IMG/VR virus record: IMGVR_UViG_3300020201_000001
Coordinates: 1 to 54,195 of that record
Direction: 5' to 3' (one strand)
DNA length: 54,195 bases
From: a virus
Taxonomy: Duplodnaviria; Caudoviricetes
The position numbers were made by a program, and so were the translations under genes. Below the pieces are notes generated by a model that was not told the DNA's origin, searched no databases, and saw only the letters and a list, made by a program, of their open reading frames with translations. This document shows, one piece after another, positions 1 to 54,195 of the stretch (its first letter is position 1; the number at the start of each line of letters is the position of its first letter).

Positions 1-127
1 AAGACATCCTAAAAGGTGGCATGGATGAGATGGGTAAACTTATCTATATGACCAAAGAAATGAGCAAGTTCTCACATTTTATCCATACAAGATTTGGAAA
101 AGATAAACGGACAGTAAATACCAGGGA
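1..127. repeat. Terminal direct repeat, left copy (circular assembly overlap)
   Basis: Bases 1-127 are identical to 54069-54195 and lie inside an open reading frame. Confidence 0.97.
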
Positions 128-1433
128 GCATAAAGTTATGCAGCTTTCTGAATTTGAACGTTTCTACACAGTACAAGTAGCATCAACAACAGCAGTAGGT
201 GGACGTTGTACAATCGGGCTTCGTAACTATGAAGCAGAGCAAATCAAAATCAATGACACGCTAATTGCAGCGAATACATTTGTATCTCCAGTAGTTGAGG
301 GACAGGTATTAGCTGCAGTAACATTAAACAGTGCAGCAAACCATGTAGTGTACAACCCAGATAGTGCTGGTGGTCGTTTAACTGACTTATTGTTTAGTAG
401 AAGTGGCGGACAAGATAATGCTACTTCTGTGTACTTCGCAGATTACGAACAGCTTGACGTTATCTCTGTTGATTCAAGAGATTCAGCTGGACCAGGACTA
501 ACATTAATTACATTGCGTAGATGTTACATGGGACCAACTGCAACAGATCGTGGTGGTGCTTTAATTCCTACTGGTATACTTGATACAGCATTAGCGGCTA
601 ACTTAGCTGGTTCTGCCATACAAGTTGGTGACACGTTACATCGTGCTTTGCCTTCATTCTATGAAGGTACAGATGCACCTACAGGTGTATTCAAGAACAT
701 TGAGATTGACAATAACTTTACGCAAGAACTTAAGTATGCAGTAGAGATTACTAATGAAAGTGACATTGAAGGTACTTGGATCCAGGAATCACCATTGGAC
801 ATTAATCGTTGGTTAATGACGAAACGTGCTAATAGAGATTACGAGATCCAAATGATTTTTGGCAAGAAAGCCAAAGAAATGGACTCAAGCGGTAGAGTAC
901 GTTATAGATCTGGTGGTGTATTGGAATTCATAGCGAAAGACAAAGACCATTATTTGAAATATGCACAATCAACATTATCATGGTCTAACTTGTTGAAATT
1001 CACAAAAGAGATTTCACGTTTAGGTGGTAGTGAAGAAAGATACTTATTCTGCGGTTATTCACTTGACACAGCTTTAAGAGCTTCCTTTGCAGAGAGTAAT
1101 TTAGTTATTAATGATCCTAACTTAACAAAAGAATTTAACGTAGAAGTTAATTCAATTATGGGTGCTGGAGTTAAGATTAACTTGATACCATCGCAGATTA
1201 TGGAAGAGATGGGTTTTGGACTTAAAGGTCTTTGCTTAGATTTAGATAATCCTTCGTTCACTCCAGTAACTCACAAAGGTTACGATATGAAAGTAGATAA
1301 AGGACCTAATGGAAAAGGCATTCAAGCGAACGGACAACAAATCTACAAAGAGCAAATGCTTGGTATCAAAGGTCTGGAAAGACGTTACAGAGATTACCAT
1401 TCAATTCTTGACTTTACTAACATAGGAGCATAA
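1..1433 (+). CDS. Major capsid protein, 3' part (true start at 53996; 501 aa across the junction)
   Basis: The frame continues from ATG 53996 through the overlap. It follows portal and scaffold genes. RYRSGGVLEFI and the C-terminal KEQMLGIKGLE segment resemble HK97-fold podovirus capsids. Confidence 0.8.
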   Translation, partial: DILKGGMDEMGKLIYMTKEMSKFSHFIHTRFGKDKRTVNTREHKVMQLSEFERFYTVQVASTTAVGGRCTIGLRNYEAEQIKINDTLIAANTFVSPVVEGQVLAAVTLNSAANHVVYNPDSAGGRLTDLLFSRSGGQDNATSVYFADYEQLDVISVDSRDSAGPGLTLITLRRCYMGPTATDRGGALIPTGILDTALAANLAGSAIQVGDTLHRALPSFYEGTDAPTGVFKNIEIDNNFTQELKYAVEITNESDIEGTWIQESPLDINRWLMTKRANRDYEIQMIFGKKAKEMDSSGRVRYRSGGVLEFIAKDKDHYLKYAQSTLSWSNLLKFTKEISRLGGSEERYLFCGYSLDTALRASFAESNLVINDPNLTKEFNVEVNSIMGAGVKINLIPSQIMEEMGFGLKGLCLDLDNPSFTPVTHKGYDMKVDKGPNGKGIQANGQQIYKEQMLGIKGLERRYRDYHSILDFTNIGA

Positions 1434-1435
1434 AA

Positions 1436-2101
1436 ATGAAAAAAATCATTTTATTACTGTTATTACTTTTGGTACCCTTTTTTTTACATGCACAGAATAA
1501 TACAGCAAAAAGAGAAGCTGGCATGTCGGTTAGTACGGTATTCGAAAGAGTAATAGCTTTGGATTCTATTGGTTACAAACCAACTTTAGCAATCTTAAGT
1601 ATGAGTGCAGCTTCTAATACAGTCGCAGGCAATACTACATCAACCGCTACATTCACATCTGATATAATCAACTTAGATGCTGATACAATCGGATTTGTAG
1701 TTGAGATAACAGAAGTAACTTTCCTTAGTGGTGGAACCAATAGATTAAGTCGGACGTATACTTTAGCAACACCTGACAGTTTAGGTATGGCTATAAAATT
1801 ACAACCATTAACACCAGGTGGCTTAGGATCAATCAATGCAATCTTTAACAACACTATAGCAGCGGCAGGTGGCTGGAGATTTGGTTTCATAAGCGTAGAT
1901 ACATTAAGAAGCAATGCAGCCTTTGGAGTAGTAGCTACTAAAGCAGATAGGATTACGTTTGTTGACAATATAAAAACAGCATCATTCCCTGTAGCTTGTT
2001 CACAAGGTCGTTTAGTATTCTTAATCCAGAACTGGAAAGCAGTGGATAGAACAAGATTTCGATTGACAGTAAGAATAATTAAAAAATGGAGTGGAATATA
2101 A
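1436..2101 (+). CDS. Beta-rich protein with a Sec-type signal peptide, directly after the capsid gene
   Basis: N-terminus is MKKIILLLLLLLVPFFLHA followed by QN; GGAG RBS upstream. Confidence 0.65.
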   Translation: MKKIILLLLLLLVPFFLHAQNNTAKREAGMSVSTVFERVIALDSIGYKPTLAILSMSAASNTVAGNTTSTATFTSDIINLDADTIGFVVEITEVTFLSGGTNRLSRTYTLATPDSLGMAIKLQPLTPGGLGSINAIFNNTIAAAGGWRFGFISVDTLRSNAAFGVVATKADRITFVDNIKTASFPVACSQGRLVFLIQNWKAVDRTRFRLTVRIIKKWSGI

Positions 2102-2409
2102 TGGACATAGGACAATCAACGGTACACTTGAAGAATTTCGCAAGTAGACCATCAGCAGGACCAGGTGATAAATTAATCAAGATATTAAGATTAACTTGGG
2201 GAACTTCACAGAATATAGATTTGACAGGATTAGTGCGTAGAGGTGCTACTGTATCATATCTTATATCAGAAGTAAGAACAGTGAGTGCGGCAGGTTTAAT
2301 TACTATAGCAATTGTATCCCAATTACCACAAGATGCAGATCTAGTAGACTTGCTTATTTTGTTTGACGTATCAGACATAGCACCATCAAGTGAGTACGTA
2401 TTCTCGTAA
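2101..2409 (+). CDS. Small head-module protein (possible decoration protein)
   Basis: ATG overlaps the upstream TAA; a terminator follows. Confidence 0.5.
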   Translation: MDIGQSTVHLKNFASRPSAGPGDKLIKILRLTWGTSQNIDLTGLVRRGATVSYLISEVRTVSAAGLITIAIVSQLPQDADLVDLLILFDVSDIAPSSEYVFS

Positions 2410-2416
2410 CCTTTAT

Positions 2417-2446
2417 AGCCCTCTTTTGTTAGAGGGCTTTTCTTTT
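2417..2446 (+). terminator. Intrinsic terminator after the head genes
   Basis: AGCCCTCT-tttgtt-AGAGGGCT stem followed by TTTCTTTT. Confidence 0.8.
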
Positions 2447-2463
2447 ACCTATCAGGAATTATA

Positions 2464-3201
2464 ATGTTAGTATTCCAAGCACACCAACAATTAGCTTTGA
2501 CATTAGGAGATACTAATGACGACATTACAAATGCCGTGTTACCAGATGGCGTACGTTATTCAGCATTACTAAGAAACACTTATATCTATTTAGGCATCAT
2601 AGACGTGTTTAACACCGTACTTAGTAGTTTATACCTCTTACCACGTAAACGTTCGTTAGAAGCCATAGAAACGCTATTCAAGAATGAGATAGTAACACAA
2701 TCTATAGACTATTCAGCGGCAGATAATGTAGAAGCACCTTTAACTTTGACAAGTCCAGCTTATGCAGTATTAAATACTTATATAACTCTTACAGTCAATG
2801 GAGTGGCACGCAGAGTGTCTATCCCAATTATAACAAGTAATAGAAGAAATCAGATAGATAATGGTTATAGCTCACAAAGGGCAGAGATGTATGGCATAGC
2901 ACGGTTAGCTGCAGGGCAAGTTGCTATCAGTAACAACACAGGTGTCACTATAACAGCTGCACCCGTTGTAATAACATATTTACCAGTAGTAACTGTACCA
3001 TCAGTATTGCCAGTAGCAGGCACAGGAGCAGGGCAAATCAATGGCTTGTTACCATTATCAGATGAGTATATGGGACAAGCATTAGCTTTCGCAGCTATGC
3101 GTGGTTTTATGGATAACCAAGAAATTGGCAGTCCTGAAAGGTTCGGACAATTATTCACAACGAAACAAATAGGAACACAGAATGCCAATATTAGCAATTA
3201 A
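2464..3201 (+). CDS. Putative head-tail adaptor/ring protein
   Basis: Position after the head genes; helical ends with a beta-rich middle; C-terminal ITYLP...LPLSDEYMGQALAFAA pattern. Confidence 0.5.
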   Translation: MLVFQAHQQLALTLGDTNDDITNAVLPDGVRYSALLRNTYIYLGIIDVFNTVLSSLYLLPRKRSLEAIETLFKNEIVTQSIDYSAADNVEAPLTLTSPAYAVLNTYITLTVNGVARRVSIPIITSNRRNQIDNGYSSQRAEMYGIARLAAGQVAISNNTGVTITAAPVVITYLPVVTVPSVLPVAGTGAGQINGLLPLSDEYMGQALAFAAMRGFMDNQEIGSPERFGQLFTTKQIGTQNANISN

Positions 3202-4174
3202 CGGAGCACCAATTGTAGCACCAAATGGCATACAATTAGGCACAGTACCTTTAGGTAGTTGGACGGTACAGAGAGTAGTATCAGAAGCGATGATCTTAAC
3301 AGGCACTTTAGATAACGAACAAGATGTATTTATAGAGAACGTAAGAAATCACTATAATATGAATTTATCACATTTAGCGGATTTACTTAACTTAGCAGCA
3401 ACACCATTTTATGGTACGTATTTAACTGGATTATTAGAGACAGTACTTCATCCATTTAGTGGAGTACATTGGATCAGTTTAGGTAATGATTATGCGGTAT
3501 TGCCTATGAGCGTAGCACCAACTGTTGTTTACCCAGGTACGCCAGCACTAAGCACTAACGTAATGAGCAAAATACATTCCATTAAAAACGTTACGATTAA
3601 CTTACGTACTACGTCGCCAAGTACTGCAGACTATCCAGGATCAGCACAAAGTTTTGCGTCATTAAATGCGGCAGCAAATTACACAGGCAATATTGTTAAG
3701 TGGGACATCTCTAAGATATTACAACAATCTAATAACTTAAATAACCAGCATACGCAAACAATCGCTTACGCACACCACGGTGAAGAAATATTATTCTTTA
3801 TCGGTGCAGACATAGCCACACCATTAAGACTTGCTCAAACAGGAACACCAGCTTACACTATTGTAGCTCCTACAACAGCTAACGATACTGGACATTACTT
3901 TACTGTATGGTGCAATAGGAATCCTATGTTAGATAATATGACATCAATAAGTACTGCAGCAAATGCATCAGGTTTCTTCCAGAGTTGTGATTTACCAGAT
4001 AGATATGTTAAATTGCTTATTGATATGATTGCAAGAAACATTTATCAGCAAAAGAAAGAAGCAGTACCACAAAACATTGAACAAGGTATTCAGTCAGGCT
4101 TAGCACAGATTAGTCAAAACTTTGAACAAGCATTAAGATTAGAACAACAAAAATTATTACCAAATCAACAATAG
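3182..4174 (+). CDS. Putative head-tail adaptor/ring protein
   Basis: C-terminal CDLPDRYVKLLIDMIA pattern typical of podovirus ring proteins; position. Confidence 0.5.
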   Translation: MPILAINGAPIVAPNGIQLGTVPLGSWTVQRVVSEAMILTGTLDNEQDVFIENVRNHYNMNLSHLADLLNLAATPFYGTYLTGLLETVLHPFSGVHWISLGNDYAVLPMSVAPTVVYPGTPALSTNVMSKIHSIKNVTINLRTTSPSTADYPGSAQSFASLNAAANYTGNIVKWDISKILQQSNNLNNQHTQTIAYAHHGEEILFFIGADIATPLRLAQTGTPAYTIVAPTTANDTGHYFTVWCNRNPMLDNMTSISTAANASGFFQSCDLPDRYVKLLIDMIARNIYQQKKEAVPQNIEQGIQSGLAQISQNFEQALRLEQQKLLPNQQ

Positions 4175-4183
4175 GAGATTATT

Positions 4184-4372
4184 ATGCCAGGACCAGTGTA
4201 CGTAAAGAAGAACAAAGCAGTTAAAGAACCAGTAGAAGTAGTAAAGAAAACAACAGTAGCACCAACACTCAAGAAAAAAGAACCACAACCCACTAAGAGA
4301 GAATATGCATTAAGTGAAGGAAAATCATCTTCACGTGGCGAAAATGCTTCGTTAATGTTTGCAGGCAAATAA
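4184..4372 (+). CDS. Small basic hypothetical protein
   Basis: AGGAG RBS; fills the gap between neighbouring genes; Lys-rich. Confidence 0.6.
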   Translation: MPGPVYVKKNKAVKEPVEVVKKTTVAPTLKKKEPQPTKREYALSEGKSSSRGENASLMFAGK

Positions 4373-4385
4373 CAAAGGATAACCA

Positions 4386-4943
4386 ATGATTAGTAGATTC
4401 GATCAATTCATGCATTTTGTTTGGCTATCAGAAGGTGGTTATGTTAATGACCCAGCAGACAGAGGCGGAGAAACTAAGTATGGCATTACAAAACTAACAG
4501 CACGTGCTTATGGTTACAATGGCGATATGCGAGCGTTGGTTAAAGAAGAGGCAAGAGATATATATTTGAAAGGTTATTACAATTCGTTGTATGACAAAAT
4601 TGATAGTATAGACATTGCTTATAAGCTATTTGATTTAGGCATCAACTGTGGTACAGCAACAGCGGTTAAAAGAATACAGATATTGTGTGCAAGGACTGTG
4701 ACTACACAAGTTAATTGGTTATCTAAAGTAGATGGACACTTTGGTCCTAAAACTTTATTTAACCTTAATGAACGTATAGCTAAGTTAGGCGACAAAGTTG
4801 TATGGAATGAATACATAGCATTAATGGAAGATTACTACAAGAGTATCGTAGCCACTAAACCAAGTCAAAGTAAGTTTATTAAAGGCTGGTTAAACAGGCT
4901 TCACAAGAAACCTATCTTTGGTAAAGGAGAGAATAATGTATAG
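4386..4943 (+). CDS. Endolysin, glycoside hydrolase family 108 with C-terminal peptidoglycan-binding domain
   Basis: EGGYVNDPADRGGETKYGIT motif, LFDLGINCG, and C-terminal QSKFIKGWLNR. Confidence 0.93.
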   Translation: MISRFDQFMHFVWLSEGGYVNDPADRGGETKYGITKLTARAYGYNGDMRALVKEEARDIYLKGYYNSLYDKIDSIDIAYKLFDLGINCGTATAVKRIQILCARTVTTQVNWLSKVDGHFGPKTLFNLNERIAKLGDKVVWNEYIALMEDYYKSIVATKPSQSKFIKGWLNRLHKKPIFGKGENNV

Positions 4944-5718
4944 TGTTCAAGATGTTATTAGTTTAGTTCAATCAGACATAAATGATTTAAGTATGGAGAA
5001 AGTGCAACGTGGTGAGTACTTAGCTTTATTACGTACTGTAGCAATACCAATAGCACAAGAAACAAAAGTATACATCGGACAACTTACAGCTACACCTACT
5101 TTAGTTCCGAATACGAACGTATACACTGTTACTTTCGGTACGCCTAATGTAACAAAAAGTGTAGTACCTAACATCTTCAAGTTCATCCAAGTACGTAGGA
5201 CTAACAATGATGGTAGTAGAATTATTGGTAATGAATATTCCAAACAAGCAGTAGCACAAACTATAAACGAACTATATCCATTTGATAACTATGTAGAAAT
5301 AGGTTCAGGTGCTTTCAGCACAGAGTTTATTAATCCAGCGTCTGGTTTGATAGATGGTACGTTCACGTTACGTTTCCCTTATGCTTTCCAGTCAAGCGAA
5401 AGTATCACAGTAGATTACATTTCAGATATGCCAACTAACTTATATAGTGGAGTAGATAAATGGGAACTACAAGCATCATCACCAATATCTATCCCAAACT
5501 TCTTATACAATACCTTCCACTATGGATTGTTAGAAAGAGTTATAGAACGGTTGTATTTAAGCGGAGACGTACGTTATGCCGACAAGGTAGGTTATGTATC
5601 CAATAAGTACAAAGAATCGCTTAGAGAAGCCGTAGCGTACAGTTTAACTTTAAAAGATGAATCAAGTGTATTGAGACATCAGCCTTACGTATTCTTACCA
5701 GATGGAGATAGTTGGTGA
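4936..5718 (+). CDS. Putative tail tubular/ring protein
   Basis: AAGGAG RBS before ATG 4936; ITVDY...SIPNFLYNTFHYGLL adaptor-like pattern; precedes the large tail protein. Confidence 0.5.
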   Translation: MYSVQDVISLVQSDINDLSMEKVQRGEYLALLRTVAIPIAQETKVYIGQLTATPTLVPNTNVYTVTFGTPNVTKSVVPNIFKFIQVRRTNNDGSRIIGNEYSKQAVAQTINELYPFDNYVEIGSGAFSTEFINPASGLIDGTFTLRFPYAFQSSESITVDYISDMPTNLYSGVDKWELQASSPISIPNFLYNTFHYGLLERVIERLYLSGDVRYADKVGYVSNKYKESLREAVAYSLTLKDESSVLRHQPYVFLPDGDSW

Positions 5719-8700
5719 ATAAAGTAATTAAACAACAAGTATCGTTTGAAAAAGGAATGGTCGAAACATTTAAGCAAGAAGGTTTAGGTGCGAATGAGAA
5801 TTTAACTTCTGTGCTATACTTAGAGAACTACAATCCTAATTTAGAACAAATGAGCTTAATCAAAAGACCTGGTATATCACAGGACAGTTTGACTAACTAT
5901 GAAGGTTTAAACTATTACAGGGGTGGTGGCACGTTTTCAGGCACACTACCTCTCCTCACAGACCCAGCTGGTGCTAATGAGATAGCTAACGGAGCGTTAA
6001 TGCCTTATACTGCACCATTAATCCAAGACGTTACTAAATTCAATAACTTAGTAACTGATTTTATACAGCATTTTGCAATATTAGAAACAAGTAATTTTAG
6101 TAGCAATAAAACTCAATTATTATTTAGTAAAGCTTTCGTAGAGTATAATTTAGTGATAGAAGCTTTAATGCCTAAACTAAGTACATTAGGCACGCAAGAG
6201 ATACCTTCTGTAATGGTAACTTCGTTTAGTAAATGTTTAGACACACCTGCAAGCAACGTACCTGTTACTCGTTGGTATAATGCATGGAAGAATTGTTTTG
6301 ACATGGTAGGACGTGTTACTGGCAATTTCTCTATTGCTATGAAGCTTAACCAAACGTTCCCAGGCTGGTGGGCTTTAGGTAACTTTAGAGACGCAATACG
6401 TTATGGCGAGAGTATGCTATTTAGTACTTCGTTTACATCGGATGAAATGAATGCTTTGTTTCCAACTATAGCTAATCAAAAATTATTATTAGATTATTTG
6501 TACCCAGTTTATAAATGGGCTTTGTGGGATATACGTAAAAAAAGATATGAGAATAACCAATTCTGGAATGGAGTTGCATTAGCAGGTCAAACAGGCACAA
6601 CAACTTTAGAGAATATAGCTAACAACAGATTGACAGGTTGGAAGATACTAACACCAACAAGACCTAAAGGCATAAGTGCAGGTATTCAATATCGTACTAC
6701 TAAACATGAAGCTTTAAGTGTGTTCAAACAAGTTGATCCGCAAAGCAATACACCAAGTACAACAGTAGCCAACAATACATGGTTTGATTTTAACTTAATG
6801 TTATGGTCTGAAAAGATAGAGGATAACATAGCATACTTCAATAGATTTGCAACTGGTGCAGCAAACAGTACTACCGCATCAGAGGTACGTACAGAAGGTA
6901 TGCTATTCTCAAGAGTAAATGGAGTTGTTCCAAGTGTCAACACAATCGAATATCCAAGGCACAATGGGGTAGTAAAAGCTTTAAATACTTTAGCTAATTT
7001 ATTGAATGTAAACACATTTCAAAATGCTTACTATACCACAAGCGGTGGTGGTGGTGACGGTATGATGATAGTTCCAGAGATACATGGAAGGAAAGTAGAA
7101 GCTAAGTCATATGTTGATAAGTTAGGTAGAGCTATCAAAGGTATCTTAACTACATTTGGTTCAGTTGGCGGACGTACTTGTAATGCTTTGTTGAACATAT
7201 CTTTTCCTAACTATGTACAAGCACAATTACCAAGACCTTATTTCGAAGGTGACGAATTACACTTCGTAACGACAATTAAGATTAACAATATTGAGTACTT
7301 ATTGCTCAACCAAAAAGTTGTTTTAGGTAGTGATGTTTTTGGAGTGACATTAGTAGAACCACACCGTACAACTGTGAACACTGTAACAGGAAATGGGGAT
7401 ACAAGTAACTTTGTAGTAACTCCAAATTGTGGAGCTGGAGAAGTAGGTGGACCTATAGCTGCAGTACCTTATTTCGCTAGGACAACAGTTGATCCTCTTA
7501 ATCCACCAATTAATCAAGATTTGTTTAATTACGGTAGGGCAGTCCAAACTGCAGGTTATGCAGATTTAGGTGATCCAAGACCACGAGACATTAACGCTAT
7601 CATAGGCGAAAGAGTAGTTTTAGTTAATGGGAAGCCATTCACACACTCAGGCGGTACTCCCGACAAAACGTTTGGTGGACAATCTACATTATTGAAGTCA
7701 TGGAATACTATTGGCTTTACTATATTGCTTTCTTTGAAAATGATGCAAACATTGATAGAACAAAATGCAAGCTCTATTAATGTTTATTTATTGGAAGCTA
7801 ACCAAGAAGAAGACTTCTTCAATAAAGTAGGTATATTCTCAGCACAAGAACCACCACAAGTATTATACAAGCCATCACGACAAGTAGATACAGAGAATGC
7901 AGATTTTAGCAAATTCGGTTTGTTAAAGAAATTTTTAATTGACGGCAAAGGTAATTTGTTCTCGTATGACTTTACTAACGAACAATCATATAGCAAGTTC
8001 AACAGAAGGGCAACCAATGCATGGAGACAAGATAATGGTTATGTTTGGGCAGTGCCTCAAAATTATACAGCTACTACGCCTATGTTCACAACCAGTAATG
8101 AACCAAGCGTAAGTGTAAATGGACTTCAAGATTGGACAAGACAAAACTATTTGAGGAATACGCTTACAAATGATACAAGTGTTAGTGTAGTATCAAATAC
8201 ACGTACTGGTAATTATTGGTCTCCTGACTTCTATGTATGGGATTACCCTACTGATACTACGTTCTTAGCTTTAGGTGGTAGTGGTAAATATTGGGAAGGT
8301 ACTGGTAGTGAGTTAGTATGTAACATACAAGGTATTACTTTCATTAGTGGATGCAGGAATGAATCTTTTGAGTTAGAGCAAGCAACAGTCCGTTGGGGAG
8401 TAATCCAAAATGGAGCGGCTTCATACGATGCTTTCTATGTAGAGAATGAGATTAAGTTTGGTGCTTTACCACACACAGCTTTAGTGAATTACAGAGATAC
8501 ACTTTGGGTATTCAATAGAGAGGAATTTTATCGTTTAGCTTTGCCTAATCCTTACGATATTAGTACATGGCAATCATTAGACAAGCAGGAAGGGCAAGGA
8601 GCGTTTTGTAGCAAGCAAACAGCAGTCACGCCTTATGGTATAGCTTACTGCAATGAAAATGGTATATGGTTAAGCGATGGCTCTAAACCGCAATCATTAA

Positions 8701-10013
8701 CTAACAATCCTAACCAAGGTATTGGCATAACTGGTTTGTATCAAAGAGTAGCTATGAATGTAGACAACGGGCTGAATCCAGCACAACATATAATGTCAGG
8801 GTTAGAACAACATCCATTAGTGGGTAACATACCATTAGTTCCAGTTGGACTGACTTTTAATCCAAAGAATGAATTAGTGTATGATTTAGAGAATGATGAG
8901 TTAGTTTATATTACAGAAGCTAATATGAATTACACGACTTTGCAAGGTTCAAGTACAAATCCAGACGCAGAATTAAGATTAGTATTTAATTTTGCTAAAC
9001 AAAACTGGAGAACTGAAACATACGTAAATGGACGTTTGGACAGAACTACAGTTGATGTATCGACTGCTACTTCATTCCTTAGAAGTAATTTTACTACAGG
9101 TGGTTCAAATACTGCTGGTTTCTTTGCAGAGCTAAGTACTTCATTAAATTCTGCAACCAATGGACGTATGCATGTAGCTAATCCAAACATTTGGACGTTA
9201 CGTAATAATTTCGTCCATCGCACAAATGCTACGCAAAAGTTAGATTCATCAGTAAATCTTAGTATGTTCTTACCACAATTTTTAAAACCAAACAAAAGTT
9301 TAACGTATGACGTCCAAACAGGTACGTTGAATTACAATGTACTTGAAGATCGTAATTATATGATCAATGGCATATTAACAATGGTCACAGGATTAGTTAA
9401 GTGTCCATCACTATATGGGGCTACTCCACCAGGTGGGAACAGCGAATCAGCCAGGTTGCCGATTATAGGTAAATTTATAACACATATACTTAGCGATGGT
9501 AACGATGATCACATACTCAAACGAGTGCTTGCCACTTTAGGAGTACGTGGAGATTCAGTGACGGCAACTCCAATTGGAACAGGTTATACTTATAGTATAC
9601 CTGCGAATGCAACACCAGCTACTTATAAGTCAATGAATTATGCTAACACTGGTTTACCAATTAGCTTAGCACAAGACCCATGCATCGCTTACGAACCAAG
9701 AACGAAACATAAATCTTTACCATTGTCAGCAACAGGTATGGGTAATAGGACATTGTTCACAGACTTAATTGCAATGAATTTTGCTACAAAGAACAGTGCG
9801 GCTATCAATCCATTTGTAAGTACTTTACAGACACCAGGAGGCACTAACCAAGTAGATGCAGTCCAAAGGTATAATATGAGTGAAAGTCTCGTCTTAGACG
9901 CTCCATTGAATGCACAATACCGTTTCATTAGATTTGTATTCCAAAGTGAAGTGATCCAGAAAGTATTTGGTTTTGTTTTTGAGAGTGTTAAATATAACAG
10001 GAGAAGTCAATAA
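5715..10013 (+). CDS. Large tail nozzle/stabilisation protein (beta-propeller, P22 gp10/T7 gp12-like role)
   Basis: About 1430 aa and beta-rich; N-terminal LENYNP...LIKRPG and blade-like VTPYGIAYCNENGIWLSDG; position. Confidence 0.6.
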   Translation: MNKVIKQQVSFEKGMVETFKQEGLGANENLTSVLYLENYNPNLEQMSLIKRPGISQDSLTNYEGLNYYRGGGTFSGTLPLLTDPAGANEIANGALMPYTAPLIQDVTKFNNLVTDFIQHFAILETSNFSSNKTQLLFSKAFVEYNLVIEALMPKLSTLGTQEIPSVMVTSFSKCLDTPASNVPVTRWYNAWKNCFDMVGRVTGNFSIAMKLNQTFPGWWALGNFRDAIRYGESMLFSTSFTSDEMNALFPTIANQKLLLDYLYPVYKWALWDIRKKRYENNQFWNGVALAGQTGTTTLENIANNRLTGWKILTPTRPKGISAGIQYRTTKHEALSVFKQVDPQSNTPSTTVANNTWFDFNLMLWSEKIEDNIAYFNRFATGAANSTTASEVRTEGMLFSRVNGVVPSVNTIEYPRHNGVVKALNTLANLLNVNTFQNAYYTTSGGGGDGMMIVPEIHGRKVEAKSYVDKLGRAIKGILTTFGSVGGRTCNALLNISFPNYVQAQLPRPYFEGDELHFVTTIKINNIEYLLLNQKVVLGSDVFGVTLVEPHRTTVNTVTGNGDTSNFVVTPNCGAGEVGGPIAAVPYFARTTVDPLNPPINQDLFNYGRAVQTAGYADLGDPRPRDINAIIGERVVLVNGKPFTHSGGTPDKTFGGQSTLLKSWNTIGFTILLSLKMMQTLIEQNASSINVYLLEANQEEDFFNKVGIFSAQEPPQVLYKPSRQVDTENADFSKFGLLKKFLIDGKGNLFSYDFTNEQSYSKFNRRATNAWRQDNGYVWAVPQNYTATTPMFTTSNEPSVSVNGLQDWTRQNYLRNTLTNDTSVSVVSNTRTGNYWSPDFYVWDYPTDTTFLALGGSGKYWEGTGSELVCNIQGITFISGCRNESFELEQATVRWGVIQNGAASYDAFYVENEIKFGALPHTALVNYRDTLWVFNREEFYRLALPNPYDISTWQSLDKQEGQGAFCSKQTAVTPYGIAYCNENGIWLSDGSKPQSLTNNPNQGIGITGLYQRVAMNVDNGLNPAQHIMSGLEQHPLVGNIPLVPVGLTFNPKNELVYDLENDELVYITEANMNYTTLQGSSTNPDAELRLVFNFAKQNWRTETYVNGRLDRTTVDVSTATSFLRSNFTTGGSNTAGFFAELSTSLNSATNGRMHVANPNIWTLRNNFVHRTNATQKLDSSVNLSMFLPQFLKPNKSLTYDVQTGTLNYNVLEDRNYMINGILTMVTGLVKCPSLYGATPPGGNSESARLPIIGKFITHILSDGNDDHILKRVLATLGVRGDSVTATPIGTGYTYSIPANATPATYKSMNYANTGLPISLAQDPCIAYEPRTKHKSLPLSATGMGNRTLFTDLIAMNFATKNSAAINPFVSTLQTPGGTNQVDAVQRYNMSESLVLDAPLNAQYRFIRFVFQSEVIQKVFGFVFESVKYNRRSQ

Positions 10014-11080
10014 TGGCTACCAATTGGGGGAAGACATCTTTCCAGCATCCTGATTATAAAGTGCAACAAGAATTTGAAAGGATAGCACTTACTGGCAGTA
10101 CTCTTACTAAAGAATTAGGGACTGCAGAAGAGCGAATAAGCAAACTAGAAAGGGCAAACAAAGGTGAACCTACAGAGCTTACTAAAAGATCATTGATAAC
10201 ACGACAAGATAAATCAGTAGTAGAAAGTGATACTACCAACATAGATTTCCTAAAAGACAGTACTGTAACAGATAGCAGATACGATGCAATAGTATCTTTG
10301 CTTGCTGAAAAGTATGTTGCTAACTGGGTAGAGATTAGTGGTATTACAAATATGGAAAAAATAGCGAAGAAGATTTATTATGAGATGTGTCAAAAGATAG
10401 GTAGCTTTGCATTAAGACACCGACCAGCATCGCCAATATCGTTATTTATTAAATTAGATAATCTATTCATACCAAACCACCCAAAACAAACAAGTGGTAC
10501 TGCACCATATTGGAATACTGTATTATACGGTGATATTGCAGTTAACAAAGGTTTTGACGTAGAATTTATTGGTGGCAAGTATAAAAACATTATTGCACCT
10601 AAAGATGGTTTGTACAAGTTGAACTATCGTTGGTCTTGGATTAATGGCTTCCTATCAGGCAGAAGGATATATCAATACAAAGAAGCAGATGTATATCTCA
10701 AAACTCATTTAATAGTAAATGATAGTGTAGCTCCACCAGAGTGTGAACTTGATATTGTGAAACACAACGAACACTCTTGGCAACACCCGTTGGAGTACGT
10801 AGTAGGTTCTGTGTTTGATTTAGTAGCAGATCCAACGCTTGCAGATTATTCATGGCAATCAAAAGGAATAGCTTTTGTATGGCTTAAAGCTGGAGACAAA
10901 GTAAGAGTAGCGATTGAGTATGACAGAAGCACAGAAGCACAATTAACTGGCAGTGTATTCGCAACAGGTTCATATCTACTACAAAGAGATCGTGGGGAAG
11001 CAAGCGATCAAGACAATGGTTATTTAGAACTACATTACATCGGCAATAAATCAATGAAAGGGAAGACATATTATGTGTGA
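10013..11080 (+). CDS. Tail-associated protein with coiled-coil N-terminus and C1q/TNF-like C-terminal domain
   Basis: IIAPKDGLYKLNY and VWLKAGDKVRV match C1q-fold signatures. Confidence 0.6.
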   Translation: MATNWGKTSFQHPDYKVQQEFERIALTGSTLTKELGTAEERISKLERANKGEPTELTKRSLITRQDKSVVESDTTNIDFLKDSTVTDSRYDAIVSLLAEKYVANWVEISGITNMEKIAKKIYYEMCQKIGSFALRHRPASPISLFIKLDNLFIPNHPKQTSGTAPYWNTVLYGDIAVNKGFDVEFIGGKYKNIIAPKDGLYKLNYRWSWINGFLSGRRIYQYKEADVYLKTHLIVNDSVAPPECELDIVKHNEHSWQHPLEYVVGSVFDLVADPTLADYSWQSKGIAFVWLKAGDKVRVAIEYDRSTEAQLTGSVFATGSYLLQRDRGEASDQDNGYLELHYIGNKSMKGKTYYV

Positions 11081-11582
11081 TTGCATTGTTAAAACAGGAG
11101 AGTGTGTTGAACTATCATCGATGGTACTCACACCTACATCCACAACTACATCAACAAAGAATGTATTACTCAATACTACTGGAATGGAGATTAATTCAGA
11201 ATTACCAGCACGTGAATGGGTAACCATTGAACAAGGTACTATTATAGCAAGTGGTTATACAACAACAGGAACTACAGATGTGAAAGCAGTGCCTGATTTA
11301 AGGATACACCTATTTGACGCAGTAGCAGGGTTTACTGGGACTATCAATACGATCCCTACGTTTGCCTTGCCTAATAACTATTTGGGCTTTATAGACGTTC
11401 TGGGGGCTTCTTTTACTTATGCTGGTTTGACAAAGAAAGTATTAACTGGAGTAGGTATTGGGTTCAAAGTTAGGTTAGGTACTTTGTCTAAGATATATGC
11501 TTTTGTTACTTGTGAAACTTCTGGTACTGTATTCAATGGTACAGATTCATTTTTAATTAATTTACAAACAAGGAATTTATAA
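11073..11582 (+). CDS. Beta-rich virion/tail protein
   Basis: Thr/Gly-rich ORF coupled within the tail module. Confidence 0.5.
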   Translation: MCDCIVKTGECVELSSMVLTPTSTTTSTKNVLLNTTGMEINSELPAREWVTIEQGTIIASGYTTTGTTDVKAVPDLRIHLFDAVAGFTGTINTIPTFALPNNYLGFIDVLGASFTYAGLTKKVLTGVGIGFKVRLGTLSKIYAFVTCETSGTVFNGTDSFLINLQTRNL

Positions 11583-12178
11583 TGCCAAATAGACCATTCG
11601 CCATATCAAATAATGGCACTACAACGGTAGCAAATATTGTCAACCAATCTACTAAAAGAGTAGTCACTCAAAACCCACGTAAATGGGTACCATTGTTGCA
11701 AGGGATTAAAATGGATCATGCAACAACAGACGTTCATGTACCTGACATAAACACACCACCAGTTAATAGTTATTGGAACACTACAGAGATCACACAGATT
11801 GATGCACGTGGGAATGCAGTCGCTAACAACTCTCCTGGTACTAACCATGTAAGAGGATTGGTCGGTAAACAAAAAGAACTTTTGTTTCATTCTTACACAG
11901 CAACTGGTACGTATATGTTAGAGTTAGGCTCACAACGTAATACTCCAGTAGCAATACAGTTTAGTTGTATTGTAGGATCTGGTGCTGGTACATTGTCAGT
12001 ACAGCGTTCTATTAGTGTAGATGGTATAAACTTTACTAAAACAAACATAAGTGCAGTCACAGTAGCCGCAGGTAGCACAGAAGTAATTACGCTGGTAGAT
12101 ATGCCAGAAGGTTTGTGTCATTGCTTTGAAGTTACAGTATCGGGCACAACAGAATACTATGCAGTTATGAAAGGATAA
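11582..12178 (+). CDS. Beta-rich virion/tail protein
   Basis: Coupled ORF; jelly-roll-like C-terminus (GTLSVQRSISVDGINF). Confidence 0.5.
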   Translation: MPNRPFAISNNGTTTVANIVNQSTKRVVTQNPRKWVPLLQGIKMDHATTDVHVPDINTPPVNSYWNTTEITQIDARGNAVANNSPGTNHVRGLVGKQKELLFHSYTATGTYMLELGSQRNTPVAIQFSCIVGSGAGTLSVQRSISVDGINFTKTNISAVTVAAGSTEVITLVDMPEGLCHCFEVTVSGTTEYYAVMKG

Positions 12179-12180
12179 CA

Positions 12181-13527
12181 ATGGGTAACATGAATGGCGA
12201 AATACCAGTTATAGGCACACGTCCTACTGCAAGCAGTGGTGGTGGTATAGATTTAGTTACTAATGGACAAATCAATTCATTGACGGATAAGTCTACTGTA
12301 GTTGATGCAGATGTAACTATCATTGAAGATAGTGCAGCTACGTTTGCTAAAAAGAAAGTTTTATTCAGTGTAATCAAAGAATGGATCCAGGATTGGTTAA
12401 GTACGTTTTTGGTGCAAGGTTCTGGGATGTCCCTTACCTATGATGATGCAGCGAATACTTTGACATTGGCAAGTATAGTAGATGCAACCAAAGAAAATGT
12501 ATCGAATAAAAGTACAACGACTACTTTAGGGGGTTCGGACACTTTATATCCGACACAAAATGCAGTTAAAACATACGTAGATAATTTAATAACTGGTTTA
12601 AAATGGAAACAAAGTGTTTTAGTTTCAACTACTGCTAATATCACATTGTCAGGCGAACAAACTATTGACGGTGTTACTACGAGTGCTTCGAGAGTTTTAG
12701 TAAAAAATCAATCGACAGGTTCAGAAAACGGAATTTATACTAGTGCCGCTGGTGCTTGGACACGTACCACAGATGCAGATGCTGGCACAGAGTTAGTTAA
12801 TGCAACTGTATTCATTGAGCAAGGAACTGTGTCAGCTGATACAGCTTGGGTGTGTACAAATAATAGTATAACAATTGGTTCAACTTCGTTAGTATTCGCT
12901 CAAATGTATGGTGCGGGTGCATATACAGCTCCAACAATTGGTTCGACTGTTATTAATAGCGGTACAACTGTAACGAATATTGTTGGTTTGACTTTAACTG
13001 GTCCTGTATTAGGTGTAGCAACGGCAACAAGTTTAAATGGTCTTACGATTACAACTACGTCTGGTACATTGACTATGGCGAATACAAAAACGTTAACGGT
13101 ATCTAATACTATAACATTTGCAGGTACAGATTCAACCACAATGACTTTCCCAAGTGCAAATGCAACAATAGTTGGCACAACCGCAACTCAAACTTTAACC
13201 AATAAACGTATAGACCCACGTTTGCAAAGTGTGGCAAGTAATGCAACGGTAACGCCTAATAGTGATACAGACGATGCGGTTATTATAACAGCACAAGCAG
13301 CGGGCTTAACCTTAGCCAATCCAAGTGGAACGCCCGTGCAAGGGCAACCTATGATTATCCGCATTAAAGATAATGCAACAGCACGTGCTATAACCTTTGG
13401 TTCACAATACAGAGGTATTGGAGCAGCTTTACCTACTACGACAACGATCAGTAAAACATTGTATATATCAATGATCTATAATAGCACCGATGTTAGATGG
13501 GACGTGATATTTAATCAGGAACCGTAA
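12181..13527 (+). CDS. Tail fibre protein
   Basis: Common fibre segments YPTQNAVKTYVD, ANITLSGEQTIDGV...RVLVKNQ...ENGIY...WTR and TQTLTNK; C-terminal GQPMIIRIKDN. Confidence 0.8.
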   Translation: MGNMNGEIPVIGTRPTASSGGGIDLVTNGQINSLTDKSTVVDADVTIIEDSAATFAKKKVLFSVIKEWIQDWLSTFLVQGSGMSLTYDDAANTLTLASIVDATKENVSNKSTTTTLGGSDTLYPTQNAVKTYVDNLITGLKWKQSVLVSTTANITLSGEQTIDGVTTSASRVLVKNQSTGSENGIYTSAAGAWTRTTDADAGTELVNATVFIEQGTVSADTAWVCTNNSITIGSTSLVFAQMYGAGAYTAPTIGSTVINSGTTVTNIVGLTLTGPVLGVATATSLNGLTITTTSGTLTMANTKTLTVSNTITFAGTDSTTMTFPSANATIVGTTATQTLTNKRIDPRLQSVASNATVTPNSDTDDAVIITAQAAGLTLANPSGTPVQGQPMIIRIKDNATARAITFGSQYRGIGAALPTTTTISKTLYISMIYNSTDVRWDVIFNQEP

Positions 13528-14318
13528 TGAATAGTTACTACCCAACATATCGAAAAGCAACTGTTGTTAGCAGTTATGATAGTGATGCACAAGCATTCTT
13601 CACAGCAACTGGTATAACAGATAACACCCAAAAGAATGCAGTAGATGCATTGGTTGTAGGCTTAAAAGCAGATGGTATTTGGTCTCAATTAAATGCTATT
13701 TATCCATTTGTAGGTGGCACAGCAACAACACATAAATTCAATTTAAAAACATCTTTAGATACAGATGCTGGGTTTAGATTAGTTTATGGCGGAACTGTAA
13801 CACACAGTAGTAACGGGTTCAAAGGGAATGGAAGCAATGGATATGCAGATACTTTTTTAACTCCAAGCGTTACACTATCGCTCGACAATGTAAGTATGTG
13901 GTTACATTGGACTGTAGCTAATAGTAATTCAAACAAATACACAGGAGCAAGGAGTACAGGTGGTCCACCTTATGTGATGTTACGTGCTGGCGATGCTGGG
14001 AGTTCGTTTGACACTTGGGCTAACGATAGTGGTGGAACAGATTTTGCAAGCAATAATCCTTCGACTGGGTGGTTAGGTGTGACAAGAGATAGCAGTAGCA
14101 CTTTACGTAGATATATAGGTTCAGCAGCTTCTGAAACAGCAGCAAGAACAAGTACAAGCACAGTTAATGCCTCTATCTATATTGGAGGTGTTAATAATTT
14201 TGCTTCATATCAAAATGCAACTTTTGGTTTCTTCGCACTTGGTGGTAGTTTAAATGCTACAGATGCTGGCAATTTAAGAACAAGAGTTGAAACTTTTCAA
14301 ACAGCATTAGGGAGATAA
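13527..14318 (+). CDS. Fibre-associated receptor-binding-like protein (ConA/LamG-like)
   Basis: DAQAFFTATGITD...LKADGIW...AIYPFVGG...HKFNLK N-terminus followed by a beta-sandwich-like region. Confidence 0.6.
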   Translation: MNSYYPTYRKATVVSSYDSDAQAFFTATGITDNTQKNAVDALVVGLKADGIWSQLNAIYPFVGGTATTHKFNLKTSLDTDAGFRLVYGGTVTHSSNGFKGNGSNGYADTFLTPSVTLSLDNVSMWLHWTVANSNSNKYTGARSTGGPPYVMLRAGDAGSSFDTWANDSGGTDFASNNPSTGWLGVTRDSSSTLRRYIGSAASETAARTSTSTVNASIYIGGVNNFASYQNATFGFFALGGSLNATDAGNLRTRVETFQTALGR

Positions 14319-14322
14319 TAAT

Positions 14323-14538
14323 ATGCCATTAGGTTACACATTAACACAGGCACAAAAAGAATCAATACACGGTCAATTTTGGAGCAACGACACGACATTT
14401 AACGTTGTTAAAAATGATTTAGATGAATGGTATTTGCCAGACTTTTTAACTGATACTTCGGAAATTGCTAACACACAATTTGCTTGGCTATTAGCATTAC
14501 CAATTAAATTTCACACACCACCAACTGTAACTTTATAA
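14323..14538 (+). CDS. Small fibre-associated hypothetical protein
   Basis: GGGAG RBS; follows the fibre genes. Confidence 0.55.
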   Translation: MPLGYTLTQAQKESIHGQFWSNDTTFNVVKNDLDEWYLPDFLTDTSEIANTQFAWLLALPIKFHTPPTVTL

Positions 14539-14549
14539 CAAGGAATATA

Positions 14550-14819
14550 ATGAGCTACAACGAAACAGCCACATGGGCAAGAGATGTATTAAGACTAATG
14601 TCAGTAACATTTATTCTGTGGTTAGCCACGGAGTTCATGGCATTACGTGATCAACAAAAAGCGTTTTTATCTAACCATAGTTCTATTAAGTATGAGATAG
14701 ATATGTTACGTAAAGACATTCTAGAAATCAAAGAAACACAATTGCTTCTGAATGATATACAGTTAGAACAAGAAGCATCAATAAGGACAGGGAAATATGG
14801 ACGTAGGCAAAATCGTTAA
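14550..14819 (+). CDS. Small membrane-anchored coiled-coil protein (possible lysis accessory)
   Basis: One hydrophobic segment (VLRLMSVTFILWLA) followed by heptad-like sequence; AAGGA RBS. Confidence 0.5.
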   Translation: MSYNETATWARDVLRLMSVTFILWLATEFMALRDQQKAFLSNHSSIKYEIDMLRKDILEIKETQLLLNDIQLEQEASIRTGKYGRRQNR

Positions 14820-15078
14820 TGGCGGCAGTGCATTAGCATCACTAATACCAGGTGTAGGAATGTTCGCTGGACCTGCACTTTCAATTGCAGGATCATTACT
14901 AAGTGGACAATCAGAAGCAGACAAACAAAGAGAAGCAGAAAGCAAAGCACAAATGCAAGCACAGCAAACAGCGGAGAGCGACGCAATGGCACAAACTGAT
15001 ATGATAGTCGAGGAACGCAAGAAAAAGCTAATGGAGAGCTTAGCATCAATCAATATGAATGTAACAGGAGATATGTAA
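14797..15078 (+). CDS. Putative ejected internal virion protein
   Basis: Gly/Ala hydrophobic N-terminus (LIPGVGMFAGPALSIAGSLLSG) and Q/A-rich helix. Confidence 0.55.
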   Translation: MDVGKIVNGGSALASLIPGVGMFAGPALSIAGSLLSGQSEADKQREAESKAQMQAQQTAESDAMAQTDMIVEERKKKLMESLASINMNVTGDM

Positions 15079-15079
15079 G

Positions 15080-15952
15080 ATGAGTAACGCTATCAACTAC
15101 CACCCAACAATCATGCAAATGATTAAAGCTAAGCAACAACAAGCTATTGCTAAGCCAATTCCAGCGACAGTTGCACCACAGCCAGTTGCACCACCACCAT
15201 CACCAGCACCAGTTGTACAGCAAACAGCACCGCCAGCGACACAGAACGTACCTAACATACAAAACGATGCAACTCATAGTAGAGACTATATGGGTGCGTT
15301 ACTTGGCTTAGGACAGTCTGGAGCTTCTGCGTTCTTACAAGGTGGCAATGGTTGGCAGACTATAAGACGTAGGGAAAAAGAAGTTGACGAAGCATTGAGC
15401 AACAACGTACAAGATCGTGACCGTATTCTTAATGCTACTCCAGAAGCAACAAGAAGAGCTCAAGCAGCACAACTCAATCAAGGCAAGTCACAAGCAGTAC
15501 AAGCGGCAGCTAATGTAGGTGCAGGTATGAGTAGTTCGGCAGGTTTAAGTGGTGGTGATACTAACTCGGCAGTATTAAGTGCGGTTAAAGCTTCTGCACC
15601 AGTAATGCAAGCAAGTGCAGGTTATGATTCACAATTAAGCCAAAACTTTGCAGGTCGTGATCAAGCTGATGCTAACATTAACCAACAAGCAATGGGTAAT
15701 ACGATGATGCGAGGACAGTTAGCAGAAATGACTAACTATACAGACCGAGAAAACCAATCGAATAACCAATGGGCATCTTTCGCAGCTAACGCTACTAATT
15801 CAGCTCTTAATGGTGTGAATGCTTTAGACAACTTTAAAACTATGGGTGATCAAAAGAACACAGTAGCTAATACTTATATTGATCCAGCGGACGGCAAACT
15901 GTATTACACAAATCGTAATGGTCAAAAAACAGAATATAAAGGAAATAGTTAA
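15080..15952 (+). CDS. Putative ejected internal virion protein
   Basis: Pro-rich N-terminus; Q/A/N-rich helical body. Confidence 0.55.
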   Translation: MSNAINYHPTIMQMIKAKQQQAIAKPIPATVAPQPVAPPPSPAPVVQQTAPPATQNVPNIQNDATHSRDYMGALLGLGQSGASAFLQGGNGWQTIRRREKEVDEALSNNVQDRDRILNATPEATRRAQAAQLNQGKSQAVQAAANVGAGMSSSAGLSGGDTNSAVLSAVKASAPVMQASAGYDSQLSQNFAGRDQADANINQQAMGNTMMRGQLAEMTNYTDRENQSNNQWASFAANATNSALNGVNALDNFKTMGDQKNTVANTYIDPADGKLYYTNRNGQKTEYKGNS

Positions 15953-17445
15953 TGCCACAAATAAGCGAACAACATAGCACAGTCCAACGGAACGACGCTA
16001 TAGAAAATTCTTTGCAAATAGGTTTAGCCACATTAGGCAGTAACTTACTTGCTAAAAGACAGGAAAAGCAAAGACAAAATCAAGCAGCTAATTTAGCAGC
16101 TGATGTAATGCGTACGGATTGGAACCATATAGACAACGGTGCTTCTATGGAATTTAAAGATGGATTAATGAATGTCAGTCCAGACTTAGGTGATTACCAA
16201 GCTCAACTAATGAAAGATAAACTTGCTGGTAACCCAGATGATTTAAGCCAACGAGATTTAGTGACACCATTAACTAAAGTAGCTGGACAACCTGCAGTAC
16301 CAGACCTGTTACAAGAAGCAAAAGATTTCAGGACAGATGAAGCAGCTCAATCAGCTAACGTAGCAGGAGCAAACGCTTCGGTGGCAATAAATAACCTTAT
16401 GAGTGGTGGTACTATTGGGACAGCACAACCAACACCACCAGCAATTGTGCCACCAGTCGTACCCCCAGCGGTTACACCAGTTGTACCTGCTGCGGCAACA
16501 CCAGCAACACCAGCTAACTTTATACCCTTCCTACCACCAGCAACACCAGCAACACCAGCAACACCAGCACCAGTTACGCCCGTAGTACCACCAGTGGCAC
16601 CAGTAGCGGGAGCATTGCCAACGCCACGTTTCACTGGTAGTGCAAACAAAGTAGCTCAAGGTACTACAGAAAAAGAAACTCTTAGCACGACGAATCAATT
16701 ATCATCAGTCGCCTTAGAACGTAAAGATACAACACTGTATCAAATGGGTAAGCAAGAAGCCATCAGAGACGAACTTAAAACAAGTATTGGTGATTTACGT
16801 AGGCTTAGTGATTTTCGTTCCATTAGCAACGCTTTAACGGGTGCTACAGACAATCCTTATACTGCGTTGCAATCATACAGACAACAATTCATAGCATCAG
16901 TACAAGATAAGATTGGTATGCGAACTAAAATAGAAGCAATACCTACTGAACAAAAAGTTGCATTAGGTGAAGTTAAGTATAGTACAAAACAAGGCGTGGA
17001 TAGTCGTCAGAATACATCTATCTCTAATTCTACTTCATCACATGGTGGTGGTGGTGGTGCTCAACAAAAAGCAGTTGAAGCAGGGAAGATAAACGTAAAT
17101 GGGGTTGACTTTACTGCATACAGCAAAGAACCTGGATATAGCTATTTTACATCTGCAAATTTTGCAGTTAAACCGCTACAAGCTTTCTGGGATGATATGA
17201 AAAACAATCTTGTGACACTGGATGGCAAGGTAATCAACGACGACAAGGCTACTTTTGGCGGCAAACCAATAAAAATTATGTACAACGGTCACCCTTTCAT
17301 CTACAATGGAGGGACAAAACAAGTAGGGGTTATAAAAGATCACAAGTATGCAACTGGTGTGTTAGAGCTTCTATTAGGTTTGGGAGTGAGTGGAAGTAAT
17401 TCACAGACTGGAAACCCTTATCCGACAAAGACAGGTCCTAAATAA
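15952..17445 (+). CDS. Putative ejected internal virion protein with a Pro-Ala-Thr-Val linker
   Basis: Helical N-terminus, long PAT/PVV low-complexity linker, globular C-terminus. Confidence 0.55.
   Translation: MPQISEQHSTVQRNDAIENSLQIGLATLGSNLLAKRQEKQRQNQAANLAADVMRTDWNHIDNGASMEFKDGLMNVSPDLGDYQAQLMKDKLAGNPDDLSQRDLVTPLTKVAGQPAVPDLLQEAKDFRTDEAAQSANVAGANASVAINNLMSGGTIGTAQPTPPAIVPPVVPPAVTPVVPAAATPATPANFIPFLPPATPATPATPAPVTPVVPPVAPVAGALPTPRFTGSANKVAQGTTEKETLSTTNQLSSVALERKDTTLYQMGKQEAIRDELKTSIGDLRRLSDFRSISNALTGATDNPYTALQSYRQQFIASVQDKIGMRTKIEAIPTEQKVALGEVKYSTKQGVDSRQNTSISNSTSSHGGGGGAQQKAVEAGKINVNGVDFTAYSKEPGYSYFTSANFAVKPLQAFWDDMKNNLVTLDGKVINDDKATFGGKPIKIMYNGHPFIYNGGTKQVGVIKDHKYATGVLELLLGLGVSGSNSQTGNPYPTKTGPK
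16537..16569 (+). repeat. 9-bp coding tandem repeat CCAGCAACA (PAT repeats)
   Basis: Three full copies and one partial copy; further copies near 16495-16514. Confidence 0.85.
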
Positions 17446-17472
17446 AAACAACAAAAAAAACAAAGGAAACAA

Positions 17473-17973
17473 ATGGCAAATAAAATAAAATACTATCCAG
17501 GACATGGACCGCTACCTGTCAGTACTTACGTACATAAAGCCGTGGCAGCTCCTAATCCACACGATATTAGAGACCAAACAAATCTGGAATATAGAACAAG
17601 GCTTGAACAAAAAGAGCTTAACGACCAGCTAACCGAAGCAGTTATAAAGTATCGTGCAAATTTAAGTATGGAAAACGAAAAGAGAACACATCATGGAGCA
17701 TCTGATCAATATCGTATTAAAGTTAACGAACTGCGTTTACAAGGTCAAAAGAGATATGGTGGTTATATGACACCAGAGGAACAAAAAATACTTGAGAAAG
17801 TAGGTACTTTACCTGGCACAAAGGGAGAGCAAAAACATTTATCGGATTCACTGACTGCAGTGGAACGACCAAAGCAACAACAAGTACAACAACAATACAC
17901 ACAATCCAAATCACCGGAACCAAAGCCACGTAAACCTTCGTTTAGTGGCAAATTTGACAAACCACACTATTAA
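17473..17973 (+). CDS. Basic hypothetical protein in the ejected-protein cluster
   Basis: AAGGA RBS; lies directly before the giant gene. Confidence 0.6.
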   Translation: MANKIKYYPGHGPLPVSTYVHKAVAAPNPHDIRDQTNLEYRTRLEQKELNDQLTEAVIKYRANLSMENEKRTHHGASDQYRIKVNELRLQGQKRYGGYMTPEEQKILEKVGTLPGTKGEQKHLSDSLTAVERPKQQQVQQQYTQSKSPEPKPRKPSFSGKFDKPHY

Positions 17974-17995
17974 GAAACCAAAATAACAGGAAATT

Positions 17996-20900
17996 ATGTC
18001 AAAGAATATTGTAGATCTAACACCTCCAATTAGTGGACGTGCCTTAGTTGAGACCATTCCTATTGTACCAACACGTAGAGAAATGTCCAATGCTAAAGAT
18101 GAAGCAATGCGGGAACAAGCGTTCTCAAAGAAATTGTTATTTGATGACAAAAGTGCAGAAGCAGTTGTTACAGGTAAAACAATGCTTAACCAACCTAACA
18201 TTAATAGGGATATACCTAAAACTGACAACACTCGCACTAAAGCTATTCCTCAACCTAAAAGCAAAACAAAGGATATACCAGGTGCAACGAAATTTGACTA
18301 TGTGGGGCAATCTAAAAAGGATGCAGAAGCCAAAGAAATGGATATAGGCTATGGTGATGATAAGTTAGACGAAGCACGCAAGATTGCTAACACACCTATG
18401 GCGAATCAAGAAAATGGTGAAATCTTTTATGACATACCAAAGATACAATCCGCACGTTTAGCTTTGCAAGGTAAAATAGACGAGCTTACTGCAAGCTCTG
18501 GTTTAACTGATAGTGGTAAAAGCCAGATGTTTACACAAGGTGCAAAAGACAATGGCATAATAGGTAAAGCAATGTTACCTTTCGTGCCTATTGCAGATAC
18601 GTTTGAGAACTTACAACAAAATTATTTACACCCAAAAAGAGAAGGTGCAGCACCATTAACACCAGACGATCCTAAGTACGCACAACGTAAAACAGAATAT
18701 CAATTAGAAGAATATTCTAAGATTATGAACAACTTAACGACACAGTATAATTATGCAAAAACGTTCCCTAATGGTAAAGTTGATTTCAGTCCACAAAGAC
18801 GAGTTGACGAGGGAGTTTCCAGTGCAGCGAAAAGTGTTGTTATGGGATATGTAGGAGACTTTGCAAATCATTTCACTGACGGTGGTGCTACTAAATTAAT
18901 GGAGAAAGTGTTTAGCACAGATGTAGCTACAGGACGTGCTTTGTTACAACAAGAATTAGAGAAAGCGAAAAGATTAGGTGGCAACAAACCAGACGAAATC
19001 ATACCAGAGTTAGGTATGACTTACAATCAGTTTGTCACAGGCTGGGAATCAGTACTTACCAATACTGGATTAGGCATAGTTAACTTAGTCAGCTCATTAG
19101 CACCAGGTGGTTCGTTTTCTACGGCAGGTGCAGTTGCTAATGATGTGATAAGCATAGCAAGTAAAGTAGTAAAGAGTGGAGCTAATGTAGTTAAAGAAAA
19201 GTTAGCACTAAGAACAGCTACTGCACTTGCAACAGATAAAGTTGTGTTTGACGGCATAGCTAAAGATATTGCTCTTAAAGCAGTGGATCCACAATGGGTG
19301 CAAAAGACAGAGCTATTTAGTCCAACGATTAAGAACATGATCGCCAAAGCACCAACAGATGCAGCAAGATTAGAAGTAGTAGAATTTGCCTTGAAAGACC
19401 AAACCTACAAAGTATTTAAACAAGTTTTTGCTGAAGCTAAGTTAGTAGGCAGAGCCTTGGAGCAAGCAAACATGTTAAAGTCAGCAGTTGGTCGAGTAAA
19501 CGGTCTTGGTTCATTGGATCAGCTTAGCAACATACTAGCCGATATTGTATCAGGCACTACAGCAACACAGTCTGAAGTGCTTGGCAAAATTGCCGTTGAC
19601 AGTATACGTATGTATTTAACAGGGTTGCTCAATACTGGCGACGCAGGAAGTGCAGAAAACTTAGCAACGTTAGGTGCGTACAGTAGTTTCTTTGGCACTA
19701 CAATGAAAAAATTAAGCATGACATACTTAGCGAAAAGTGATGCATTACGTCAAGCTATCGCACATGGTGATAGTAAATTAACCAATGACTTAATTGCTCA
19801 ATATCAAAAGACATCTCAATTATTTGCGATAATAGCGAATGACTTTGGTGGCGGTGGTGCACAGACAGTTGACGAGCTACGTAAGTTGGTAGGTAGTGAG
19901 GATATATGGAAAGAAATAGTTAAAACAGCGATGCCTAACTTCATTCTGGCACACGGTTCATTTACTTCGGCTAACAGATACATGAAAGAAAGAGGTCAAG
20001 ACGTACAGAACAAAAAGTGGGGGCTGGAGTTTAACAATGTGGTGGCAAAAGGAGCTCCAAATGTATCAGATGGTTTTGGGGGCACTGCCGCAAGTATAGC
20101 AGCCGGGAAAGATATAAGAGGCACAGTTGAAAGCACAGTTAACAAAGCATATCATGCTACTGCACCTGGCAAGCAAAAAGTAAGTATGGAAAAGTTTATT
20201 AAGGACAGTGCTAATCTATCAGGGATAAGTAAAAACACTGGCGAAATGAAAGTAGGTGAATTGCTTAACCTTTTAGAGAGATGGAAGAAAGAAGGTTTAC
20301 TGTCAAAAGATTTCAAAGTCTTTGACGAAGCTAACCATGTAAAAATTCTAAGTGGTATTCCAGCTGATACCAAAGTTGTATTCACCCAAGAAAACAAAAG
20401 CAATACTGAAAGCAAAGCTGAATACGATGCAACTACTAATACTATCAACTTCCATAACTTTGACTTTACAGGCACAGCACAGAACCCAATACGTCCAGAA
20501 GAAGTATTTAGCACAATAGCAGGCTTAATGAGTGAAGAGCTTACACACGCAGCTACAGTCCATAAAATTAAAGCTAACCCTGAAAAGATAGACGCTCTTA
20601 GACAAAAATATTTAGACAAGTTTAATGCTATGTACCCACCAGAAGTAGGACTTCCAGCAGATGCGGGTGCTATCCAATATGCATTAAGCAACAATGAAGA
20701 GTTTGTAGCTAATTTGTTTAATAACTTGCAAAGCCCACATTTCTTTAAATTTATTAAAGAAGCAGATAAAGCACAGAACGGTACAGTCAAAGCATTCTTA
20801 GATAACGTGTTGGATAAATTTGGCTTAGATGGTGCTGACCAAACGCTACGTAAAAACATATCTAAGATTATCTTAGACGTATTACCAGAAGACAGCAAAG

Positions 20901-23900
20901 AACTTTACACTAAACCACCACCAGCAACAAAGTTTACAGAAGAAGAAATTGGGGAGTACGCAAGTACATTAGAGCCACCAACGGTATATAGTGGCACTGA
21001 CTTAATAACAGTTGCTAATGAAACGGCAGCAAAATTTAATGAGCAAGGTAGTTCAGTCACTCCTGACGAGATATTACCTCAATCATTATTAGAAGCATTA
21101 CAAGTCCAACACAAGATTAAAGAAGACCAAGCTAACACAAGTGGCGTATACCCTGGTTTCTTCAAAGAAAGTAAGGATGGTACAGAAACATTAGCTTTCA
21201 ATGAAGAAGTAGAGAGATGGAACAGCATTCACCCAATCAAGATAACTAATGCACAAGCGTATCACATAGTCCAAAGTATCTTAGGCGAGCAAAAGTTTAC
21301 GCCTGAAATTGGTATACAAGTACTGAAAGAAATGTTGAACGAAAGCAGAACAGAACAAGCAAGCACAGTAAGACAATTGATCGAGGAAGTAGAATCCGAA
21401 GCAATACAAGCAGAAAGAGACTTTATAGAAGGTAAAGGTAAAGATGACAAAAGTGACTTGCGTGCTTATAAAGTATTAGGTTACGAAAAGGCGTCCGAAC
21501 TGTACGCAGAGCATTCAGCTGGTGCTAACCCAACAAAAACTCCAGCACAGGTGACTGCAGATGCATACAAAGCAATTATGGAAGGCATGAACAAGCAACT
21601 GAAAGAGCAGTATGGAGACAAAGAGATACCTACAAAAGAATTAGAAAAAGCAGAGATAATAGCAAAGAAAGAAAGTATCAAGTTATCAAATTCAGGCATG
21701 GTTACAGCATTAGATGGAGAACGTATTCCATTCTCTTTGATGAAAGGTTACCATAGAGCTTTAGATGGTGTCAGAAAACAGATAGGCGGAGGTTTAACTT
21801 ACGACAACAAACGTATCTTAGATGCCGTCCTTGATATATTCGCAGGGCTAAAACCAATAAACAAATATAACGTTGGTGATGGAATACAAACGGGTCGGTA
21901 TTATAGACCAGCTGGTGTAACCGATATGGCAATTGTATTGGACGAAAAAACTCCCGCACAGATACGAGTTATGACCCAAAAACTACATCAAGTTATAATC
22001 AATCATGCAGTAACGTCCGAAGCATTCTATCGTGGTTCTAAACATGACCCAGCTAAGGTAGCTAAAGCCGCACGGGAGTTAATGCCATTTGTTAATTATA
22101 AAGCAGTAGCAGAAGGCAAATCAAACTTTAATGACTTGTTCGTAGCAAAGTTAACTTCTAAACATTATGGCAAAGAATATGGTGATACGGATGCAAGATT
22201 AAAGAAACTGCAGACAGAACATAGTGATGTCTTACAAGAAGTAATAGATAATTTAAGTAGCCTATACGACAACAAAGGGTATAATCCTCATGAAGGCAAA
22301 GATGGACCTTTAACGCCCGATGAAGCTACGGCATTCCAAAATGGTCTTCATGGTATAATGAACTTGACACTTAATCCAGGTGGCAATGATATGATTGCCA
22401 AAAGAATTACAATAGATGAGAATGGTGTTATATTCAGAGACCCTGGTAAAATATCAGCTAAGTATATTAAGTTAGTCATAGACAATAACACGTTTAGGAT
22501 GACTGACGTTGCGAACATAGGTTTATATAATCCATTGTTAATCAAAGATGGTAAAGTTGATGCAGAATATTTAGCAGCAGAGTACCCAGACTTAGCTTTA
22601 TTGCCAGATGGTAACTTAGCGTTTAAATTAATCAACACAGAACAATTCTTGCCTTACTTAAGCCCTGAATTAAAAGATTGGTTGTCAAGTGTTGCAGGCA
22701 AAGACACACAACGTATTGATGGTGGTATTATCGCAATAGGAGAAATGCCAGGTGTAAAATTATTAGCTACAGCAGTAGGAGGAGGAAAAAACAGTGCTTT
22801 CTTTAAAGGAAAAGGTACAGGATTATTTAAAAACGCTATACACAACGTGGCACCGTCCGAAGTTGTCCACCCTGATACGCCTGGGTATAACAGTATTAAA
22901 AGTTTTGCTGAAAAAATAACCAAAGCTGGGATCCAAATTCATGATGGTACTTCATTGAAGAATACTGCAGAACTGTACGAATATCACAGGATGCCATTGC
23001 CTAACATGGAGGGCAATTTAACAGCGTTACTGGACAATAGTGGTACGATTGTATCAATTTTGGATAATAAAGGCTCTAACGTGACGGCAGATGCCAAAGA
23101 GAAGGTTTTGAAAGCATTGGCATACGAGTTAGAAACTACTGGTAAGTTACCAGATCAAATGATAACCAAACAACCGATTACAGGGGAACACGCTTTAACT
23201 CTCATGACAGCTGATAAAGAAGGTAAACATAATGCAGGTGGTGTTGTACATCCTGGCATTATTAATTTAGTGCCTACTGGTCGATTAGGATTTGACGTAA
23301 AACCAGACGTAATCGCAAAATACACACAAGCTATTAGTGATTTAACTGAAAATAATTTCAAGCATTTCTCTAAGCAACTTGATGGTGTAGCATCTATTGA
23401 AAGAATGTTAGTAGAGCTATCACAAGGTGAACACATCACTGGCACGAAAGCTGAATTAGGTGCATTACAGAATACTGTTGAAGGTTTAGAAGCTATGCTT
23501 AACGAAAATCCTGATATTCTATATCGTGGAGTACCAGGTACCAAGTTACTTGCAGAAATAGATGGCTTGTTTAAGACAGATGATTTAGGTAAAAGATTAG
23601 TGCTTGATAAAGACCAAGTAGAAAGTTTCTTGATAGATCGTTTCAAATTGTTCACTGGAAAATCTACAGACATAAGCAGTCCTTCATCGAAGAAAGAAAA
23701 TTGGGTTACTACAGATTCAATATTGTTTGATTTAGCGAAACGCTCTTATGATAGCATACAAAAACTTCATGCAGTTAACGGTAGCAATTCAATGTCGGTT
23801 TCACCTAATTTTGGAGATAGTAGATTTGCTATCGAAAGATTAGTAGGCAAAGGTGGTATGGCTGACGAATTAACCAAAATGTTTATTGATCCAAAGAATG

Positions 23901-26900
23901 GCAATATTATCAATATGGGTATAGCTTTGCCTTTGAAGTTTATTAAAGATAATAACCTTCAACCAGGTCAAAGCATACTTGTTTCAAGAATACCAGCACA
24001 TGACACAGGGAGTACCACTGTAATGACTTTAATAGGTGCAACTGATTCTCACTCTACTATCCATGCTGATTCTGAATACCTAACGGGCAGTGCGGGTATG
24101 GATTTCGATAAAGACAGTTTGCAAATCTTACTTCCAGATCCCCACATATTAACTAAGGATATTTACAAAGCTATGATTGACTACATAGGCGACGTTACCA
24201 AAGATACAAGTAAGTTATATCCTGACATTATGAAAATAGATAGCACTGGTGAGCTTGATAGAATATATAAAGAACTGGGATTGTCTCACTTGTTAAAAGA
24301 CGTTTCACATAGCCCACTTAGTAGAGATGCTTATAACAAAGGAGATAATGGCACAGCTTTAGCAGGTGCAGCGGTGAGTTTGAAAAAATCAATTGCATTA
24401 ATAGCAGCCGCTTATGCAGCTACTGGTGAAGTAAAAGGTGATTATAGATACGTAACAGCGAAACGGGGAGACATAAAGTTAGTGCTTAAATTCCCACTGA
24501 AACCAGATATGATGACGGCTATTGCTAATGCGGCAGCACAATTAGGGTACGACAATTTCGCAGGTCATCACATAAAAGAAGAAGCTAACATTTTAATGCC
24601 ATATTTACACTCAATTACGTTTGGAGAAGGCAAGACACATACAGGCAAAGATTTAGGCGATGAAATGGTTATGAGGAAAATTGGCTCAACTGTACGTGAA
24701 TTAGCACACAATGTTAAGATGGAAAATGCACAAGGTGTAGATGAACCCACCCATCAATTTGGTACACAAGGGAATAATGCGGCACGTGCTTTAGTCGAGC
24801 ATAATATGATTCAGTATGGCAAAAGGTTAAAGCAGTTAGACGAGACATTAAAGTTTTTGAATATGGACAGGCAAATCCAAACTATAATAAACTCAAACAG
24901 TATAGCAATAGGTAAAAAATTACAGCTATTTAACCTTATGTGGCATAAAAATGCAGATTCACCTGAATTACTGGGAACGTTAAACTATCTAAGAGATGCT
25001 ATTAGCACACAGTTCAATAGCTTGGGAAGAAAAGGAGAATGGAAGACGGGTGGTGTGACAAAGTCTGTCTCTTCATTACTGTATTATAATGACGCATTTA
25101 AACATCTTCCAGCAGCGATGATGGTATCGGGAGCACGACAGTTAGCAAATGGCACAGAGATTAGATTTGGTGAAAACATTGCCATTATTACAAGTGCAAA
25201 AGAAGTCAAACTGAATGGTGAAACTGTACCATTTGAACAATTCTTAGTAAAGTATGGGAAAGAAGGAACACGTAAAGATGCAGAAGCATTGCACATACTA
25301 TATTATGACCAAAACATAAATGGTAAAGGCAAAGGTGGGATAACATATAACCGTATGCAAACAACCATAGATGGATTAATTGCAGTAGTGGGACGTAAAG
25401 TAAAGAACATAGACGATTACGCCAATTTAGGCGATTTAAGAGTAGGAGACGACCCAAATGATGTAACACTTAATACAATCAAAGAAATCGCCACCAGGGT
25501 CTTCTTTGGTAGCGATACCCCTCTTATAGATAATAAACAGAACTTTAGTTTACACAATGAAAACGGTTCTGGAGCTGAAGCGTCCCGACGTGCTTTAGAA
25601 CGGGCAGGTATCGTACCTAAAGTTCATGGCGTTTCTGTTGCGGATATGGCACGTGATGAATTCAAAAAGACGTTAGCTACCAAAGAGCAACCAAATGATG
25701 TACATGGTGCTTTCGCATTTGGTAGAGCTTCAGATCAAGGTTCCAATATTTTCGATAACCCAAAGACAACTTACGATGAATTACGTAAAGCATTAGTTAA
25801 CCATCCAGAGATAGCTAATAAACCTGTCACTAAATGGACGGCAGAAGATTTTAGAATAGCTAAACCTATCATAATGGCTCATGCAGCAAACAAAGTACGT
25901 GCTTTAAAAGGTACTATTATGCCAAGTTTATGGAAACAATTCTTTGCATTGGCAAGTCCTAAAGGTAGTGAGATTGGCAAACCATGGGATAGTGATCCTG
26001 AACATAAACATACCCAACATGTTATTGATGAAATAGGTGAATTATTAGATTACGATTATTTGCGGAATATTGAATCACAGGAAACTTTAAAGAATGGCAA
26101 AGCATTAGCTCAATTGCAAACTTTACAGATGTTACCGCATGCAGTGCAAAAGCTTAACGATATGATGAAAGCTCAAGGCTATAACGAAGTTAATAATTAC
26201 ACAGGTACACTAGACCTTAATAGCCAATTAACATACTCAAGCTACAACCAAACTTTTTCTGACCTTGACCAAGACATAGGCTTCACGAAAACGTACGGAC
26301 CAAATGGCTTTACGGAATCCAGGGTACGTGCATTCTCGATGAATTTAAATAGACGTTTAGGAATAAACCTTGACAAAGTACATACAACAGTGCAATACAA
26401 ACAGTTTCTACATGACGCTAAAAATATGTCGTTGATCAAAGATCAAATCAATATGTTCTTAGGTAACTACAACAATGCAGACAAAGGATATGACGTTAAC
26501 CAAACTTTACCAGTATTGTCAAAAATACTCAAATCACCAACGCTTAAGGCTATGTTCGATGCCGTTATCACACCTGACTATTCAGTTAGCACAACGAATA
26601 TATTAGCACAAGGTAAATTAGGGGGTGTTCATATTGACTATAATTTACCTGACGCAGTGCAAGCTAGAAAAGAAAACGTATTAAAGGGTTTGTCGAAGGA
26701 GATATTCAATGCCTTCAAGAAACAGCAAGTTAACCTTGTAGATGGCTTTGATATGGAAGAGACACAAGCAGCAATGAACTTAGGTGAGATAACGCTTGCT
26801 GACATTAAAGACGCATTGTCTATGTACACAGACCAAGTATTGCTTAATAATACATTGAGTGTTGGTCTGGACGTAATTAGTGACAGCATAACTAACCTTA

Positions 26901-29900
26901 TAAATAAAAACAGTCAGTACGCAGATGTAGCTTCGTATACCGTCATACAAGAACAATTAAAAGCTACTATAGAAAGTTTGCGTAATCCATCGGATATGGC
27001 TAAATGGCACACCACACAAGCAGTTAGCACTGACATGTTAAACAACACTCAAACATTGATTGCAGAGATAGGTGCATCAAGCTCGGCTGAAATTTACGAA
27101 GCACTTGTTAAGACAGGCAAAATACCATTCAAACCAGATCACGAATTCGAAGACGAAATGGGTGCCAAAGATGACGCACTCAAAGGTTTGCAACAATTTC
27201 TATCAGGTAGCAAAACTAACTTCAAAGTAAACAAAAGATTTAATGATGGCTTAGTGCCAGATAAAGAGCGAATGGAGTTCTCTAAAGAAGATGTAAAGAA
27301 TTTGATGGAAGCATTGCCACTTGACCGAATAAAAACAGTATCAACAGAAACACAAAGCATGATGGACGCAGAAACAGAGATGGACGCTTTAAGGGCAGAA
27401 GAAGAAGCACGTTATGCAGAATCTATGGGGATTGCAGTTGAGGCGAAAACACCACAACCAACAGAAGCACTCAAACCAGCAAGGACATACATAGATACAA
27501 CAGCAGAAGTGATGTACGATGCTAAGTCATACAAAGAAAATCTGATTAACCATTTACAAAAAACATTGCTTAATGTGAACACTGTATCTAAGAACATTTT
27601 CAATGATAACTATAATGAATCTGAATTTGCACGTGCTATTACCAATACGTTATTTAGTGAATATGCTGGGAAGGAATTCACTGATGACTACGTAATCAAA
27701 AGCACTAAGACTCCAGATGGTTTAACAAGGATGTTCGACGATCCTGACAAAGAAATACCAAAAGGACAATACGTAGAATTCCTGCATGCGGACAACAATG
27801 GTATCGACAGTCAACATGCACGTTATCTTGGTATTGTCAAACGTAATGTAGCTATCAAAGATATTGAAGGTAATGTAACCAACGTACCTAAAAATTTAAT
27901 TGTTTTACTTGTTGACAATGGTAGCCGTGCTAGTATAAGTCTTGTTGAGGAGAAAGATATTAAGACGATGACTGCACAAATGAAAGTCAGCAGATCTGGA
28001 CAAAAGCAAGAGAAAGTTATCAAAGAATTCTTTGATAAAAACAGCAACCAATTGATGGAAGATATTAGAACTTACGTGGACACAGCCGCATGGGAGGAAG
28101 GATCAAAGGGCAGGTACAAAGAAGTAAACTTAGGTCACTCGGCACAACCAACTACTTTGTTCTCACAAGGAACACCTTTGATTAATATGTCACGTACTTC
28201 TAAAGATGCTGAAAAAACTTTACTAACTACTTTGAATAAATACTCAACCACCATAGCTTATTCCTTATTTGGGCGAGGCACACAGACTGCAACGGTAGGC
28301 TTAGCTTTAATTGGAGTGAGTGCATTGACTTCACTAACTCCAGCGTTAGGCATAGGAATGATTGCGGCAGGTGCAGCACAAATAGGTAAAAGAGGGTTTA
28401 AACTATTCGTTGATGGGCAAGTAGGAAGTACAGGAGCAGCGATACAGCATGACGTATTCGCAAAAGATTTTATTACCCAAGCAACTAATATGTTCAATCA
28501 CTTATGGTCACCTAAAACACTTAATGAAACGACTGCAATACGAGCAGTAACCCAAGTAGCTATCGCAGCCGCAATAGAAGAAGCAGGTGTAGAAAAAGAC
28601 ATAAGCAAAGTAGATTCGTTTTATCTTGCACAACAAGCACGTGAAGAAATCAAAGCATACAACCGCATAGAGAATTTTATCGGTGATGGTTTAGGATCGA
28701 AAGTTAACGACGAAGGAATAGCTAAACTAAAAGAAGAATACGCTTTGAAAGGAATGGACGTAAATTTCACTAAGATAGGTAAAGATGGTTATGCTTTAAA
28801 AATCAATGATCATAGCTATCAAGACATGCAAAAAGCTAACAAAACATATTTAGACTTAATGTTGAATGCATTACACGCAACTGGTTTCCAAGCTAAGTTA
28901 GAAGCAACCAGTACTGAAAAAGCAATGGCAATAGCGACGCAAGTTAATAGAGCACGACAAACAAAGTTTAAAGAGATATTTGGAACAGATGTATCTTATT
29001 CTGAAGCAGAAGTATTAAACTACATTGATTACTCAACCAAAACAGCATTAGGTTCATTTGTTAAGTCAGCTAAGCAAGCGACACCATTTGGACGTTTCAT
29101 CACCCAATTCCAACGTTACCAAAGAGAAGCGGCAGTAGATCAGTATAACTTGTTTAAATACCGTAACGAGCTTTATACAGCTGTAGAAGATGACATTTTG
29201 TATTGGAGTGCGAAAGCAGGGGCAGGAGATAGGAAATCACAACAACTCCTGGACATATTAGAACAAGTAGGTTTGGTATCCGCAACTGACATGACTGGTT
29301 CAATGAGTAAGCTAAAGAACAGAGCTTATGCATTAAATACAGCCGCTGGTTTATTATCAGGTGGTGGTAAATATTTAGGTGTAATGGCATTAAACCAATT
29401 TAACCAAATACTCAATGGTGATGATGACGACGAAGAAAAAGGGACAGGTCAGTTAATTGGAAGTGCGATAGGCAAAGAATGGCTAACAGAGAGAGACCAA
29501 GATATGCGACCATATTCTGGTATCTATCAAGGTGGTGCAACTGGTTTGACAATGGCAACTGTACTCGCAGGTGTGTATGGAATGTTCAAGACTGCCGTTG
29601 ATGTAAAGACTGATGAGGACATAGATTTACGTAGACATACTAAAAACCTTAAATTAGTAGAAGGTCTTACAGCACCACTTAAGTACGGATTAGGCATGAC
29701 AGCTATCACAGCACTGAATACTAGTCTTGTTGCTTTTTATGCAAGCATACTAAACCACGTAGATAAAGGTAAAGGATTTACTGAAAAAGAGAGAACTAAT
29801 CCAAATTATTATCTTAACTTTGTAATGAACAAAATAGCACAAGCATCACAAATGTTCCCGTTCGCAGCTTTAGCCACAACTTATGTGAATGAACAACTTA

Positions 29901-30025
29901 AAGTCAATAAGACAATAAAAAACAATGATAGTTTTTTCAAGAAAGCAACAACAGGCAACCCACTGCCGATGAATGAAAAGGAAGGTAGTGAAGGTAGTGA
30001 AGGAGAAATCGAGGTAATTCGATAA
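17996..30025 (+). CDS. Giant 4009-aa virion protein; putative single-chain two-barrel (DPBB) RNA polymerase with a zincin-like domain
   Basis: VSRIP (R1998) followed by GMDFDKD (D2036-D2040, nt 24101-24115). Upstream IDGG (D1575), FKNA and TSLK motifs. EELTH (847-851) plus EEFVA (901). Confidence 0.75.
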   Translation: MSKNIVDLTPPISGRALVETIPIVPTRREMSNAKDEAMREQAFSKKLLFDDKSAEAVVTGKTMLNQPNINRDIPKTDNTRTKAIPQPKSKTKDIPGATKFDYVGQSKKDAEAKEMDIGYGDDKLDEARKIANTPMANQENGEIFYDIPKIQSARLALQGKIDELTASSGLTDSGKSQMFTQGAKDNGIIGKAMLPFVPIADTFENLQQNYLHPKREGAAPLTPDDPKYAQRKTEYQLEEYSKIMNNLTTQYNYAKTFPNGKVDFSPQRRVDEGVSSAAKSVVMGYVGDFANHFTDGGATKLMEKVFSTDVATGRALLQQELEKAKRLGGNKPDEIIPELGMTYNQFVTGWESVLTNTGLGIVNLVSSLAPGGSFSTAGAVANDVISIASKVVKSGANVVKEKLALRTATALATDKVVFDGIAKDIALKAVDPQWVQKTELFSPTIKNMIAKAPTDAARLEVVEFALKDQTYKVFKQVFAEAKLVGRALEQANMLKSAVGRVNGLGSLDQLSNILADIVSGTTATQSEVLGKIAVDSIRMYLTGLLNTGDAGSAENLATLGAYSSFFGTTMKKLSMTYLAKSDALRQAIAHGDSKLTNDLIAQYQKTSQLFAIIANDFGGGGAQTVDELRKLVGSEDIWKEIVKTAMPNFILAHGSFTSANRYMKERGQDVQNKKWGLEFNNVVAKGAPNVSDGFGGTAASIAAGKDIRGTVESTVNKAYHATAPGKQKVSMEKFIKDSANLSGISKNTGEMKVGELLNLLERWKKEGLLSKDFKVFDEANHVKILSGIPADTKVVFTQENKSNTESKAEYDATTNTINFHNFDFTGTAQNPIRPEEVFSTIAGLMSEELTHAATVHKIKANPEKIDALRQKYLDKFNAMYPPEVGLPADAGAIQYALSNNEEFVANLFNNLQSPHFFKFIKEADKAQNGTVKAFLDNVLDKFGLDGADQTLRKNISKIILDVLPEDSKELYTKPPPATKFTEEEIGEYASTLEPPTVYSGTDLITVANETAAKFNEQGSSVTPDEILPQSLLEALQVQHKIKEDQANTSGVYPGFFKESKDGTETLAFNEEVERWNSIHPIKITNAQAYHIVQSILGEQKFTPEIGIQVLKEMLNESRTEQASTVRQLIEEVESEAIQAERDFIEGKGKDDKSDLRAYKVLGYEKASELYAEHSAGANPTKTPAQVTADAYKAIMEGMNKQLKEQYGDKEIPTKELEKAEIIAKKESIKLSNSGMVTALDGERIPFSLMKGYHRALDGVRKQIGGGLTYDNKRILDAVLDIFAGLKPINKYNVGDGIQTGRYYRPAGVTDMAIVLDEKTPAQIRVMTQKLHQVIINHAVTSEAFYRGSKHDPAKVAKAARELMPFVNYKAVAEGKSNFNDLFVAKLTSKHYGKEYGDTDARLKKLQTEHSDVLQEVIDNLSSLYDNKGYNPHEGKDGPLTPDEATAFQNGLHGIMNLTLNPGGNDMIAKRITIDENGVIFRDPGKISAKYIKLVIDNNTFRMTDVANIGLYNPLLIKDGKVDAEYLAAEYPDLALLPDGNLAFKLINTEQFLPYLSPELKDWLSSVAGKDTQRIDGGIIAIGEMPGVKLLATAVGGGKNSAFFKGKGTGLFKNAIHNVAPSEVVHPDTPGYNSIKSFAEKITKAGIQIHDGTSLKNTAELYEYHRMPLPNMEGNLTALLDNSGTIVSILDNKGSNVTADAKEKVLKALAYELETTGKLPDQMITKQPITGEHALTLMTADKEGKHNAGGVVHPGIINLVPTGRLGFDVKPDVIAKYTQAISDLTENNFKHFSKQLDGVASIERMLVELSQGEHITGTKAELGALQNTVEGLEAMLNENPDILYRGVPGTKLLAEIDGLFKTDDLGKRLVLDKDQVESFLIDRFKLFTGKSTDISSPSSKKENWVTTDSILFDLAKRSYDSIQKLHAVNGSNSMSVSPNFGDSRFAIERLVGKGGMADELTKMFIDPKNGNIINMGIALPLKFIKDNNLQPGQSILVSRIPAHDTGSTTVMTLIGATDSHSTIHADSEYLTGSAGMDFDKDSLQILLPDPHILTKDIYKAMIDYIGDVTKDTSKLYPDIMKIDSTGELDRIYKELGLSHLLKDVSHSPLSRDAYNKGDNGTALAGAAVSLKKSIALIAAAYAATGEVKGDYRYVTAKRGDIKLVLKFPLKPDMMTAIANAAAQLGYDNFAGHHIKEEANILMPYLHSITFGEGKTHTGKDLGDEMVMRKIGSTVRELAHNVKMENAQGVDEPTHQFGTQGNNAARALVEHNMIQYGKRLKQLDETLKFLNMDRQIQTIINSNSIAIGKKLQLFNLMWHKNADSPELLGTLNYLRDAISTQFNSLGRKGEWKTGGVTKSVSSLLYYNDAFKHLPAAMMVSGARQLANGTEIRFGENIAIITSAKEVKLNGETVPFEQFLVKYGKEGTRKDAEALHILYYDQNINGKGKGGITYNRMQTTIDGLIAVVGRKVKNIDDYANLGDLRVGDDPNDVTLNTIKEIATRVFFGSDTPLIDNKQNFSLHNENGSGAEASRRALERAGIVPKVHGVSVADMARDEFKKTLATKEQPNDVHGAFAFGRASDQGSNIFDNPKTTYDELRKALVNHPEIANKPVTKWTAEDFRIAKPIIMAHAANKVRALKGTIMPSLWKQFFALASPKGSEIGKPWDSDPEHKHTQHVIDEIGELLDYDYLRNIESQETLKNGKALAQLQTLQMLPHAVQKLNDMMKAQGYNEVNNYTGTLDLNSQLTYSSYNQTFSDLDQDIGFTKTYGPNGFTESRVRAFSMNLNRRLGINLDKVHTTVQYKQFLHDAKNMSLIKDQINMFLGNYNNADKGYDVNQTLPVLSKILKSPTLKAMFDAVITPDYSVSTTNILAQGKLGGVHIDYNLPDAVQARKENVLKGLSKEIFNAFKKQQVNLVDGFDMEETQAAMNLGEITLADIKDALSMYTDQVLLNNTLSVGLDVISDSITNLINKNSQYADVASYTVIQEQLKATIESLRNPSDMAKWHTTQAVSTDMLNNTQTLIAEIGASSSAEIYEALVKTGKIPFKPDHEFEDEMGAKDDALKGLQQFLSGSKTNFKVNKRFNDGLVPDKERMEFSKEDVKNLMEALPLDRIKTVSTETQSMMDAETEMDALRAEEEARYAESMGIAVEAKTPQPTEALKPARTYIDTTAEVMYDAKSYKENLINHLQKTLLNVNTVSKNIFNDNYNESEFARAITNTLFSEYAGKEFTDDYVIKSTKTPDGLTRMFDDPDKEIPKGQYVEFLHADNNGIDSQHARYLGIVKRNVAIKDIEGNVTNVPKNLIVLLVDNGSRASISLVEEKDIKTMTAQMKVSRSGQKQEKVIKEFFDKNSNQLMEDIRTYVDTAAWEEGSKGRYKEVNLGHSAQPTTLFSQGTPLINMSRTSKDAEKTLLTTLNKYSTTIAYSLFGRGTQTATVGLALIGVSALTSLTPALGIGMIAAGAAQIGKRGFKLFVDGQVGSTGAAIQHDVFAKDFITQATNMFNHLWSPKTLNETTAIRAVTQVAIAAAIEEAGVEKDISKVDSFYLAQQAREEIKAYNRIENFIGDGLGSKVNDEGIAKLKEEYALKGMDVNFTKIGKDGYALKINDHSYQDMQKANKTYLDLMLNALHATGFQAKLEATSTEKAMAIATQVNRARQTKFKEIFGTDVSYSEAEVLNYIDYSTKTALGSFVKSAKQATPFGRFITQFQRYQREAAVDQYNLFKYRNELYTAVEDDILYWSAKAGAGDRKSQQLLDILEQVGLVSATDMTGSMSKLKNRAYALNTAAGLLSGGGKYLGVMALNQFNQILNGDDDDEEKGTGQLIGSAIGKEWLTERDQDMRPYSGIYQGGATGLTMATVLAGVYGMFKTAVDVKTDEDIDLRRHTKNLKLVEGLTAPLKYGLGMTAITALNTSLVAFYASILNHVDKGKGFTEKERTNPNYYLNFVMNKIAQASQMFPFAALATTYVNEQLKVNKTIKNNDSFFKKATTGNPLPMNEKEGSEGSEGEIEVIR

Positions 30026-30070
30026 GAAGGACTTTTAATTTCAATTATATTTTTTAACAATAGGAGTACT

Positions 30071-30427
30071 ATGTACATATTCAAACAATTCAAAGTGAAA
30101 ATGGGTGAGAACCAACGACAAGGTTTAATCACAGGCAACATATACAAAGTTTATGGAGCTAACCCTAACAGAGAACAATTCTTAGTCATAGATGAAGCTG
30201 GACACTTTGTTTTCGTAGATTTCCATAACACTACATTCGCAGGAGACGACATTGAAGTTACCATCGAAACCAACAATTGTTGCAAGTCAGTTGCTGGATC
30301 AGGAGAAGATACAGGACTTATTGAAACAGGCACGACAGAGGGAAGCCCAGAGATTGGACCAGATGAAGCAATCGCACCTAAGGCAACTGGCAGATTTGGC
30401 AGACCTATACAACCAAAAGGAAAGTGA
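30071..30427 (+). CDS. Hypothetical protein
   Basis: AGGAG RBS; small beta-rich N-terminus and disordered tail. Confidence 0.6.
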   Translation: MYIFKQFKVKMGENQRQGLITGNIYKVYGANPNREQFLVIDEAGHFVFVDFHNTTFAGDDIEVTIETNNCCKSVAGSGEDTGLIETGTTEGSPEIGPDEAIAPKATGRFGRPIQPKGK

Positions 30428-30440
30428 AATAGGATTGACA

Positions 30441-30728
30441 ATGTGGGAGCTGATATGGTTTATCCTTAAGCAACCTATTACAATCATTAAATTAGTAGTC
30501 AAAATACTCACAATCATAAATTCATTAAAGGATAGAACAATGAAAGATTTCAAAACAACAGCTCTAAGCATACTACAAGCATTGGTATTATTAGGCTCAT
30601 TGTTTGGCGTACAGGTAGCACCTGAATTACAAACAACAATCATTACGTTAGCAACGTCTGCTTATGCAGTACTTGGTGCAATAAAAGGTTTCTTCACCAA
30701 AGATAGCATACCACCAACGGCAGCGTAA
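30441..30728 (+). CDS. Putative holin (second in-frame start at 30540)
   Basis: Two hydrophobic helices after MKDFKTT and a charged end; AGGA precedes both ATGs; lies before the terminase. Confidence 0.6.
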   Translation: MWELIWFILKQPITIIKLVVKILTIINSLKDRTMKDFKTTALSILQALVLLGSLFGVQVAPELQTTIITLATSAYAVLGAIKGFFTKDSIPPTAA

Positions 30729-32602
30729 TGAATCAATACAATCTACAAACACTACTGGATAGAGTTGCAGATAATACACATAGCCCTAATGATATGAATT
30801 CGTTAGGGCTATTGTATTTTGCTAAGACACACTTTCCAGAGATATTCAGAAATGAATGGGCACCTCATCATTACGACATGTGTCAAATGTTCTTTGCATT
30901 GTTATCACCTAACCTAAAACGTAGAGACGAAAGATTAGCTTACTTCTTAGTACATAGAGAAGCAGCTAAAAGCACAGTAGGTACGTTCTTATTTCCTATC
31001 TTCAATATCTACTGCAAAGGTTTAAAGGTATGGACAAGGCATAACGCTTTAGGGTGGGAAGGTGCAGACATACATGATCATACGTATGAAGAAGTAACTA
31101 TAGGCGAAGACTTCATGGTAATAACGTCAGAAACGAGCGGACAGTCTGAAAGGTTCGTTAGTGATATAAAAGCTATAATAGAAGAAAGAGATGACTTAGC
31201 ATCTATCTATGGCGAAAAAAAAGGTAGTCTAATAGAGCTTGAACCTGGACAAAGACGTAAAGACCAAAAATGGACGCAAACAGCATTTCTTACATCAGAC
31301 AATACAGTTGTATTAGGTGCAGGTTCTGGACAACGTATTCGTGGACTAAAGATACGTGGACACAGACCTTCATTCATAATGATTGATGACATGTATTCTA
31401 GGCTTAATACTAAGACAATGCAAACAAGAGAGAACTTAAACAATTGGTTCTTTTCAGATCTACTTAAGAGTGCAGATAGTGAACGTGCTAAGATATTATG
31501 GTTGGGTACAATGGTACACCCTGATACAGTAGTTAAACGTTTCAGACAGACCACAGACTGGCATGGCATTGAACGTCCTATTATTTCGATAGATGAATTG
31601 CAAGTAGGTTTACAGAACTGCTTAGTCAATGGTGAGCCTGACAAACCATTGTGTAATACTTGGCAAAAAACAATGACTACATTATCATGGCCCGATAGAC
31701 ACACTTTGTATGACATACTAAAACTATACACAAACGATGCTTTGTTAGGACAACTGAATTACTTCTACCAAGAGTATATGAATGAATCATTAGCACCAGA
31801 GAACAAGCTAATTGATCATGAAGCATTTGTACGTACTAATATCACCTACGAAGAGGAAGGAGGTAAAAGCTATGTAACGTTCTTCTACGAGCATATAGAA
31901 TGGCGTGGTGAAGTTCTATTAAGCTTAGCATGTGACCCAGCGGCAAGTGCAAGTGAGAGAGCAGATGATACTGTGATTATGGTAGGTGGTTATGCACGTT
32001 GCTTCCCAAGAGCAGTAGGTACACCATACGAGTTACAAGAATTAGGTATGCCTAATGGACGTATATTCCCTATCCTACTACATATTGAAGGTGGTAAGTA
32101 TTCAACTTATGACTACAATGAAATGCCAGGTATATGTGAAGCTATCTTAGCTTTAGATAAGAGATACAAATTAGACATGATTAAGATCGAAGCTAACGGT
32201 CAACAAGCACAGATAGAACGTGAGGTACGTCGAAGTATGCTTGAAGGTATTTACAAGCAAGGAGAGGTGGTTAAAAGCTCATTTAGAAGCACACCAGTAT
32301 GGGCAGAGTATCAAACAAGTGATAAAAAAGAAAGAATTATAACCACAGTGTTGTCAATCGTACAAGCACACAAAGTATTTATTTGCAATGACAACAAGCA
32401 CATAGACAAACTATACCTACAGTTGATAGCTATTAGTTTAGCTGATCATGATGATTACGCAGATGCTTTAGCAATGGTATTTAAAGGTGCTAGCATACCA
32501 GCGGTCTATAACTTACACGTTTGGCAGAACGGAGAAGACCAAGTAGATAGAGTAGAACAATTAAAAGAAATTTATGGTATGGATTATTGGATGTACTTAT
32601 GA
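30728..32602 (+). CDS. terL: Terminase large subunit
   Basis: HREAAKST Walker A, IRG...RPSFIMIDD Walker B, LGT coupling motif, QEYMN, and RNase H-like CDPA, IEAN, HDDYADALA. Confidence 0.93.
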   Translation: MNQYNLQTLLDRVADNTHSPNDMNSLGLLYFAKTHFPEIFRNEWAPHHYDMCQMFFALLSPNLKRRDERLAYFLVHREAAKSTVGTFLFPIFNIYCKGLKVWTRHNALGWEGADIHDHTYEEVTIGEDFMVITSETSGQSERFVSDIKAIIEERDDLASIYGEKKGSLIELEPGQRRKDQKWTQTAFLTSDNTVVLGAGSGQRIRGLKIRGHRPSFIMIDDMYSRLNTKTMQTRENLNNWFFSDLLKSADSERAKILWLGTMVHPDTVVKRFRQTTDWHGIERPIISIDELQVGLQNCLVNGEPDKPLCNTWQKTMTTLSWPDRHTLYDILKLYTNDALLGQLNYFYQEYMNESLAPENKLIDHEAFVRTNITYEEEGGKSYVTFFYEHIEWRGEVLLSLACDPAASASERADDTVIMVGGYARCFPRAVGTPYELQELGMPNGRIFPILLHIEGGKYSTYDYNEMPGICEAILALDKRYKLDMIKIEANGQQAQIEREVRRSMLEGIYKQGEVVKSSFRSTPVWAEYQTSDKKERIITTVLSIVQAHKVFICNDNKHIDKLYLQLIAISLADHDDYADALAMVFKGASIPAVYNLHVWQNGEDQVDRVEQLKEIYGMDYWMYL

Positions 32603-33345
32603 GATTAGTTAAATGTATTCATAGAGGACAGGAACTAACGTCCAGGTGCTATGATAACCACAAAGACTTTATGAAAGATGCATATGTATATAACTATACG
32701 CTATGCGAGAAACGTACACCATGTGAAGGTGCTTATATACTCACCGACAATGGTTGGTATGTGCCTATACTGAAGGTAGTGATATTTGATAACCTAAAGA
32801 ATAACAAGAGCATGATTAGGTTCTATATCCCAAGGAGAGTATATACATTCTTCATTAACCACAATGATAAAGTAAGGCATAGTGCTTTTGTATTCTATCC
32901 AGATCAGAAGGTTTTATACAAGCTACCTAAAGCCCGTTATGTAGTTATTGCTATGTTAATGGAACAAGGTATGCCTATCTTTGAAGCAGTAGCGTATGCA
33001 TTCCCTAAGCACTCCGAGAAGAATAACCTAAGAGTAGTTACTACACTTATGAATGAAGAATCAATATTGAATTTAATTAAAGGACAAGCAATGAGTAGAC
33101 TTAAAGATGAAATGCTTAACCAAGGCATTAGTGCTGAATGGTATGTGAAACAATTGAAAGACATACTATCGGATACAAAGAGTAATCCTAACTTAAAGAA
33201 ATATGCTTTAGAGCAAATAGGTAGGACAATAGAACAAGAAGAAAAAAGAAATATTAATTATGTTGTAGGCTTACAGTTAGAAGCTAATGCACCTAAACAG
33301 TTACAGTCTAACCCACCACTTATGCTTGAAAAAAAAGAGAACTAA
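32599..33345 (+). CDS. Hypothetical protein, possibly terminase small subunit
   Basis: ATGA-coupled to terL; helical C-terminal half; function inferred from position only. Confidence 0.4.
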   Translation: MRLVKCIHRGQELTSRCYDNHKDFMKDAYVYNYTLCEKRTPCEGAYILTDNGWYVPILKVVIFDNLKNNKSMIRFYIPRRVYTFFINHNDKVRHSAFVFYPDQKVLYKLPKARYVVIAMLMEQGMPIFEAVAYAFPKHSEKNNLRVVTTLMNEESILNLIKGQAMSRLKDEMLNQGISAEWYVKQLKDILSDTKSNPNLKKYALEQIGRTIEQEEKRNINYVVGLQLEANAPKQLQSNPPLMLEKKEN

Positions 33346-33372
33346 ATACCTTATGTAGGCATTAGTTCTCTT
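33329..33372 (-). terminator. Terminator at the convergence of the late and leftward operons
   Basis: AAGAGAACTAA/TTAGTTCTCTT inverted repeat preceded by an A-run (U-tract on the minus strand). Confidence 0.65.
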
Positions 33373-33491
33373 ATAACAGTTTCTAAATATTTTATGTAAT
33401 CATACACGTCTTGTGTAGCCCTGCAATCTATACCACCACATTTATCAATAGGATAAACTGGTGGTATGATTTTAATGTCATTTATCTGCAT
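33351..33491 (-). CDS. 46-aa hypothetical protein (MQINDIKIIPPVYP...), not in the ORF track
   Basis: Translated by hand; overlaps the upstream gene end and fills the gap to the terminator. Confidence 0.45.
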   Translation of the reverse strand: MQINDIKIIPPVYPIDKCGGIDCRATQDVYDYIKYLETVIRELMPT

Positions 33492-33762
33492 ATCGTGACG
33501 TTAGCCAAAACTTCAAGGTCTTACGACCAAAGTATTCTATTAGTGCGTCAAATCCACCAGCATGAAAAAGCAATCCATCATCATAACTCTGCCAAGTCCA
33601 ACTTAATTTCTGGCATAGTATATCTTCATCAGGTGAGTAAATTAACACCCATTTCGATTGCATCTCATCCGTCCAGTCTACTTCCCAATTCGCACGTGCG
33701 TTTATTGAGCGTATCATAGCTCTAACTTCTTCATCCAATGCTTTCCATATCAAGTTACTCAT
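33478..33762 (-). CDS. FKFWLT-family paralog 1 (core module only)
   Basis: NWEVDWTDEMQSKW and LKFWLT motifs. Confidence 0.85.
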   Translation of the reverse strand: MSNLIWKALDEEVRAMIRSINARANWEVDWTDEMQSKWVLIYSPDEDILCQKLSWTWQSYDDGLLFHAGGFDALIEYFGRKTLKFWLTSRYADK

Positions 33763-34196
33763 AGTGTTCCCTCTTTAGTCAGCCAAAATTTGAACTCCTC
33801 TTGAGTGTAAAGTGTGCGTAGTATCTGTATTGTGTCGTAAGAGAAATACAAACTGTTGTCTTGTGATTGAAACCAGCTGGATACAATAACATCAAGGCAA
33901 CCAGCCCTTCTATTCCAAACTAAATAACATTTCCCTTGCTCATTATCATGCCAGTCTACCACCCAATTATCTTCTTTGCGAAGGATTGCAATTGAACGTA
34001 GGATTTTTGTATTTAATAAACGCCATTTATATTCCAAATCTGCTTCTTGTTTTGTTGCATAGTAATTGCCAGAATTGAAGCGAGCTATATCAGAATCATA
34101 ATTATTCCAAATACTTCTCCGCACCACATCAAGTATAGTCCAATACTTTGTGCCATCTTCAGGATATACTAATTCTTCGTCTGTTAATTTACTCAT
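33759..34196 (-). CDS. FKFWLT-family paralog 2
   Basis: VYP...RFNSGNYYAT, NWVVDW and EEFKFWLTKE motifs. Confidence 0.88.
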   Translation of the reverse strand: MSKLTDEELVYPEDGTKYWTILDVVRRSIWNNYDSDIARFNSGNYYATKQEADLEYKWRLLNTKILRSIAILRKEDNWVVDWHDNEQGKCYLVWNRRAGCLDVIVSSWFQSQDNSLYFSYDTIQILRTLYTQEEFKFWLTKEGTL

Positions 34197-34483
34197 AGTT
34201 CTCTCTTCCTAGTTATCCAAAATCTCAAGTTTGCATGACCAACGTATCCTCTTAGTTTTTCAAATCCACCTTCATAAAAATACAATGCATCATCATGATT
34301 TTGACTGGACCAACTCAATTGCTGAATTAGTTTACTCTCATCATGTGAGTAACATACGTTGCATTTTGTTTGCGTTCCATCTGTCCAGTCTATTTTCCAA
34401 TTCGCATTTCTGTTTAGTATACGTATATTTTCCCGTATTTCTTTATCCAATTCTTCCCATGTCCAATCCCAAATACTTATCAT
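34193..34483 (-). CDS. FKFWLT-family paralog 3 (core module only)
   Basis: NWKIDWTDGTQTK and LRFWIT motifs; closest to paralog 1. Confidence 0.85.
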   Translation of the reverse strand: MISIWDWTWEELDKEIRENIRILNRNANWKIDWTDGTQTKCNVCYSHDESKLIQQLSWSSQNHDDALYFYEGGFEKLRGYVGHANLRFWITRKREL

Positions 34484-34719
34484 TACGCTTCCTCATAATC
34501 ATGTAAGAAACTACATAACACTTCATGTATCTCAAGTTGAGCTGCATAAGCATCTTTCTCATTACTGAATACATAAGCTTCTCCTAAACATTCTTTCAAT
34601 GCAAACAATAACTGACTTTCATCTTCTACTGTAATTATTGCATAATCTCGTGTTATCACATATAACACACCTACTTGTTCTAACTTGACAAGCCATTGGT
34701 TAAATTTACTTAAACTCAT
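34483..34719 (-). CDS. Acidic hypothetical protein
   Basis: AGGA RBS; coupled to the downstream gene. Confidence 0.65.
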   Translation of the reverse strand: MSLSKFNQWLVKLEQVGVLYVITRDYAIITVEDESQLLFALKECLGEAYVFSNEKDAYAAQLEIHEVLCSFLHDYEEA

Positions 34720-34738
34720 TTCATTATCCTATTATTAT

Positions 34739-34768
34739 AAAAAAAGGTAAGCTACTTGCCTACCTTTT
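34739..34768 (-). terminator. Intrinsic terminator
   Basis: Minus strand AGGTAGGC-aagta-GCTTACCT followed by a T-run. Confidence 0.75.
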
Positions 34769-34776
34769 ATTCACTC

Positions 34777-35073
34777 TTAACTAATCAAGCTCAACCATTC
34801 AGGTGCTTCACTTAAACTAATTGCATCAACTATCTCTCCAGTCGCCTGTATCGTATGTTTCTTCACTGTCACTAATCTACCTGCAAATGTCTTTCCATCA
34901 TACTTAGATAGAAAGTTATATGCAGTCTGTCTGTTTGGATCTATCTCTAACTGTCTTTGAGATAAACTGATTGAACATTCTGTATTGATCTTATTCATAT
35001 ACAATGCTCCAGTTGATAACATACTGTCATATACAACTGTTTCTTCTGCCAATGTTAAATTACTCTTAGCCAT
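34777..35073 (-). CDS. Early hypothetical protein, paralog of 35819-36121
   Basis: Shares the S-G-L-x-x-N-K-x-N, AYxFL, TFAG and HT motifs and a terminal PxW; purine-rich RBS before ATG 35073. Confidence 0.8.
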   Translation of the reverse strand: MAKSNLTLAEETVVYDSMLSTGALYMNKINTECSISLSQRQLEIDPNRQTAYNFLSKYDGKTFAGRLVTVKKHTIQATGEIVDAISLSEAPEWLSLIS

Positions 35074-35120
35074 AACTCTTCCCTTAAATAAATACTTGCT
35101 ATCATACATCTTATGATAAT

Positions 35121-35170
35121 CAAATAAAAGAAAAGATCCCAGACACTACCACAAAAGCAAAGAGCGAAGC
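35121..35170 (-). promoter_or_regulatory. Leftward promoter-like element, inverted copy of 36716-36767
   Basis: Minus strand GCTTCGCTCTTTG-N12-TGTCTGGGATCTTTTCTTTTATTTG. Confidence 0.6.
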
Positions 35171-35244
35171 AGACCCACGTATACCTATTTGCCCCATTAA
35201 AGCCCCTCCCTTGCATTATTAACCCTAACCTATACATTTGTATC

Positions 35245-35495
35245 AAATATATACTTTATTCTGTCTCACGCTTGTTATATCACTACACTATACTCTCTAT
35301 ACACATACATACATATATTAATTATATATATATCATATACTTATATACTTATATAGTTATACTTATATATATATATATTATTATTATTATATATACTTAC
35401 TTATATACTTACTTACTTACTTATTCATATACTTATTAACATATATAAATATAATTAGTATATATAGATAATAATGATTATTAAAGAATATCAAA
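35245..35495. repeat. Very AT-rich low-complexity tract with TACTTA/TATA iterations; candidate DNA-unwinding element
   Basis: Non-coding, almost no G on the plus strand, repeated tatactta/tact units. Confidence 0.7.
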
Positions 35496-35519
35496 GTGCG
35501 TGCGTGCGTGCGTGCGTGC
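35496..35519. repeat. (GTGC)6 microsatellite
   Basis: Six perfect copies. Confidence 0.95.
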
Positions 35520-35557
35520 AATAATATTTAATACAAGATTCGGTGTTTATATCCATG

Positions 35558-35577
35558 TTATGCACAAGTTATCAACA
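35558..35577 (+). promoter_or_regulatory. Two tandem DnaA-box-like 9-mers
   Basis: TTATGCACA (fits TTWTNCACA) and TTATCAACA (one mismatch), 11 bp apart, next to the AT-rich tract. Confidence 0.45.
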
Positions 35578-35603
35578 CAACTAACCATCTAACCAAACAA
35601 TAC

Positions 35604-35632
35604 AAAAAAAGAGTAGCATTTCTGCCACTCTT
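35604..35632 (-). terminator. Intrinsic terminator
   Basis: Minus strand AGAGTGGCA-gaaa-TGCTACTCT followed by a T-run. Confidence 0.75.
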
Positions 35633-35634
35633 AG

Positions 35635-35739
35635 TTATTTAGATAATCCTTCTGCTACAATTATAGTAAGCAAGAAGAATATATACGATACACAAAACAG
35701 TAAGAAACCTAATTGTGCTTTGCTGAAATACTTTAACAT
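35635..35739 (-). CDS. 34-aa single-pass membrane peptide, not in the ORF track
   Basis: MLKYFSKAQLGFLLFCVSYIFFLLTIIVAEGLSK; GGAG RBS; terminator directly after the stop. Confidence 0.65.
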   Translation of the reverse strand: MLKYFSKAQLGFLLFCVSYIFFLLTIIVAEGLSK

Positions 35740-35775
35740 AATAACTCCATGAATAGAGATGAATAAAAACTTATC

Positions 35776-35813
35776 AAAAAAAAGAACAGATGCCAAAATG
35801 ACATCTGCTCTTT
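35776..35813 (-). terminator. Intrinsic terminator
   Basis: Minus strand AGAGCAGATGTCA-ttt-TGGCATCTGTTCT followed by a T-run. Confidence 0.8.
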
Positions 35814-35818
35814 AATAA

Positions 35819-36121
35819 TTATAAGCCTGCTGCTATCATCCAGTCAGGTTTAAAATCTGGATTGATTAACACAACTGCTTCACACTCTTCTTTAGTACTA
35901 TAGACAGTATGAGTTTTCTTAGTGACTGTATAGCCAGCAAAAGTTTCAAAACTACATAGGAAATCATAGGCTTTTTGCTTGCCAGGATTAAATTGCAAAG
36001 CAGGTTTGCTTAATGCAATGTACAGTTCGCCATTCGATTTGTTTTCGTTTAGCGTGCCGCTGCTTAATAACAACTGCAATACTTCTTCTTGTGATTTAGA
36101 CACAACTTGAGACTTAGACAT
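35819..36121 (-). CDS. Early hypothetical protein, paralog of 34777-35073
   Basis: GGAG RBS before ATG 36121; aligns along its length with the paralog. Confidence 0.8.
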   Translation of the reverse strand: MSKSQVVSKSQEEVLQLLLSSGTLNENKSNGELYIALSKPALQFNPGKQKAYDFLCSFETFAGYTVTKKTHTVYSTKEECEAVVLINPDFKPDWMIAAGL

Positions 36122-36172
36122 AAAAACTCCGTAAATAAATAAATAATGGAGCAACGATACATTCGCTACTCC

Positions 36173-36290
36173 CAATAAACAGATAGTAAGAGACCAGACA
36201 TTTGCATAGGTTCTATTCTATCAATAAACAGTAAAGATCCCAGACATTAGGATACTCTCTATATTCAATGAATAGCAAAGAGTCCAAACA
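36173..36290 (-). repeat. Three degenerate copies (about 45-bp period) of the TGTYTGG...TCTT...TTG motif
   Basis: Copies at 36173-36200, 36222-36246 and 36266-36290; related to 35121-35145 and 36742-36767. Confidence 0.65.
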
Positions 36291-36323
36291 ATAGCCCCCT
36301 CTATAGCGATAGCACGGGGTAGC

Positions 36324-36441
36324 ACGAGTATGTCATATTACGAAGTAATATGGCATACGAAGTGGCATCGCTATACAGTTGTACGTAGTGGGATGCACAA
36401 CGAGTACGTCATATTGCGAAGCAATATGGCTTACGAAGTGG
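36324..36441 (+). repeat. Two 42-bp hairpin repeats with c-GAA-g triloops
   Basis: 36324-36365 and 36400-36441 differ at 4 positions, two of them compensatory (ac-GAA-gt versus gc-GAA-gc). Confidence 0.85.
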
Positions 36442-36713
36442 GCTATGTGGTATAACGTAATACTGCCACTCCACTCCACATATCATTTTTAAATAGACCC
36501 TCCCTGATGAAGGACCCCCCCTACATAAACTTTTTTGTAAAAGTTCTCTGTGTACCCCCGCCAACATTTTGTGCTATTTTTTTTACATTATTTTTTAACG
36601 AAGGTATATGACTATGAGTAGGCAATAACATTCTAAGGCATTTTAAAGCCCGTGACAAGGTTTTAAATAGTTATGCAACAGTTTGTATGGCTTAGGATTA
36701 GGGGGTTCGTCTT

Positions 36714-36767
36714 GAGCTTCGCTCTTTGGGTTTGGTTTGTTTGTCTTGGGTTCTTTTCTTATTTTTG
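36714..36767 (+). promoter_or_regulatory. Rightward promoter region: template-strand GAGC-GAA-GCTC hairpin plus a Bacteroidota-type TTTG-N20-TAnnTTTG
   Basis: GAGCTTCGCTC at 36714-36724, TTTG at 36736-36739 and TATTTTTG at 36760-36767, upstream of the first rightward gene. Confidence 0.6.
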
Positions 36768-36799
36768 TAATTACACAAACTAATAGGAGTAAAAATGTA

Positions 36800-37372
36800 A
36801 TGAAGAAAGAACTAACGTTAACCGAGATAGTGGAGTTGTATTTGGCAAGCGGTGATACAGAAGAGTTTATGGCAAGGGTGAAGGATAGGATGAATGAGCC
36901 TGAACTTGAGCCTGAACCAGAATCTATACCTGAGCCTATTAATTATAGGGCAATGGTATATCCTAAAGTTGAGACACAGTATTGGTATATAGACCGTCGT
37001 AAAATTAAAGATTGTTTTTGGCTGAATGACGATGTTGACCAAGACCGCTTTCAAGACGGGAATTACTTTACCTCATGGAGCAAAGCAGAATTAGAATCTG
37101 ACTGGAGAATCTGGAACACACGAATTCTTAATACAATCGCTATACTAAACAAAGAAGATAATAATTGGGTGGCGGATTGGACAGATATAAGGCAAAATAA
37201 ATATACTCTTTGTTTATACGATGGCATTGATGCGTTTATTGCTGGAGTTTATAGTTCTTCACAATGTTGGAATAGCAATTGTTATTTGTCAGTTAAAGGG
37301 AAAGATAAACTACTTACGCTATACACACACACTGAACTCAAATTTTGGCTAACAAAGGAGAAATCACAATGA
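36800..37372 (+). CDS. FKFWLT-family paralog 4
   Basis: AGGAG RBS; NDRMNEP-type N module, VYP/GNYF module and core module. Confidence 0.88.
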   Translation: MKKELTLTEIVELYLASGDTEEFMARVKDRMNEPELEPEPESIPEPINYRAMVYPKVETQYWYIDRRKIKDCFWLNDDVDQDRFQDGNYFTSWSKAELESDWRIWNTRILNTIAILNKEDNNWVADWTDIRQNKYTLCLYDGIDAFIAGVYSSSQCWNSNCYLSVKGKDKLLTLYTHTELKFWLTKEKSQ

Positions 37373-37896
37373 AACAATTTACAAAAGAAGAATTATGCGA
37401 AATGATGTTATCGGGTGTTGATAATTTGCTTGCTATGATTAATGATAGAATGAATGAGCCTGAAGTAATTGCCCATAAAGCATTAGTATACCCTGAAAAT
37501 TGTACAGAGTATTGGTATCTAAACAGTTACATAGTTCAGAAAAGTTCTTGGGATAATGATGATATGGACGCAGTCCGTTTCGAGATAGGCAATTACTTTG
37601 CAACAGAAAAAGAAGCTGATGCAGAATGGGAATGGAGATTGCTGAACACGAAAATTCTAAACACAATTGCACTGTTAAACAAAGAAGAAAATTGGGTGGC
37701 GGATTTTAGTGACGGCAAGCAAGTCAAATGGTATTTATCTTACAGTGAGGATAATGGCAATGTTGAGAATGGTTGCTGTTATAGCAAACACTCCCACGAA
37801 AAGAATAAGTATTTTTCTCATAATGTCTGCATAAAATTACTTACTATTTACACAGAAGAAGAGTTCAAATTCTGGTTAACAAGGGAAAAGGCATAA
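37369..37896 (+). CDS. FKFWLT-family paralog 5
   Basis: All three modules; ATGA-coupled. Confidence 0.88.
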   Translation: MKQFTKEELCEMMLSGVDNLLAMINDRMNEPEVIAHKALVYPENCTEYWYLNSYIVQKSSWDNDDMDAVRFEIGNYFATEKEADAEWEWRLLNTKILNTIALLNKEENWVADFSDGKQVKWYLSYSEDNGNVENGCCYSKHSHEKNKYFSHNVCIKLLTIYTEEEFKFWLTREKA

Positions 37897-38333
37897 TGAA
37901 AAAGAAAAAAACGAATTACAAAAAATTAGTTTATCCGAAAGAACTGACAAAGTATTATTATGTAGATGGCGGTGCTTTTAGTGCCGGTTGGGACAATCAG
38001 ACTATAGACAAAGACCGTTTCAATTCGGGTAATTATTTCTCCACGTGGGAAGAAGCAAAATTAGAAAATGACTGGCAAAAGTTGAATACGAAAATTCTAC
38101 GTTCAATTGCAGACATTAATAAAGAAGAAGGTTGGGTGGCAGACTGGAGTGACTACCACCAAAGAAAATGGTATATATGTTTAGAGGCTTATCGTTGGCA
38201 ACCTGACACCGATTGCGTAAGTAGGCACCGACATTACGAAACTAATCGTTATTTATCAGACGATGGGATTGATGAACTATGGGAACTATACACAACAGAA
38301 GAGTTCAAATTTTGGTTAATTAAGGAGAAATAA
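37896..38333 (+). CDS. FKFWLT-family paralog 6
   Basis: VYP/GNYF and core modules. Confidence 0.88.
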   Translation: MKKKKTNYKKLVYPKELTKYYYVDGGAFSAGWDNQTIDKDRFNSGNYFSTWEEAKLENDWQKLNTKILRSIADINKEEGWVADWSDYHQRKWYICLEAYRWQPDTDCVSRHRHYETNRYLSDDGIDELWELYTTEEFKFWLIKEK

Positions 38334-38334
38334 A

Positions 38335-38742
38335 ATGAAACAATTTACAAGAGAAGAATTGTACTATTTGAGAATGATAAATGTTGATGAAGCACTTGTC
38401 ATAATGAATGAACGAGTTACAAAACCAGTTGAATACATTGAACGAGGTGACGATGATAGAGGTGTACGAGCTCGTGCTTGGTATGAGATAAACATAGAAA
38501 TACTTAATTCAATCGCTATGGGTAACGAACAAGACAATTGGGTTATTGATTGGAAAAATGACGCACAACCCAAACATTATATGTATTGGGATTGGAAAAC
38601 AGACAAACTTGGCAGGCTTAATGACTGTACATTCCAGTCACGTAGCAACGACCTTTATTTTTCTGCGGATACATACGACAAGGTAACAAAGCTACATGCA
38701 ATGGGAGAGTTCAAATTTTGGTTAACTGAAGGAAAAGGATAA
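38335..38742 (+). CDS. FKFWLT-family paralog 7
   Basis: MKQFTREEL N module and core module; lacks the GNYF module. Confidence 0.85.
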   Translation: MKQFTREELYYLRMINVDEALVIMNERVTKPVEYIERGDDDRGVRARAWYEINIEILNSIAMGNEQDNWVIDWKNDAQPKHYMYWDWKTDKLGRLNDCTFQSRSNDLYFSADTYDKVTKLHAMGEFKFWLTEGKG

Positions 38743-39299
38743 TGAAAGAATCAACAGAAGACCTCAAAGCTAAAGTATTAGAATTCAAAAAGCAAGAAGC
38801 AAAGTTGGAAAAAGAAATACTGGACAAAAGAGCTGTAATATTGGAATACGAAACGCACATACAGTCCGCAGAATATAAAACGGTGGTATATCCTAAAAAT
38901 CGCACAAAGTATTGGCATATATCCCACGCTTGTGTTGTGTACAGTAAATGGAGCGATACAATTACTGACAAAGACCGTTTCAATAAAGGTAATTACTTTG
39001 CAACTAAACAAGAAGCAGATTTGGCATACGAATGGCAAATATTGAATACGCAAATTCTCAACTCAATTGCAATGTTAAACGAAAAAGATCATTGGGTACT
39101 TGATAGGGAAGATCCCAATCAAAAGAGATGGTTTTTACGTTGGGATAACTGGGATGATTTCCTTTATGGCGAATGCGACGTTAACTCCCCACGTCGTGAG
39201 GATAATCATTATACGTCAAGGGCTGGGATTAAAATACTACGTACGCTACACACAGAAAAAGAATTCAAATTTTGGTTAACTAACAGGAAAAGATGGTGA
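38742..39299 (+). CDS. FKFWLT-family paralog 8
   Basis: Coiled-coil N-terminus, VYP/GNYF and core modules. Confidence 0.88.
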   Translation: MKESTEDLKAKVLEFKKQEAKLEKEILDKRAVILEYETHIQSAEYKTVVYPKNRTKYWHISHACVVYSKWSDTITDKDRFNKGNYFATKQEADLAYEWQILNTQILNSIAMLNEKDHWVLDREDPNQKRWFLRWDNWDDFLYGECDVNSPRREDNHYTSRAGIKILRTLHTEKEFKFWLTNRKRW

Positions 39300-39769
39300 A
39301 AGAATTAGATTCAACCTACAATCAATACATGTCTAAGTGGGAAAACTTTAAAGCAGGGGATAGTGATGAGTTTTACTTCCACGATAAAAAGACAAATCAA
39401 TTAGACTGTGTTGCAAGATTAAACGAAGATGATTGCTTTTTTAAGTTCAGTGGTGGTACATCAAATTTACTTGATGCCATAGCATACATTGAGGCAAACG
39501 GATCAACATCAGCAGAAAAACAAGAATACAATTTGGAGATAGATGTGAACGAAGAACCATTATCATTAGAGAAGTTTAAACTTAAAATCAAACGCTGGAA
39601 TAGTAGAGGCTTTATTGTGCAGTTCTTTTTAGCCAATGGTATGATTGTAGTTGCAAGACATAGACCGTATGGTATAGTAGAGTATAATGGAGCTTACCAA
39701 GCCTTTAACCAAATGACACCATTAGTTGAGGTATTGAAAACTCATTGGAGGAAAGATTGGGAAAAATAA
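39293..39769 (+). CDS. Hypothetical protein
   Basis: Coupled ORF in the early operon. Confidence 0.65.
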   Translation: MVKELDSTYNQYMSKWENFKAGDSDEFYFHDKKTNQLDCVARLNEDDCFFKFSGGTSNLLDAIAYIEANGSTSAEKQEYNLEIDVNEEPLSLEKFKLKIKRWNSRGFIVQFFLANGMIVVARHRPYGIVEYNGAYQAFNQMTPLVEVLKTHWRKDWEK

Positions 39770-39957
39770 TGTACACAGCAGAGTTAAAAGGAACGCTATT
39801 TGACTTTAGATCAGAACCGTGTGCAACAGAAGATGAAGCTGCGGCAATAGCTTTGGAAGTATTAGATGCGGCTGCATTATTATTGACACCAGAAGACTTT
39901 GCATTAATGAACTTAAAAGACAAGATTCAGCTTGTTAGTAGGAGTTACGTTGAGTAG
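39769..39957 (+). CDS. Small acidic hypothetical protein
   Basis: TAATG-coupled start. Confidence 0.55.
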   Translation: MYTAELKGTLFDFRSEPCATEDEAAAIALEVLDAAALLLTPEDFALMNLKDKIQLVSRSYVE

Positions 39958-40192
39958 GATTATCAAATATGTATGGCATAGGAAATATGGCGTAGGCGAA
40001 TTACTTGATGAACAAAAGTCCCGTATGCTTTGTCAAGTAGCATTCTTAAAACCACATAAGATTTATTTAATGAGTACGGAAACTGTGTATGGAATAGGAG
40101 ACTATGAAGATACAGATGAGAACAAAGAGTTAGCAATTAGGAAAGGTAAAAGATTTAAAAAACTATTAGGAGATGTTGAAGATGTTGACTAA
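39950..40192 (+). CDS. Small Tudor-like protein (YVWHRKYGVG)
   Basis: V-x-H-x-x-[FY]-G-x-G motif as in PcrA/UvrD C-terminal domains; AGGAG before TTG 39950. Confidence 0.5.
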   Translation: MSRIIKYVWHRKYGVGELLDEQKSRMLCQVAFLKPHKIYLMSTETVYGIGDYEDTDENKELAIRKGKRFKKLLGDVEDVD

Positions 40193-40661
40193 AATTAACA
40201 TAAGACTACCGGATGAATATGACGAAAATGACTGGATCACTGTAAAGTACATCATAGGTGAAAGCACGAGCTTACTTGTACTAACAAGTTGTAAGAACAA
40301 ACAAAGAGACCTTACCTTCACAGTAGGTGAATTGTTACCTGTTGAAACTAGTGCAGATTTAGTTAAGCAAGTAGTAGAGGCAGCGAATACAGTATTGCAG
40401 AATGGTAGATTAGCAGAGCTGACAGAGTATTTCAAAGCACAAGGATATGTTGATAGGATATGTGCCAGTAAAGCCATACAAGCTATGCTAAAATTATCGT
40501 ATATCAACATCATGAACTTCCCAGAGATACTTGACTGTACCTTCAGTAAGAATGACATGTTAGAGTATGCATCCTTTGTTAGTCAGAATCCAGATTATGA
40601 TTTGTATGATTACATTGATGTATATGAAAGAGTAAATTACAACAGGGCAGAACCATGGTAA
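40173..40661 (+). CDS. Hypothetical protein
   Basis: Overlapping ORF in the early operon. Confidence 0.65.
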   Translation: MLKMLTKINIRLPDEYDENDWITVKYIIGESTSLLVLTSCKNKQRDLTFTVGELLPVETSADLVKQVVEAANTVLQNGRLAELTEYFKAQGYVDRICASKAIQAMLKLSYINIMNFPEILDCTFSKNDMLEYASFVSQNPDYDLYDYIDVYERVNYNRAEPW

Positions 40662-41098
40662 ACAAAGAAAGTCTTTACAATAGAGTGTCAAGTAAATTCT
40701 GCCCTTATGGATCGTGGGACGTCGAAACAGCAATTGACCATTTAGAAACTGCTGGTTTAAACCCTGAAATACTTTACGACATTTGTGCTGATGCAGCAAT
40801 GAATTATGATGTGGTGATTGGGGACTTAGATTGTGTCGCAGAAGTTTATAGACATTTAACAAATATAGCGATTGATGAGTTGCAGTTGTGTACAGAGAAC
40901 TGGGGATGCCCAGAAGATGATTTAAATATTGCTGGTAATTATGTATGTACGTCTTTTGACGTTACAGATAAGACACTTGAAAAACTAAACGAACATTTAA
41001 ACCAGTTAGAAGATTTTGATATTGAAGCCATTAGCCCTGTCGTTAGGTGGCTTTTTGATGAGCTTGATTTTGAATACGAACCAAAGGAAACAGAATAA
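40655..41098 (+). CDS. Highly acidic hypothetical protein, distant paralog of 48658-49149
   Basis: D/E-rich; DLDCVAEVY...AIDELQL and RWLFDEL motifs. Confidence 0.7.
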   Translation: MVNKESLYNRVSSKFCPYGSWDVETAIDHLETAGLNPEILYDICADAAMNYDVVIGDLDCVAEVYRHLTNIAIDELQLCTENWGCPEDDLNIAGNYVCTSFDVTDKTLEKLNEHLNQLEDFDIEAISPVVRWLFDELDFEYEPKETE

Positions 41099-41454
41099 TG
41101 AAATTAATTAAAAAACAACGCAAAATAAAGATTAGAGATTTTAATGTTGCAATTGCTACTTTGACAAAGGCAAGCGAAAAAACCGAATGGAAGAAATTAA
41201 ATAAGAAAATAAAAAAGTCTATTGTTTCGCTTAACAGAGATTGTGCGTGGGTTGTGGATTGGGATAACCTAAAGGAAATGAAAAACCTTGTTATTTGGGA
41301 ACATACAGCAAAATCGACAATAATATTTACTTGCACTGATAAACAATTCGTTGACGATTCGTATTATATGTGTGGAACAGCCGCTAACGAACTTTGCACA
41401 TTATACACGCAAGAAGAGTTCAAATTTTGGATTACTAAGGAGCGAACAAAATGA
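41098..41454 (+). CDS. FKFWLT-family paralog 9
   Basis: Basic N-terminus; WVVDW and LYTQEEFKFWITKE. Confidence 0.85.
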   Translation: MKLIKKQRKIKIRDFNVAIATLTKASEKTEWKKLNKKIKKSIVSLNRDCAWVVDWDNLKEMKNLVIWEHTAKSTIIFTCTDKQFVDDSYYMCGTAANELCTLYTQEEFKFWITKERTK

Positions 41455-41993
41455 AAGAATTAACGATAGAAGAGATAAGCGAGTTATTCATTGCAAGCGG
41501 TGGTTCGGAAGCGTTTATGAAAAAGCTAAATGACAGAATGAATGAACCTGAACCAGTGCCTATTAATTATAAGGCGAGAGTATATCCAAATATGGAGATA
41601 GAGTATTGGTATATCGACCGTCGTCAAGTTGGGAGTTGTACTTGGGCTAATGACGGTGTTGACAAAGCCAGTTTCAATACAGGTAATTACTATGCTACTC
41701 AACAAGAAGCAGATTTGGAATTTGAATGGCGAATATTGAACACGAAAGTCCTTAACACAATCGCTATGTTGAATAAAGAAGAAAATTGGGTAGTGGATTG
41801 GGCAGATGGGAACCAAAGAAAATGGTATTTTGTTTGGGGTGAGACAGATAATGAACTTACATTTAATTGCATTTTTTGTAGACGCACCCAAGAAAACAAT
41901 AAATATCTTTGTGGTAGTGCAAGAAACAAACTACGTGAGCTTTACACAGATAAGCAATTCAAGTTTTGGATCACTAAGGAGAAAGGAAAATGA
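41451..41993 (+). CDS. FKFWLT-family paralog 10
   Basis: All three modules; N-terminus closest to paralog 4. Confidence 0.88.
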   Translation: MKELTIEEISELFIASGGSEAFMKKLNDRMNEPEPVPINYKARVYPNMEIEYWYIDRRQVGSCTWANDGVDKASFNTGNYYATQQEADLEFEWRILNTKVLNTIAMLNKEENWVVDWADGNQRKWYFVWGETDNELTFNCIFCRRTQENNKYLCGSARNKLRELYTDKQFKFWITKEKGK

Positions 41994-42358
41994 TAATGAA
42001 TAATTTAGAAGACATTCACGACAGGAACAAAGAAACCACAAGTAACAAACGACACGAGTATGCACCAGAGGGAGTGAATAGATTAGATAACTTCATACGT
42101 ATTCAAGCATATATTTGGGGTAAATGGCAGATGGATATCCCATTACCTATTATCATTGACATATTAGGTGCAAAGAATTTGATATGCACTGTAGATATTG
42201 TTAAAGCCTTGATGGCTGCAGGTAAAGAAGATTACCATTTATTCGCAACAGAGTATATCAGCGAAAAGTTTGGAGACCCAACAAATTATTTGATGCTTCA
42301 AGAATTATCGGTACACAAAATTAATAACCTATCATTAAACATAAGCGTAAACAAATGA
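41990..42358 (+). CDS. Nucleotide-modification-associated domain (Nmad1/DUF1599-like) protein
   Basis: KRHEYA...LDNF and EKFGDPTNYL resemble the K..DY...NF and D..NY signature. Confidence 0.45.
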   Translation: MIMNNLEDIHDRNKETTSNKRHEYAPEGVNRLDNFIRIQAYIWGKWQMDIPLPIIIDILGAKNLICTVDIVKALMAAGKEDYHLFATEYISEKFGDPTNYLMLQELSVHKINNLSLNISVNK

Positions 42359-42759
42359 AAGCACACAAAGGATTAAGCAGTGCAAAGATAGGTAAAATTG
42401 CAGAACAAAAAACTGCTGGTTACTTCTCACAATATGGTATCATACATACAGTAAGGCAACAAGCGTATGGTACTAATGATATTTTTAATTTATTTGATCA
42501 TATTTTTGTATGTACTACACCTTTCAAACGGGTAGTGTTTGTGAGGGACGGCAGAATTTGGTTAGATAGATTGCTTGCTATTGATAAGGGTGATATACTC
42601 TTTATCCAAACTAAAAACAAACGTGCACCTATACCTTCAGCGGAACTACAGTTCAAACACTTCCCTAAGAATAGCTTATGGGTACATTGGGGTTACGAAT
42701 CACCAACAGTATACTGGATACCAGGATCAATACAAGGAGACATAGATATAAATGGATAA
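42355..42759 (+). CDS. PD-(D/E)xK nuclease, Holliday junction resolvase-like
   Basis: GKIAE, DIFNLFDHI and LFIQTK motifs. Confidence 0.7.
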   Translation: MKAHKGLSSAKIGKIAEQKTAGYFSQYGIIHTVRQQAYGTNDIFNLFDHIFVCTTPFKRVVFVRDGRIWLDRLLAIDKGDILFIQTKNKRAPIPSAELQFKHFPKNSLWVHWGYESPTVYWIPGSIQGDIDING

Positions 42760-42913
42760 TAACAACGAAGAAAGTCCATACGTTTGGCATCAATCGTATG
42801 GCTTAGGCATGACAGTCGAAACGAAACAAAGCCAATGTTTAGTTCAGTTTATAAACGATCAAATTTGGTGTGACTTTGGAACATTAGAAGTCTTACCAAT
42901 AAGCGAAAGATGA
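42752..42913 (+). CDS. 53-aa Tudor-like protein (YVWHQSYGLG), not in the ORF track
   Basis: Translated by hand; AAGGAG upstream; ATGA-coupled to the next gene; similar to 39950-40192. Confidence 0.6.
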   Translation: MDNNNEESPYVWHQSYGLGMTVETKQSQCLVQFINDQIWCDFGTLEVLPISER

Positions 42914-43248
42914 AAGAGCTAAACGGTATTTACACAGTCCAGCGTATTGCACGTACAATTGGATTAATTACCAAACCACAATTTAGAACACACTTAAATA
43001 AGTATTGGCGTGGTGAGGAACTTGCTATCGCCAAACTTATGAAACATAGACATATCATAACCACAGACCATAGATATTTAGCAGTAGGTTATGGTAGTTG
43101 GTTATGGCGTACAGACAGGAATGAATTTAATAAGCAATACAACGCCTATGGCGAGCTATCATTAGCAGAGGTGGAGAAACTTATGTTTACCACCGAAAAA
43201 TACAACACAAGGCGTTTGTGTGCAAAATACATATATGACAGGAGTTAA
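42910..43248 (+). CDS. Basic hypothetical protein
   Basis: Coupled ORF. Confidence 0.6.
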   Translation: MKELNGIYTVQRIARTIGLITKPQFRTHLNKYWRGEELAIAKLMKHRHIITTDHRYLAVGYGSWLWRTDRNEFNKQYNAYGELSLAEVEKLMFTTEKYNTRRLCAKYIYDRS

Positions 43249-43249
43249 T

Positions 43250-43405
43250 ATGGATTACGATAATTGGAAAACAAGTGAGGATAATATACCCAGTCCACAA
43301 GAAGAAGAAGAAAAAGATTACGACCACGAAGCAATGTCATTAACAATGTTATTGATGAGATGCAAGAAAGAAGCGATGGAAGAAACAATTGATAAGGAAA
43401 AATAA
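43250..43405 (+). CDS. Small acidic hypothetical protein (MDYDNWKT)
   Basis: AGGAG RBS before ATG 43250. Confidence 0.6.
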   Translation: MDYDNWKTSEDNIPSPQEEEEKDYDHEAMSLTMLLMRCKKEAMEETIDKEK

Positions 43406-43406
43406 A

Positions 43407-43838
43407 ATGGGAATATCAAAATACAGAGTATTAGCTTACCCTGAAGAATATACAATCTACTGGTACATAGGCGATGAAGTTTATATGGGTACTTGGGAAA
43501 ATGTTGTTGCTGACTTCGCTCGTTTAAAGACAGGCAATTGCTATTTAGACTCAGAAGAAGCAGAATTTGAATTTGAATGGCGATTATTGAATACGAAAAT
43601 TCTCAATTCAATTGCTTTACTTAACAAAGAAGATAATTGGGTTGTGGATTGGAAAAATGGCGAACAAGAAAAATGGTATTATGCTTGGAGTAGAAAAGAT
43701 AGTGTACTCGATGTTGTGTGTGCGAGGTGGACTCAATACGGCAATAATAATGAATATTTCTCTTACGACGCAATACAGATACTACGCACACTTTACACAC
43801 AAGAAGAGTTAAAATTTTGGATTACAAAGGAGAAATAA
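43407..43838 (+). CDS. FKFWLT-family paralog 11
   Basis: AYP/GNCY and core modules; 3' end nearly identical to paralog 2. Confidence 0.88.
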   Translation: MGISKYRVLAYPEEYTIYWYIGDEVYMGTWENVVADFARLKTGNCYLDSEEAEFEFEWRLLNTKILNSIALLNKEDNWVVDWKNGEQEKWYYAWSRKDSVLDVVCARWTQYGNNNEYFSYDAIQILRTLYTQEELKFWITKEK

Positions 43839-43840
43839 CA

Positions 43841-44080
43841 ATGAAACAACTTGAATATTACTTCAGCCATAAGTGGCTTGTTATAATACTACGCTCTTTC
43901 ACACTTGAGATATTGCTGACATTCTTTTTCATTTACTTCGGTAATAGTTGGAACAGTAAGTTATGGAGCGAGCCTGAAAGACAGTACTACGCAGTGTTTA
44001 CGATAATACAAATTTTATTAAACTTAGGACTTTGGTACTTAGAATTTGCCAAAGAATTGGAATTAAAGGAGATTGAATAA
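43841..44080 (+). CDS. Small two-TM membrane protein
   Basis: Two hydrophobic segments; AAGGAG RBS. Confidence 0.65.
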   Translation: MKQLEYYFSHKWLVIILRSFTLEILLTFFFIYFGNSWNSKLWSEPERQYYAVFTIIQILLNLGLWYLEFAKELELKEIE

Positions 44081-44304
44081 TGGAAATTGAAGAACAAAAA
44101 AGAAAAGCAAAAGCAAATGGCGACAAAGCTGTTTATGATTCTTGGGAAGCTGGTATAACGAAAAGAGAGTACTTCGCTGGGTTAAATATGGCTGCATGTA
44201 TTAATAATCCTGATGGTAATACTCTACAGGCTTATAATGATTATGCAATACAAGTAGCTGATGACTTATTATTTCAATTAGCTGAAGACAAAAATAATGA
44301 GTAA
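44080..44304 (+). CDS. Conserved small phage protein (GITKREYFAG...ADDLL family)
   Basis: Recognisable G[LM]T[KL]R[ED]YFA motif with A...AD.LL helix. Confidence 0.7.
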   Translation: MEIEEQKRKAKANGDKAVYDSWEAGITKREYFAGLNMAACINNPDGNTLQAYNDYAIQVADDLLFQLAEDKNNE

Positions 44305-44518
44305 AGAAATAGCTAATCGTTTTCCTGATGCCAAGGAAACGATAAATACAGTAGATACTGGACTGAAGGTTCTATGCCCGTATTGTGGAGAAAGGAACGC
44401 TTCTTTTGAGGGTGGTATTGATATAGATGAATATACTGGCGATATGGAATGTAATTATTGCGACAATAATTTTCGGGTTGAATTAGATGTAAGTGTTAAT
44501 TTCTCAACTTATAAATAG
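44297..44518 (+). CDS. Zinc-ribbon protein, tandem copy 1
   Basis: CPYC...CNYC. Confidence 0.75.
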   Translation: MSKEIANRFPDAKETINTVDTGLKVLCPYCGERNASFEGGIDIDEYTGDMECNYCDNNFRVELDVSVNFSTYK

Positions 44519-44527
44519 AGGCAAACA

Positions 44528-44767
44528 ATGAATGAAGAAAAAGCTAATCGTATCCCTGATGCCAAAGGGGTGATAAACACAGTAAATACTGGGAGTGATG
44601 TTTTCTGCCCAAATTGTGGTAAATTTTGCCTATGGCATTCGGGTCCTAATGATTTACGTGATTTTACCCAAAACATGGAAATGAATTGTCACCATTGTGA
44701 TATTGAATTTTTAGTTAAATTTGTCGTCACTGTTAATTTCTCAACTTATAAAATAAAAATAACATAG
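44528..44767 (+). CDS. Zinc-ribbon protein, tandem copy 2
   Basis: CPNC...CHHC; shares ANRxPDAKxxINTV and VNFSTYK with copy 1. Confidence 0.75.
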   Translation: MNEEKANRIPDAKGVINTVNTGSDVFCPNCGKFCLWHSGPNDLRDFTQNMEMNCHHCDIEFLVKFVVTVNFSTYKIKIT

Positions 44768-44786
44768 GAATAACAAAGAAATAACA

Positions 44787-45065
44787 ATGAATAAACAAGA
44801 AGCACCTAATCATCTTTTCGCAAACCTTAGAAAAAAGATTTACGATGAATACATGGAATCACCCCGTACTATGCTATACAAGCGGATAGCTATTACTAAA
44901 CTTCGCATAACTGATAATGATACAAATTTACTTTCTTTGTTAGATATAATATGTCAAAAGAATATCGCAGTGCGAGAAAATAACAAAGAAAGAGAATGGT
45001 TAGATGAAGAATTAACAAAATTACTGGAGACAAAATATGGACAACCAACAAGTAGCAATAAGTAA
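44787..45065 (+). CDS. Hypothetical helical protein
   Basis: ORF in the operon. Confidence 0.6.
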   Translation: MNKQEAPNHLFANLRKKIYDEYMESPRTMLYKRIAITKLRITDNDTNLLSLLDIICQKNIAVRENNKEREWLDEELTKLLETKYGQPTSSNK

Positions 45066-45663
45066 CACTCCTGGAAACACAGAGTATATCCAAACACTTA
45101 TTGCAGAACAAGTAGGGTTAAGGAATAGACGTACGCCACAACGTAGGCAGTCTAAAGTAGACAAAGGCAATAAAGGTTTCTTTACTTATGTAAAAGGTAT
45201 CAATGCATTAAAATGGCTTGAAGAAAACTTCCTGATAGTTGAATACATTGAACATACAGACAAAATCAATACAACAGCTAATTGGATGTCAGCTCCGCTA
45301 ACTATCACAGTCATTAACCAACATAACGTTAAACGTAGCATCACTCGTAATGGTAGTGTAGAAGCAGTAGCTAAAGATGGCAAGATACTTATATCACCAA
45401 TCAAAGCAGTATTCCAAGACGCTCTTAAACGTTGTTGTGTAGCATTAGGTGGCTTTAGAGACGTATATGGAGAGATAGATGCAGAAGATAACACCAGTAG
45501 CGAACCGGACACAATAGAAGACTTTGACAAAGAGATAATGCCTCTATTGATTGAATTACTAACTGCAGAACAAATGACTACAAACCAACTAAGAATTTTA
45601 TTAAACAAATATTTTTCAAGAGAATTAACTTTTGAAAGAATTCAAGAACTATACAAGGATTAA
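45037..45663 (+). CDS. Rad52/Sak-like single-strand annealing protein
   Basis: FTYV near the N-terminus; KAVFQDALKRCCVALGGFRDVY matches the K.A.TDALKR...G...DLY signature. Confidence 0.8.
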   Translation: MDNQQVAISNTPGNTEYIQTLIAEQVGLRNRRTPQRRQSKVDKGNKGFFTYVKGINALKWLEENFLIVEYIEHTDKINTTANWMSAPLTITVINQHNVKRSITRNGSVEAVAKDGKILISPIKAVFQDALKRCCVALGGFRDVYGEIDAEDNTSSEPDTIEDFDKEIMPLLIELLTAEQMTTNQLRILLNKYFSRELTFERIQELYKD

Positions 45664-45665
45664 TT

Positions 45666-46586
45666 ATGTACGGAATGCCAGAAGAATCAGGTAAAAAATA
45701 TCCAGTCAAGAATGGTGCTATTGTTCAACTAATGATGTTAGGAACAACACAAACTTATCTTTACCTAAAAGCACTTGAGGCAGAAAATGCTTCAAGGAAA
45801 GAAGAAGCTAAGGAGTTAGGCAGACCATTTAAACCATTAAAACCTAACTACAAAGATGGTGGTATGGCAATTAAGTGTGCTATCTTAGCTCAAGATAATG
45901 AAGCAGTACCGTTTAACCAGTCAGCTATTGTATACTTTGAAATGCCTACACCAGATCAAATCTATGCGAAACCTAACGGAGCGTTCAAGTATGAAAAAGG
46001 TGGAACGTTAGTTGCGTACAATGGTAAGCCTAAAATTAGTGCGTTAATACCAAGTGCTAAACCATCTATAATTTACGATGAAGCTACAAACAAACCTATT
46101 TCAATTGATAGCTTAAACTTAGACGATGCTTTGGTTAAAGAGCAGTACAGAGACTTGATAGTATCAGAGGAATACAGAGTAACCGCCTGGGAGAATATCC
46201 TTAAGTATTGGGATAGTGTAACTGAAGCTAAAGCAGTAGAAGATTTAGGTTTGCATTTTGCTAAGTTAAAGTTACTATGCAATCTCACAGATAGTAAAGT
46301 CAATTACATATTACCTAAGTTAGGATTAACGTTTACAGCTCAAGCAGTAATTGCTAATGAATATTTGAACTTTGTAACAATTGATAGATGGAATAAAGAA
46401 ACAAAATCATATACTCTTTATTCAGACTTGAAAGTAACAGAACCTACTACAGAAGACGAAGAATATGCAATTGAGTTAGTAGCTAAAGAAATGGCATTCA
46501 GGAAAGAAGCTATAGCTAAAAAAGCAGTAAAGAAAGACACCCGTAACTTGGATGATGCAAGTAGCTGGGGAGATGATGCCGAATAA
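45666..46586 (+). CDS. Hypothetical replication protein, possibly SSB-like
   Basis: Lies between the annealer and the helicase; acidic aromatic tail DDASSWGDDAE. Confidence 0.4.
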   Translation: MYGMPEESGKKYPVKNGAIVQLMMLGTTQTYLYLKALEAENASRKEEAKELGRPFKPLKPNYKDGGMAIKCAILAQDNEAVPFNQSAIVYFEMPTPDQIYAKPNGAFKYEKGGTLVAYNGKPKISALIPSAKPSIIYDEATNKPISIDSLNLDDALVKEQYRDLIVSEEYRVTAWENILKYWDSVTEAKAVEDLGLHFAKLKLLCNLTDSKVNYILPKLGLTFTAQAVIANEYLNFVTIDRWNKETKSYTLYSDLKVTEPTTEDEEYAIELVAKEMAFRKEAIAKKAVKKDTRNLDDASSWGDDAE

Positions 46587-47940
46587 CTTAGAGCAATTAG
46601 CATTAGAAAATGAGCATAGAATACTAGGGTTACTTTGGCTATTGCCAGAGTACCTTAGTAATTTTACTTCAATGAGTTTGCTAAGTAATCGTTACGCTAT
46701 ATTAATCCTTAATAAGTTTAACGAACTACATGCTTTAGGCAGTAGCTTAGACGACGTTACAATGTTATTAGATGAGGTAGATAATCGGCATATCAAAACA
46801 GCTTTAGAAACAATAATGACACACAAAGGTTTTTATACTAAGTTACATGCAAAAGATTGGTCAACTAAGTACACACAAATACTAAAGCATTTAAAGCACA
46901 ATAAGAACCGTTTAAGAGCAGTTGATACATTAACCATAGCAATAGACTACCTAAATGAAGGGAATGCCGCAGAAGGTCTTAAAATGGTTAAGTCGATTAA
47001 CTTCCAAGAAACTAAAGTAGAATTTCCATCAACTACCCAAATGATGTTTGATAGTGTAAACGAATCTAATTCATTCAAAACAAGCGTACCTGTCATAGAT
47101 AAATTAGGTGGTTTCCAGTTAGGCGAGCTAATGGGCTTAGGTGGTGATGTAGGTTCAATGAAGACTATGTGGAGTGTATGGCTATGTTTGGAGATACTTA
47201 AACAAAACCCACAATTCAAATGTGCCTACTTTGAGAAAGAAATGCATCACAAAGTAATAGCTAATAGGTTAATATCGAATACCTTAAGTATGGATCTTAG
47301 TACTATCCATCAAATAGAATTAATAGAGAATATCCCAGAGAGATTAAAAGCACAAGCAAATATCAAGCAGTTAGTCAAAGAACAATTAGCACAAGACACG
47401 GAAATGGCAGATACTTTACAGAGATTCCAAGTTATACCTAATACTGCATTCAATACAGCCTATGATTTAGTAGATATTGCAGATAAACTGGAGGTCCAGA
47501 TATGGGGATTAGATTTCTTAAAGCTATTGTCAGACCCAACAGAAAGTTCAAGTGACAAAGATATGGAAAGGCAATTAGGCGTGCTAAAAGATTTCTCGTT
47601 ATCTAAAGAAACTTTTGGTATAATCATTTCACAACTTAACCAAAAGACAGTAGAAGTTAGAACTAACAAGATACCAATGCGAACAGACTTTGAGTGGGGT
47701 AAACAATTAAAACAATTATGTTCTTATATGTTTGCTACGTTCAATCCAGCTTACTATTACACACCAGAAGCATTAGAAGATGTCTCTGCATTTTACGTAA
47801 TGGGTTTAAAGCATAGGCATGGGATAATGGAAGATATACCATTTATTGCAGAAGCAGGTATATCTAACTTCGCACACCCAGATTATTTACGAACTAAGAA
47901 GATGAAAGCATGGCTGACGAATTACAAGAATACCAAATAA
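46573..47940 (+). CDS. DnaB-like replicative helicase
   Basis: GDVGSMKT (variant Walker A), YFEKEM, LDFLKLL, IISQLN and KHRHG motifs. Confidence 0.85.
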   Translation: MMPNNLEQLALENEHRILGLLWLLPEYLSNFTSMSLLSNRYAILILNKFNELHALGSSLDDVTMLLDEVDNRHIKTALETIMTHKGFYTKLHAKDWSTKYTQILKHLKHNKNRLRAVDTLTIAIDYLNEGNAAEGLKMVKSINFQETKVEFPSTTQMMFDSVNESNSFKTSVPVIDKLGGFQLGELMGLGGDVGSMKTMWSVWLCLEILKQNPQFKCAYFEKEMHHKVIANRLISNTLSMDLSTIHQIELIENIPERLKAQANIKQLVKEQLAQDTEMADTLQRFQVIPNTAFNTAYDLVDIADKLEVQIWGLDFLKLLSDPTESSSDKDMERQLGVLKDFSLSKETFGIIISQLNQKTVEVRTNKIPMRTDFEWGKQLKQLCSYMFATFNPAYYYTPEALEDVSAFYVMGLKHRHGIMEDIPFIAEAGISNFAHPDYLRTKKMKAWLTNYKNTK

Positions 47941-48176
47941 CGTACAAAGATAAGCCACCTTTTAACAGTGTTGCAGCATGTAGCAAGAACGAAGAATGCC
48001 CTATTGCAAGTGATTGCCTTAGGGCTATTGTATGGAAGCAACAAGGTTGGTTTGGTAGCTGGATAACTCCAGAGCATACAGGCAATGATTGTACGTTAAT
48101 TATAACAGAAAAGAAACGTGTCGAACCAGCAAAGGAACGACCAAAACCAATATTCAAATTTAGAGAACCAACTTAA
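47910..48176 (+). CDS. Small Cys-rich hypothetical protein
   Basis: C-x4-CP-x4-C-x-R pattern; start uncertain. Confidence 0.55.
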   Translation: MADELQEYQITYKDKPPFNSVAACSKNEECPIASDCLRAIVWKQQGWFGSWITPEHTGNDCTLIITEKKRVEPAKERPKPIFKFREPT

Positions 48177-48411
48177 AGGAAAACAAAATGATTGACGTTC
48201 GACAAGCAACGAGCTTTTGGGGAACGCTCGAAAATGGTGTACTAAATTACGACCTGCCATTATACGGTGCAAGCTCTGTAAATGGCGAAATGGATTGGGA
48301 GCAAAAAGAAGATGGCTCAATTTTAATAACGCATTTAGCAATTGACGAAGATGAACGACAGTATATGGTTGTTTATGAATGGAAATAATTAAAGGAAAAC
48401 AAAATGATTGA
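48173..48411 (+). repeat. 23-bp direct repeats flanking one gene
   Basis: TTAAAGGAAAACAAAATGATTGA is identical at 48173-48195 and 48389-48411. Confidence 0.9.
48188..48388 (+). CDS. Small acidic hypothetical protein
   Basis: AAGGA RBS; bracketed by the 23-bp repeats. Confidence 0.7.
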   Translation: MIDVRQATSFWGTLENGVLNYDLPLYGASSVNGEMDWEQKEDGSILITHLAIDEDERQYMVVYEWK

Positions 48412-48661
48412 TTTAAATAATCTAATTGGGAATGGTGAATGGATACGTGTCAAGTCCGATATTAACGGCAATTCAAGGCATGTAGTCCACTTCCTGAGCA
48501 TCAACAAAGATTACGACAAAGCAGTAAAGATAGCCAACAAACTTGGAGGGAAAAGATACCACAATAATAATTACGGTGGTGGTATAGTCTTCCACGTTAC
48601 ACGTGGCGAGTTACTAATATTAAGCCAAAGAATAAACAAATTAATTGGGGAGGCACAATGA
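48404..48661 (+). CDS. Conserved small phage protein (DINGNSRHVVHFL...YGGGIVF)
   Basis: AAGGA RBS; motif resembles a recurrent uncharacterised phage family. Confidence 0.7.
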   Translation: MIDLNNLIGNGEWIRVKSDINGNSRHVVHFLSINKDYDKAVKIANKLGGKRYHNNNYGGGIVFHVTRGELLILSQRINKLIGEAQ

Positions 48662-49149
48662 GTATATCCGAAGATTTAAAAAATGACATAGATGGGAGTA
48701 TCTATGATGAAGCACTTGAACAATTTAATCCATTTGAGATAAACGACTTAATGCTTGCATTAAAACATTTAGTTGTGTGTAATGTTGAACCAAAAATATT
48801 ATGGGGCTTAATTGATGAAGAAACAAAGAGGTTAGAGTGTCGTGCTTGTGATTTAGATCCTACAGCAGTTGTGTTTCAGTATTTGAAAGCTCAAGCGTTG
48901 GACGATTTAGAGATCCCAAGTTGGCTATTTGCAGATAAATATGGTAATTCATTTTGCGACGTTATCCCAGCGGAAGGAAACACTCCAACTTCATTGAAAC
49001 TGTATAAGAATGGTTTGCGATACCTTGCAAAACTCACAGAAGATTATCCATGTAGGTTTAGAGTAGAAGATCAAACTGAACCCGCCCAATGGTTCTTTAA
49101 TGAAATTGGTTATCCTGATGGGCTTATAACATTCGATGGGTGGGATTAA
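48658..49149 (+). CDS. Acidic hypothetical protein, distant paralog of 40655-41098
   Basis: DLDPTAVVF...ALDDLEI and QWFFNEI motifs. Confidence 0.7.
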   Translation: MSISEDLKNDIDGSIYDEALEQFNPFEINDLMLALKHLVVCNVEPKILWGLIDEETKRLECRACDLDPTAVVFQYLKAQALDDLEIPSWLFADKYGNSFCDVIPAEGNTPTSLKLYKNGLRYLAKLTEDYPCRFRVEDQTEPAQWFFNEIGYPDGLITFDGWD

Positions 49150-49151
49150 TA

Positions 49152-49268
49152 ATGAAGAAATTTCTTAATAGTTGTATCTACTATTTAGTAGTGTCAACAT
49201 GTGTATTGTTCTTTTCACTATTTATATGGTTAATAGTGGACTTAATTTATAGATGGGTAAACAAATGA
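49152..49268 (+). CDS. 38-aa single-pass membrane peptide, not in the ORF track
   Basis: MKKFLNSCIYYLVVSTCVLFFSLFIWLIVDLIYRWVNK; fills the gap and is ATGA-coupled to the next gene. Confidence 0.55.
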   Translation: MKKFLNSCIYYLVVSTCVLFFSLFIWLIVDLIYRWVNK

Positions 49269-49483
49269 TGACAACAAAAGACATTACCAATGAAGACGTA
49301 ATGGGGAAAATGAGCGAAGCAGTGAGATTTGCTTATAGCACTATTCACGGGCGGTTAAATGATACCGAACGTCAGTTACTTGAGACACTTGTAGCAGTTA
49401 CATATACGCAAGGTCAACAAGATGGGATGAACGAATTTGCAACGTTAATACAAACAAGCAGAGGCTATGAAATACAGCAATAA
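49265..49483 (+). CDS. Hypothetical protein
   Basis: Coupled ORF. Confidence 0.6.
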   Translation: MMTTKDITNEDVMGKMSEAVRFAYSTIHGRLNDTERQLLETLVAVTYTQGQQDGMNEFATLIQTSRGYEIQQ

Positions 49484-50378
49484 ATATAATATACCCGATG
49501 CTTTAGCCAAAGCATTTGAATGGAGTGATTACGATGGTCATAATTATGCAGGCTTATCAGTTACTACATTAATAGGTCCAGCTTACCAATGGAGCTTACG
49601 TCAGCATAATGGCGAAAACAGTATGCAAGATATTAGTGATAAATATTACACGTTCTTAGGTAGTATAGCTCACTCTATCGTAGAGAAGATAGCGGCAAGT
49701 GATGTAGATAAAAGATACTTAGTTGAGGAACGTTTTTCTCATCAATTTACTGGTGTCTCTAAAACATTCCCATTTAATGCAGTGAAAGCTACAATACATG
49801 GAAAGTTTGACATATATGACAAGGTCAATAAGAAAATACAGGATTACAAATTCACAACCAAATATCAAGTAAAGAAGTCAGCCAGCAAGGTAGAATGGAT
49901 CCAGCAATTAAACATACTTAGATACATACTTATTAAGAATGGTTTAGAAGTTGATTCACTTGATATTGTCGCCTTAATTAGAGACTTCACAATCAAAGAT
50001 AAATTTGACAAAGATTTACCTGATACATTTGTCGCAGTTATTCCTATTCCAGTATGGAGTATGGAAGAAACAGAAGAGTTCATTACCGCACGGTTAGAAG
50101 CCTTCCAAGATGCAGAGAACCAATATCAATGCAGTGCAGAAGAACGTTGGGCTACTAAGCCAGCTTATGCAGTAAAAAAAATAGGCAACATCAAAGCAAC
50201 TAAACTATTCACACATGAACATGAGGCAATCATTTACAAAGTAGAACATAAAGATAATGCAAAGTTAGAAATCATTGCAAGACCTGGAACAGATGGTAGA
50301 TGTGAAAACTATTGCAACGTAAATCAATTTTGCCAGTATTTCAAGGAGAAGCATGGACGAGAATCAACAAAGAATTGA
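49467..50378 (+). CDS. PD-(D/E)xK exonuclease (Cas4/RecB-like)
   Basis: GSIAHSIVE, GKFDIY, DYKFT, QLNIL and C-terminal CENYCNVNQFC. Confidence 0.85.
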   Translation: MKYSNKYNIPDALAKAFEWSDYDGHNYAGLSVTTLIGPAYQWSLRQHNGENSMQDISDKYYTFLGSIAHSIVEKIAASDVDKRYLVEERFSHQFTGVSKTFPFNAVKATIHGKFDIYDKVNKKIQDYKFTTKYQVKKSASKVEWIQQLNILRYILIKNGLEVDSLDIVALIRDFTIKDKFDKDLPDTFVAVIPIPVWSMEETEEFITARLEAFQDAENQYQCSAEERWATKPAYAVKKIGNIKATKLFTHEHEAIIYKVEHKDNAKLEIIARPGTDGRCENYCNVNQFCQYFKEKHGRESTKN

Positions 50379-50616
50379 AGAAGAATTACAGAAAGCACTA
50401 AGTAAAATCAATATGGCAATTTTTGGTTTCTACCAATTTAATGATCAACAAGAAGTCGAAAGTATGAAAGCTATGGTAGTCAGCAATGATTATTCAAAGC
50501 TCCATGACTTATTGTATACTTTAGGCTCACAAGATGTAAGAGTACGTAACATTATCTTTTCAGCAACTGAATCTTTAAAGAAAAGTTATATACCTTTGCA
50601 ATTGAATAAAAATTAA
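50353..50616 (+). CDS. Hypothetical protein
   Basis: AAGGAG RBS; last gene before the terminator. Confidence 0.65.
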   Translation: MDENQQRIEEELQKALSKINMAIFGFYQFNDQQEVESMKAMVVSNDYSKLHDLLYTLGSQDVRVRNIIFSATESLKKSYIPLQLNKN

Positions 50617-50653
50617 CAGTAGGAATTGAACAATAGTTTTATGTAATTTTGCA
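50591..50653 (+). promoter_or_regulatory. Two Bacteroidota-type -7 boxes upstream of the portal gene
   Basis: TACCTTTG(CA) at 50591 and TAATTTTG(CA) at 50644; no canonical -33 TTTG seen at the expected spacing. Confidence 0.45.
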
Positions 50654-50668
50654 TAAATGATTTATCAC

Positions 50669-50694
50669 AAGTAGCAGAAATGCTACTTTTTTTT
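50669..50694 (+). terminator. Intrinsic terminator between the early/replication and late modules
   Basis: AAGTAGCA-gaaa-TGCTACTT running into T8. Confidence 0.75.
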
Positions 50695-50703
50695 AAGGTA
50701 GTT

Positions 50704-52998
50704 ATGGCAGATACGACAGAAAAATACAAAAGATACGACGAATTATTTCAACGTGCAGTTAATGCAGCCAACCCAATGAAGTTATATCGTCTCCGATGTG
50801 AAGAATTTGCATTCAATGATGTAGATGGTACTTTATCACAATGGAATAAAAAACAAAAAGATACAATCAAGCGTGAGTACGATATACCTATCTCAACTAA
50901 GATAGCCTTCCCTATAATAGAACAGCTCACTGCAATGCTTACAGCATCAGCACCGTTCCCAAGATTAACAGCAACTACTATAGAACTTAAAGAATTTGTT
51001 GCAGCTTATGAAGGAGCTTATGCAGCAACGTGGTACGAATGCAAAGGTAACACAGCTTTAAAGTTAGCAATACAAGATGCATTGACAGTAGGTAGTGGCT
51101 ACTTGCACGGACGTAAAGCAAGTCTTTTAACTGAAACAACTTTTGGTGTAGTATTAGAGCATATCAGTTGGAAGAATGTATGGATTGATCCAGATAGTAA
51201 AAAAGCAGATTTAAGTGATGCACGTTATGTTATAATCGCAGAGCTTGTTACCAAAGAAAAAGCAGAAGAAGATTACGATATTAATCTTACCAAAGAAGAT
51301 ATGCTAAACTTTAATGACTTTCATTCAAGCATAGGTGATGAGAACCAATATTTATTCCCCACATCTTACACAAAAGAAAAAGAGTATGTATGGTTACGTA
51401 GAGTGTACGAGTATGAAGTGATTAACCTATATGCCACAGAAGAGGGTCAAATTTCGCTTAAGAAACCAAAGCCACGTGATATACCGAATCCAGAGAAAGA
51501 AGCTCTTAGAAACGAAATACAGACCAAATTAGACGGCACGAAAGAAACAGAAGCAGCGTTAGTAAACGTAGAGAACCAAGCACGACCGATGCCAGATGCC
51601 CCAATGACGCAACAAGACACTGCAGCAAATGCTAAAGAAATGGCAAGCGAAGGTACTGATGCTATGCAAGATGATATGGAGACCATACAAGCATTGACAT
51701 TGCAATATGATGAATTACCTAACACAATTACTATCTATGACTTTATTTTAGAAAATGGTGAATCAATAGAAGTTCGATCATTTGAAAGGATGAAAGATAA
51801 AAGAGTACGTGAAATAGAATTAGTAGGACGTAGAATTGTGTCTAATGCTATTGTACCTTCGTTAGACAAGTTACCTGTTGTACATATTACTTTCTCACAC
51901 AATCGTAGCCCTAACTTAACCTATGGTTTAGTACATTACATGATGGATATGATTAAAGCTCTGAATAAAATCTTTGCAATGTTACTGAAGGATATGCAGA
52001 CTAATGGTAATCGGAAAGTATTACTTGCGAAAGGTAGTGTTCAAAGCGTAGTTGATTTTGAAAGTAAATGGTCACAACCTAACGCAGTCAATGAATACAT
52101 ACCTAATCCAAGTATGGATGATGGTGGTAAACCGCACGTTGTAGAACCTTCTCCAATGAACCAATCTTATACGTATCTAATTGATAAATTCCAGTCACTC
52201 ATAGAATATACGACAGGTATTAACTCTATGACTATGGGTAACCCACAAGGCGATCAACCTACTACTTATGGTGTGGCACAACAAATGGCTTCATTTGGTA
52301 CGCAAAGAATCAAAATGTATGCCCGTACATTGGAAGGACCTTTAGAAGATTTTGCTGAAGTAATCGTAGCATACTTGAATGCTTATGGTAATAGAGATAA
52401 GATAAGTCATTACTTTGATGCCAATGGCGAGTTGAAAACTGCACAGATATTAGACGACGGCACGATTGACATACGTTTCAAAGTACGTGTGGACGTAGGG
52501 AGTAATTTACCTACTACAAGACAAATGTTTGCACAAATGTTATCATTACTATCAAGTCAAACTAAGAACCCGCAAGTAGCAGACCAATTAACCAAAGTAT
52601 TACTTGAGAATGTAGATATGCCAGCGGCAGACAAGTTAGCTAAAGAGATTGATCAAATTACTCAATTGACACAACAAATTGAAGAAAGCAAAAAACAATT
52701 GAAAGCATTAGAAGGCGAGAATAAATCACTGAAATTTAATTTAGAACAAACTCAAATTTCAGCTAAAGTAAAAGAAGAAGCAATGAAGATAATTCAAGAA
52801 ATGAGAATGAACCCTGATAAGGCACAAGAAGTCTTAGATACGCAAATCAAAACAGAAGGCGAGGCGGGTAATCCATTGACTAATTACTTAGAACAAAACC
52901 AAGAACAAGAACAAGCACCAGAACTACAAGGTGGGCAACCAGCAGAAGCATTGCCACCACAAGAACAAGCACCACCAATTGAAGAACCAATATTTTAA
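50704..52998 (+). CDS. Portal protein (P22-like podovirus type)
   Basis: DALTVGSGYL, NVWIDPDS...DLSDARYVI, LPVV...YGLV...MIKALNK and TTGINS..MG motifs; C-terminal coiled coil. Confidence 0.9.
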   Translation: MADTTEKYKRYDELFQRAVNAANPMKLYRLRCEEFAFNDVDGTLSQWNKKQKDTIKREYDIPISTKIAFPIIEQLTAMLTASAPFPRLTATTIELKEFVAAYEGAYAATWYECKGNTALKLAIQDALTVGSGYLHGRKASLLTETTFGVVLEHISWKNVWIDPDSKKADLSDARYVIIAELVTKEKAEEDYDINLTKEDMLNFNDFHSSIGDENQYLFPTSYTKEKEYVWLRRVYEYEVINLYATEEGQISLKKPKPRDIPNPEKEALRNEIQTKLDGTKETEAALVNVENQARPMPDAPMTQQDTAANAKEMASEGTDAMQDDMETIQALTLQYDELPNTITIYDFILENGESIEVRSFERMKDKRVREIELVGRRIVSNAIVPSLDKLPVVHITFSHNRSPNLTYGLVHYMMDMIKALNKIFAMLLKDMQTNGNRKVLLAKGSVQSVVDFESKWSQPNAVNEYIPNPSMDDGGKPHVVEPSPMNQSYTYLIDKFQSLIEYTTGINSMTMGNPQGDQPTTYGVAQQMASFGTQRIKMYARTLEGPLEDFAEVIVAYLNAYGNRDKISHYFDANGELKTAQILDDGTIDIRFKVRVDVGSNLPTTRQMFAQMLSLLSSQTKNPQVADQLTKVLLENVDMPAADKLAKEIDQITQLTQQIEESKKQLKALEGENKSLKFNLEQTQISAKVKEEAMKIIQEMRMNPDKAQEVLDTQIKTEGEAGNPLTNYLEQNQEQEQAPELQGGQPAEALPPQEQAPPIEEPIF

Positions 52999-53005
52999 GG
53001 AAAGT

Positions 53006-53971
53006 ATGGAAAACGAAGAAGAACAAGAACAACAAGTAGGCGAAGAAGAATACGACGAACAAGCGTATGACGAAGCAGAAAACTACGATGAGAATGATTA
53101 TGAAGAAGATGAAGAAGAAGATGAACAGCAAGCAGGTTACGAAGAAATTACGTTGCCTGATTATGTTCCAGATGATTTAGTCCCACCTGACTTTAAAGAT
53201 GAAGAAGAAGAATTAGCGTTCTATCGTAGCAATTACAGTAAGGCAGTTAGTTTAGTCACTTCACCTGAATTTGGCGATGTAGTACTTAAAGAGTATGAAG
53301 ACAAGCTAATAGAGAAAGAACAAGACCATGAACGTTTTAAAGCACTTAAAGTGGCATTCGATAGCAATCCAGAAGCAGCTATTAAATTTTACTTCCCAGA
53401 AGCTTTAGAGCAACGTGGTTACCGTACCACTATATCTGGCGACGAAGCAGAGCAATGGGTGTCTTCTAAAATGGCGGATGAATTTGGTGAAGATTATCTG
53501 GAAAGATATGATTCAGAAGAAGCAGGTTTGAAACCTAAATCTGAAAGTGCAAAGATGTGGGCAGTCTATGATAAAACCAAAGCAGAATTGGCACAACATA
53601 ACGAAAGAGCAAAGCAAGTTGAAGATCAATCAAGACCTTTAAGCACAGAAGCTAAAACAGAATTGTTGCAAAAACAGTATGAAGAAACCTTTAAAAGCTT
53701 TATGTCAAAAGATGAGTATGAAGTTTTTCTTGGAGAAGCCAGTGAAAAGTCCTTAACTTTGTTAGACGTTTTTCGTGCATTCAACTTTGATCATTACATA
53801 ACAGCGGCAGAAGACGATGGTTATAAACGTGGTAAACGTGATGCAATTAACGGAGTACGGAAATCAGTCCGCACGACAGTAGTACAAGCAGAACGTCCTA
53901 TGAAGCCAAAAGAAGACGTAAGATACAATAACCCAGTAGAAATGTTTAATGCATTAAAATATCGCAAATAA
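53006..53971 (+). CDS. Putative capsid scaffolding protein
   Basis: Very acidic, helical, between portal and capsid; AAGGA RBS before ATG 53006. Confidence 0.7.
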   Translation: MENEEEQEQQVGEEEYDEQAYDEAENYDENDYEEDEEEDEQQAGYEEITLPDYVPDDLVPPDFKDEEEELAFYRSNYSKAVSLVTSPEFGDVVLKEYEDKLIEKEQDHERFKALKVAFDSNPEAAIKFYFPEALEQRGYRTTISGDEAEQWVSSKMADEFGEDYLERYDSEEAGLKPKSESAKMWAVYDKTKAELAQHNERAKQVEDQSRPLSTEAKTELLQKQYEETFKSFMSKDEYEVFLGEASEKSLTLLDVFRAFNFDHYITAAEDDGYKRGKRDAINGVRKSVRTTVVQAERPMKPKEDVRYNNPVEMFNALKYRK

Positions 53972-53995
53972 TTATTTATCAATAAAGGAGCTGAT

Positions 53996-54195
53996 ATGGC
54001 AATATCACCACAAATAGGCAGGTTAGGAGAAGTTTACGGAGGACTTCATACGTCGGGTAAGATACCTCAAGACATCCTAAAAGGTGGCATGGATGAGATG
54101 GGTAAACTTATCTATATGACCAAAGAAATGAGCAAGTTCTCACATTTTATCCATACAAGATTTGGAAAAGATAAACGGACAGTAAATACCAGGGA
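53996..54195 (+). CDS. Major capsid protein, 5' part (continues at position 1)
   Basis: AAGGAG RBS; MAISPQIGRLGEVYGGLHTSGKIPQDILKGG reads in frame into MDEMGK. Confidence 0.85.
   Translation, partial: MAISPQIGRLGEVYGGLHTSGKIPQDILKGGMDEMGKLIYMTKEMSKFSHFIHTRFGKDKRTVNTR
54069..54195. repeat. Terminal direct repeat, right copy
   Basis: Identical to bases 1-127. Confidence 0.97.

Follow-up and report, generated by a model that had tools for sequence, protein, structure and literature searches.

A giant gene next to the large terminase

The window (the whole stretch of DNA analysed, 54,195 nt) ends in a direct terminal repeat of 127 nt and represents a complete DTR phage genome of 54 kb. The giant reading frame predicted for it is present as claimed (Table 1), and its predicted share of the genome, 22%, was borne out (12,030 nt of the 54,195-nt record). 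The gene sits 3' of the capsid and tail-like genes and directly 5' of the large terminase gene, i.e. in the late or structural block, and a giant gene likewise lies immediately upstream of the large terminase in a related contig (G001), indicating synteny. Placement within a cluster of ejected proteins, as originally predicted, was not supported, as PHROGs and Pfam identify no neighbour as an ejection protein.

Pfam assigns the capsid protein to SU10_MCP and the portal to P22_portal; tblastn of the portal against 50,697 phage records gave no match. The large terminase is 40% identical to the terminase encoded 3' of a homologue of the giant protein (P0005, described below). Its best matches in the phage collection were 21–23% identical and came from Campylobacter, Helicobacter, and Pseudomonas phages, with no crAss-like phage among the matches listed. 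Scans of the 42 other ORFs with PHROGs and Pfam detected no further RNA polymerase (RNAP) gene and recognised no DNA polymerase. Candidate early genes are suggested by a divergent, AT-rich region at 35330-35450 and by a block of small multi-copy genes at 36.7-43.8 kb.

Table 1. Coordinates of genes and protein features discussed in the text (window positions)
Feature	Position	Strand	Remarks
GH108 endolysin	4386-4943		Separate gene of the same phage
Giant ORF (P0001)	17996..30025	+	4009 aa, ATG start, without cysteine
N-terminal E-E-L-T-H	20534..20548	+	aa 847-851; HELGH at the aligned position in P0005
Conserved upstream region, candidate first (β-like) barrel	22340..23305	+	aa 1449-1770
Predicted catalytic double-psi β-barrel (β'-like, 'DPBB-A')	23876..24205	+	aa about 1961-2070
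R1998-I-P2000 (R-x-P), on predicted barrel strand	23987..23995	+	R and P invariant in 5/5 members
D2036-F-D2038-K2039-D2040, candidate Mg-binding triad	24101..24115	+	D, D, K, D invariant in 5/5 members
Conserved C-terminal block	28205..29266	+	aa 3404-3757, includes hydrophobic segment aa 3431-3461
Large terminase	30728..32602	+	PHROG 38, E 3.6e-57; downstream neighbour, synteny anchor

A rare family of giant phage proteins

Searches of the giant protein (P0001) with Pfam at E-values up to 1 gave nothing but a chance match to IcmW (E 0.18), PHROGs gave no match, and PDB sequence searches, run with profiles A1 and A5 as well as with the single sequence, yielded no relevant match. The PF05183 and PF00623 models matched neither the protein nor its genome. 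Among 1.84 billion representatives, a single-sequence search found one relative (P0002, 4250 aa, E 3e-37), which is colinear with P0001 over its full length at about 25–30% identity. Three others were recovered by synteny and pattern scans: P0005 (4480 aa, followed by the terminase mentioned above), L013 (open frame of 3737 aa; hhalign to the core profile, Prob 99.1, E 1e-18), and L014 (open frame of 4914 aa; Prob 99.8, E 1e-27). All four are giant proteins of uncultured phages, and the family genomes are about 54–57 kb.

Several further searches returned the query alone, namely a word-indexed search at near lengths (1 of 1948 candidates), a search with the P0005 core (1 of 1567), and a core profile search of longer proteins (1 of 7998), the 1419–4050 window of which excluded the 4250- and 4480-aa relatives. 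No relative emerged from tblastn of P0001 against the 50,697 phage records, and scanning viral contigs for single-protein patterns of P0001 and P0002 gave no new one. Terminase-profile scans found nothing new in viral contigs or genome contigs; the sole addition from metagenome contigs was a 6.1-kb fragment of the same phage. A literature search found no description of this giant-protein family. With five members found, the family is small and rare, and it lies outside Crassvirales.

An invariant motif with lysine in the aspartate triad

The motifs on which the original prediction was built are all present: ILVSRIP at 1994–2000 (R1998) and GMDFDKD at 2034–2040 (D2036, D2038, D2040), with the claimed spacing of 38 residues from R1998 to D2036. 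In two-barrel RNAPs, R-x-P lies about 35–39 residues upstream of the DxDxD triad. Such a motif in a single sequence is only suggestive because R.P-(33..39)-D.D.D was found in 34 of 5000 shuffles. By chance, a shuffled protein is expected to contain 1.1 bare DxDxD motifs; P0001 contains three (DFDKD at 2036, DLDQD at 2756, and DEDID at 3873). The motif gains its weight from conservation, since all five family members carry R-x-P, exactly 38 residues, and D-x-D-K-D. The R-x-P-linked DxDKD is the sole DxDxD in P0002, P0005, and the L014 piece, and the L013 piece carries an additional DIDID at 1170. The case for an RNAP site thus rests on conservation and fold, RxP...DxDxD alone being weak evidence.

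Overall identity across the five lineages is 20–33%, and 28 of the 751 core columns in the five-member alignment are invariant, including R1998, P2000, G2034, D2036, D2038, K2039, and D2040. Invariance of these residues at such low overall identity indicates selection on the site itself. The original prediction had staked its case on DFDKD being conserved in homologues and had singled out the lysine at the fourth position; the three aspartates and the lysine are found in all five proteins, while position 2 varies (F, N, or Y). Cellular RNAPs have glycine at the fourth position (DFDGD), and lysine there is not known from any active RNAP. A literature search for DxDKD-type motifs gave no RNA polymerase among the matches listed.

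Both departures from DFDGD, the lysine at position 4 and the variable position 2, could be read as signs of a catalytically dead relic, i.e. a purely structural protein (internal core, ejectosome, or length-determining) in which the barrel is kept for folding or metal binding. The degeneration of an N-terminal HExxH in two of the three full-length members likewise implies that domains in these proteins can decay. The strict invariance of the R, P, G, D, D, K, and D residues across five divergent lineages argues against a dead site, which we regard as improbable.

Comparison with crAss-like virion RNA polymerases

The reference for comparison was gp66 of Cellulophaga phage phi14:2 (PDB 6VR4; GenBank tag Phi14:2_gp077, KC821624 45265-51807), described as a DNA-dependent virion RNAP (10.1101/2020.03.07.982082). 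The best BLASTP segment between P0001 and gp66 (4009 × 2180 residues) pairs R1998-2078 with R1322-1404 (E 0.015); R1998-I-P aligns with gp66 R1322-I-P, and DFDKD aligns with gp66 DFDID at 1361–1365. The spacing from R-x-P to DxDxD is 39 in gp66, and the two proteins share R-I-P, 38–39 residues, G-x-D-F-D-x-D, and then (M/L)LP, with a fourth motif residue other than glycine in both. Like P0001, gp66 is a very large protein encoded among late or structural genes, and crAss-like orthologues are sometimes equally large (cr55_1 CDS, 13,656 nt).

Profile comparisons pointed to the same site. When a five-member family profile was compared by hhalign with a five-member crAss profile, the match spanned 72 columns located at the catalytic site, with a score of 50.5 (19.1 for the reversed control), an E-value of 7.5e-5, and Prob 62%, and the best crAss match of the full-length profile also falls on the catalytic site (39.6 vs 26.8 reversed). 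A core alignment of two sequences against gp66 alone gave 44 columns at Prob 3%. A HMMER profile of the family matched none of the five crAss-like genomes (0/5) and recovered the family records used as a positive control (3/3).

The differences from the crAss-like enzymes are considerable. At the level of sequence, the sole detected link is the stretch of about 72 catalytic-site columns (hhalign Prob 47–62%). The fourth motif residue is lysine in five of five family members, whereas it is described as isoleucine or valine in all crAss-like phages (10.1101/2020.03.07.982082); among the five crAss sequences that we aligned, four carry DFD(I/V)D, the fifth DLDVD. Genome size also differs (54 kb here vs about 100 kb in Crassvirales), and the capsid, portal, and terminase gave no crAss-type match among those listed.

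Predicted catalytic barrel and upstream region

The original prediction assigned RxP...DxDxD to a catalytic double-psi β-barrel (DPBB), and modelling agrees, as the motif sits in a predicted DPBB that resembles RNAP active-site barrels. In the model, which stops at aa 2110, the DxDKD motif occupies the loop between helix 126–133 and strand 141–145, and one helix (154–169) follows the barrel. Both a β'-like catalytic DPBB, in the predicted structure, and a DxDxD in a loop with R-x-P upstream are features of the two-barrel RNAP superfamily. The best structural matches of the predicted barrel are RNA polymerase active-site barrels, including those of Rpb1, the archaeal A' subunit, Pol IV NRPD1, and bacterial β'. 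In fold searches, phi14:2 appeared only at BFVD rank 44 (E 0.016); 6VR4 (gp66) and 2J7N (QDE-1) were not among the PDB fold matches listed, which is no evidence against relatedness.

A DPBB also occurs in proteins of other classes, and the barrel could instead be an RlpA/MltA/expansin-like cell-wall or lytic domain, or a p97-N-like adaptor barrel, within a giant ejection or structural protein, with an acidic loop that is not a polymerase site. We consider this unlikely: the best 11 and the best 50 rows of two fold searches are all RNA polymerases, which also have longer aligned lengths (106–116 vs 81–97), and the R-x-P-38-DxDxD arrangement, invariant in all five members, is the part that matches RIP...DFDID of gp66 in both the best BLASTP segment and hhalign. 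A cell-wall role is further disfavoured by the separate GH108 endolysin gene of the phage.

For the first barrel of the proposed two-barrel site, the picture differs from that for the catalytic barrel. The region at aa 1449–1770 is the best-conserved stretch between P0001 and P0002, and five-member invariants there are D1575, G1576, K1604, K1612, and K1744. The three lysines are candidates only for the basic residues of a second (β-like) DPBB, as judged from conservation. IDGG (1574–1577), FKNA (1611–1614), and TSLK (1652–1655), offered in the original prediction as the expected first-barrel signature, are present but conserved only in part: only D1575, G1576, and K1612 are invariant across the five proteins, and TSLK is unconserved. 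The upstream half showed no signal against the crAss first-barrel region in hhalign (14.9 and 20.4 vs 14.8 and 18.6 reversed), and a model of aa 1430–2180 (751 aa, from a two-sequence alignment) had a mean pLDDT of 31.6 and was discarded. The claim of a two-barrel active site is supported for the predicted catalytic barrel, and the first barrel is a candidate.

Relation to other polymerases

Among other phage enzymes, gp96 of Thermus phage P23-45 (PDB 8H2M/8H2N) is described as a DNA-dependent RNAP located N-terminal to a fused siphovirus tape measure (10.1101/2022.12.01.518664). P0001 differs in that its predicted barrel lies mid-chain (aa about 2000 of 4009) and in that its phage has a P22-like portal and a SU10-like capsid protein. 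Sequence similarity to P0001 was not detected for the P23-45 RNAPs, the non-virion gp64/gp62 (8F72, 8F5M) included. The closest functional analogy is the virion RNAP of N4-like phages (Schitoviridae, about 3500 aa), which is described as having a central catalytic domain with long N- and C-terminal flanks and as being encapsidated and ejected as part of a DNA ejectosome (PMC13434306, PMC11445570). Pfam and PHROGs found no T7-like polymerase domain in P0001, the modelled central domain of which is a DPBB. The N4 enzyme is a T7-like single-subunit (right-hand) polymerase and not a two-barrel one.

QDE-1 and eukaryotic RDRs (PF05183), as well as cellular β' (PF00623), resemble P0001 in having a catalytic DPBB with a DxDxD loop and differ in having glycine rather than lysine at the fourth position. 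As the two-barrel fold is also described as serving RNA-dependent RNA polymerases (RdRPs) and archaeal PolD (PMC7281927, PMC9508822), P0001 might be a two-barrel nucleotidyl transferase other than a DNA-dependent transcriptase, either a QDE-1/RDR-like RdRP or a PolD-like DNA polymerase or primase that starts replication. In keeping with this, RdRP PF05183 was the annotation of the nearest named clusters in the ESM-Atlas, albeit with weak scores (0.83 and 0.82), and the ORF scans recognised no DNA polymerase, which leaves a polymerase function unassigned in the genome. The best structural matches are DNA-dependent RNAPs. So, as described, are gp66 and gp96 (10.1101/2020.03.07.982082, 10.1101/2022.12.01.518664), the phage proteins that come closest to P0001 in sharing its gene position and giant size, and location in the structural block fits a virion protein better than a replicase. 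We therefore give the RdRP or PolD alternative little credence.

Proposed function and significance

Taken together, P0001 is probably a virus-carried RNA polymerase of a new and very divergent type. With moderate confidence, we propose a giant multidomain protein that is centred on a single-chain two-barrel RNAP and would be packed in the virion and ejected. In the β'-like barrel, R1998-x-P would lie on a strand and the G-M-D2036-F-D2038-K-D2040 loop would hold the catalytic Mg ions, while the region about 290–460 residues upstream (K1604, K1612, K1744) would form the second, β-like barrel facing the triad. [quoted passage not shown] There it would transcribe the earliest phage genes without relying on the host RNAP, and the conserved C-terminal block with its hydrophobic segments may aid passage through the cell envelope.

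To our knowledge, virion-borne two-barrel RNAPs have so far come from Crassvirales and P23-45-like Thermus phages. A more tentative reading, to which we would not yet commit, joins these elements into a third, independently fused form of 'bring your own transcription', in which a two-barrel RNAP and an envelope-crossing ejectosome share one chain of 3,700–4,900 residues and the invariant lysine of DxDKD is a built-in switch. Such a chain would combine N4-like logic with a crAss-like fold, yet share homology with neither outside the catalytic loop. During storage in the capsid, the lysine could neutralise the metal site or sit in it, to be displaced upon ejection; if so, the family would be a natural test of the ways in which a charged residue can be tolerated, or put to use, within the universal DFDGD site.

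Phage two-barrel RNAPs occupy a central place in hypotheses about where RNAi polymerases came from and about the extent to which the RNAP core of cells can be pared down or rebuilt. If the present family, five uncultured phage contigs missed by Pfam, PHROGs, and PDB sequence searches, does encode an RNAP, it would widen the range of these enzymes, with a charged lysine in the metal-binding motif, an embedding of about 4000 residues, and a small, podophage-like genome. Structural and biochemical work would, in addition, gain a new enzyme of compact form. Methodologically, a motif conserved across giant orphans, combined with fold prediction for a small domain, can assign 'dark' genes that fill a fifth of a genome.

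Flanking regions of the giant protein

An N-terminal zincin protease was considered for P0001 and rejected, as HExxH is seen only in P0005. In P0001 and P0002 the first histidine is replaced by glutamate, and E-E-L-T-H is for this reason no canonical zincin site. The approximately 1900 residues on the C-terminal side, called uncharacterised in the original prediction, are not featureless: in addition to hydrophobic segments seen in hydropathy analysis, they contain the conserved block listed in Table 1, which matches a P0005 fragment in BLASTP (E 5e-12) and is alignable with P0002 too.

A conserved, probably catalytic signature in a family of giant phage proteins

The motifs of P0001, the giant protein originally predicted to be a two-barrel RNA polymerase (RNAP), were found on checking the protein where they had been placed (IDGG at 1574, FKNA at 1611, TSLK at 1652, ILVSRIP at 1994–2000 and GMDFDKD at 2034–2040), with 38 residues from R1998 to D2036, and the gene does occupy 22% of the genome. 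Taken alone, the R-x-P...DxDxD motif of this single sequence is weak evidence. P0001 holds three DxDxD matches against 1.1 expected per shuffled copy, and R.P-(33..39)-D.D.D occurred in 34 of 5,000 shuffled copies. The protein matched no Pfam family (except for a chance IcmW match), no PHROG and, by sequence, no relative in the PDB.

The family of giant phage proteins to which P0001 belongs is rare and conserved. An exhaustive phmmer search of 1.84 billion representatives with aa 1401–2400 returned one relative, P0002 (4,250 aa, E 3e-37), which is colinear with P0001 end to end at ~25%–30% identity; single-protein queries yielded no others, whether by word-indexed search or by scanning the phage and viral-contig collections. 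A third member, the 4,480-aa P0005, lies directly upstream of a terminase 40% identical to that of the window on a 35-kb viral contig (G001), where a capsid protein (45%), a number of genes of the tail region and a ~1,300–1,400-aa protein stand in the same order as in the window. BLASTP matched P0005 to P0001 only in a C-terminal block (aa 3404–3757, E 5e-12); the centre of P0005 gave 539 aligned columns against the P0001/P0002 core profile (hhalign Prob 86%, E 5.6e-6). When the core alignment of these three members was used for a pattern scan, it added two giant open frames, L013 (3,737 aa; Prob 99.1%, E 1e-18 against the core profile) and L014 (4,914 aa; Prob 99.8%, E 1e-27), one of them on a complete 56.9-kb genome with direct terminal repeats (DTR). 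All five known members are on uncultured viral contigs, and no description of the family was found in the literature searched.

Across the family, the R-x-P-38-DxDKD signature is invariant and in the structurally expected place: every member has R-x-P and, exactly 38 residues on, D-x-D-K-D (P0001, R1998, DFDKD; P0002, R2272, DNDKD; P0005, R2272, DYDKD; L013 and L014, DFDKD). P0002 and P0005 have no DxDxD besides this one, nor has the L014 piece; the L013 piece has one extra (DIDID at 1170). Since the aspartates and Lys are kept in all five, with the Phe alone varying, the objection that would have counted against the original prediction, a DFDKD unconserved in homologues, does not apply. The 28 invariant columns of the 751-residue core include R1998, P2000, G2014, G2034, D2036, D2038, K2039, D2040 and D2048. 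The upstream motifs fared unevenly in the five-member alignment, IDGG keeping its D-G and FKNA its K, with TSLK unconserved. Invariant lysines at 1604, 1612 and 1744 are, from the alignment, candidates for a second active-site element.

Relation to crAss-like virion polymerases and predicted fold

We compared the family with gp66, the RNAP of phage phi14:2 (2,180 aa, DFDID at 1361), and four crAss-like orthologues. The best BLASTP segment between P0001 and gp66 paired R1998–2078 with R1322–1404, with RIP...DFDxD in both (E 0.015). Profile-profile comparison aligned 72–73 columns confidently at the catalytic site, scoring 46.4 (E 2e-4, Prob 47%) with three members and 50.5 (E 7.5e-5, Prob 62%) with five, against scores of 18–19 in reversed controls; the full-length family profile again matched best there (39.6 vs 26.8 reversed). 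The family HMMER profile matched none of five crAss genomes (positive control, 3/3 family records), and Pfam RdRP and Rpb1 models had no match in the window genome. The nearest named ESM Atlas cluster was twice RdRP PF05183 (0.83 and 0.82, leads only).

A structure model of aa 1430–2180 built from two sequences was discarded (mean pLDDT 31.6). A smaller model of aa 1901–2110 from three sequences had a mean pLDDT of 57.3, with 66–77 in its core (model residues 61–170, aa 1961–2070), and comprised strand 75–79, helix 80–85, strand 93–99, strand 107–116, helix 126–133, loop 134–140, strand 141–145 and helix 154–169; R-I-P lies on strand 93–99 and loop 134–140 is exactly GMDFDKD. The top PDB match by Foldseek's ranking was the gp64 RNAP of phage P32 (E 4.6e-4), with the non-virion RNAPs of PhiKZ and AR9, as well as p97-N domains, close by. 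Predicted viral structures matched included giant-virus RNAP subunits, several crAss-like proteins (the phi14:2 protein only at rank 44) and a 616-aa uncharacterized P23-45 protein, A7XX94. For the central domain, a catalytic double-psi barrel of the RNAP type is the most probable identity. Of the two predicted barrels, it is this one that the fold matches to RNAPs support, and the upstream half gave no profile-profile signal against the crAss first-barrel region.

P0001 would work most like the virion two-barrel RNAPs that crAss-like phages and P23-45 carry. We nevertheless keep it out of the crAss family because its fourth motif residue is Lys, where all crAss-like phages are reported to have Ile or Val (10.1101/2020.03.07.982082), because homology is undetectable outside the catalytic loop, and because the 54-kb genome is not crAss-like. 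Its portal matched none of 50,697 phage records, and its terminase reached at most 21%–23% identity among the matches listed from the phage collection. We would class P0001 as a probable single-chain two-barrel RNAP of the phage-virion type, a known kind of which it is a new form. The gp66 orthologue of uncultured phage cr55_1 (MT774376.1, Suoliviridae) is annotated as one 13,656-nt CDS (~4,550 aa), so polymerase fusions of this size already exist in Crassvirales.

Predicted virion delivery

It appears fairly likely that P0001 is an active, virion-delivered two-barrel RNAP. gp66 is described as virion-packaged, transcribing early genes and inactivated by mutation of any Asp (10.1101/2020.03.07.982082), and P23-45 gp96 as an RNAP fused to a 5,002-aa tape measure (10.1101/2022.12.01.518664). 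By analogy with both, the giant protein would have a second barrel upstream of the catalytic one and polymerase activity, and would be packaged into the virion, ejected and used to transcribe early genes. This is further supported by the position of the gene in the structural block ahead of the terminase, by the lack of a second recognisable RNAP gene among the other window ORFs (PHROGs, Pfam), and by a dearth of cysteines (P0001 has none in 4,009 residues and the L013 and L014 pieces, of 2,078 and 2,112 aa, none either; P0002 has one and P0005 six). The conserved C-terminal block, with hydrophobic segments at aa 3431–3461 and 3901–3919 of the protein, suggests an envelope-related role, which would resemble that described for the N4 vRNAP ejectosome (PMC13434306).

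An (H/E)-E-L-x-H motif is conserved in the N-terminal third (P0001 aa 847–851; sequence L007; P0005 aa 1087). Only P0005 has the full HExxH (HELGH), P0001 and P0002 having Glu for the first His; judged by sequence, the region may be a decayed zincin-like domain.

Genome context

The window spans an entire phage-like genome of 54,195 nt (37% G+C, 127-nt direct terminal repeat; IMG/VR grade DTR, 100% complete) with nearly all genes on the plus strand. Most ORFs beyond those recognised in the table had no PHROGs or Pfam match.

Features of the genome and their positions
Feature	Position (nt)	Strand	Remark
SU10-like major capsid protein	21-1433		PHROGs/Pfam match
GH108 endolysin	4386-4943		PHROGs/Pfam match
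Large orphan protein	5712-10013		1433 aa
Tail-fibre or decoration-like protein	12181-13527		PHROGs/Pfam match
Orphan just upstream of giant gene	15952-17445		497 aa
Periodic repeat in that orphan	16420-16602		9-nt, Pro/Thr/Ala-rich
Giant ORF, P0001	17996-30025	+	4009 residues
(H/E)-E-L-x-H motif of P0001	20534-20548
Large terminase	30728-32602		PHROGs/Pfam match
Sole minus-strand gene block	~33478-36175	-
Inverted small paralogue	33759-34196	-	One copy
AT-rich simple repeat	35330-35450		Overlapping palindromes
Small paralogous genes	36737-43838	+	~8 genes, 135-211 aa; repeat families D1-D7, I1-I6
Paired small ORFs	44297-44518; 44528-44767		73 and 79 aa; repeat families D17, D20
DnaB-like helicase	46552-47940		PHROGs/Pfam match
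Exonuclease	49467-50378		PHROGs/Pfam match
P22-like portal	50680-52998		PHROGs/Pfam match

The 1,433-aa orphan, without a family match, is 25% identical to a 1,274-aa protein at the same position in G001 and is a candidate tail or ejection component. The small paralogues, inverted copy included, all lacked a PHROG or Pfam match and could be an expanded early-gene family; the plus-strand copies have conserved 3' ends that extend into the ribosome-binding site and ATG of the following gene. The AT-rich repeat, which separates the minus-strand block from the plus-strand block, could be an origin or a region of divergent early promoters. The adjacent 73- and 79-aa ORFs are paralogues sharing CxxC-type cysteine pairs. 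A terminase 100% identical to that of the window occurs on 6,109-nt contigs (L003/L008) in viral-contig and metagenome collections, so at least one further assembly of the same phage exists, in fragment form.

Follow-up and report, generated by a model that had tools for sequence, protein, structure and literature searches.

Introduction

Coliphage N4 carries three early promoters (P1–P3) that are read by gp50, an injected T7-like virion RNA polymerase. In each, the template strand ahead of the first genes bears the heptamer GCG(A/G)AGC, in which a C-G pair closes a loop of three nucleotides (G-N-A), with an A-rich tract (CCATAAG or CCAAAAG) on its 5' side; in P1 the heptamer is GCGAAGC itself. 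All three promoters point one way. The promoter loop needs a 5' G, a 3' A, a central purine and a C-G closing pair, and extrusion was unexpected even for these hairpins, with their stems of 5–7 bp (PMC4496689). Conserved sequence in N4-type promoters runs from the hairpin to +1, and the start falls at a template C ∼11 nt from the loop centre. Further marks of this promoter type are extrusion driven by supercoiling, a need for single-strand binding protein and insensitivity to rifampicin.

The crAss-like phage phi14:2 has a virion RNA polymerase, gp66 (PDB 6VR4). According to the bioRxiv version of the work on phi14:2, this enzyme transcribes single-stranded or denatured DNA in vitro and hardly uses double-stranded DNA, and the early transcripts described there share no common upstream motif. 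Thermus phage P23-45 has a two-barrel virion polymerase, the tape-measure-fused gp96, and its pre-early promoters are described as a linear AT-rich motif, with no hairpin reported. Similarly, phage AR9 has a two-barrel class enzyme that reads the template strand of its promoters; this non-virion, multisubunit polymerase is reported to use a linear uracil-containing motif and no hairpin. A literature search of listings and abstracts returned no report of hairpin promoters for a two-barrel virion polymerase. Mini-hairpins of the GCGAAAGC or CCGAAGG type are described inside larger one-strand hairpins where RNA primers start, namely the complementary-strand origins of G4, St-1 and alpha3 and ssiA of RSF1010 (RepB' primase). 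The C-GAA-G core is described as the archetype of a DNA hairpin loop.

Here we analyze the genome of an uncultured tailed phage, 54,195 bp in length, the whole of which we refer to as the window, and focus on a 1.7-kb stretch (35121–36767) that would serve as the divergent early control region. A first-pass annotation had proposed that a two-barrel virion polymerase of this phage converged with that of N4 on hairpin promoters. The phage makes a compact, testable case: its genome is small and has one control region, in which two matched putative promoters bear N4's heptamer. If the proposal is true, these would be the first defined promoters for a crAss-type virion polymerase, and polymerases of two unrelated folds would have arrived independently at a common DNA structure; if the hairpins are not start signals, the region would be a clean case of early-promoter cassette duplication, next to a structured element with a probable link to an origin. 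Below, the anatomy of the region, the clustering of its motifs and their conservation in strains are documented; all functions are inferred.

Two inverted boxes with the N4 heptamer

The 13-mer CAAAGAGCGAAGC, here termed box A, has only two sites in the window at one mismatch or fewer, and the two are inverted; the reversed control pattern has none. The left copy occupies 35158–35170 on the plus strand and the right copy 36716–36728 on the minus strand, as first annotated. At the left, GCGAAGC (35164–35170) has a stem of only 2 bp (GC/GC). At the right, the heptamer (36716–36722) extends to GAGC-GAA-GCTC (36714–36724), a stem of 4 bp made possible by three bases that the flank alignment shows to be additional relative to the left copy. 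For the leftward genes the plus strand is the template, and for the rightward genes the minus strand, so each heptamer is on the template strand of its outward unit. Both exact 13-mers end at a template C, 9 nt from the loop centre, and the A-rich tract CAAAGA lies 5' of the heptamer on the template strand.

Downstream of each box A, at a distance of 12 nt (left) or 13 nt (right), is a T-rich box with the consensus TGTCT(T)GGG(A/T)TCTTT, termed box B; this spacing had been noted in the first-pass annotation and is correct. The left copy (35121–35148, minus strand; sense TAGTGTCTGGGATCTTTTCTTTTATTTG, T-rich box TGTCTGGGATCTTTTCTT at 35145–35128) would be the core of a leftward early promoter, P_L, and the right copy (36740–36767, plus strand; TTTGTCTTGGGTTCTTTTCTTATTTTTG, T-rich box TGTCTTGGGTTCTTTTCTT at 36742–36760) that of a rightward early promoter, P_R. 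Gene R1 starts at 36800, downstream of P_R. Gene L1 (34777–35109, minus strand) likely has its true start at ATG 35073, judging from alignment with its paralog M1, and is followed by a terminator-like hairpin (34768–34742).

An exact 13-nt inverted repeat was reached in 9/200 shuffles. Aligning the entire left flank with the right flank in reverse complement gave a score of 34, compared to 20.3 ± 2.5 (maximum 28) for shuffled sequences, with 0/200 reaching 34. P_L and P_R may be viewed as two diverged, inverted copies of a ∼130-nt segment (35065–35187 and 36693–36822). We also considered an invertible segment between the inverted boxes and rejected it as unsupported: at the right junction, contigs of three runs read through in a single orientation, with no strand-changing joints, and the left junction is unbridged.

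Several features are shared with N4. The heptamer is that of N4 P1, it is present in few copies, on the template strand and 24–91 nt before the first start codon across the two phages, and an A-rich tract stands 5' of it, as in all three N4 promoters. C-GAA-G, with its 5' G, 3' A, central purine and C-G closing pair, is present in all four elements, i.e. the two boxes and the two longer hairpins described below. Differences are also evident. Stems are 2 bp at P_L and 4 bp at P_R, shorter than those of N4, whereas those of the separate units comprise 8 bp, or 14 if a wobble pair is included. In addition, the promoters here are divergent, a conserved T-rich box lies downstream, and the polymerase bears no likeness to gp50, matching instead the unrelated gp66 type. 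Because the stems are only 2 and 4 bp at the promoters, extrusion from duplex DNA at the left box A is unlikely.

A candidate virion RNA polymerase

The window encodes a giant protein of 4009 aa (17996–30025, plus strand), a candidate injected two-barrel RNA polymerase, which contains the sequence SRIP...GMDFDKD with Asp residues at 2036, 2038 and 2040. Across the four family members, the R, P, G and D-x-D-K-D of the signature R-x-P...G-x-D-x-D-K-D are invariant, with R-x-P ∼38 residues upstream. Like gp66 of phi14:2, the giant protein is encoded among structural genes, and the R-I-P...G-x-D-F-D-x-D stretches of the two align. The best profile match to gp66 coincides with its catalytic DFDID stretch (32% identity over 73 columns), at an hhalign probability of only 9%. 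For a 182-aa model (pLDDT 67–81 in the core, 58 overall), Foldseek returned double-psi beta-barrels (p97 N domain, designed DPBB, P23-45 gp96), all at E 0.008 or weaker; the gp96 structure, from a two-barrel polymerase fused into a giant virion protein, ranked 31st (E 0.09). An 801-aa model reached a pLDDT of only 32. The giant protein had no Pfam, PHROG or PDB sequence match, and a profile search against PDB sequences likewise returned nothing. A phmmer comparison of the four giant proteins with gp50 gave only weak, unrelated stretches (E 0.03–0.08 in a two-sequence search). The nearest family-bearing cluster in the ESM Atlas was RdRP PF05183 at 0.83, a lead only. Based on the motif, the weak profile match and the modest fold model, the giant protein probably carries a gp66-type catalytic barrel. 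Its 1151-aa central part has a single relative among 1.84 billion representative proteins, and the protein has only three detectable relatives; the phage lineage is nearly unsampled.

In contrast to the 54-kb genome studied here, that of phi14:2 is ∼100 kb, and GNA hairpins do not cluster in it. Its first 85 kb contain one C-GNA-G hairpin of at least 4 bp, inside a gene, and GCGNAGC shows no clustering in either crAss001 (three scattered copies) or phi14:2 (four), each in ∼100 kb.

Box B marks a third early unit

Between the outer units lies a third early gene, M1 (35819–36121, minus strand), which shares 38% identity with its paralog L1 over 97 aa and has its own terminator-like hairpin (35813–35781). 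Its putative promoter region, P_M (36187–36290, minus strand), consists of three tandem ∼46-nt units, each headed by box B or a variant of it (36277–36290, 36233–36246 and 36187–36200). The copy at 36233–36246 is exact, a third box B with no GCGAAGC upstream, and the P_M region as a whole is devoid of the heptamer. Box B hence precedes 3/3 early units, and box A only two. The earlier statement that hairpins lie upstream of each outward operon holds for the heptamers of the two outward units; M1 has no heptamer. Because the paralogs L1 and M1 each have their own box B and terminator, it appears that a promoter–gene cassette was duplicated without the heptamer.

We favor, tentatively and at somewhat less than even probability, a reading in which the early promoters are duplicated duplex promoters centred on the T-rich box, with the long hairpins forming a separate origin or regulatory element. 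The shared promoter core would be box B, made up of TGTCTGGGATCTTT, a T-run, TTG and an A/T-rich hexamer, which would also head M1 as a tandem array. Such promoters would be read as duplex DNA, either by a host enzyme or by the injected giant polymerase. GCGAAGC would be part of an upstream accessory element, box A, ∼45–60 nt before the likely start, and hairpin extrusion would not be required. Several observations favor duplex recognition: box B is found at all three early units and box A at two, the box-B units are tandem and more numerous in the strain variant G003, and the stems at P_L and P_R are shorter than the 5–7 bp of N4. Furthermore, the other two-barrel virion polymerases studied are reported to use a linear AT-rich motif (P23-45), closer to box B than to box A, or to show no common motif (phi14:2).

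On the other hand, a scan of 33300–37300 for sigma-70-type host promoters, with –35 and –10 hexamers spaced 16–18 nt, found 22 sites (19.8 expected by chance), none of them at any box B, which weakens the preferred reading. Box B can be read by eye as TG-n-TAnnAT, with a good fit only at P_M (TG-n-TAGAAT). Bacteroidota-type promoters (TTTG-N17–22-TAnnTTTG), one way to read the TAnnTTTG boxes mentioned in the first-pass annotation, have one plus-strand match in the genome, at P_R, and six minus-strand matches, inside genes. GGAG-type ribosome sites in the sequence argue against a host of this kind, and we dropped this reading.

Long GAA-capped hairpins beside an AT-rich tract

Two 42-nt repeats lie between the box A copies, both on the plus strand. 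Unit 1 (36324–36365) has a perfect 8-bp stem (36334–36341/36345–36352) and a GAA loop (36342–36344); its stem extends to 36328–36358, giving 14 pairs, one of them T.G, and ACGAAGT follows at 36357. Unit 2 (36400–36441) also has a perfect 8-bp stem (36410–36417/36421–36428), with the GAA loop (36418–36420) within GCGAAGC (36416–36422); extension to 36404–36434 includes one T.G and one C.T, and ACGAAGT follows at 36433. The long c-GAA-g hairpins annotated at first are therefore real, with perfect 8-bp cores. The pair adjoining the closing pair is G-C in unit 2 and A-T in unit 1, a compensatory difference. Predicted folding of unit 1 is more favorable on the plus strand (–10.4 kcal/mol) than on the minus strand (–7.4 kcal/mol), the T.G pair being tolerated only on the former. 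Neither strand has a T-run after the hairpin, which is therefore no intrinsic terminator. Searches of Rfam (E up to 1) gave no match at the hairpins and three sub-threshold sRNA or leader matches at 35598–35898; a tRNA search found none.

It had been claimed that the GAA loop is on the template strand of the adjacent outward genes in all four cases. Formally this holds, provided that both long hairpins are counted as belonging to the leftward gene M1, and the four elements trace to only two independent events, an inverted duplication and a tandem one. Moreover, the long hairpins lie 90–170 nt upstream of the M1 box B, compared to 12–13 nt for box A.

To the left of these units, an AT-rich repeat tract (35290–35480) is followed by (GTGC)6 (35496–35519), an exact TTATNCACA, the DnaA-box consensus (35558–35566), and a one-mismatch copy (35569–35577). 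As a whole, 35290–35580 is a candidate for an unwinding region or an origin, and every Logan contig breaks there (35293–35526).

Under the preferred reading, the two 42-nt hairpins would constitute a separate, strand-biased, cruciform-prone DNA element adjoining the AT-rich tract. It would most likely act either as a single-strand signal associated with an origin, namely a priming or initiator site, or as a regulatory site. With their longer stems, these two hairpins should extrude easily. Two points favor this part of the reading: mini-hairpins of this class are known where replication is primed, as at the G4 origin and at ssiA with the RepB' primase, and both the AT-rich tract and an exact TTATNCACA lie ∼800 nt away from the hairpin units. 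As in the known priming signals, the mini-hairpin sits inside a larger hairpin on one strand; the units here are strand-biased and near an AT-rich tract. However, the known signals operate on replication intermediates that are single-stranded, whereas this is a double-stranded phage, and none of the 37 ORFs scanned against PHROGs is a primase. The outer heptamers also differ from priming signals, being oriented as for outward transcription. The origin assignment is further weakened by the GC skew, which tracks gene direction and gives no independent origin sign, and by the lack of enrichment of TTATNCACA-like sites (79 found, 96.6 expected).

Strain variants and relatives

We compared contigs of four DNA runs and IMG/VR variants of the phage. 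Box A, the hairpin units and P_R are unchanged in strains whose flanks differ at 5–10% of sites. The left box A region (35110–35174) and the segment containing unit 1 (36323–36376) have no listed change, and unit 1 is identical in G003. Around P_R, 36618–36804 shows 0 differences in strain X4, and 36603–36804 shows one in X3. In unit 2, variants carry a joint change, T at 36407 and A at 36431, that completes the stem. In P_M, tandem box-B units are more numerous in G003, and their copy number varies between strains. Among strains, the hairpin units stand out as conserved islands, and they differ from each other by one A-T versus G-C pair; both points favor the preferred reading.

Beyond the strains, relatives are scarce. 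The pattern box A + N8–20 + TGTCT occurs in nine stretches of IMG/VR, two of which are strain variants of this phage; the other seven appear to match by chance and are not followed by a box B. A distant DNA search of 35000–37000 against GenBank phages returned nothing. Terminase searches of IMG/VR and JGI metagenomes, with a single sequence and with an alignment, retrieved two fragments only: one of 6.1 kb, which is identical, and one of 35 kb (G001) that ends 1.9 kb past the terminase and hence excludes the control region. An alignment-based search (A2) of GTDB genomes returned nothing; the same alignment identified G002 in IMG/VR, the only distant relative that includes a control region. The G002 region has no sequence in common with ours beyond AT-rich repeats and no paired hairpin arrangement; it contains a single ACCC-GCA-GGGT and four AAATTAGCCC iterons in the matching region. 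Conservation, which the first-pass annotation suggested checking in related phages, is seen among strain variants; phi14:2 and crAss001 show no such clustering, and G002 lacks the arrangement.

Start signals, binding sites or chance

A purely duplex reading leaves two things to coincidence: the most stable mini-hairpin heptamer falls within the conserved 13 nt, and the same CGAAG core recurs in the hairpin units. An alternative is that template-strand C-GAA-G mini-hairpins are recognition or entry sites for an injected gp66-type polymerase that needs a single-stranded template, convergent with N4. In this case box A would span approximately –12 to +1, the start being the terminal G of the conserved 13-mer; box B would serve as a leader or as another promoter used later; and the long hairpins would serve M1 or prime replication by transcription. 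We regard this scheme as possible but rather doubtful. The shared heptamer, strand logic and A-rich tract speak for it, as does the end of exact conservation at a template C, which implies an RNA beginning with G. Within every transcription unit, box-B elements come downstream of the template-strand hairpin elements, and the fold of hairpin unit 1 is more favorable on the plus strand. The preference of gp66 for single-stranded or denatured DNA, as described in the bioRxiv version, would fit a hairpin signal; further points are the catalytic stretch of the giant protein, with its match to gp66, and the double-psi barrel seen in its model. The three extra bases of the right copy, moreover, lengthen its stem to 4 bp.

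Against this are the short promoter stems and the missing heptamer at P_M. Neither the hairpin sizes (2, 4 and 8–14 bp) nor the distances to box B (12–13 versus 90–170 nt) are uniform, and the strand rule reflects only two independent events. The early transcripts of phi14:2 have no common motif in the version cited, phi14:2 and crAss001 show no clustering of hairpins or GCGNAGC, and the G002 control region lacks the paired arrangement. The convergence originally proposed is partly supported: the strand, the heptamer and the gp66-type signature agree with it, while the 2- and 4-bp stems, P_M and the phi14:2, crAss001 and G002 genomes do not. The fuller claim, that a giant gp66-type polymerase lineage independently reached the N4 solution, with template-strand d(C-GAA-G) mini-hairpins as start signals for an enzyme unable to open duplex DNA that may also prime replication, seems to us unlikely.

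Motif counts were compared with chance expectation. GCGAAGC alone is unremarkable, with four copies in the window compared to 2.11 expected; 15/100 shuffles reach four, and the fourth copy (49314) is inside a small ORF. A different picture emerges for N-CGAAG-N' heptamers with complementary ends: 6/14 of those in the genome fall in 35110–36800, versus 0.44 expected, a count reached in only 3/1048 sliding windows, all overlapping the control region. One caveat is that this test is post hoc and that the six copies stem from about two duplication events. The genome-wide count called for in the first-pass annotation thus reveals a cluster of the broader heptamer class, a point in favor of start signals, and no excess of GCGAAGC itself. 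Triloop stems of at least 8 bp number three genome-wide (1.04 expected), and two of these are the hairpin units.

The repeats could instead be duplex binding sites, i.e. operators or iterons of a phage regulator or initiator that ties early transcription to replication or to a switch, with one CGAAG half-site at each outer promoter and four others at 36341, 36358, 36417 and 36434. Consistent with this are the direct repeats (T)RCGAAGY spaced 17, 59 and 17 nt apart, the two perfect 8+8 palindromes 76 nt apart, the same core at both outer promoters, the variable-number tandem units nearby and the iterons of G002. Yet no DNA-binding domain was found in the early proteins (8 scanned with Pfam, 10 with PHROGs), and the A-T to G-C double difference between units preserves pairing rather than sequence. 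The paired 36407/36431 change in variants likewise concerns pairing, and C-GAA-G is the archetypal DNA hairpin loop. We consider binding sites of this kind improbable.

Least probable, and in our view very unlikely, is that the motifs are functionless, GCGAAGC having been carried along by an inverted promoter duplication and the long hairpins being one tandem duplication of a chance palindrome or an RNA-level structure: the unremarkable count of GCGAAGC, the recurrence of a 13-nt inverted repeat in shuffles, the origin of six clustered heptamers in about two duplications and the absence of Rfam matches above threshold would fit, whereas the excess of long triloop stems, the lack of a T-run expected of an intrinsic terminator, the compensatory difference between units 1 and 2 and the constancy of box A, the hairpin units and P_R amid diverged flanks point the other way.

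Organization of the probable early control region

The window, an entire IMG/VR virus record, comprises 54,195 bp (37% G+C, with a terminal overlap of 127 bp), and the runs that contain its sequence are microbial-mat metagenomes. Almost all genes lie on the plus strand, the minus strand carrying only a short block at 33759-35109 and one gene at 35819-36121. Genes named through PHROGs encode a portal, a major head protein, an endolysin, a tail-fibre-like protein, a DnaB-like helicase and an exonuclease, and tblastn places a distant large terminase at 30728-32602. The GAA-hairpin elements occupy the gene-poor stretch that separates the leftward from the rightward gene block.

The 13-mer CAAAGAGCGAAGC (box A), which includes the mini-hairpin heptamer GCGAAGC, occurs at 35158-35170 (+) and 36716-36728 (-), and at no other site in the record with up to one mismatch allowed. 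The first-pass annotation had proposed these copies and two longer GAA-capped hairpins as candidate virion RNA polymerase promoters; all of the sequences that it cited were recovered at the positions it gave. The right copy extends to GAGC-GAA-GCTC (a 4-bp stem), the left has two G-C pairs only, and a T-rich box (box B) follows 12 nt downstream on the left and 13 nt on the right. The A-rich tract CAAAGA lies 5' of the heptamer, and exact conservation between the copies stops at a template C. An exact 13-nt inverted repeat was equalled in 9 of 200 shuffles. When the left flank was aligned with the reverse complement of the right, the score of 34 over ~130 nt was reached in 0 of 200 shuffles (20.3 ± 2.5), and the outer elements are thus inverted copies that have diverged from a single segment, in which boxes A and B are nearly intact. 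GCGAAGC alone is unremarkable genome-wide (4 found, one of them inside a small ORF, versus 2.11 expected). N-CGAAG-N' heptamers whose ends are complementary total 14 genome-wide, with 6 in 35110-36800 versus 0.44 expected, a post hoc count in which the six copies reflect about two duplication events.

The other pair of hairpins falls in a tandem arrangement: two 42-nt direct repeats (units 1 and 2; 36324-36365 and 36400-36441, plus strand) lie 76 nt apart, 90-170 nt upstream of the box-B array of gene M1, each with a perfect 8-bp stem and a GAA loop. Triloop hairpins with stems of at least 8 bp number three in the genome, compared to 1.04 in shuffles, and units 1 and 2 are two of these. The unit 1 stem can be extended to 14 pairs, one being T.G, and its DNA fold reaches -10.4 kcal/mol on the plus strand (0 of 200 shuffles as good) versus -7.4 on the minus strand. 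A second ACGAAGT comes after each unit.

The leftward early genes L1 (34777-35109 (-), probable start 35073) and M1 (35819-36121 (-)) share 38% identity over 97 aa (E 7e-20) and are paralogs; neither has a match in Pfam or PHROG. Each has a candidate box-B promoter and is followed by a terminator-like hairpin, and terminator-like sites in the region number 9, versus 1.5 in shuffles. Upstream of M1, at 36187-36290, three tandem units of ~46 nt each open with box B (exact at 36233-36246) or a variant of it and continue with TGAATATAGAGAGTATCCTA-like sequence. The equivalent of box A before the exact box B is GGACTCTTTGCTA, which lacks GCGAAGC and is 31 nt away instead of 12-13 nt. Box B therefore heads all three early units and box A two of the three. 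Directly downstream of the box B of the candidate leftward promoter P_L, the palindrome TATCATA-CATCT-TATGATA (35100-35118) overlaps the first in-frame ATG of L1.

Between L1 and M1, an interval at 35290-35580 contains a tract of AT-rich repeats, (GTGC)6 and two copies of TTATNCACA, one exact and the other a near match; across the genome, TTATNCACA-like sites show no enrichment (79 versus 96.6 expected). Contigs from four runs all break at 35293-35526, and the interval is a candidate replication origin or physical genome end. Also between these genes, terminator-like hairpins at 35813-35781 and 35632-35609 flank a 34-aa hydrophobic ORF (MLKYF..., 35635-35739 (-)), which has a terminator-like hairpin of its own and whose product may be a small membrane peptide.

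Conservation among strain variants

A variant 94-99% identical to the window is present in contigs from three other mat runs and in IMG/VR contig G003. Among the differences listed, none falls in 35110-35174 (left box B and box A), with at least 4 in the next 80 nt, and none in 36323-36376 (unit 1), with at least 11 in 36282-36305 and at least 8 in 36377-36407. Unit 1 of G003 is identical to that of the window. Around P_R, the candidate rightward promoter, the differences listed number 0 in 36618-36804 for variant run X4 and 1 in 36603-36804 for X3. In unit 2 of the variants, positions 36407 and 36431 change jointly to T and A, restoring a pair where the window has a C.T mismatch, and in both strains units 1 and 2 carry A-T and G-C, respectively, beside the closing pair. 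The window has three box-B units upstream of M1 and G003 has more (contig L022, about 800-1130), the extra ones corresponding to a ~190-nt insertion in runs X2-X4. The variants are wholly diverged starting at 36804, which lies four bases inside the first gene of the rightward block (36800-37372 (+)), and onward. On these alignments, the promoter looks to have been retained and the gene swapped, as if early genes were traded as cassettes while the promoter in front of them stayed fixed.

The giant protein as a candidate RNA polymerase

The 4009-aa protein encoded at 17996-30025 (+) has no sequence match in Pfam, PHROG or PDB, and tblastn against GenBank phages was likewise negative at E up to 1. 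A HMMER scan of 1.84 billion representatives gave a single relative (P0002, 4250 aa, E 5.8e-34), and IMG/VR added two more giant genes, in G001 (4483 aa, 17346-30794) and G002 (5274 aa, 45665-56753 joined to 1-4733). Family members span 4009-5274 aa, in genomes of 54-57 kb with the same gene order, and all four keep L..G....R.P, ~35 residues and then G.D.DKD. In hhalign of the family, this stretch pairs with residues 1317-1392 of gp66, the phi14:2 virion RNA polymerase, where its DFDID motif lies (32% identity over 73 columns, pairwise E 0.0035, probability 9%); phmmer recovers the same pairing. An 801-aa structure model failed (pLDDT 32), and a 182-aa model around the motif had a pLDDT of 67-81 in its core. 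Foldseek matched the latter to double-psi beta-barrels (the p97 N domain, designed and archaeal DPBB, and P23-45 gp96), with every match weaker than E 0.001. The nearest named cluster in the protein atlas is a QDE-1-type RdRP family, at 0.83, a lead only. We regard the giant protein as likely a two-barrel RNA polymerase, and its gene position suggests packaging in the virion.

Interpretation of the hairpin elements

We tentatively prefer a reading in which box B is the centre of duplex early promoters, box A is accessory, and the long hairpins are origin-linked or regulatory. If so, the early promoters and mini-hairpin DNA signals are of kinds already known, in a phage lineage that is nearly unsampled.

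The first-pass proposal of convergent hairpin promoters like those of coliphage N4 seems to us somewhat less likely. The N4 record has GCGAAGC (P1) and GCGGAGC (P2, P3) within 5-7-bp inverted repeats on the template strand, 24-61 nt before gp1, gp2 and gp15, with CCATAAG or CCAAAAG ahead on that strand. The P1 heptamer, its template-strand placement and an A-rich 5' tract all recur here and speak for the proposal, as does the end of exact conservation at a template C; the review PMC4496689 lists the N4 requirements as a G:C pair closing the loop, G and A at its 5' and 3' positions, a purine at -11, -10G, -8G, +1C and a ruler formed by an A-tract. Also in its favour, gp66 transcribes single-stranded or denatured DNA, and duplex DNA barely, according to the bioRxiv version. 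However, that version reports no common motif upstream of phi14:2 early transcripts. The first 85 kb of phi14:2 contain one C-GNA-G hairpin of at least 4 bp, inside a gene, and GCGNAGC is scattered rather than clustered in phi14:2 (4 copies) and crAss001 (3). With stems of 2 bp on the left and 4 bp on the right, extrusion from duplex DNA would be unlikely, because even the N4 hairpins, extruded by supercoiling with the aid of a single-strand binding protein, had not been expected to extrude (PMC4496689). Moreover, the candidate M1 promoter lacks the heptamer, hairpin sizes and spacings are non-uniform, and the strand rule is based on two events. P23-45 gp96 reads a linear, AT-rich promoter. 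GCGAAGC has a Tm of 76.5 °C and the N4 promoter is among natural mini-hairpin contexts, but such hairpins are equally known from priming sites (review PMC13037366). At listing and abstract level, we found no paper describing hairpin promoters for a virion polymerase of the two-barrel type.

Also against hairpin promoters, G002 shares the window's mirror-image genome plan, yet paired heptamers are absent from its 0.95-kb control region (38760-39690), where AT-rich repeats, four iterons of AAATTAGCCC and one lone ACCC-GCA-GGGT occur. The same region also contains a tandem pair of ATTTCCGCAAAAAATGCGGA hairpins, repeats of ATACTACTA, and two hairpins rich in G/C with GGTA(C/G)CATCAAAAAA after each.

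That the elements are duplex binding sites for a regulator or initiator is improbable in our estimate. Least probable is a lack of function. The CGAAG core clusters in promoter boxes and hairpin units alike, which speaks for a selected DNA-level signal rather than chance.

An outward transcript from a template-strand hairpin is equivalent to a leading-strand primer, so transcription-primed replication from the hairpin sites is possible whether the promoters are centred on box B or are the hairpins themselves.

Sigma-70-like matches fall below shuffles (49 versus 67.3 ± 8.5 in 36700-54195; 44 versus 59.1 ± 7.8 in 1-18000), and strong terminator-like sites are scarce on the plus strand, the clearest being 2417-2438 and 50669-50688. 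A few very long transcription units may therefore make up the rightward array of 51 kb.
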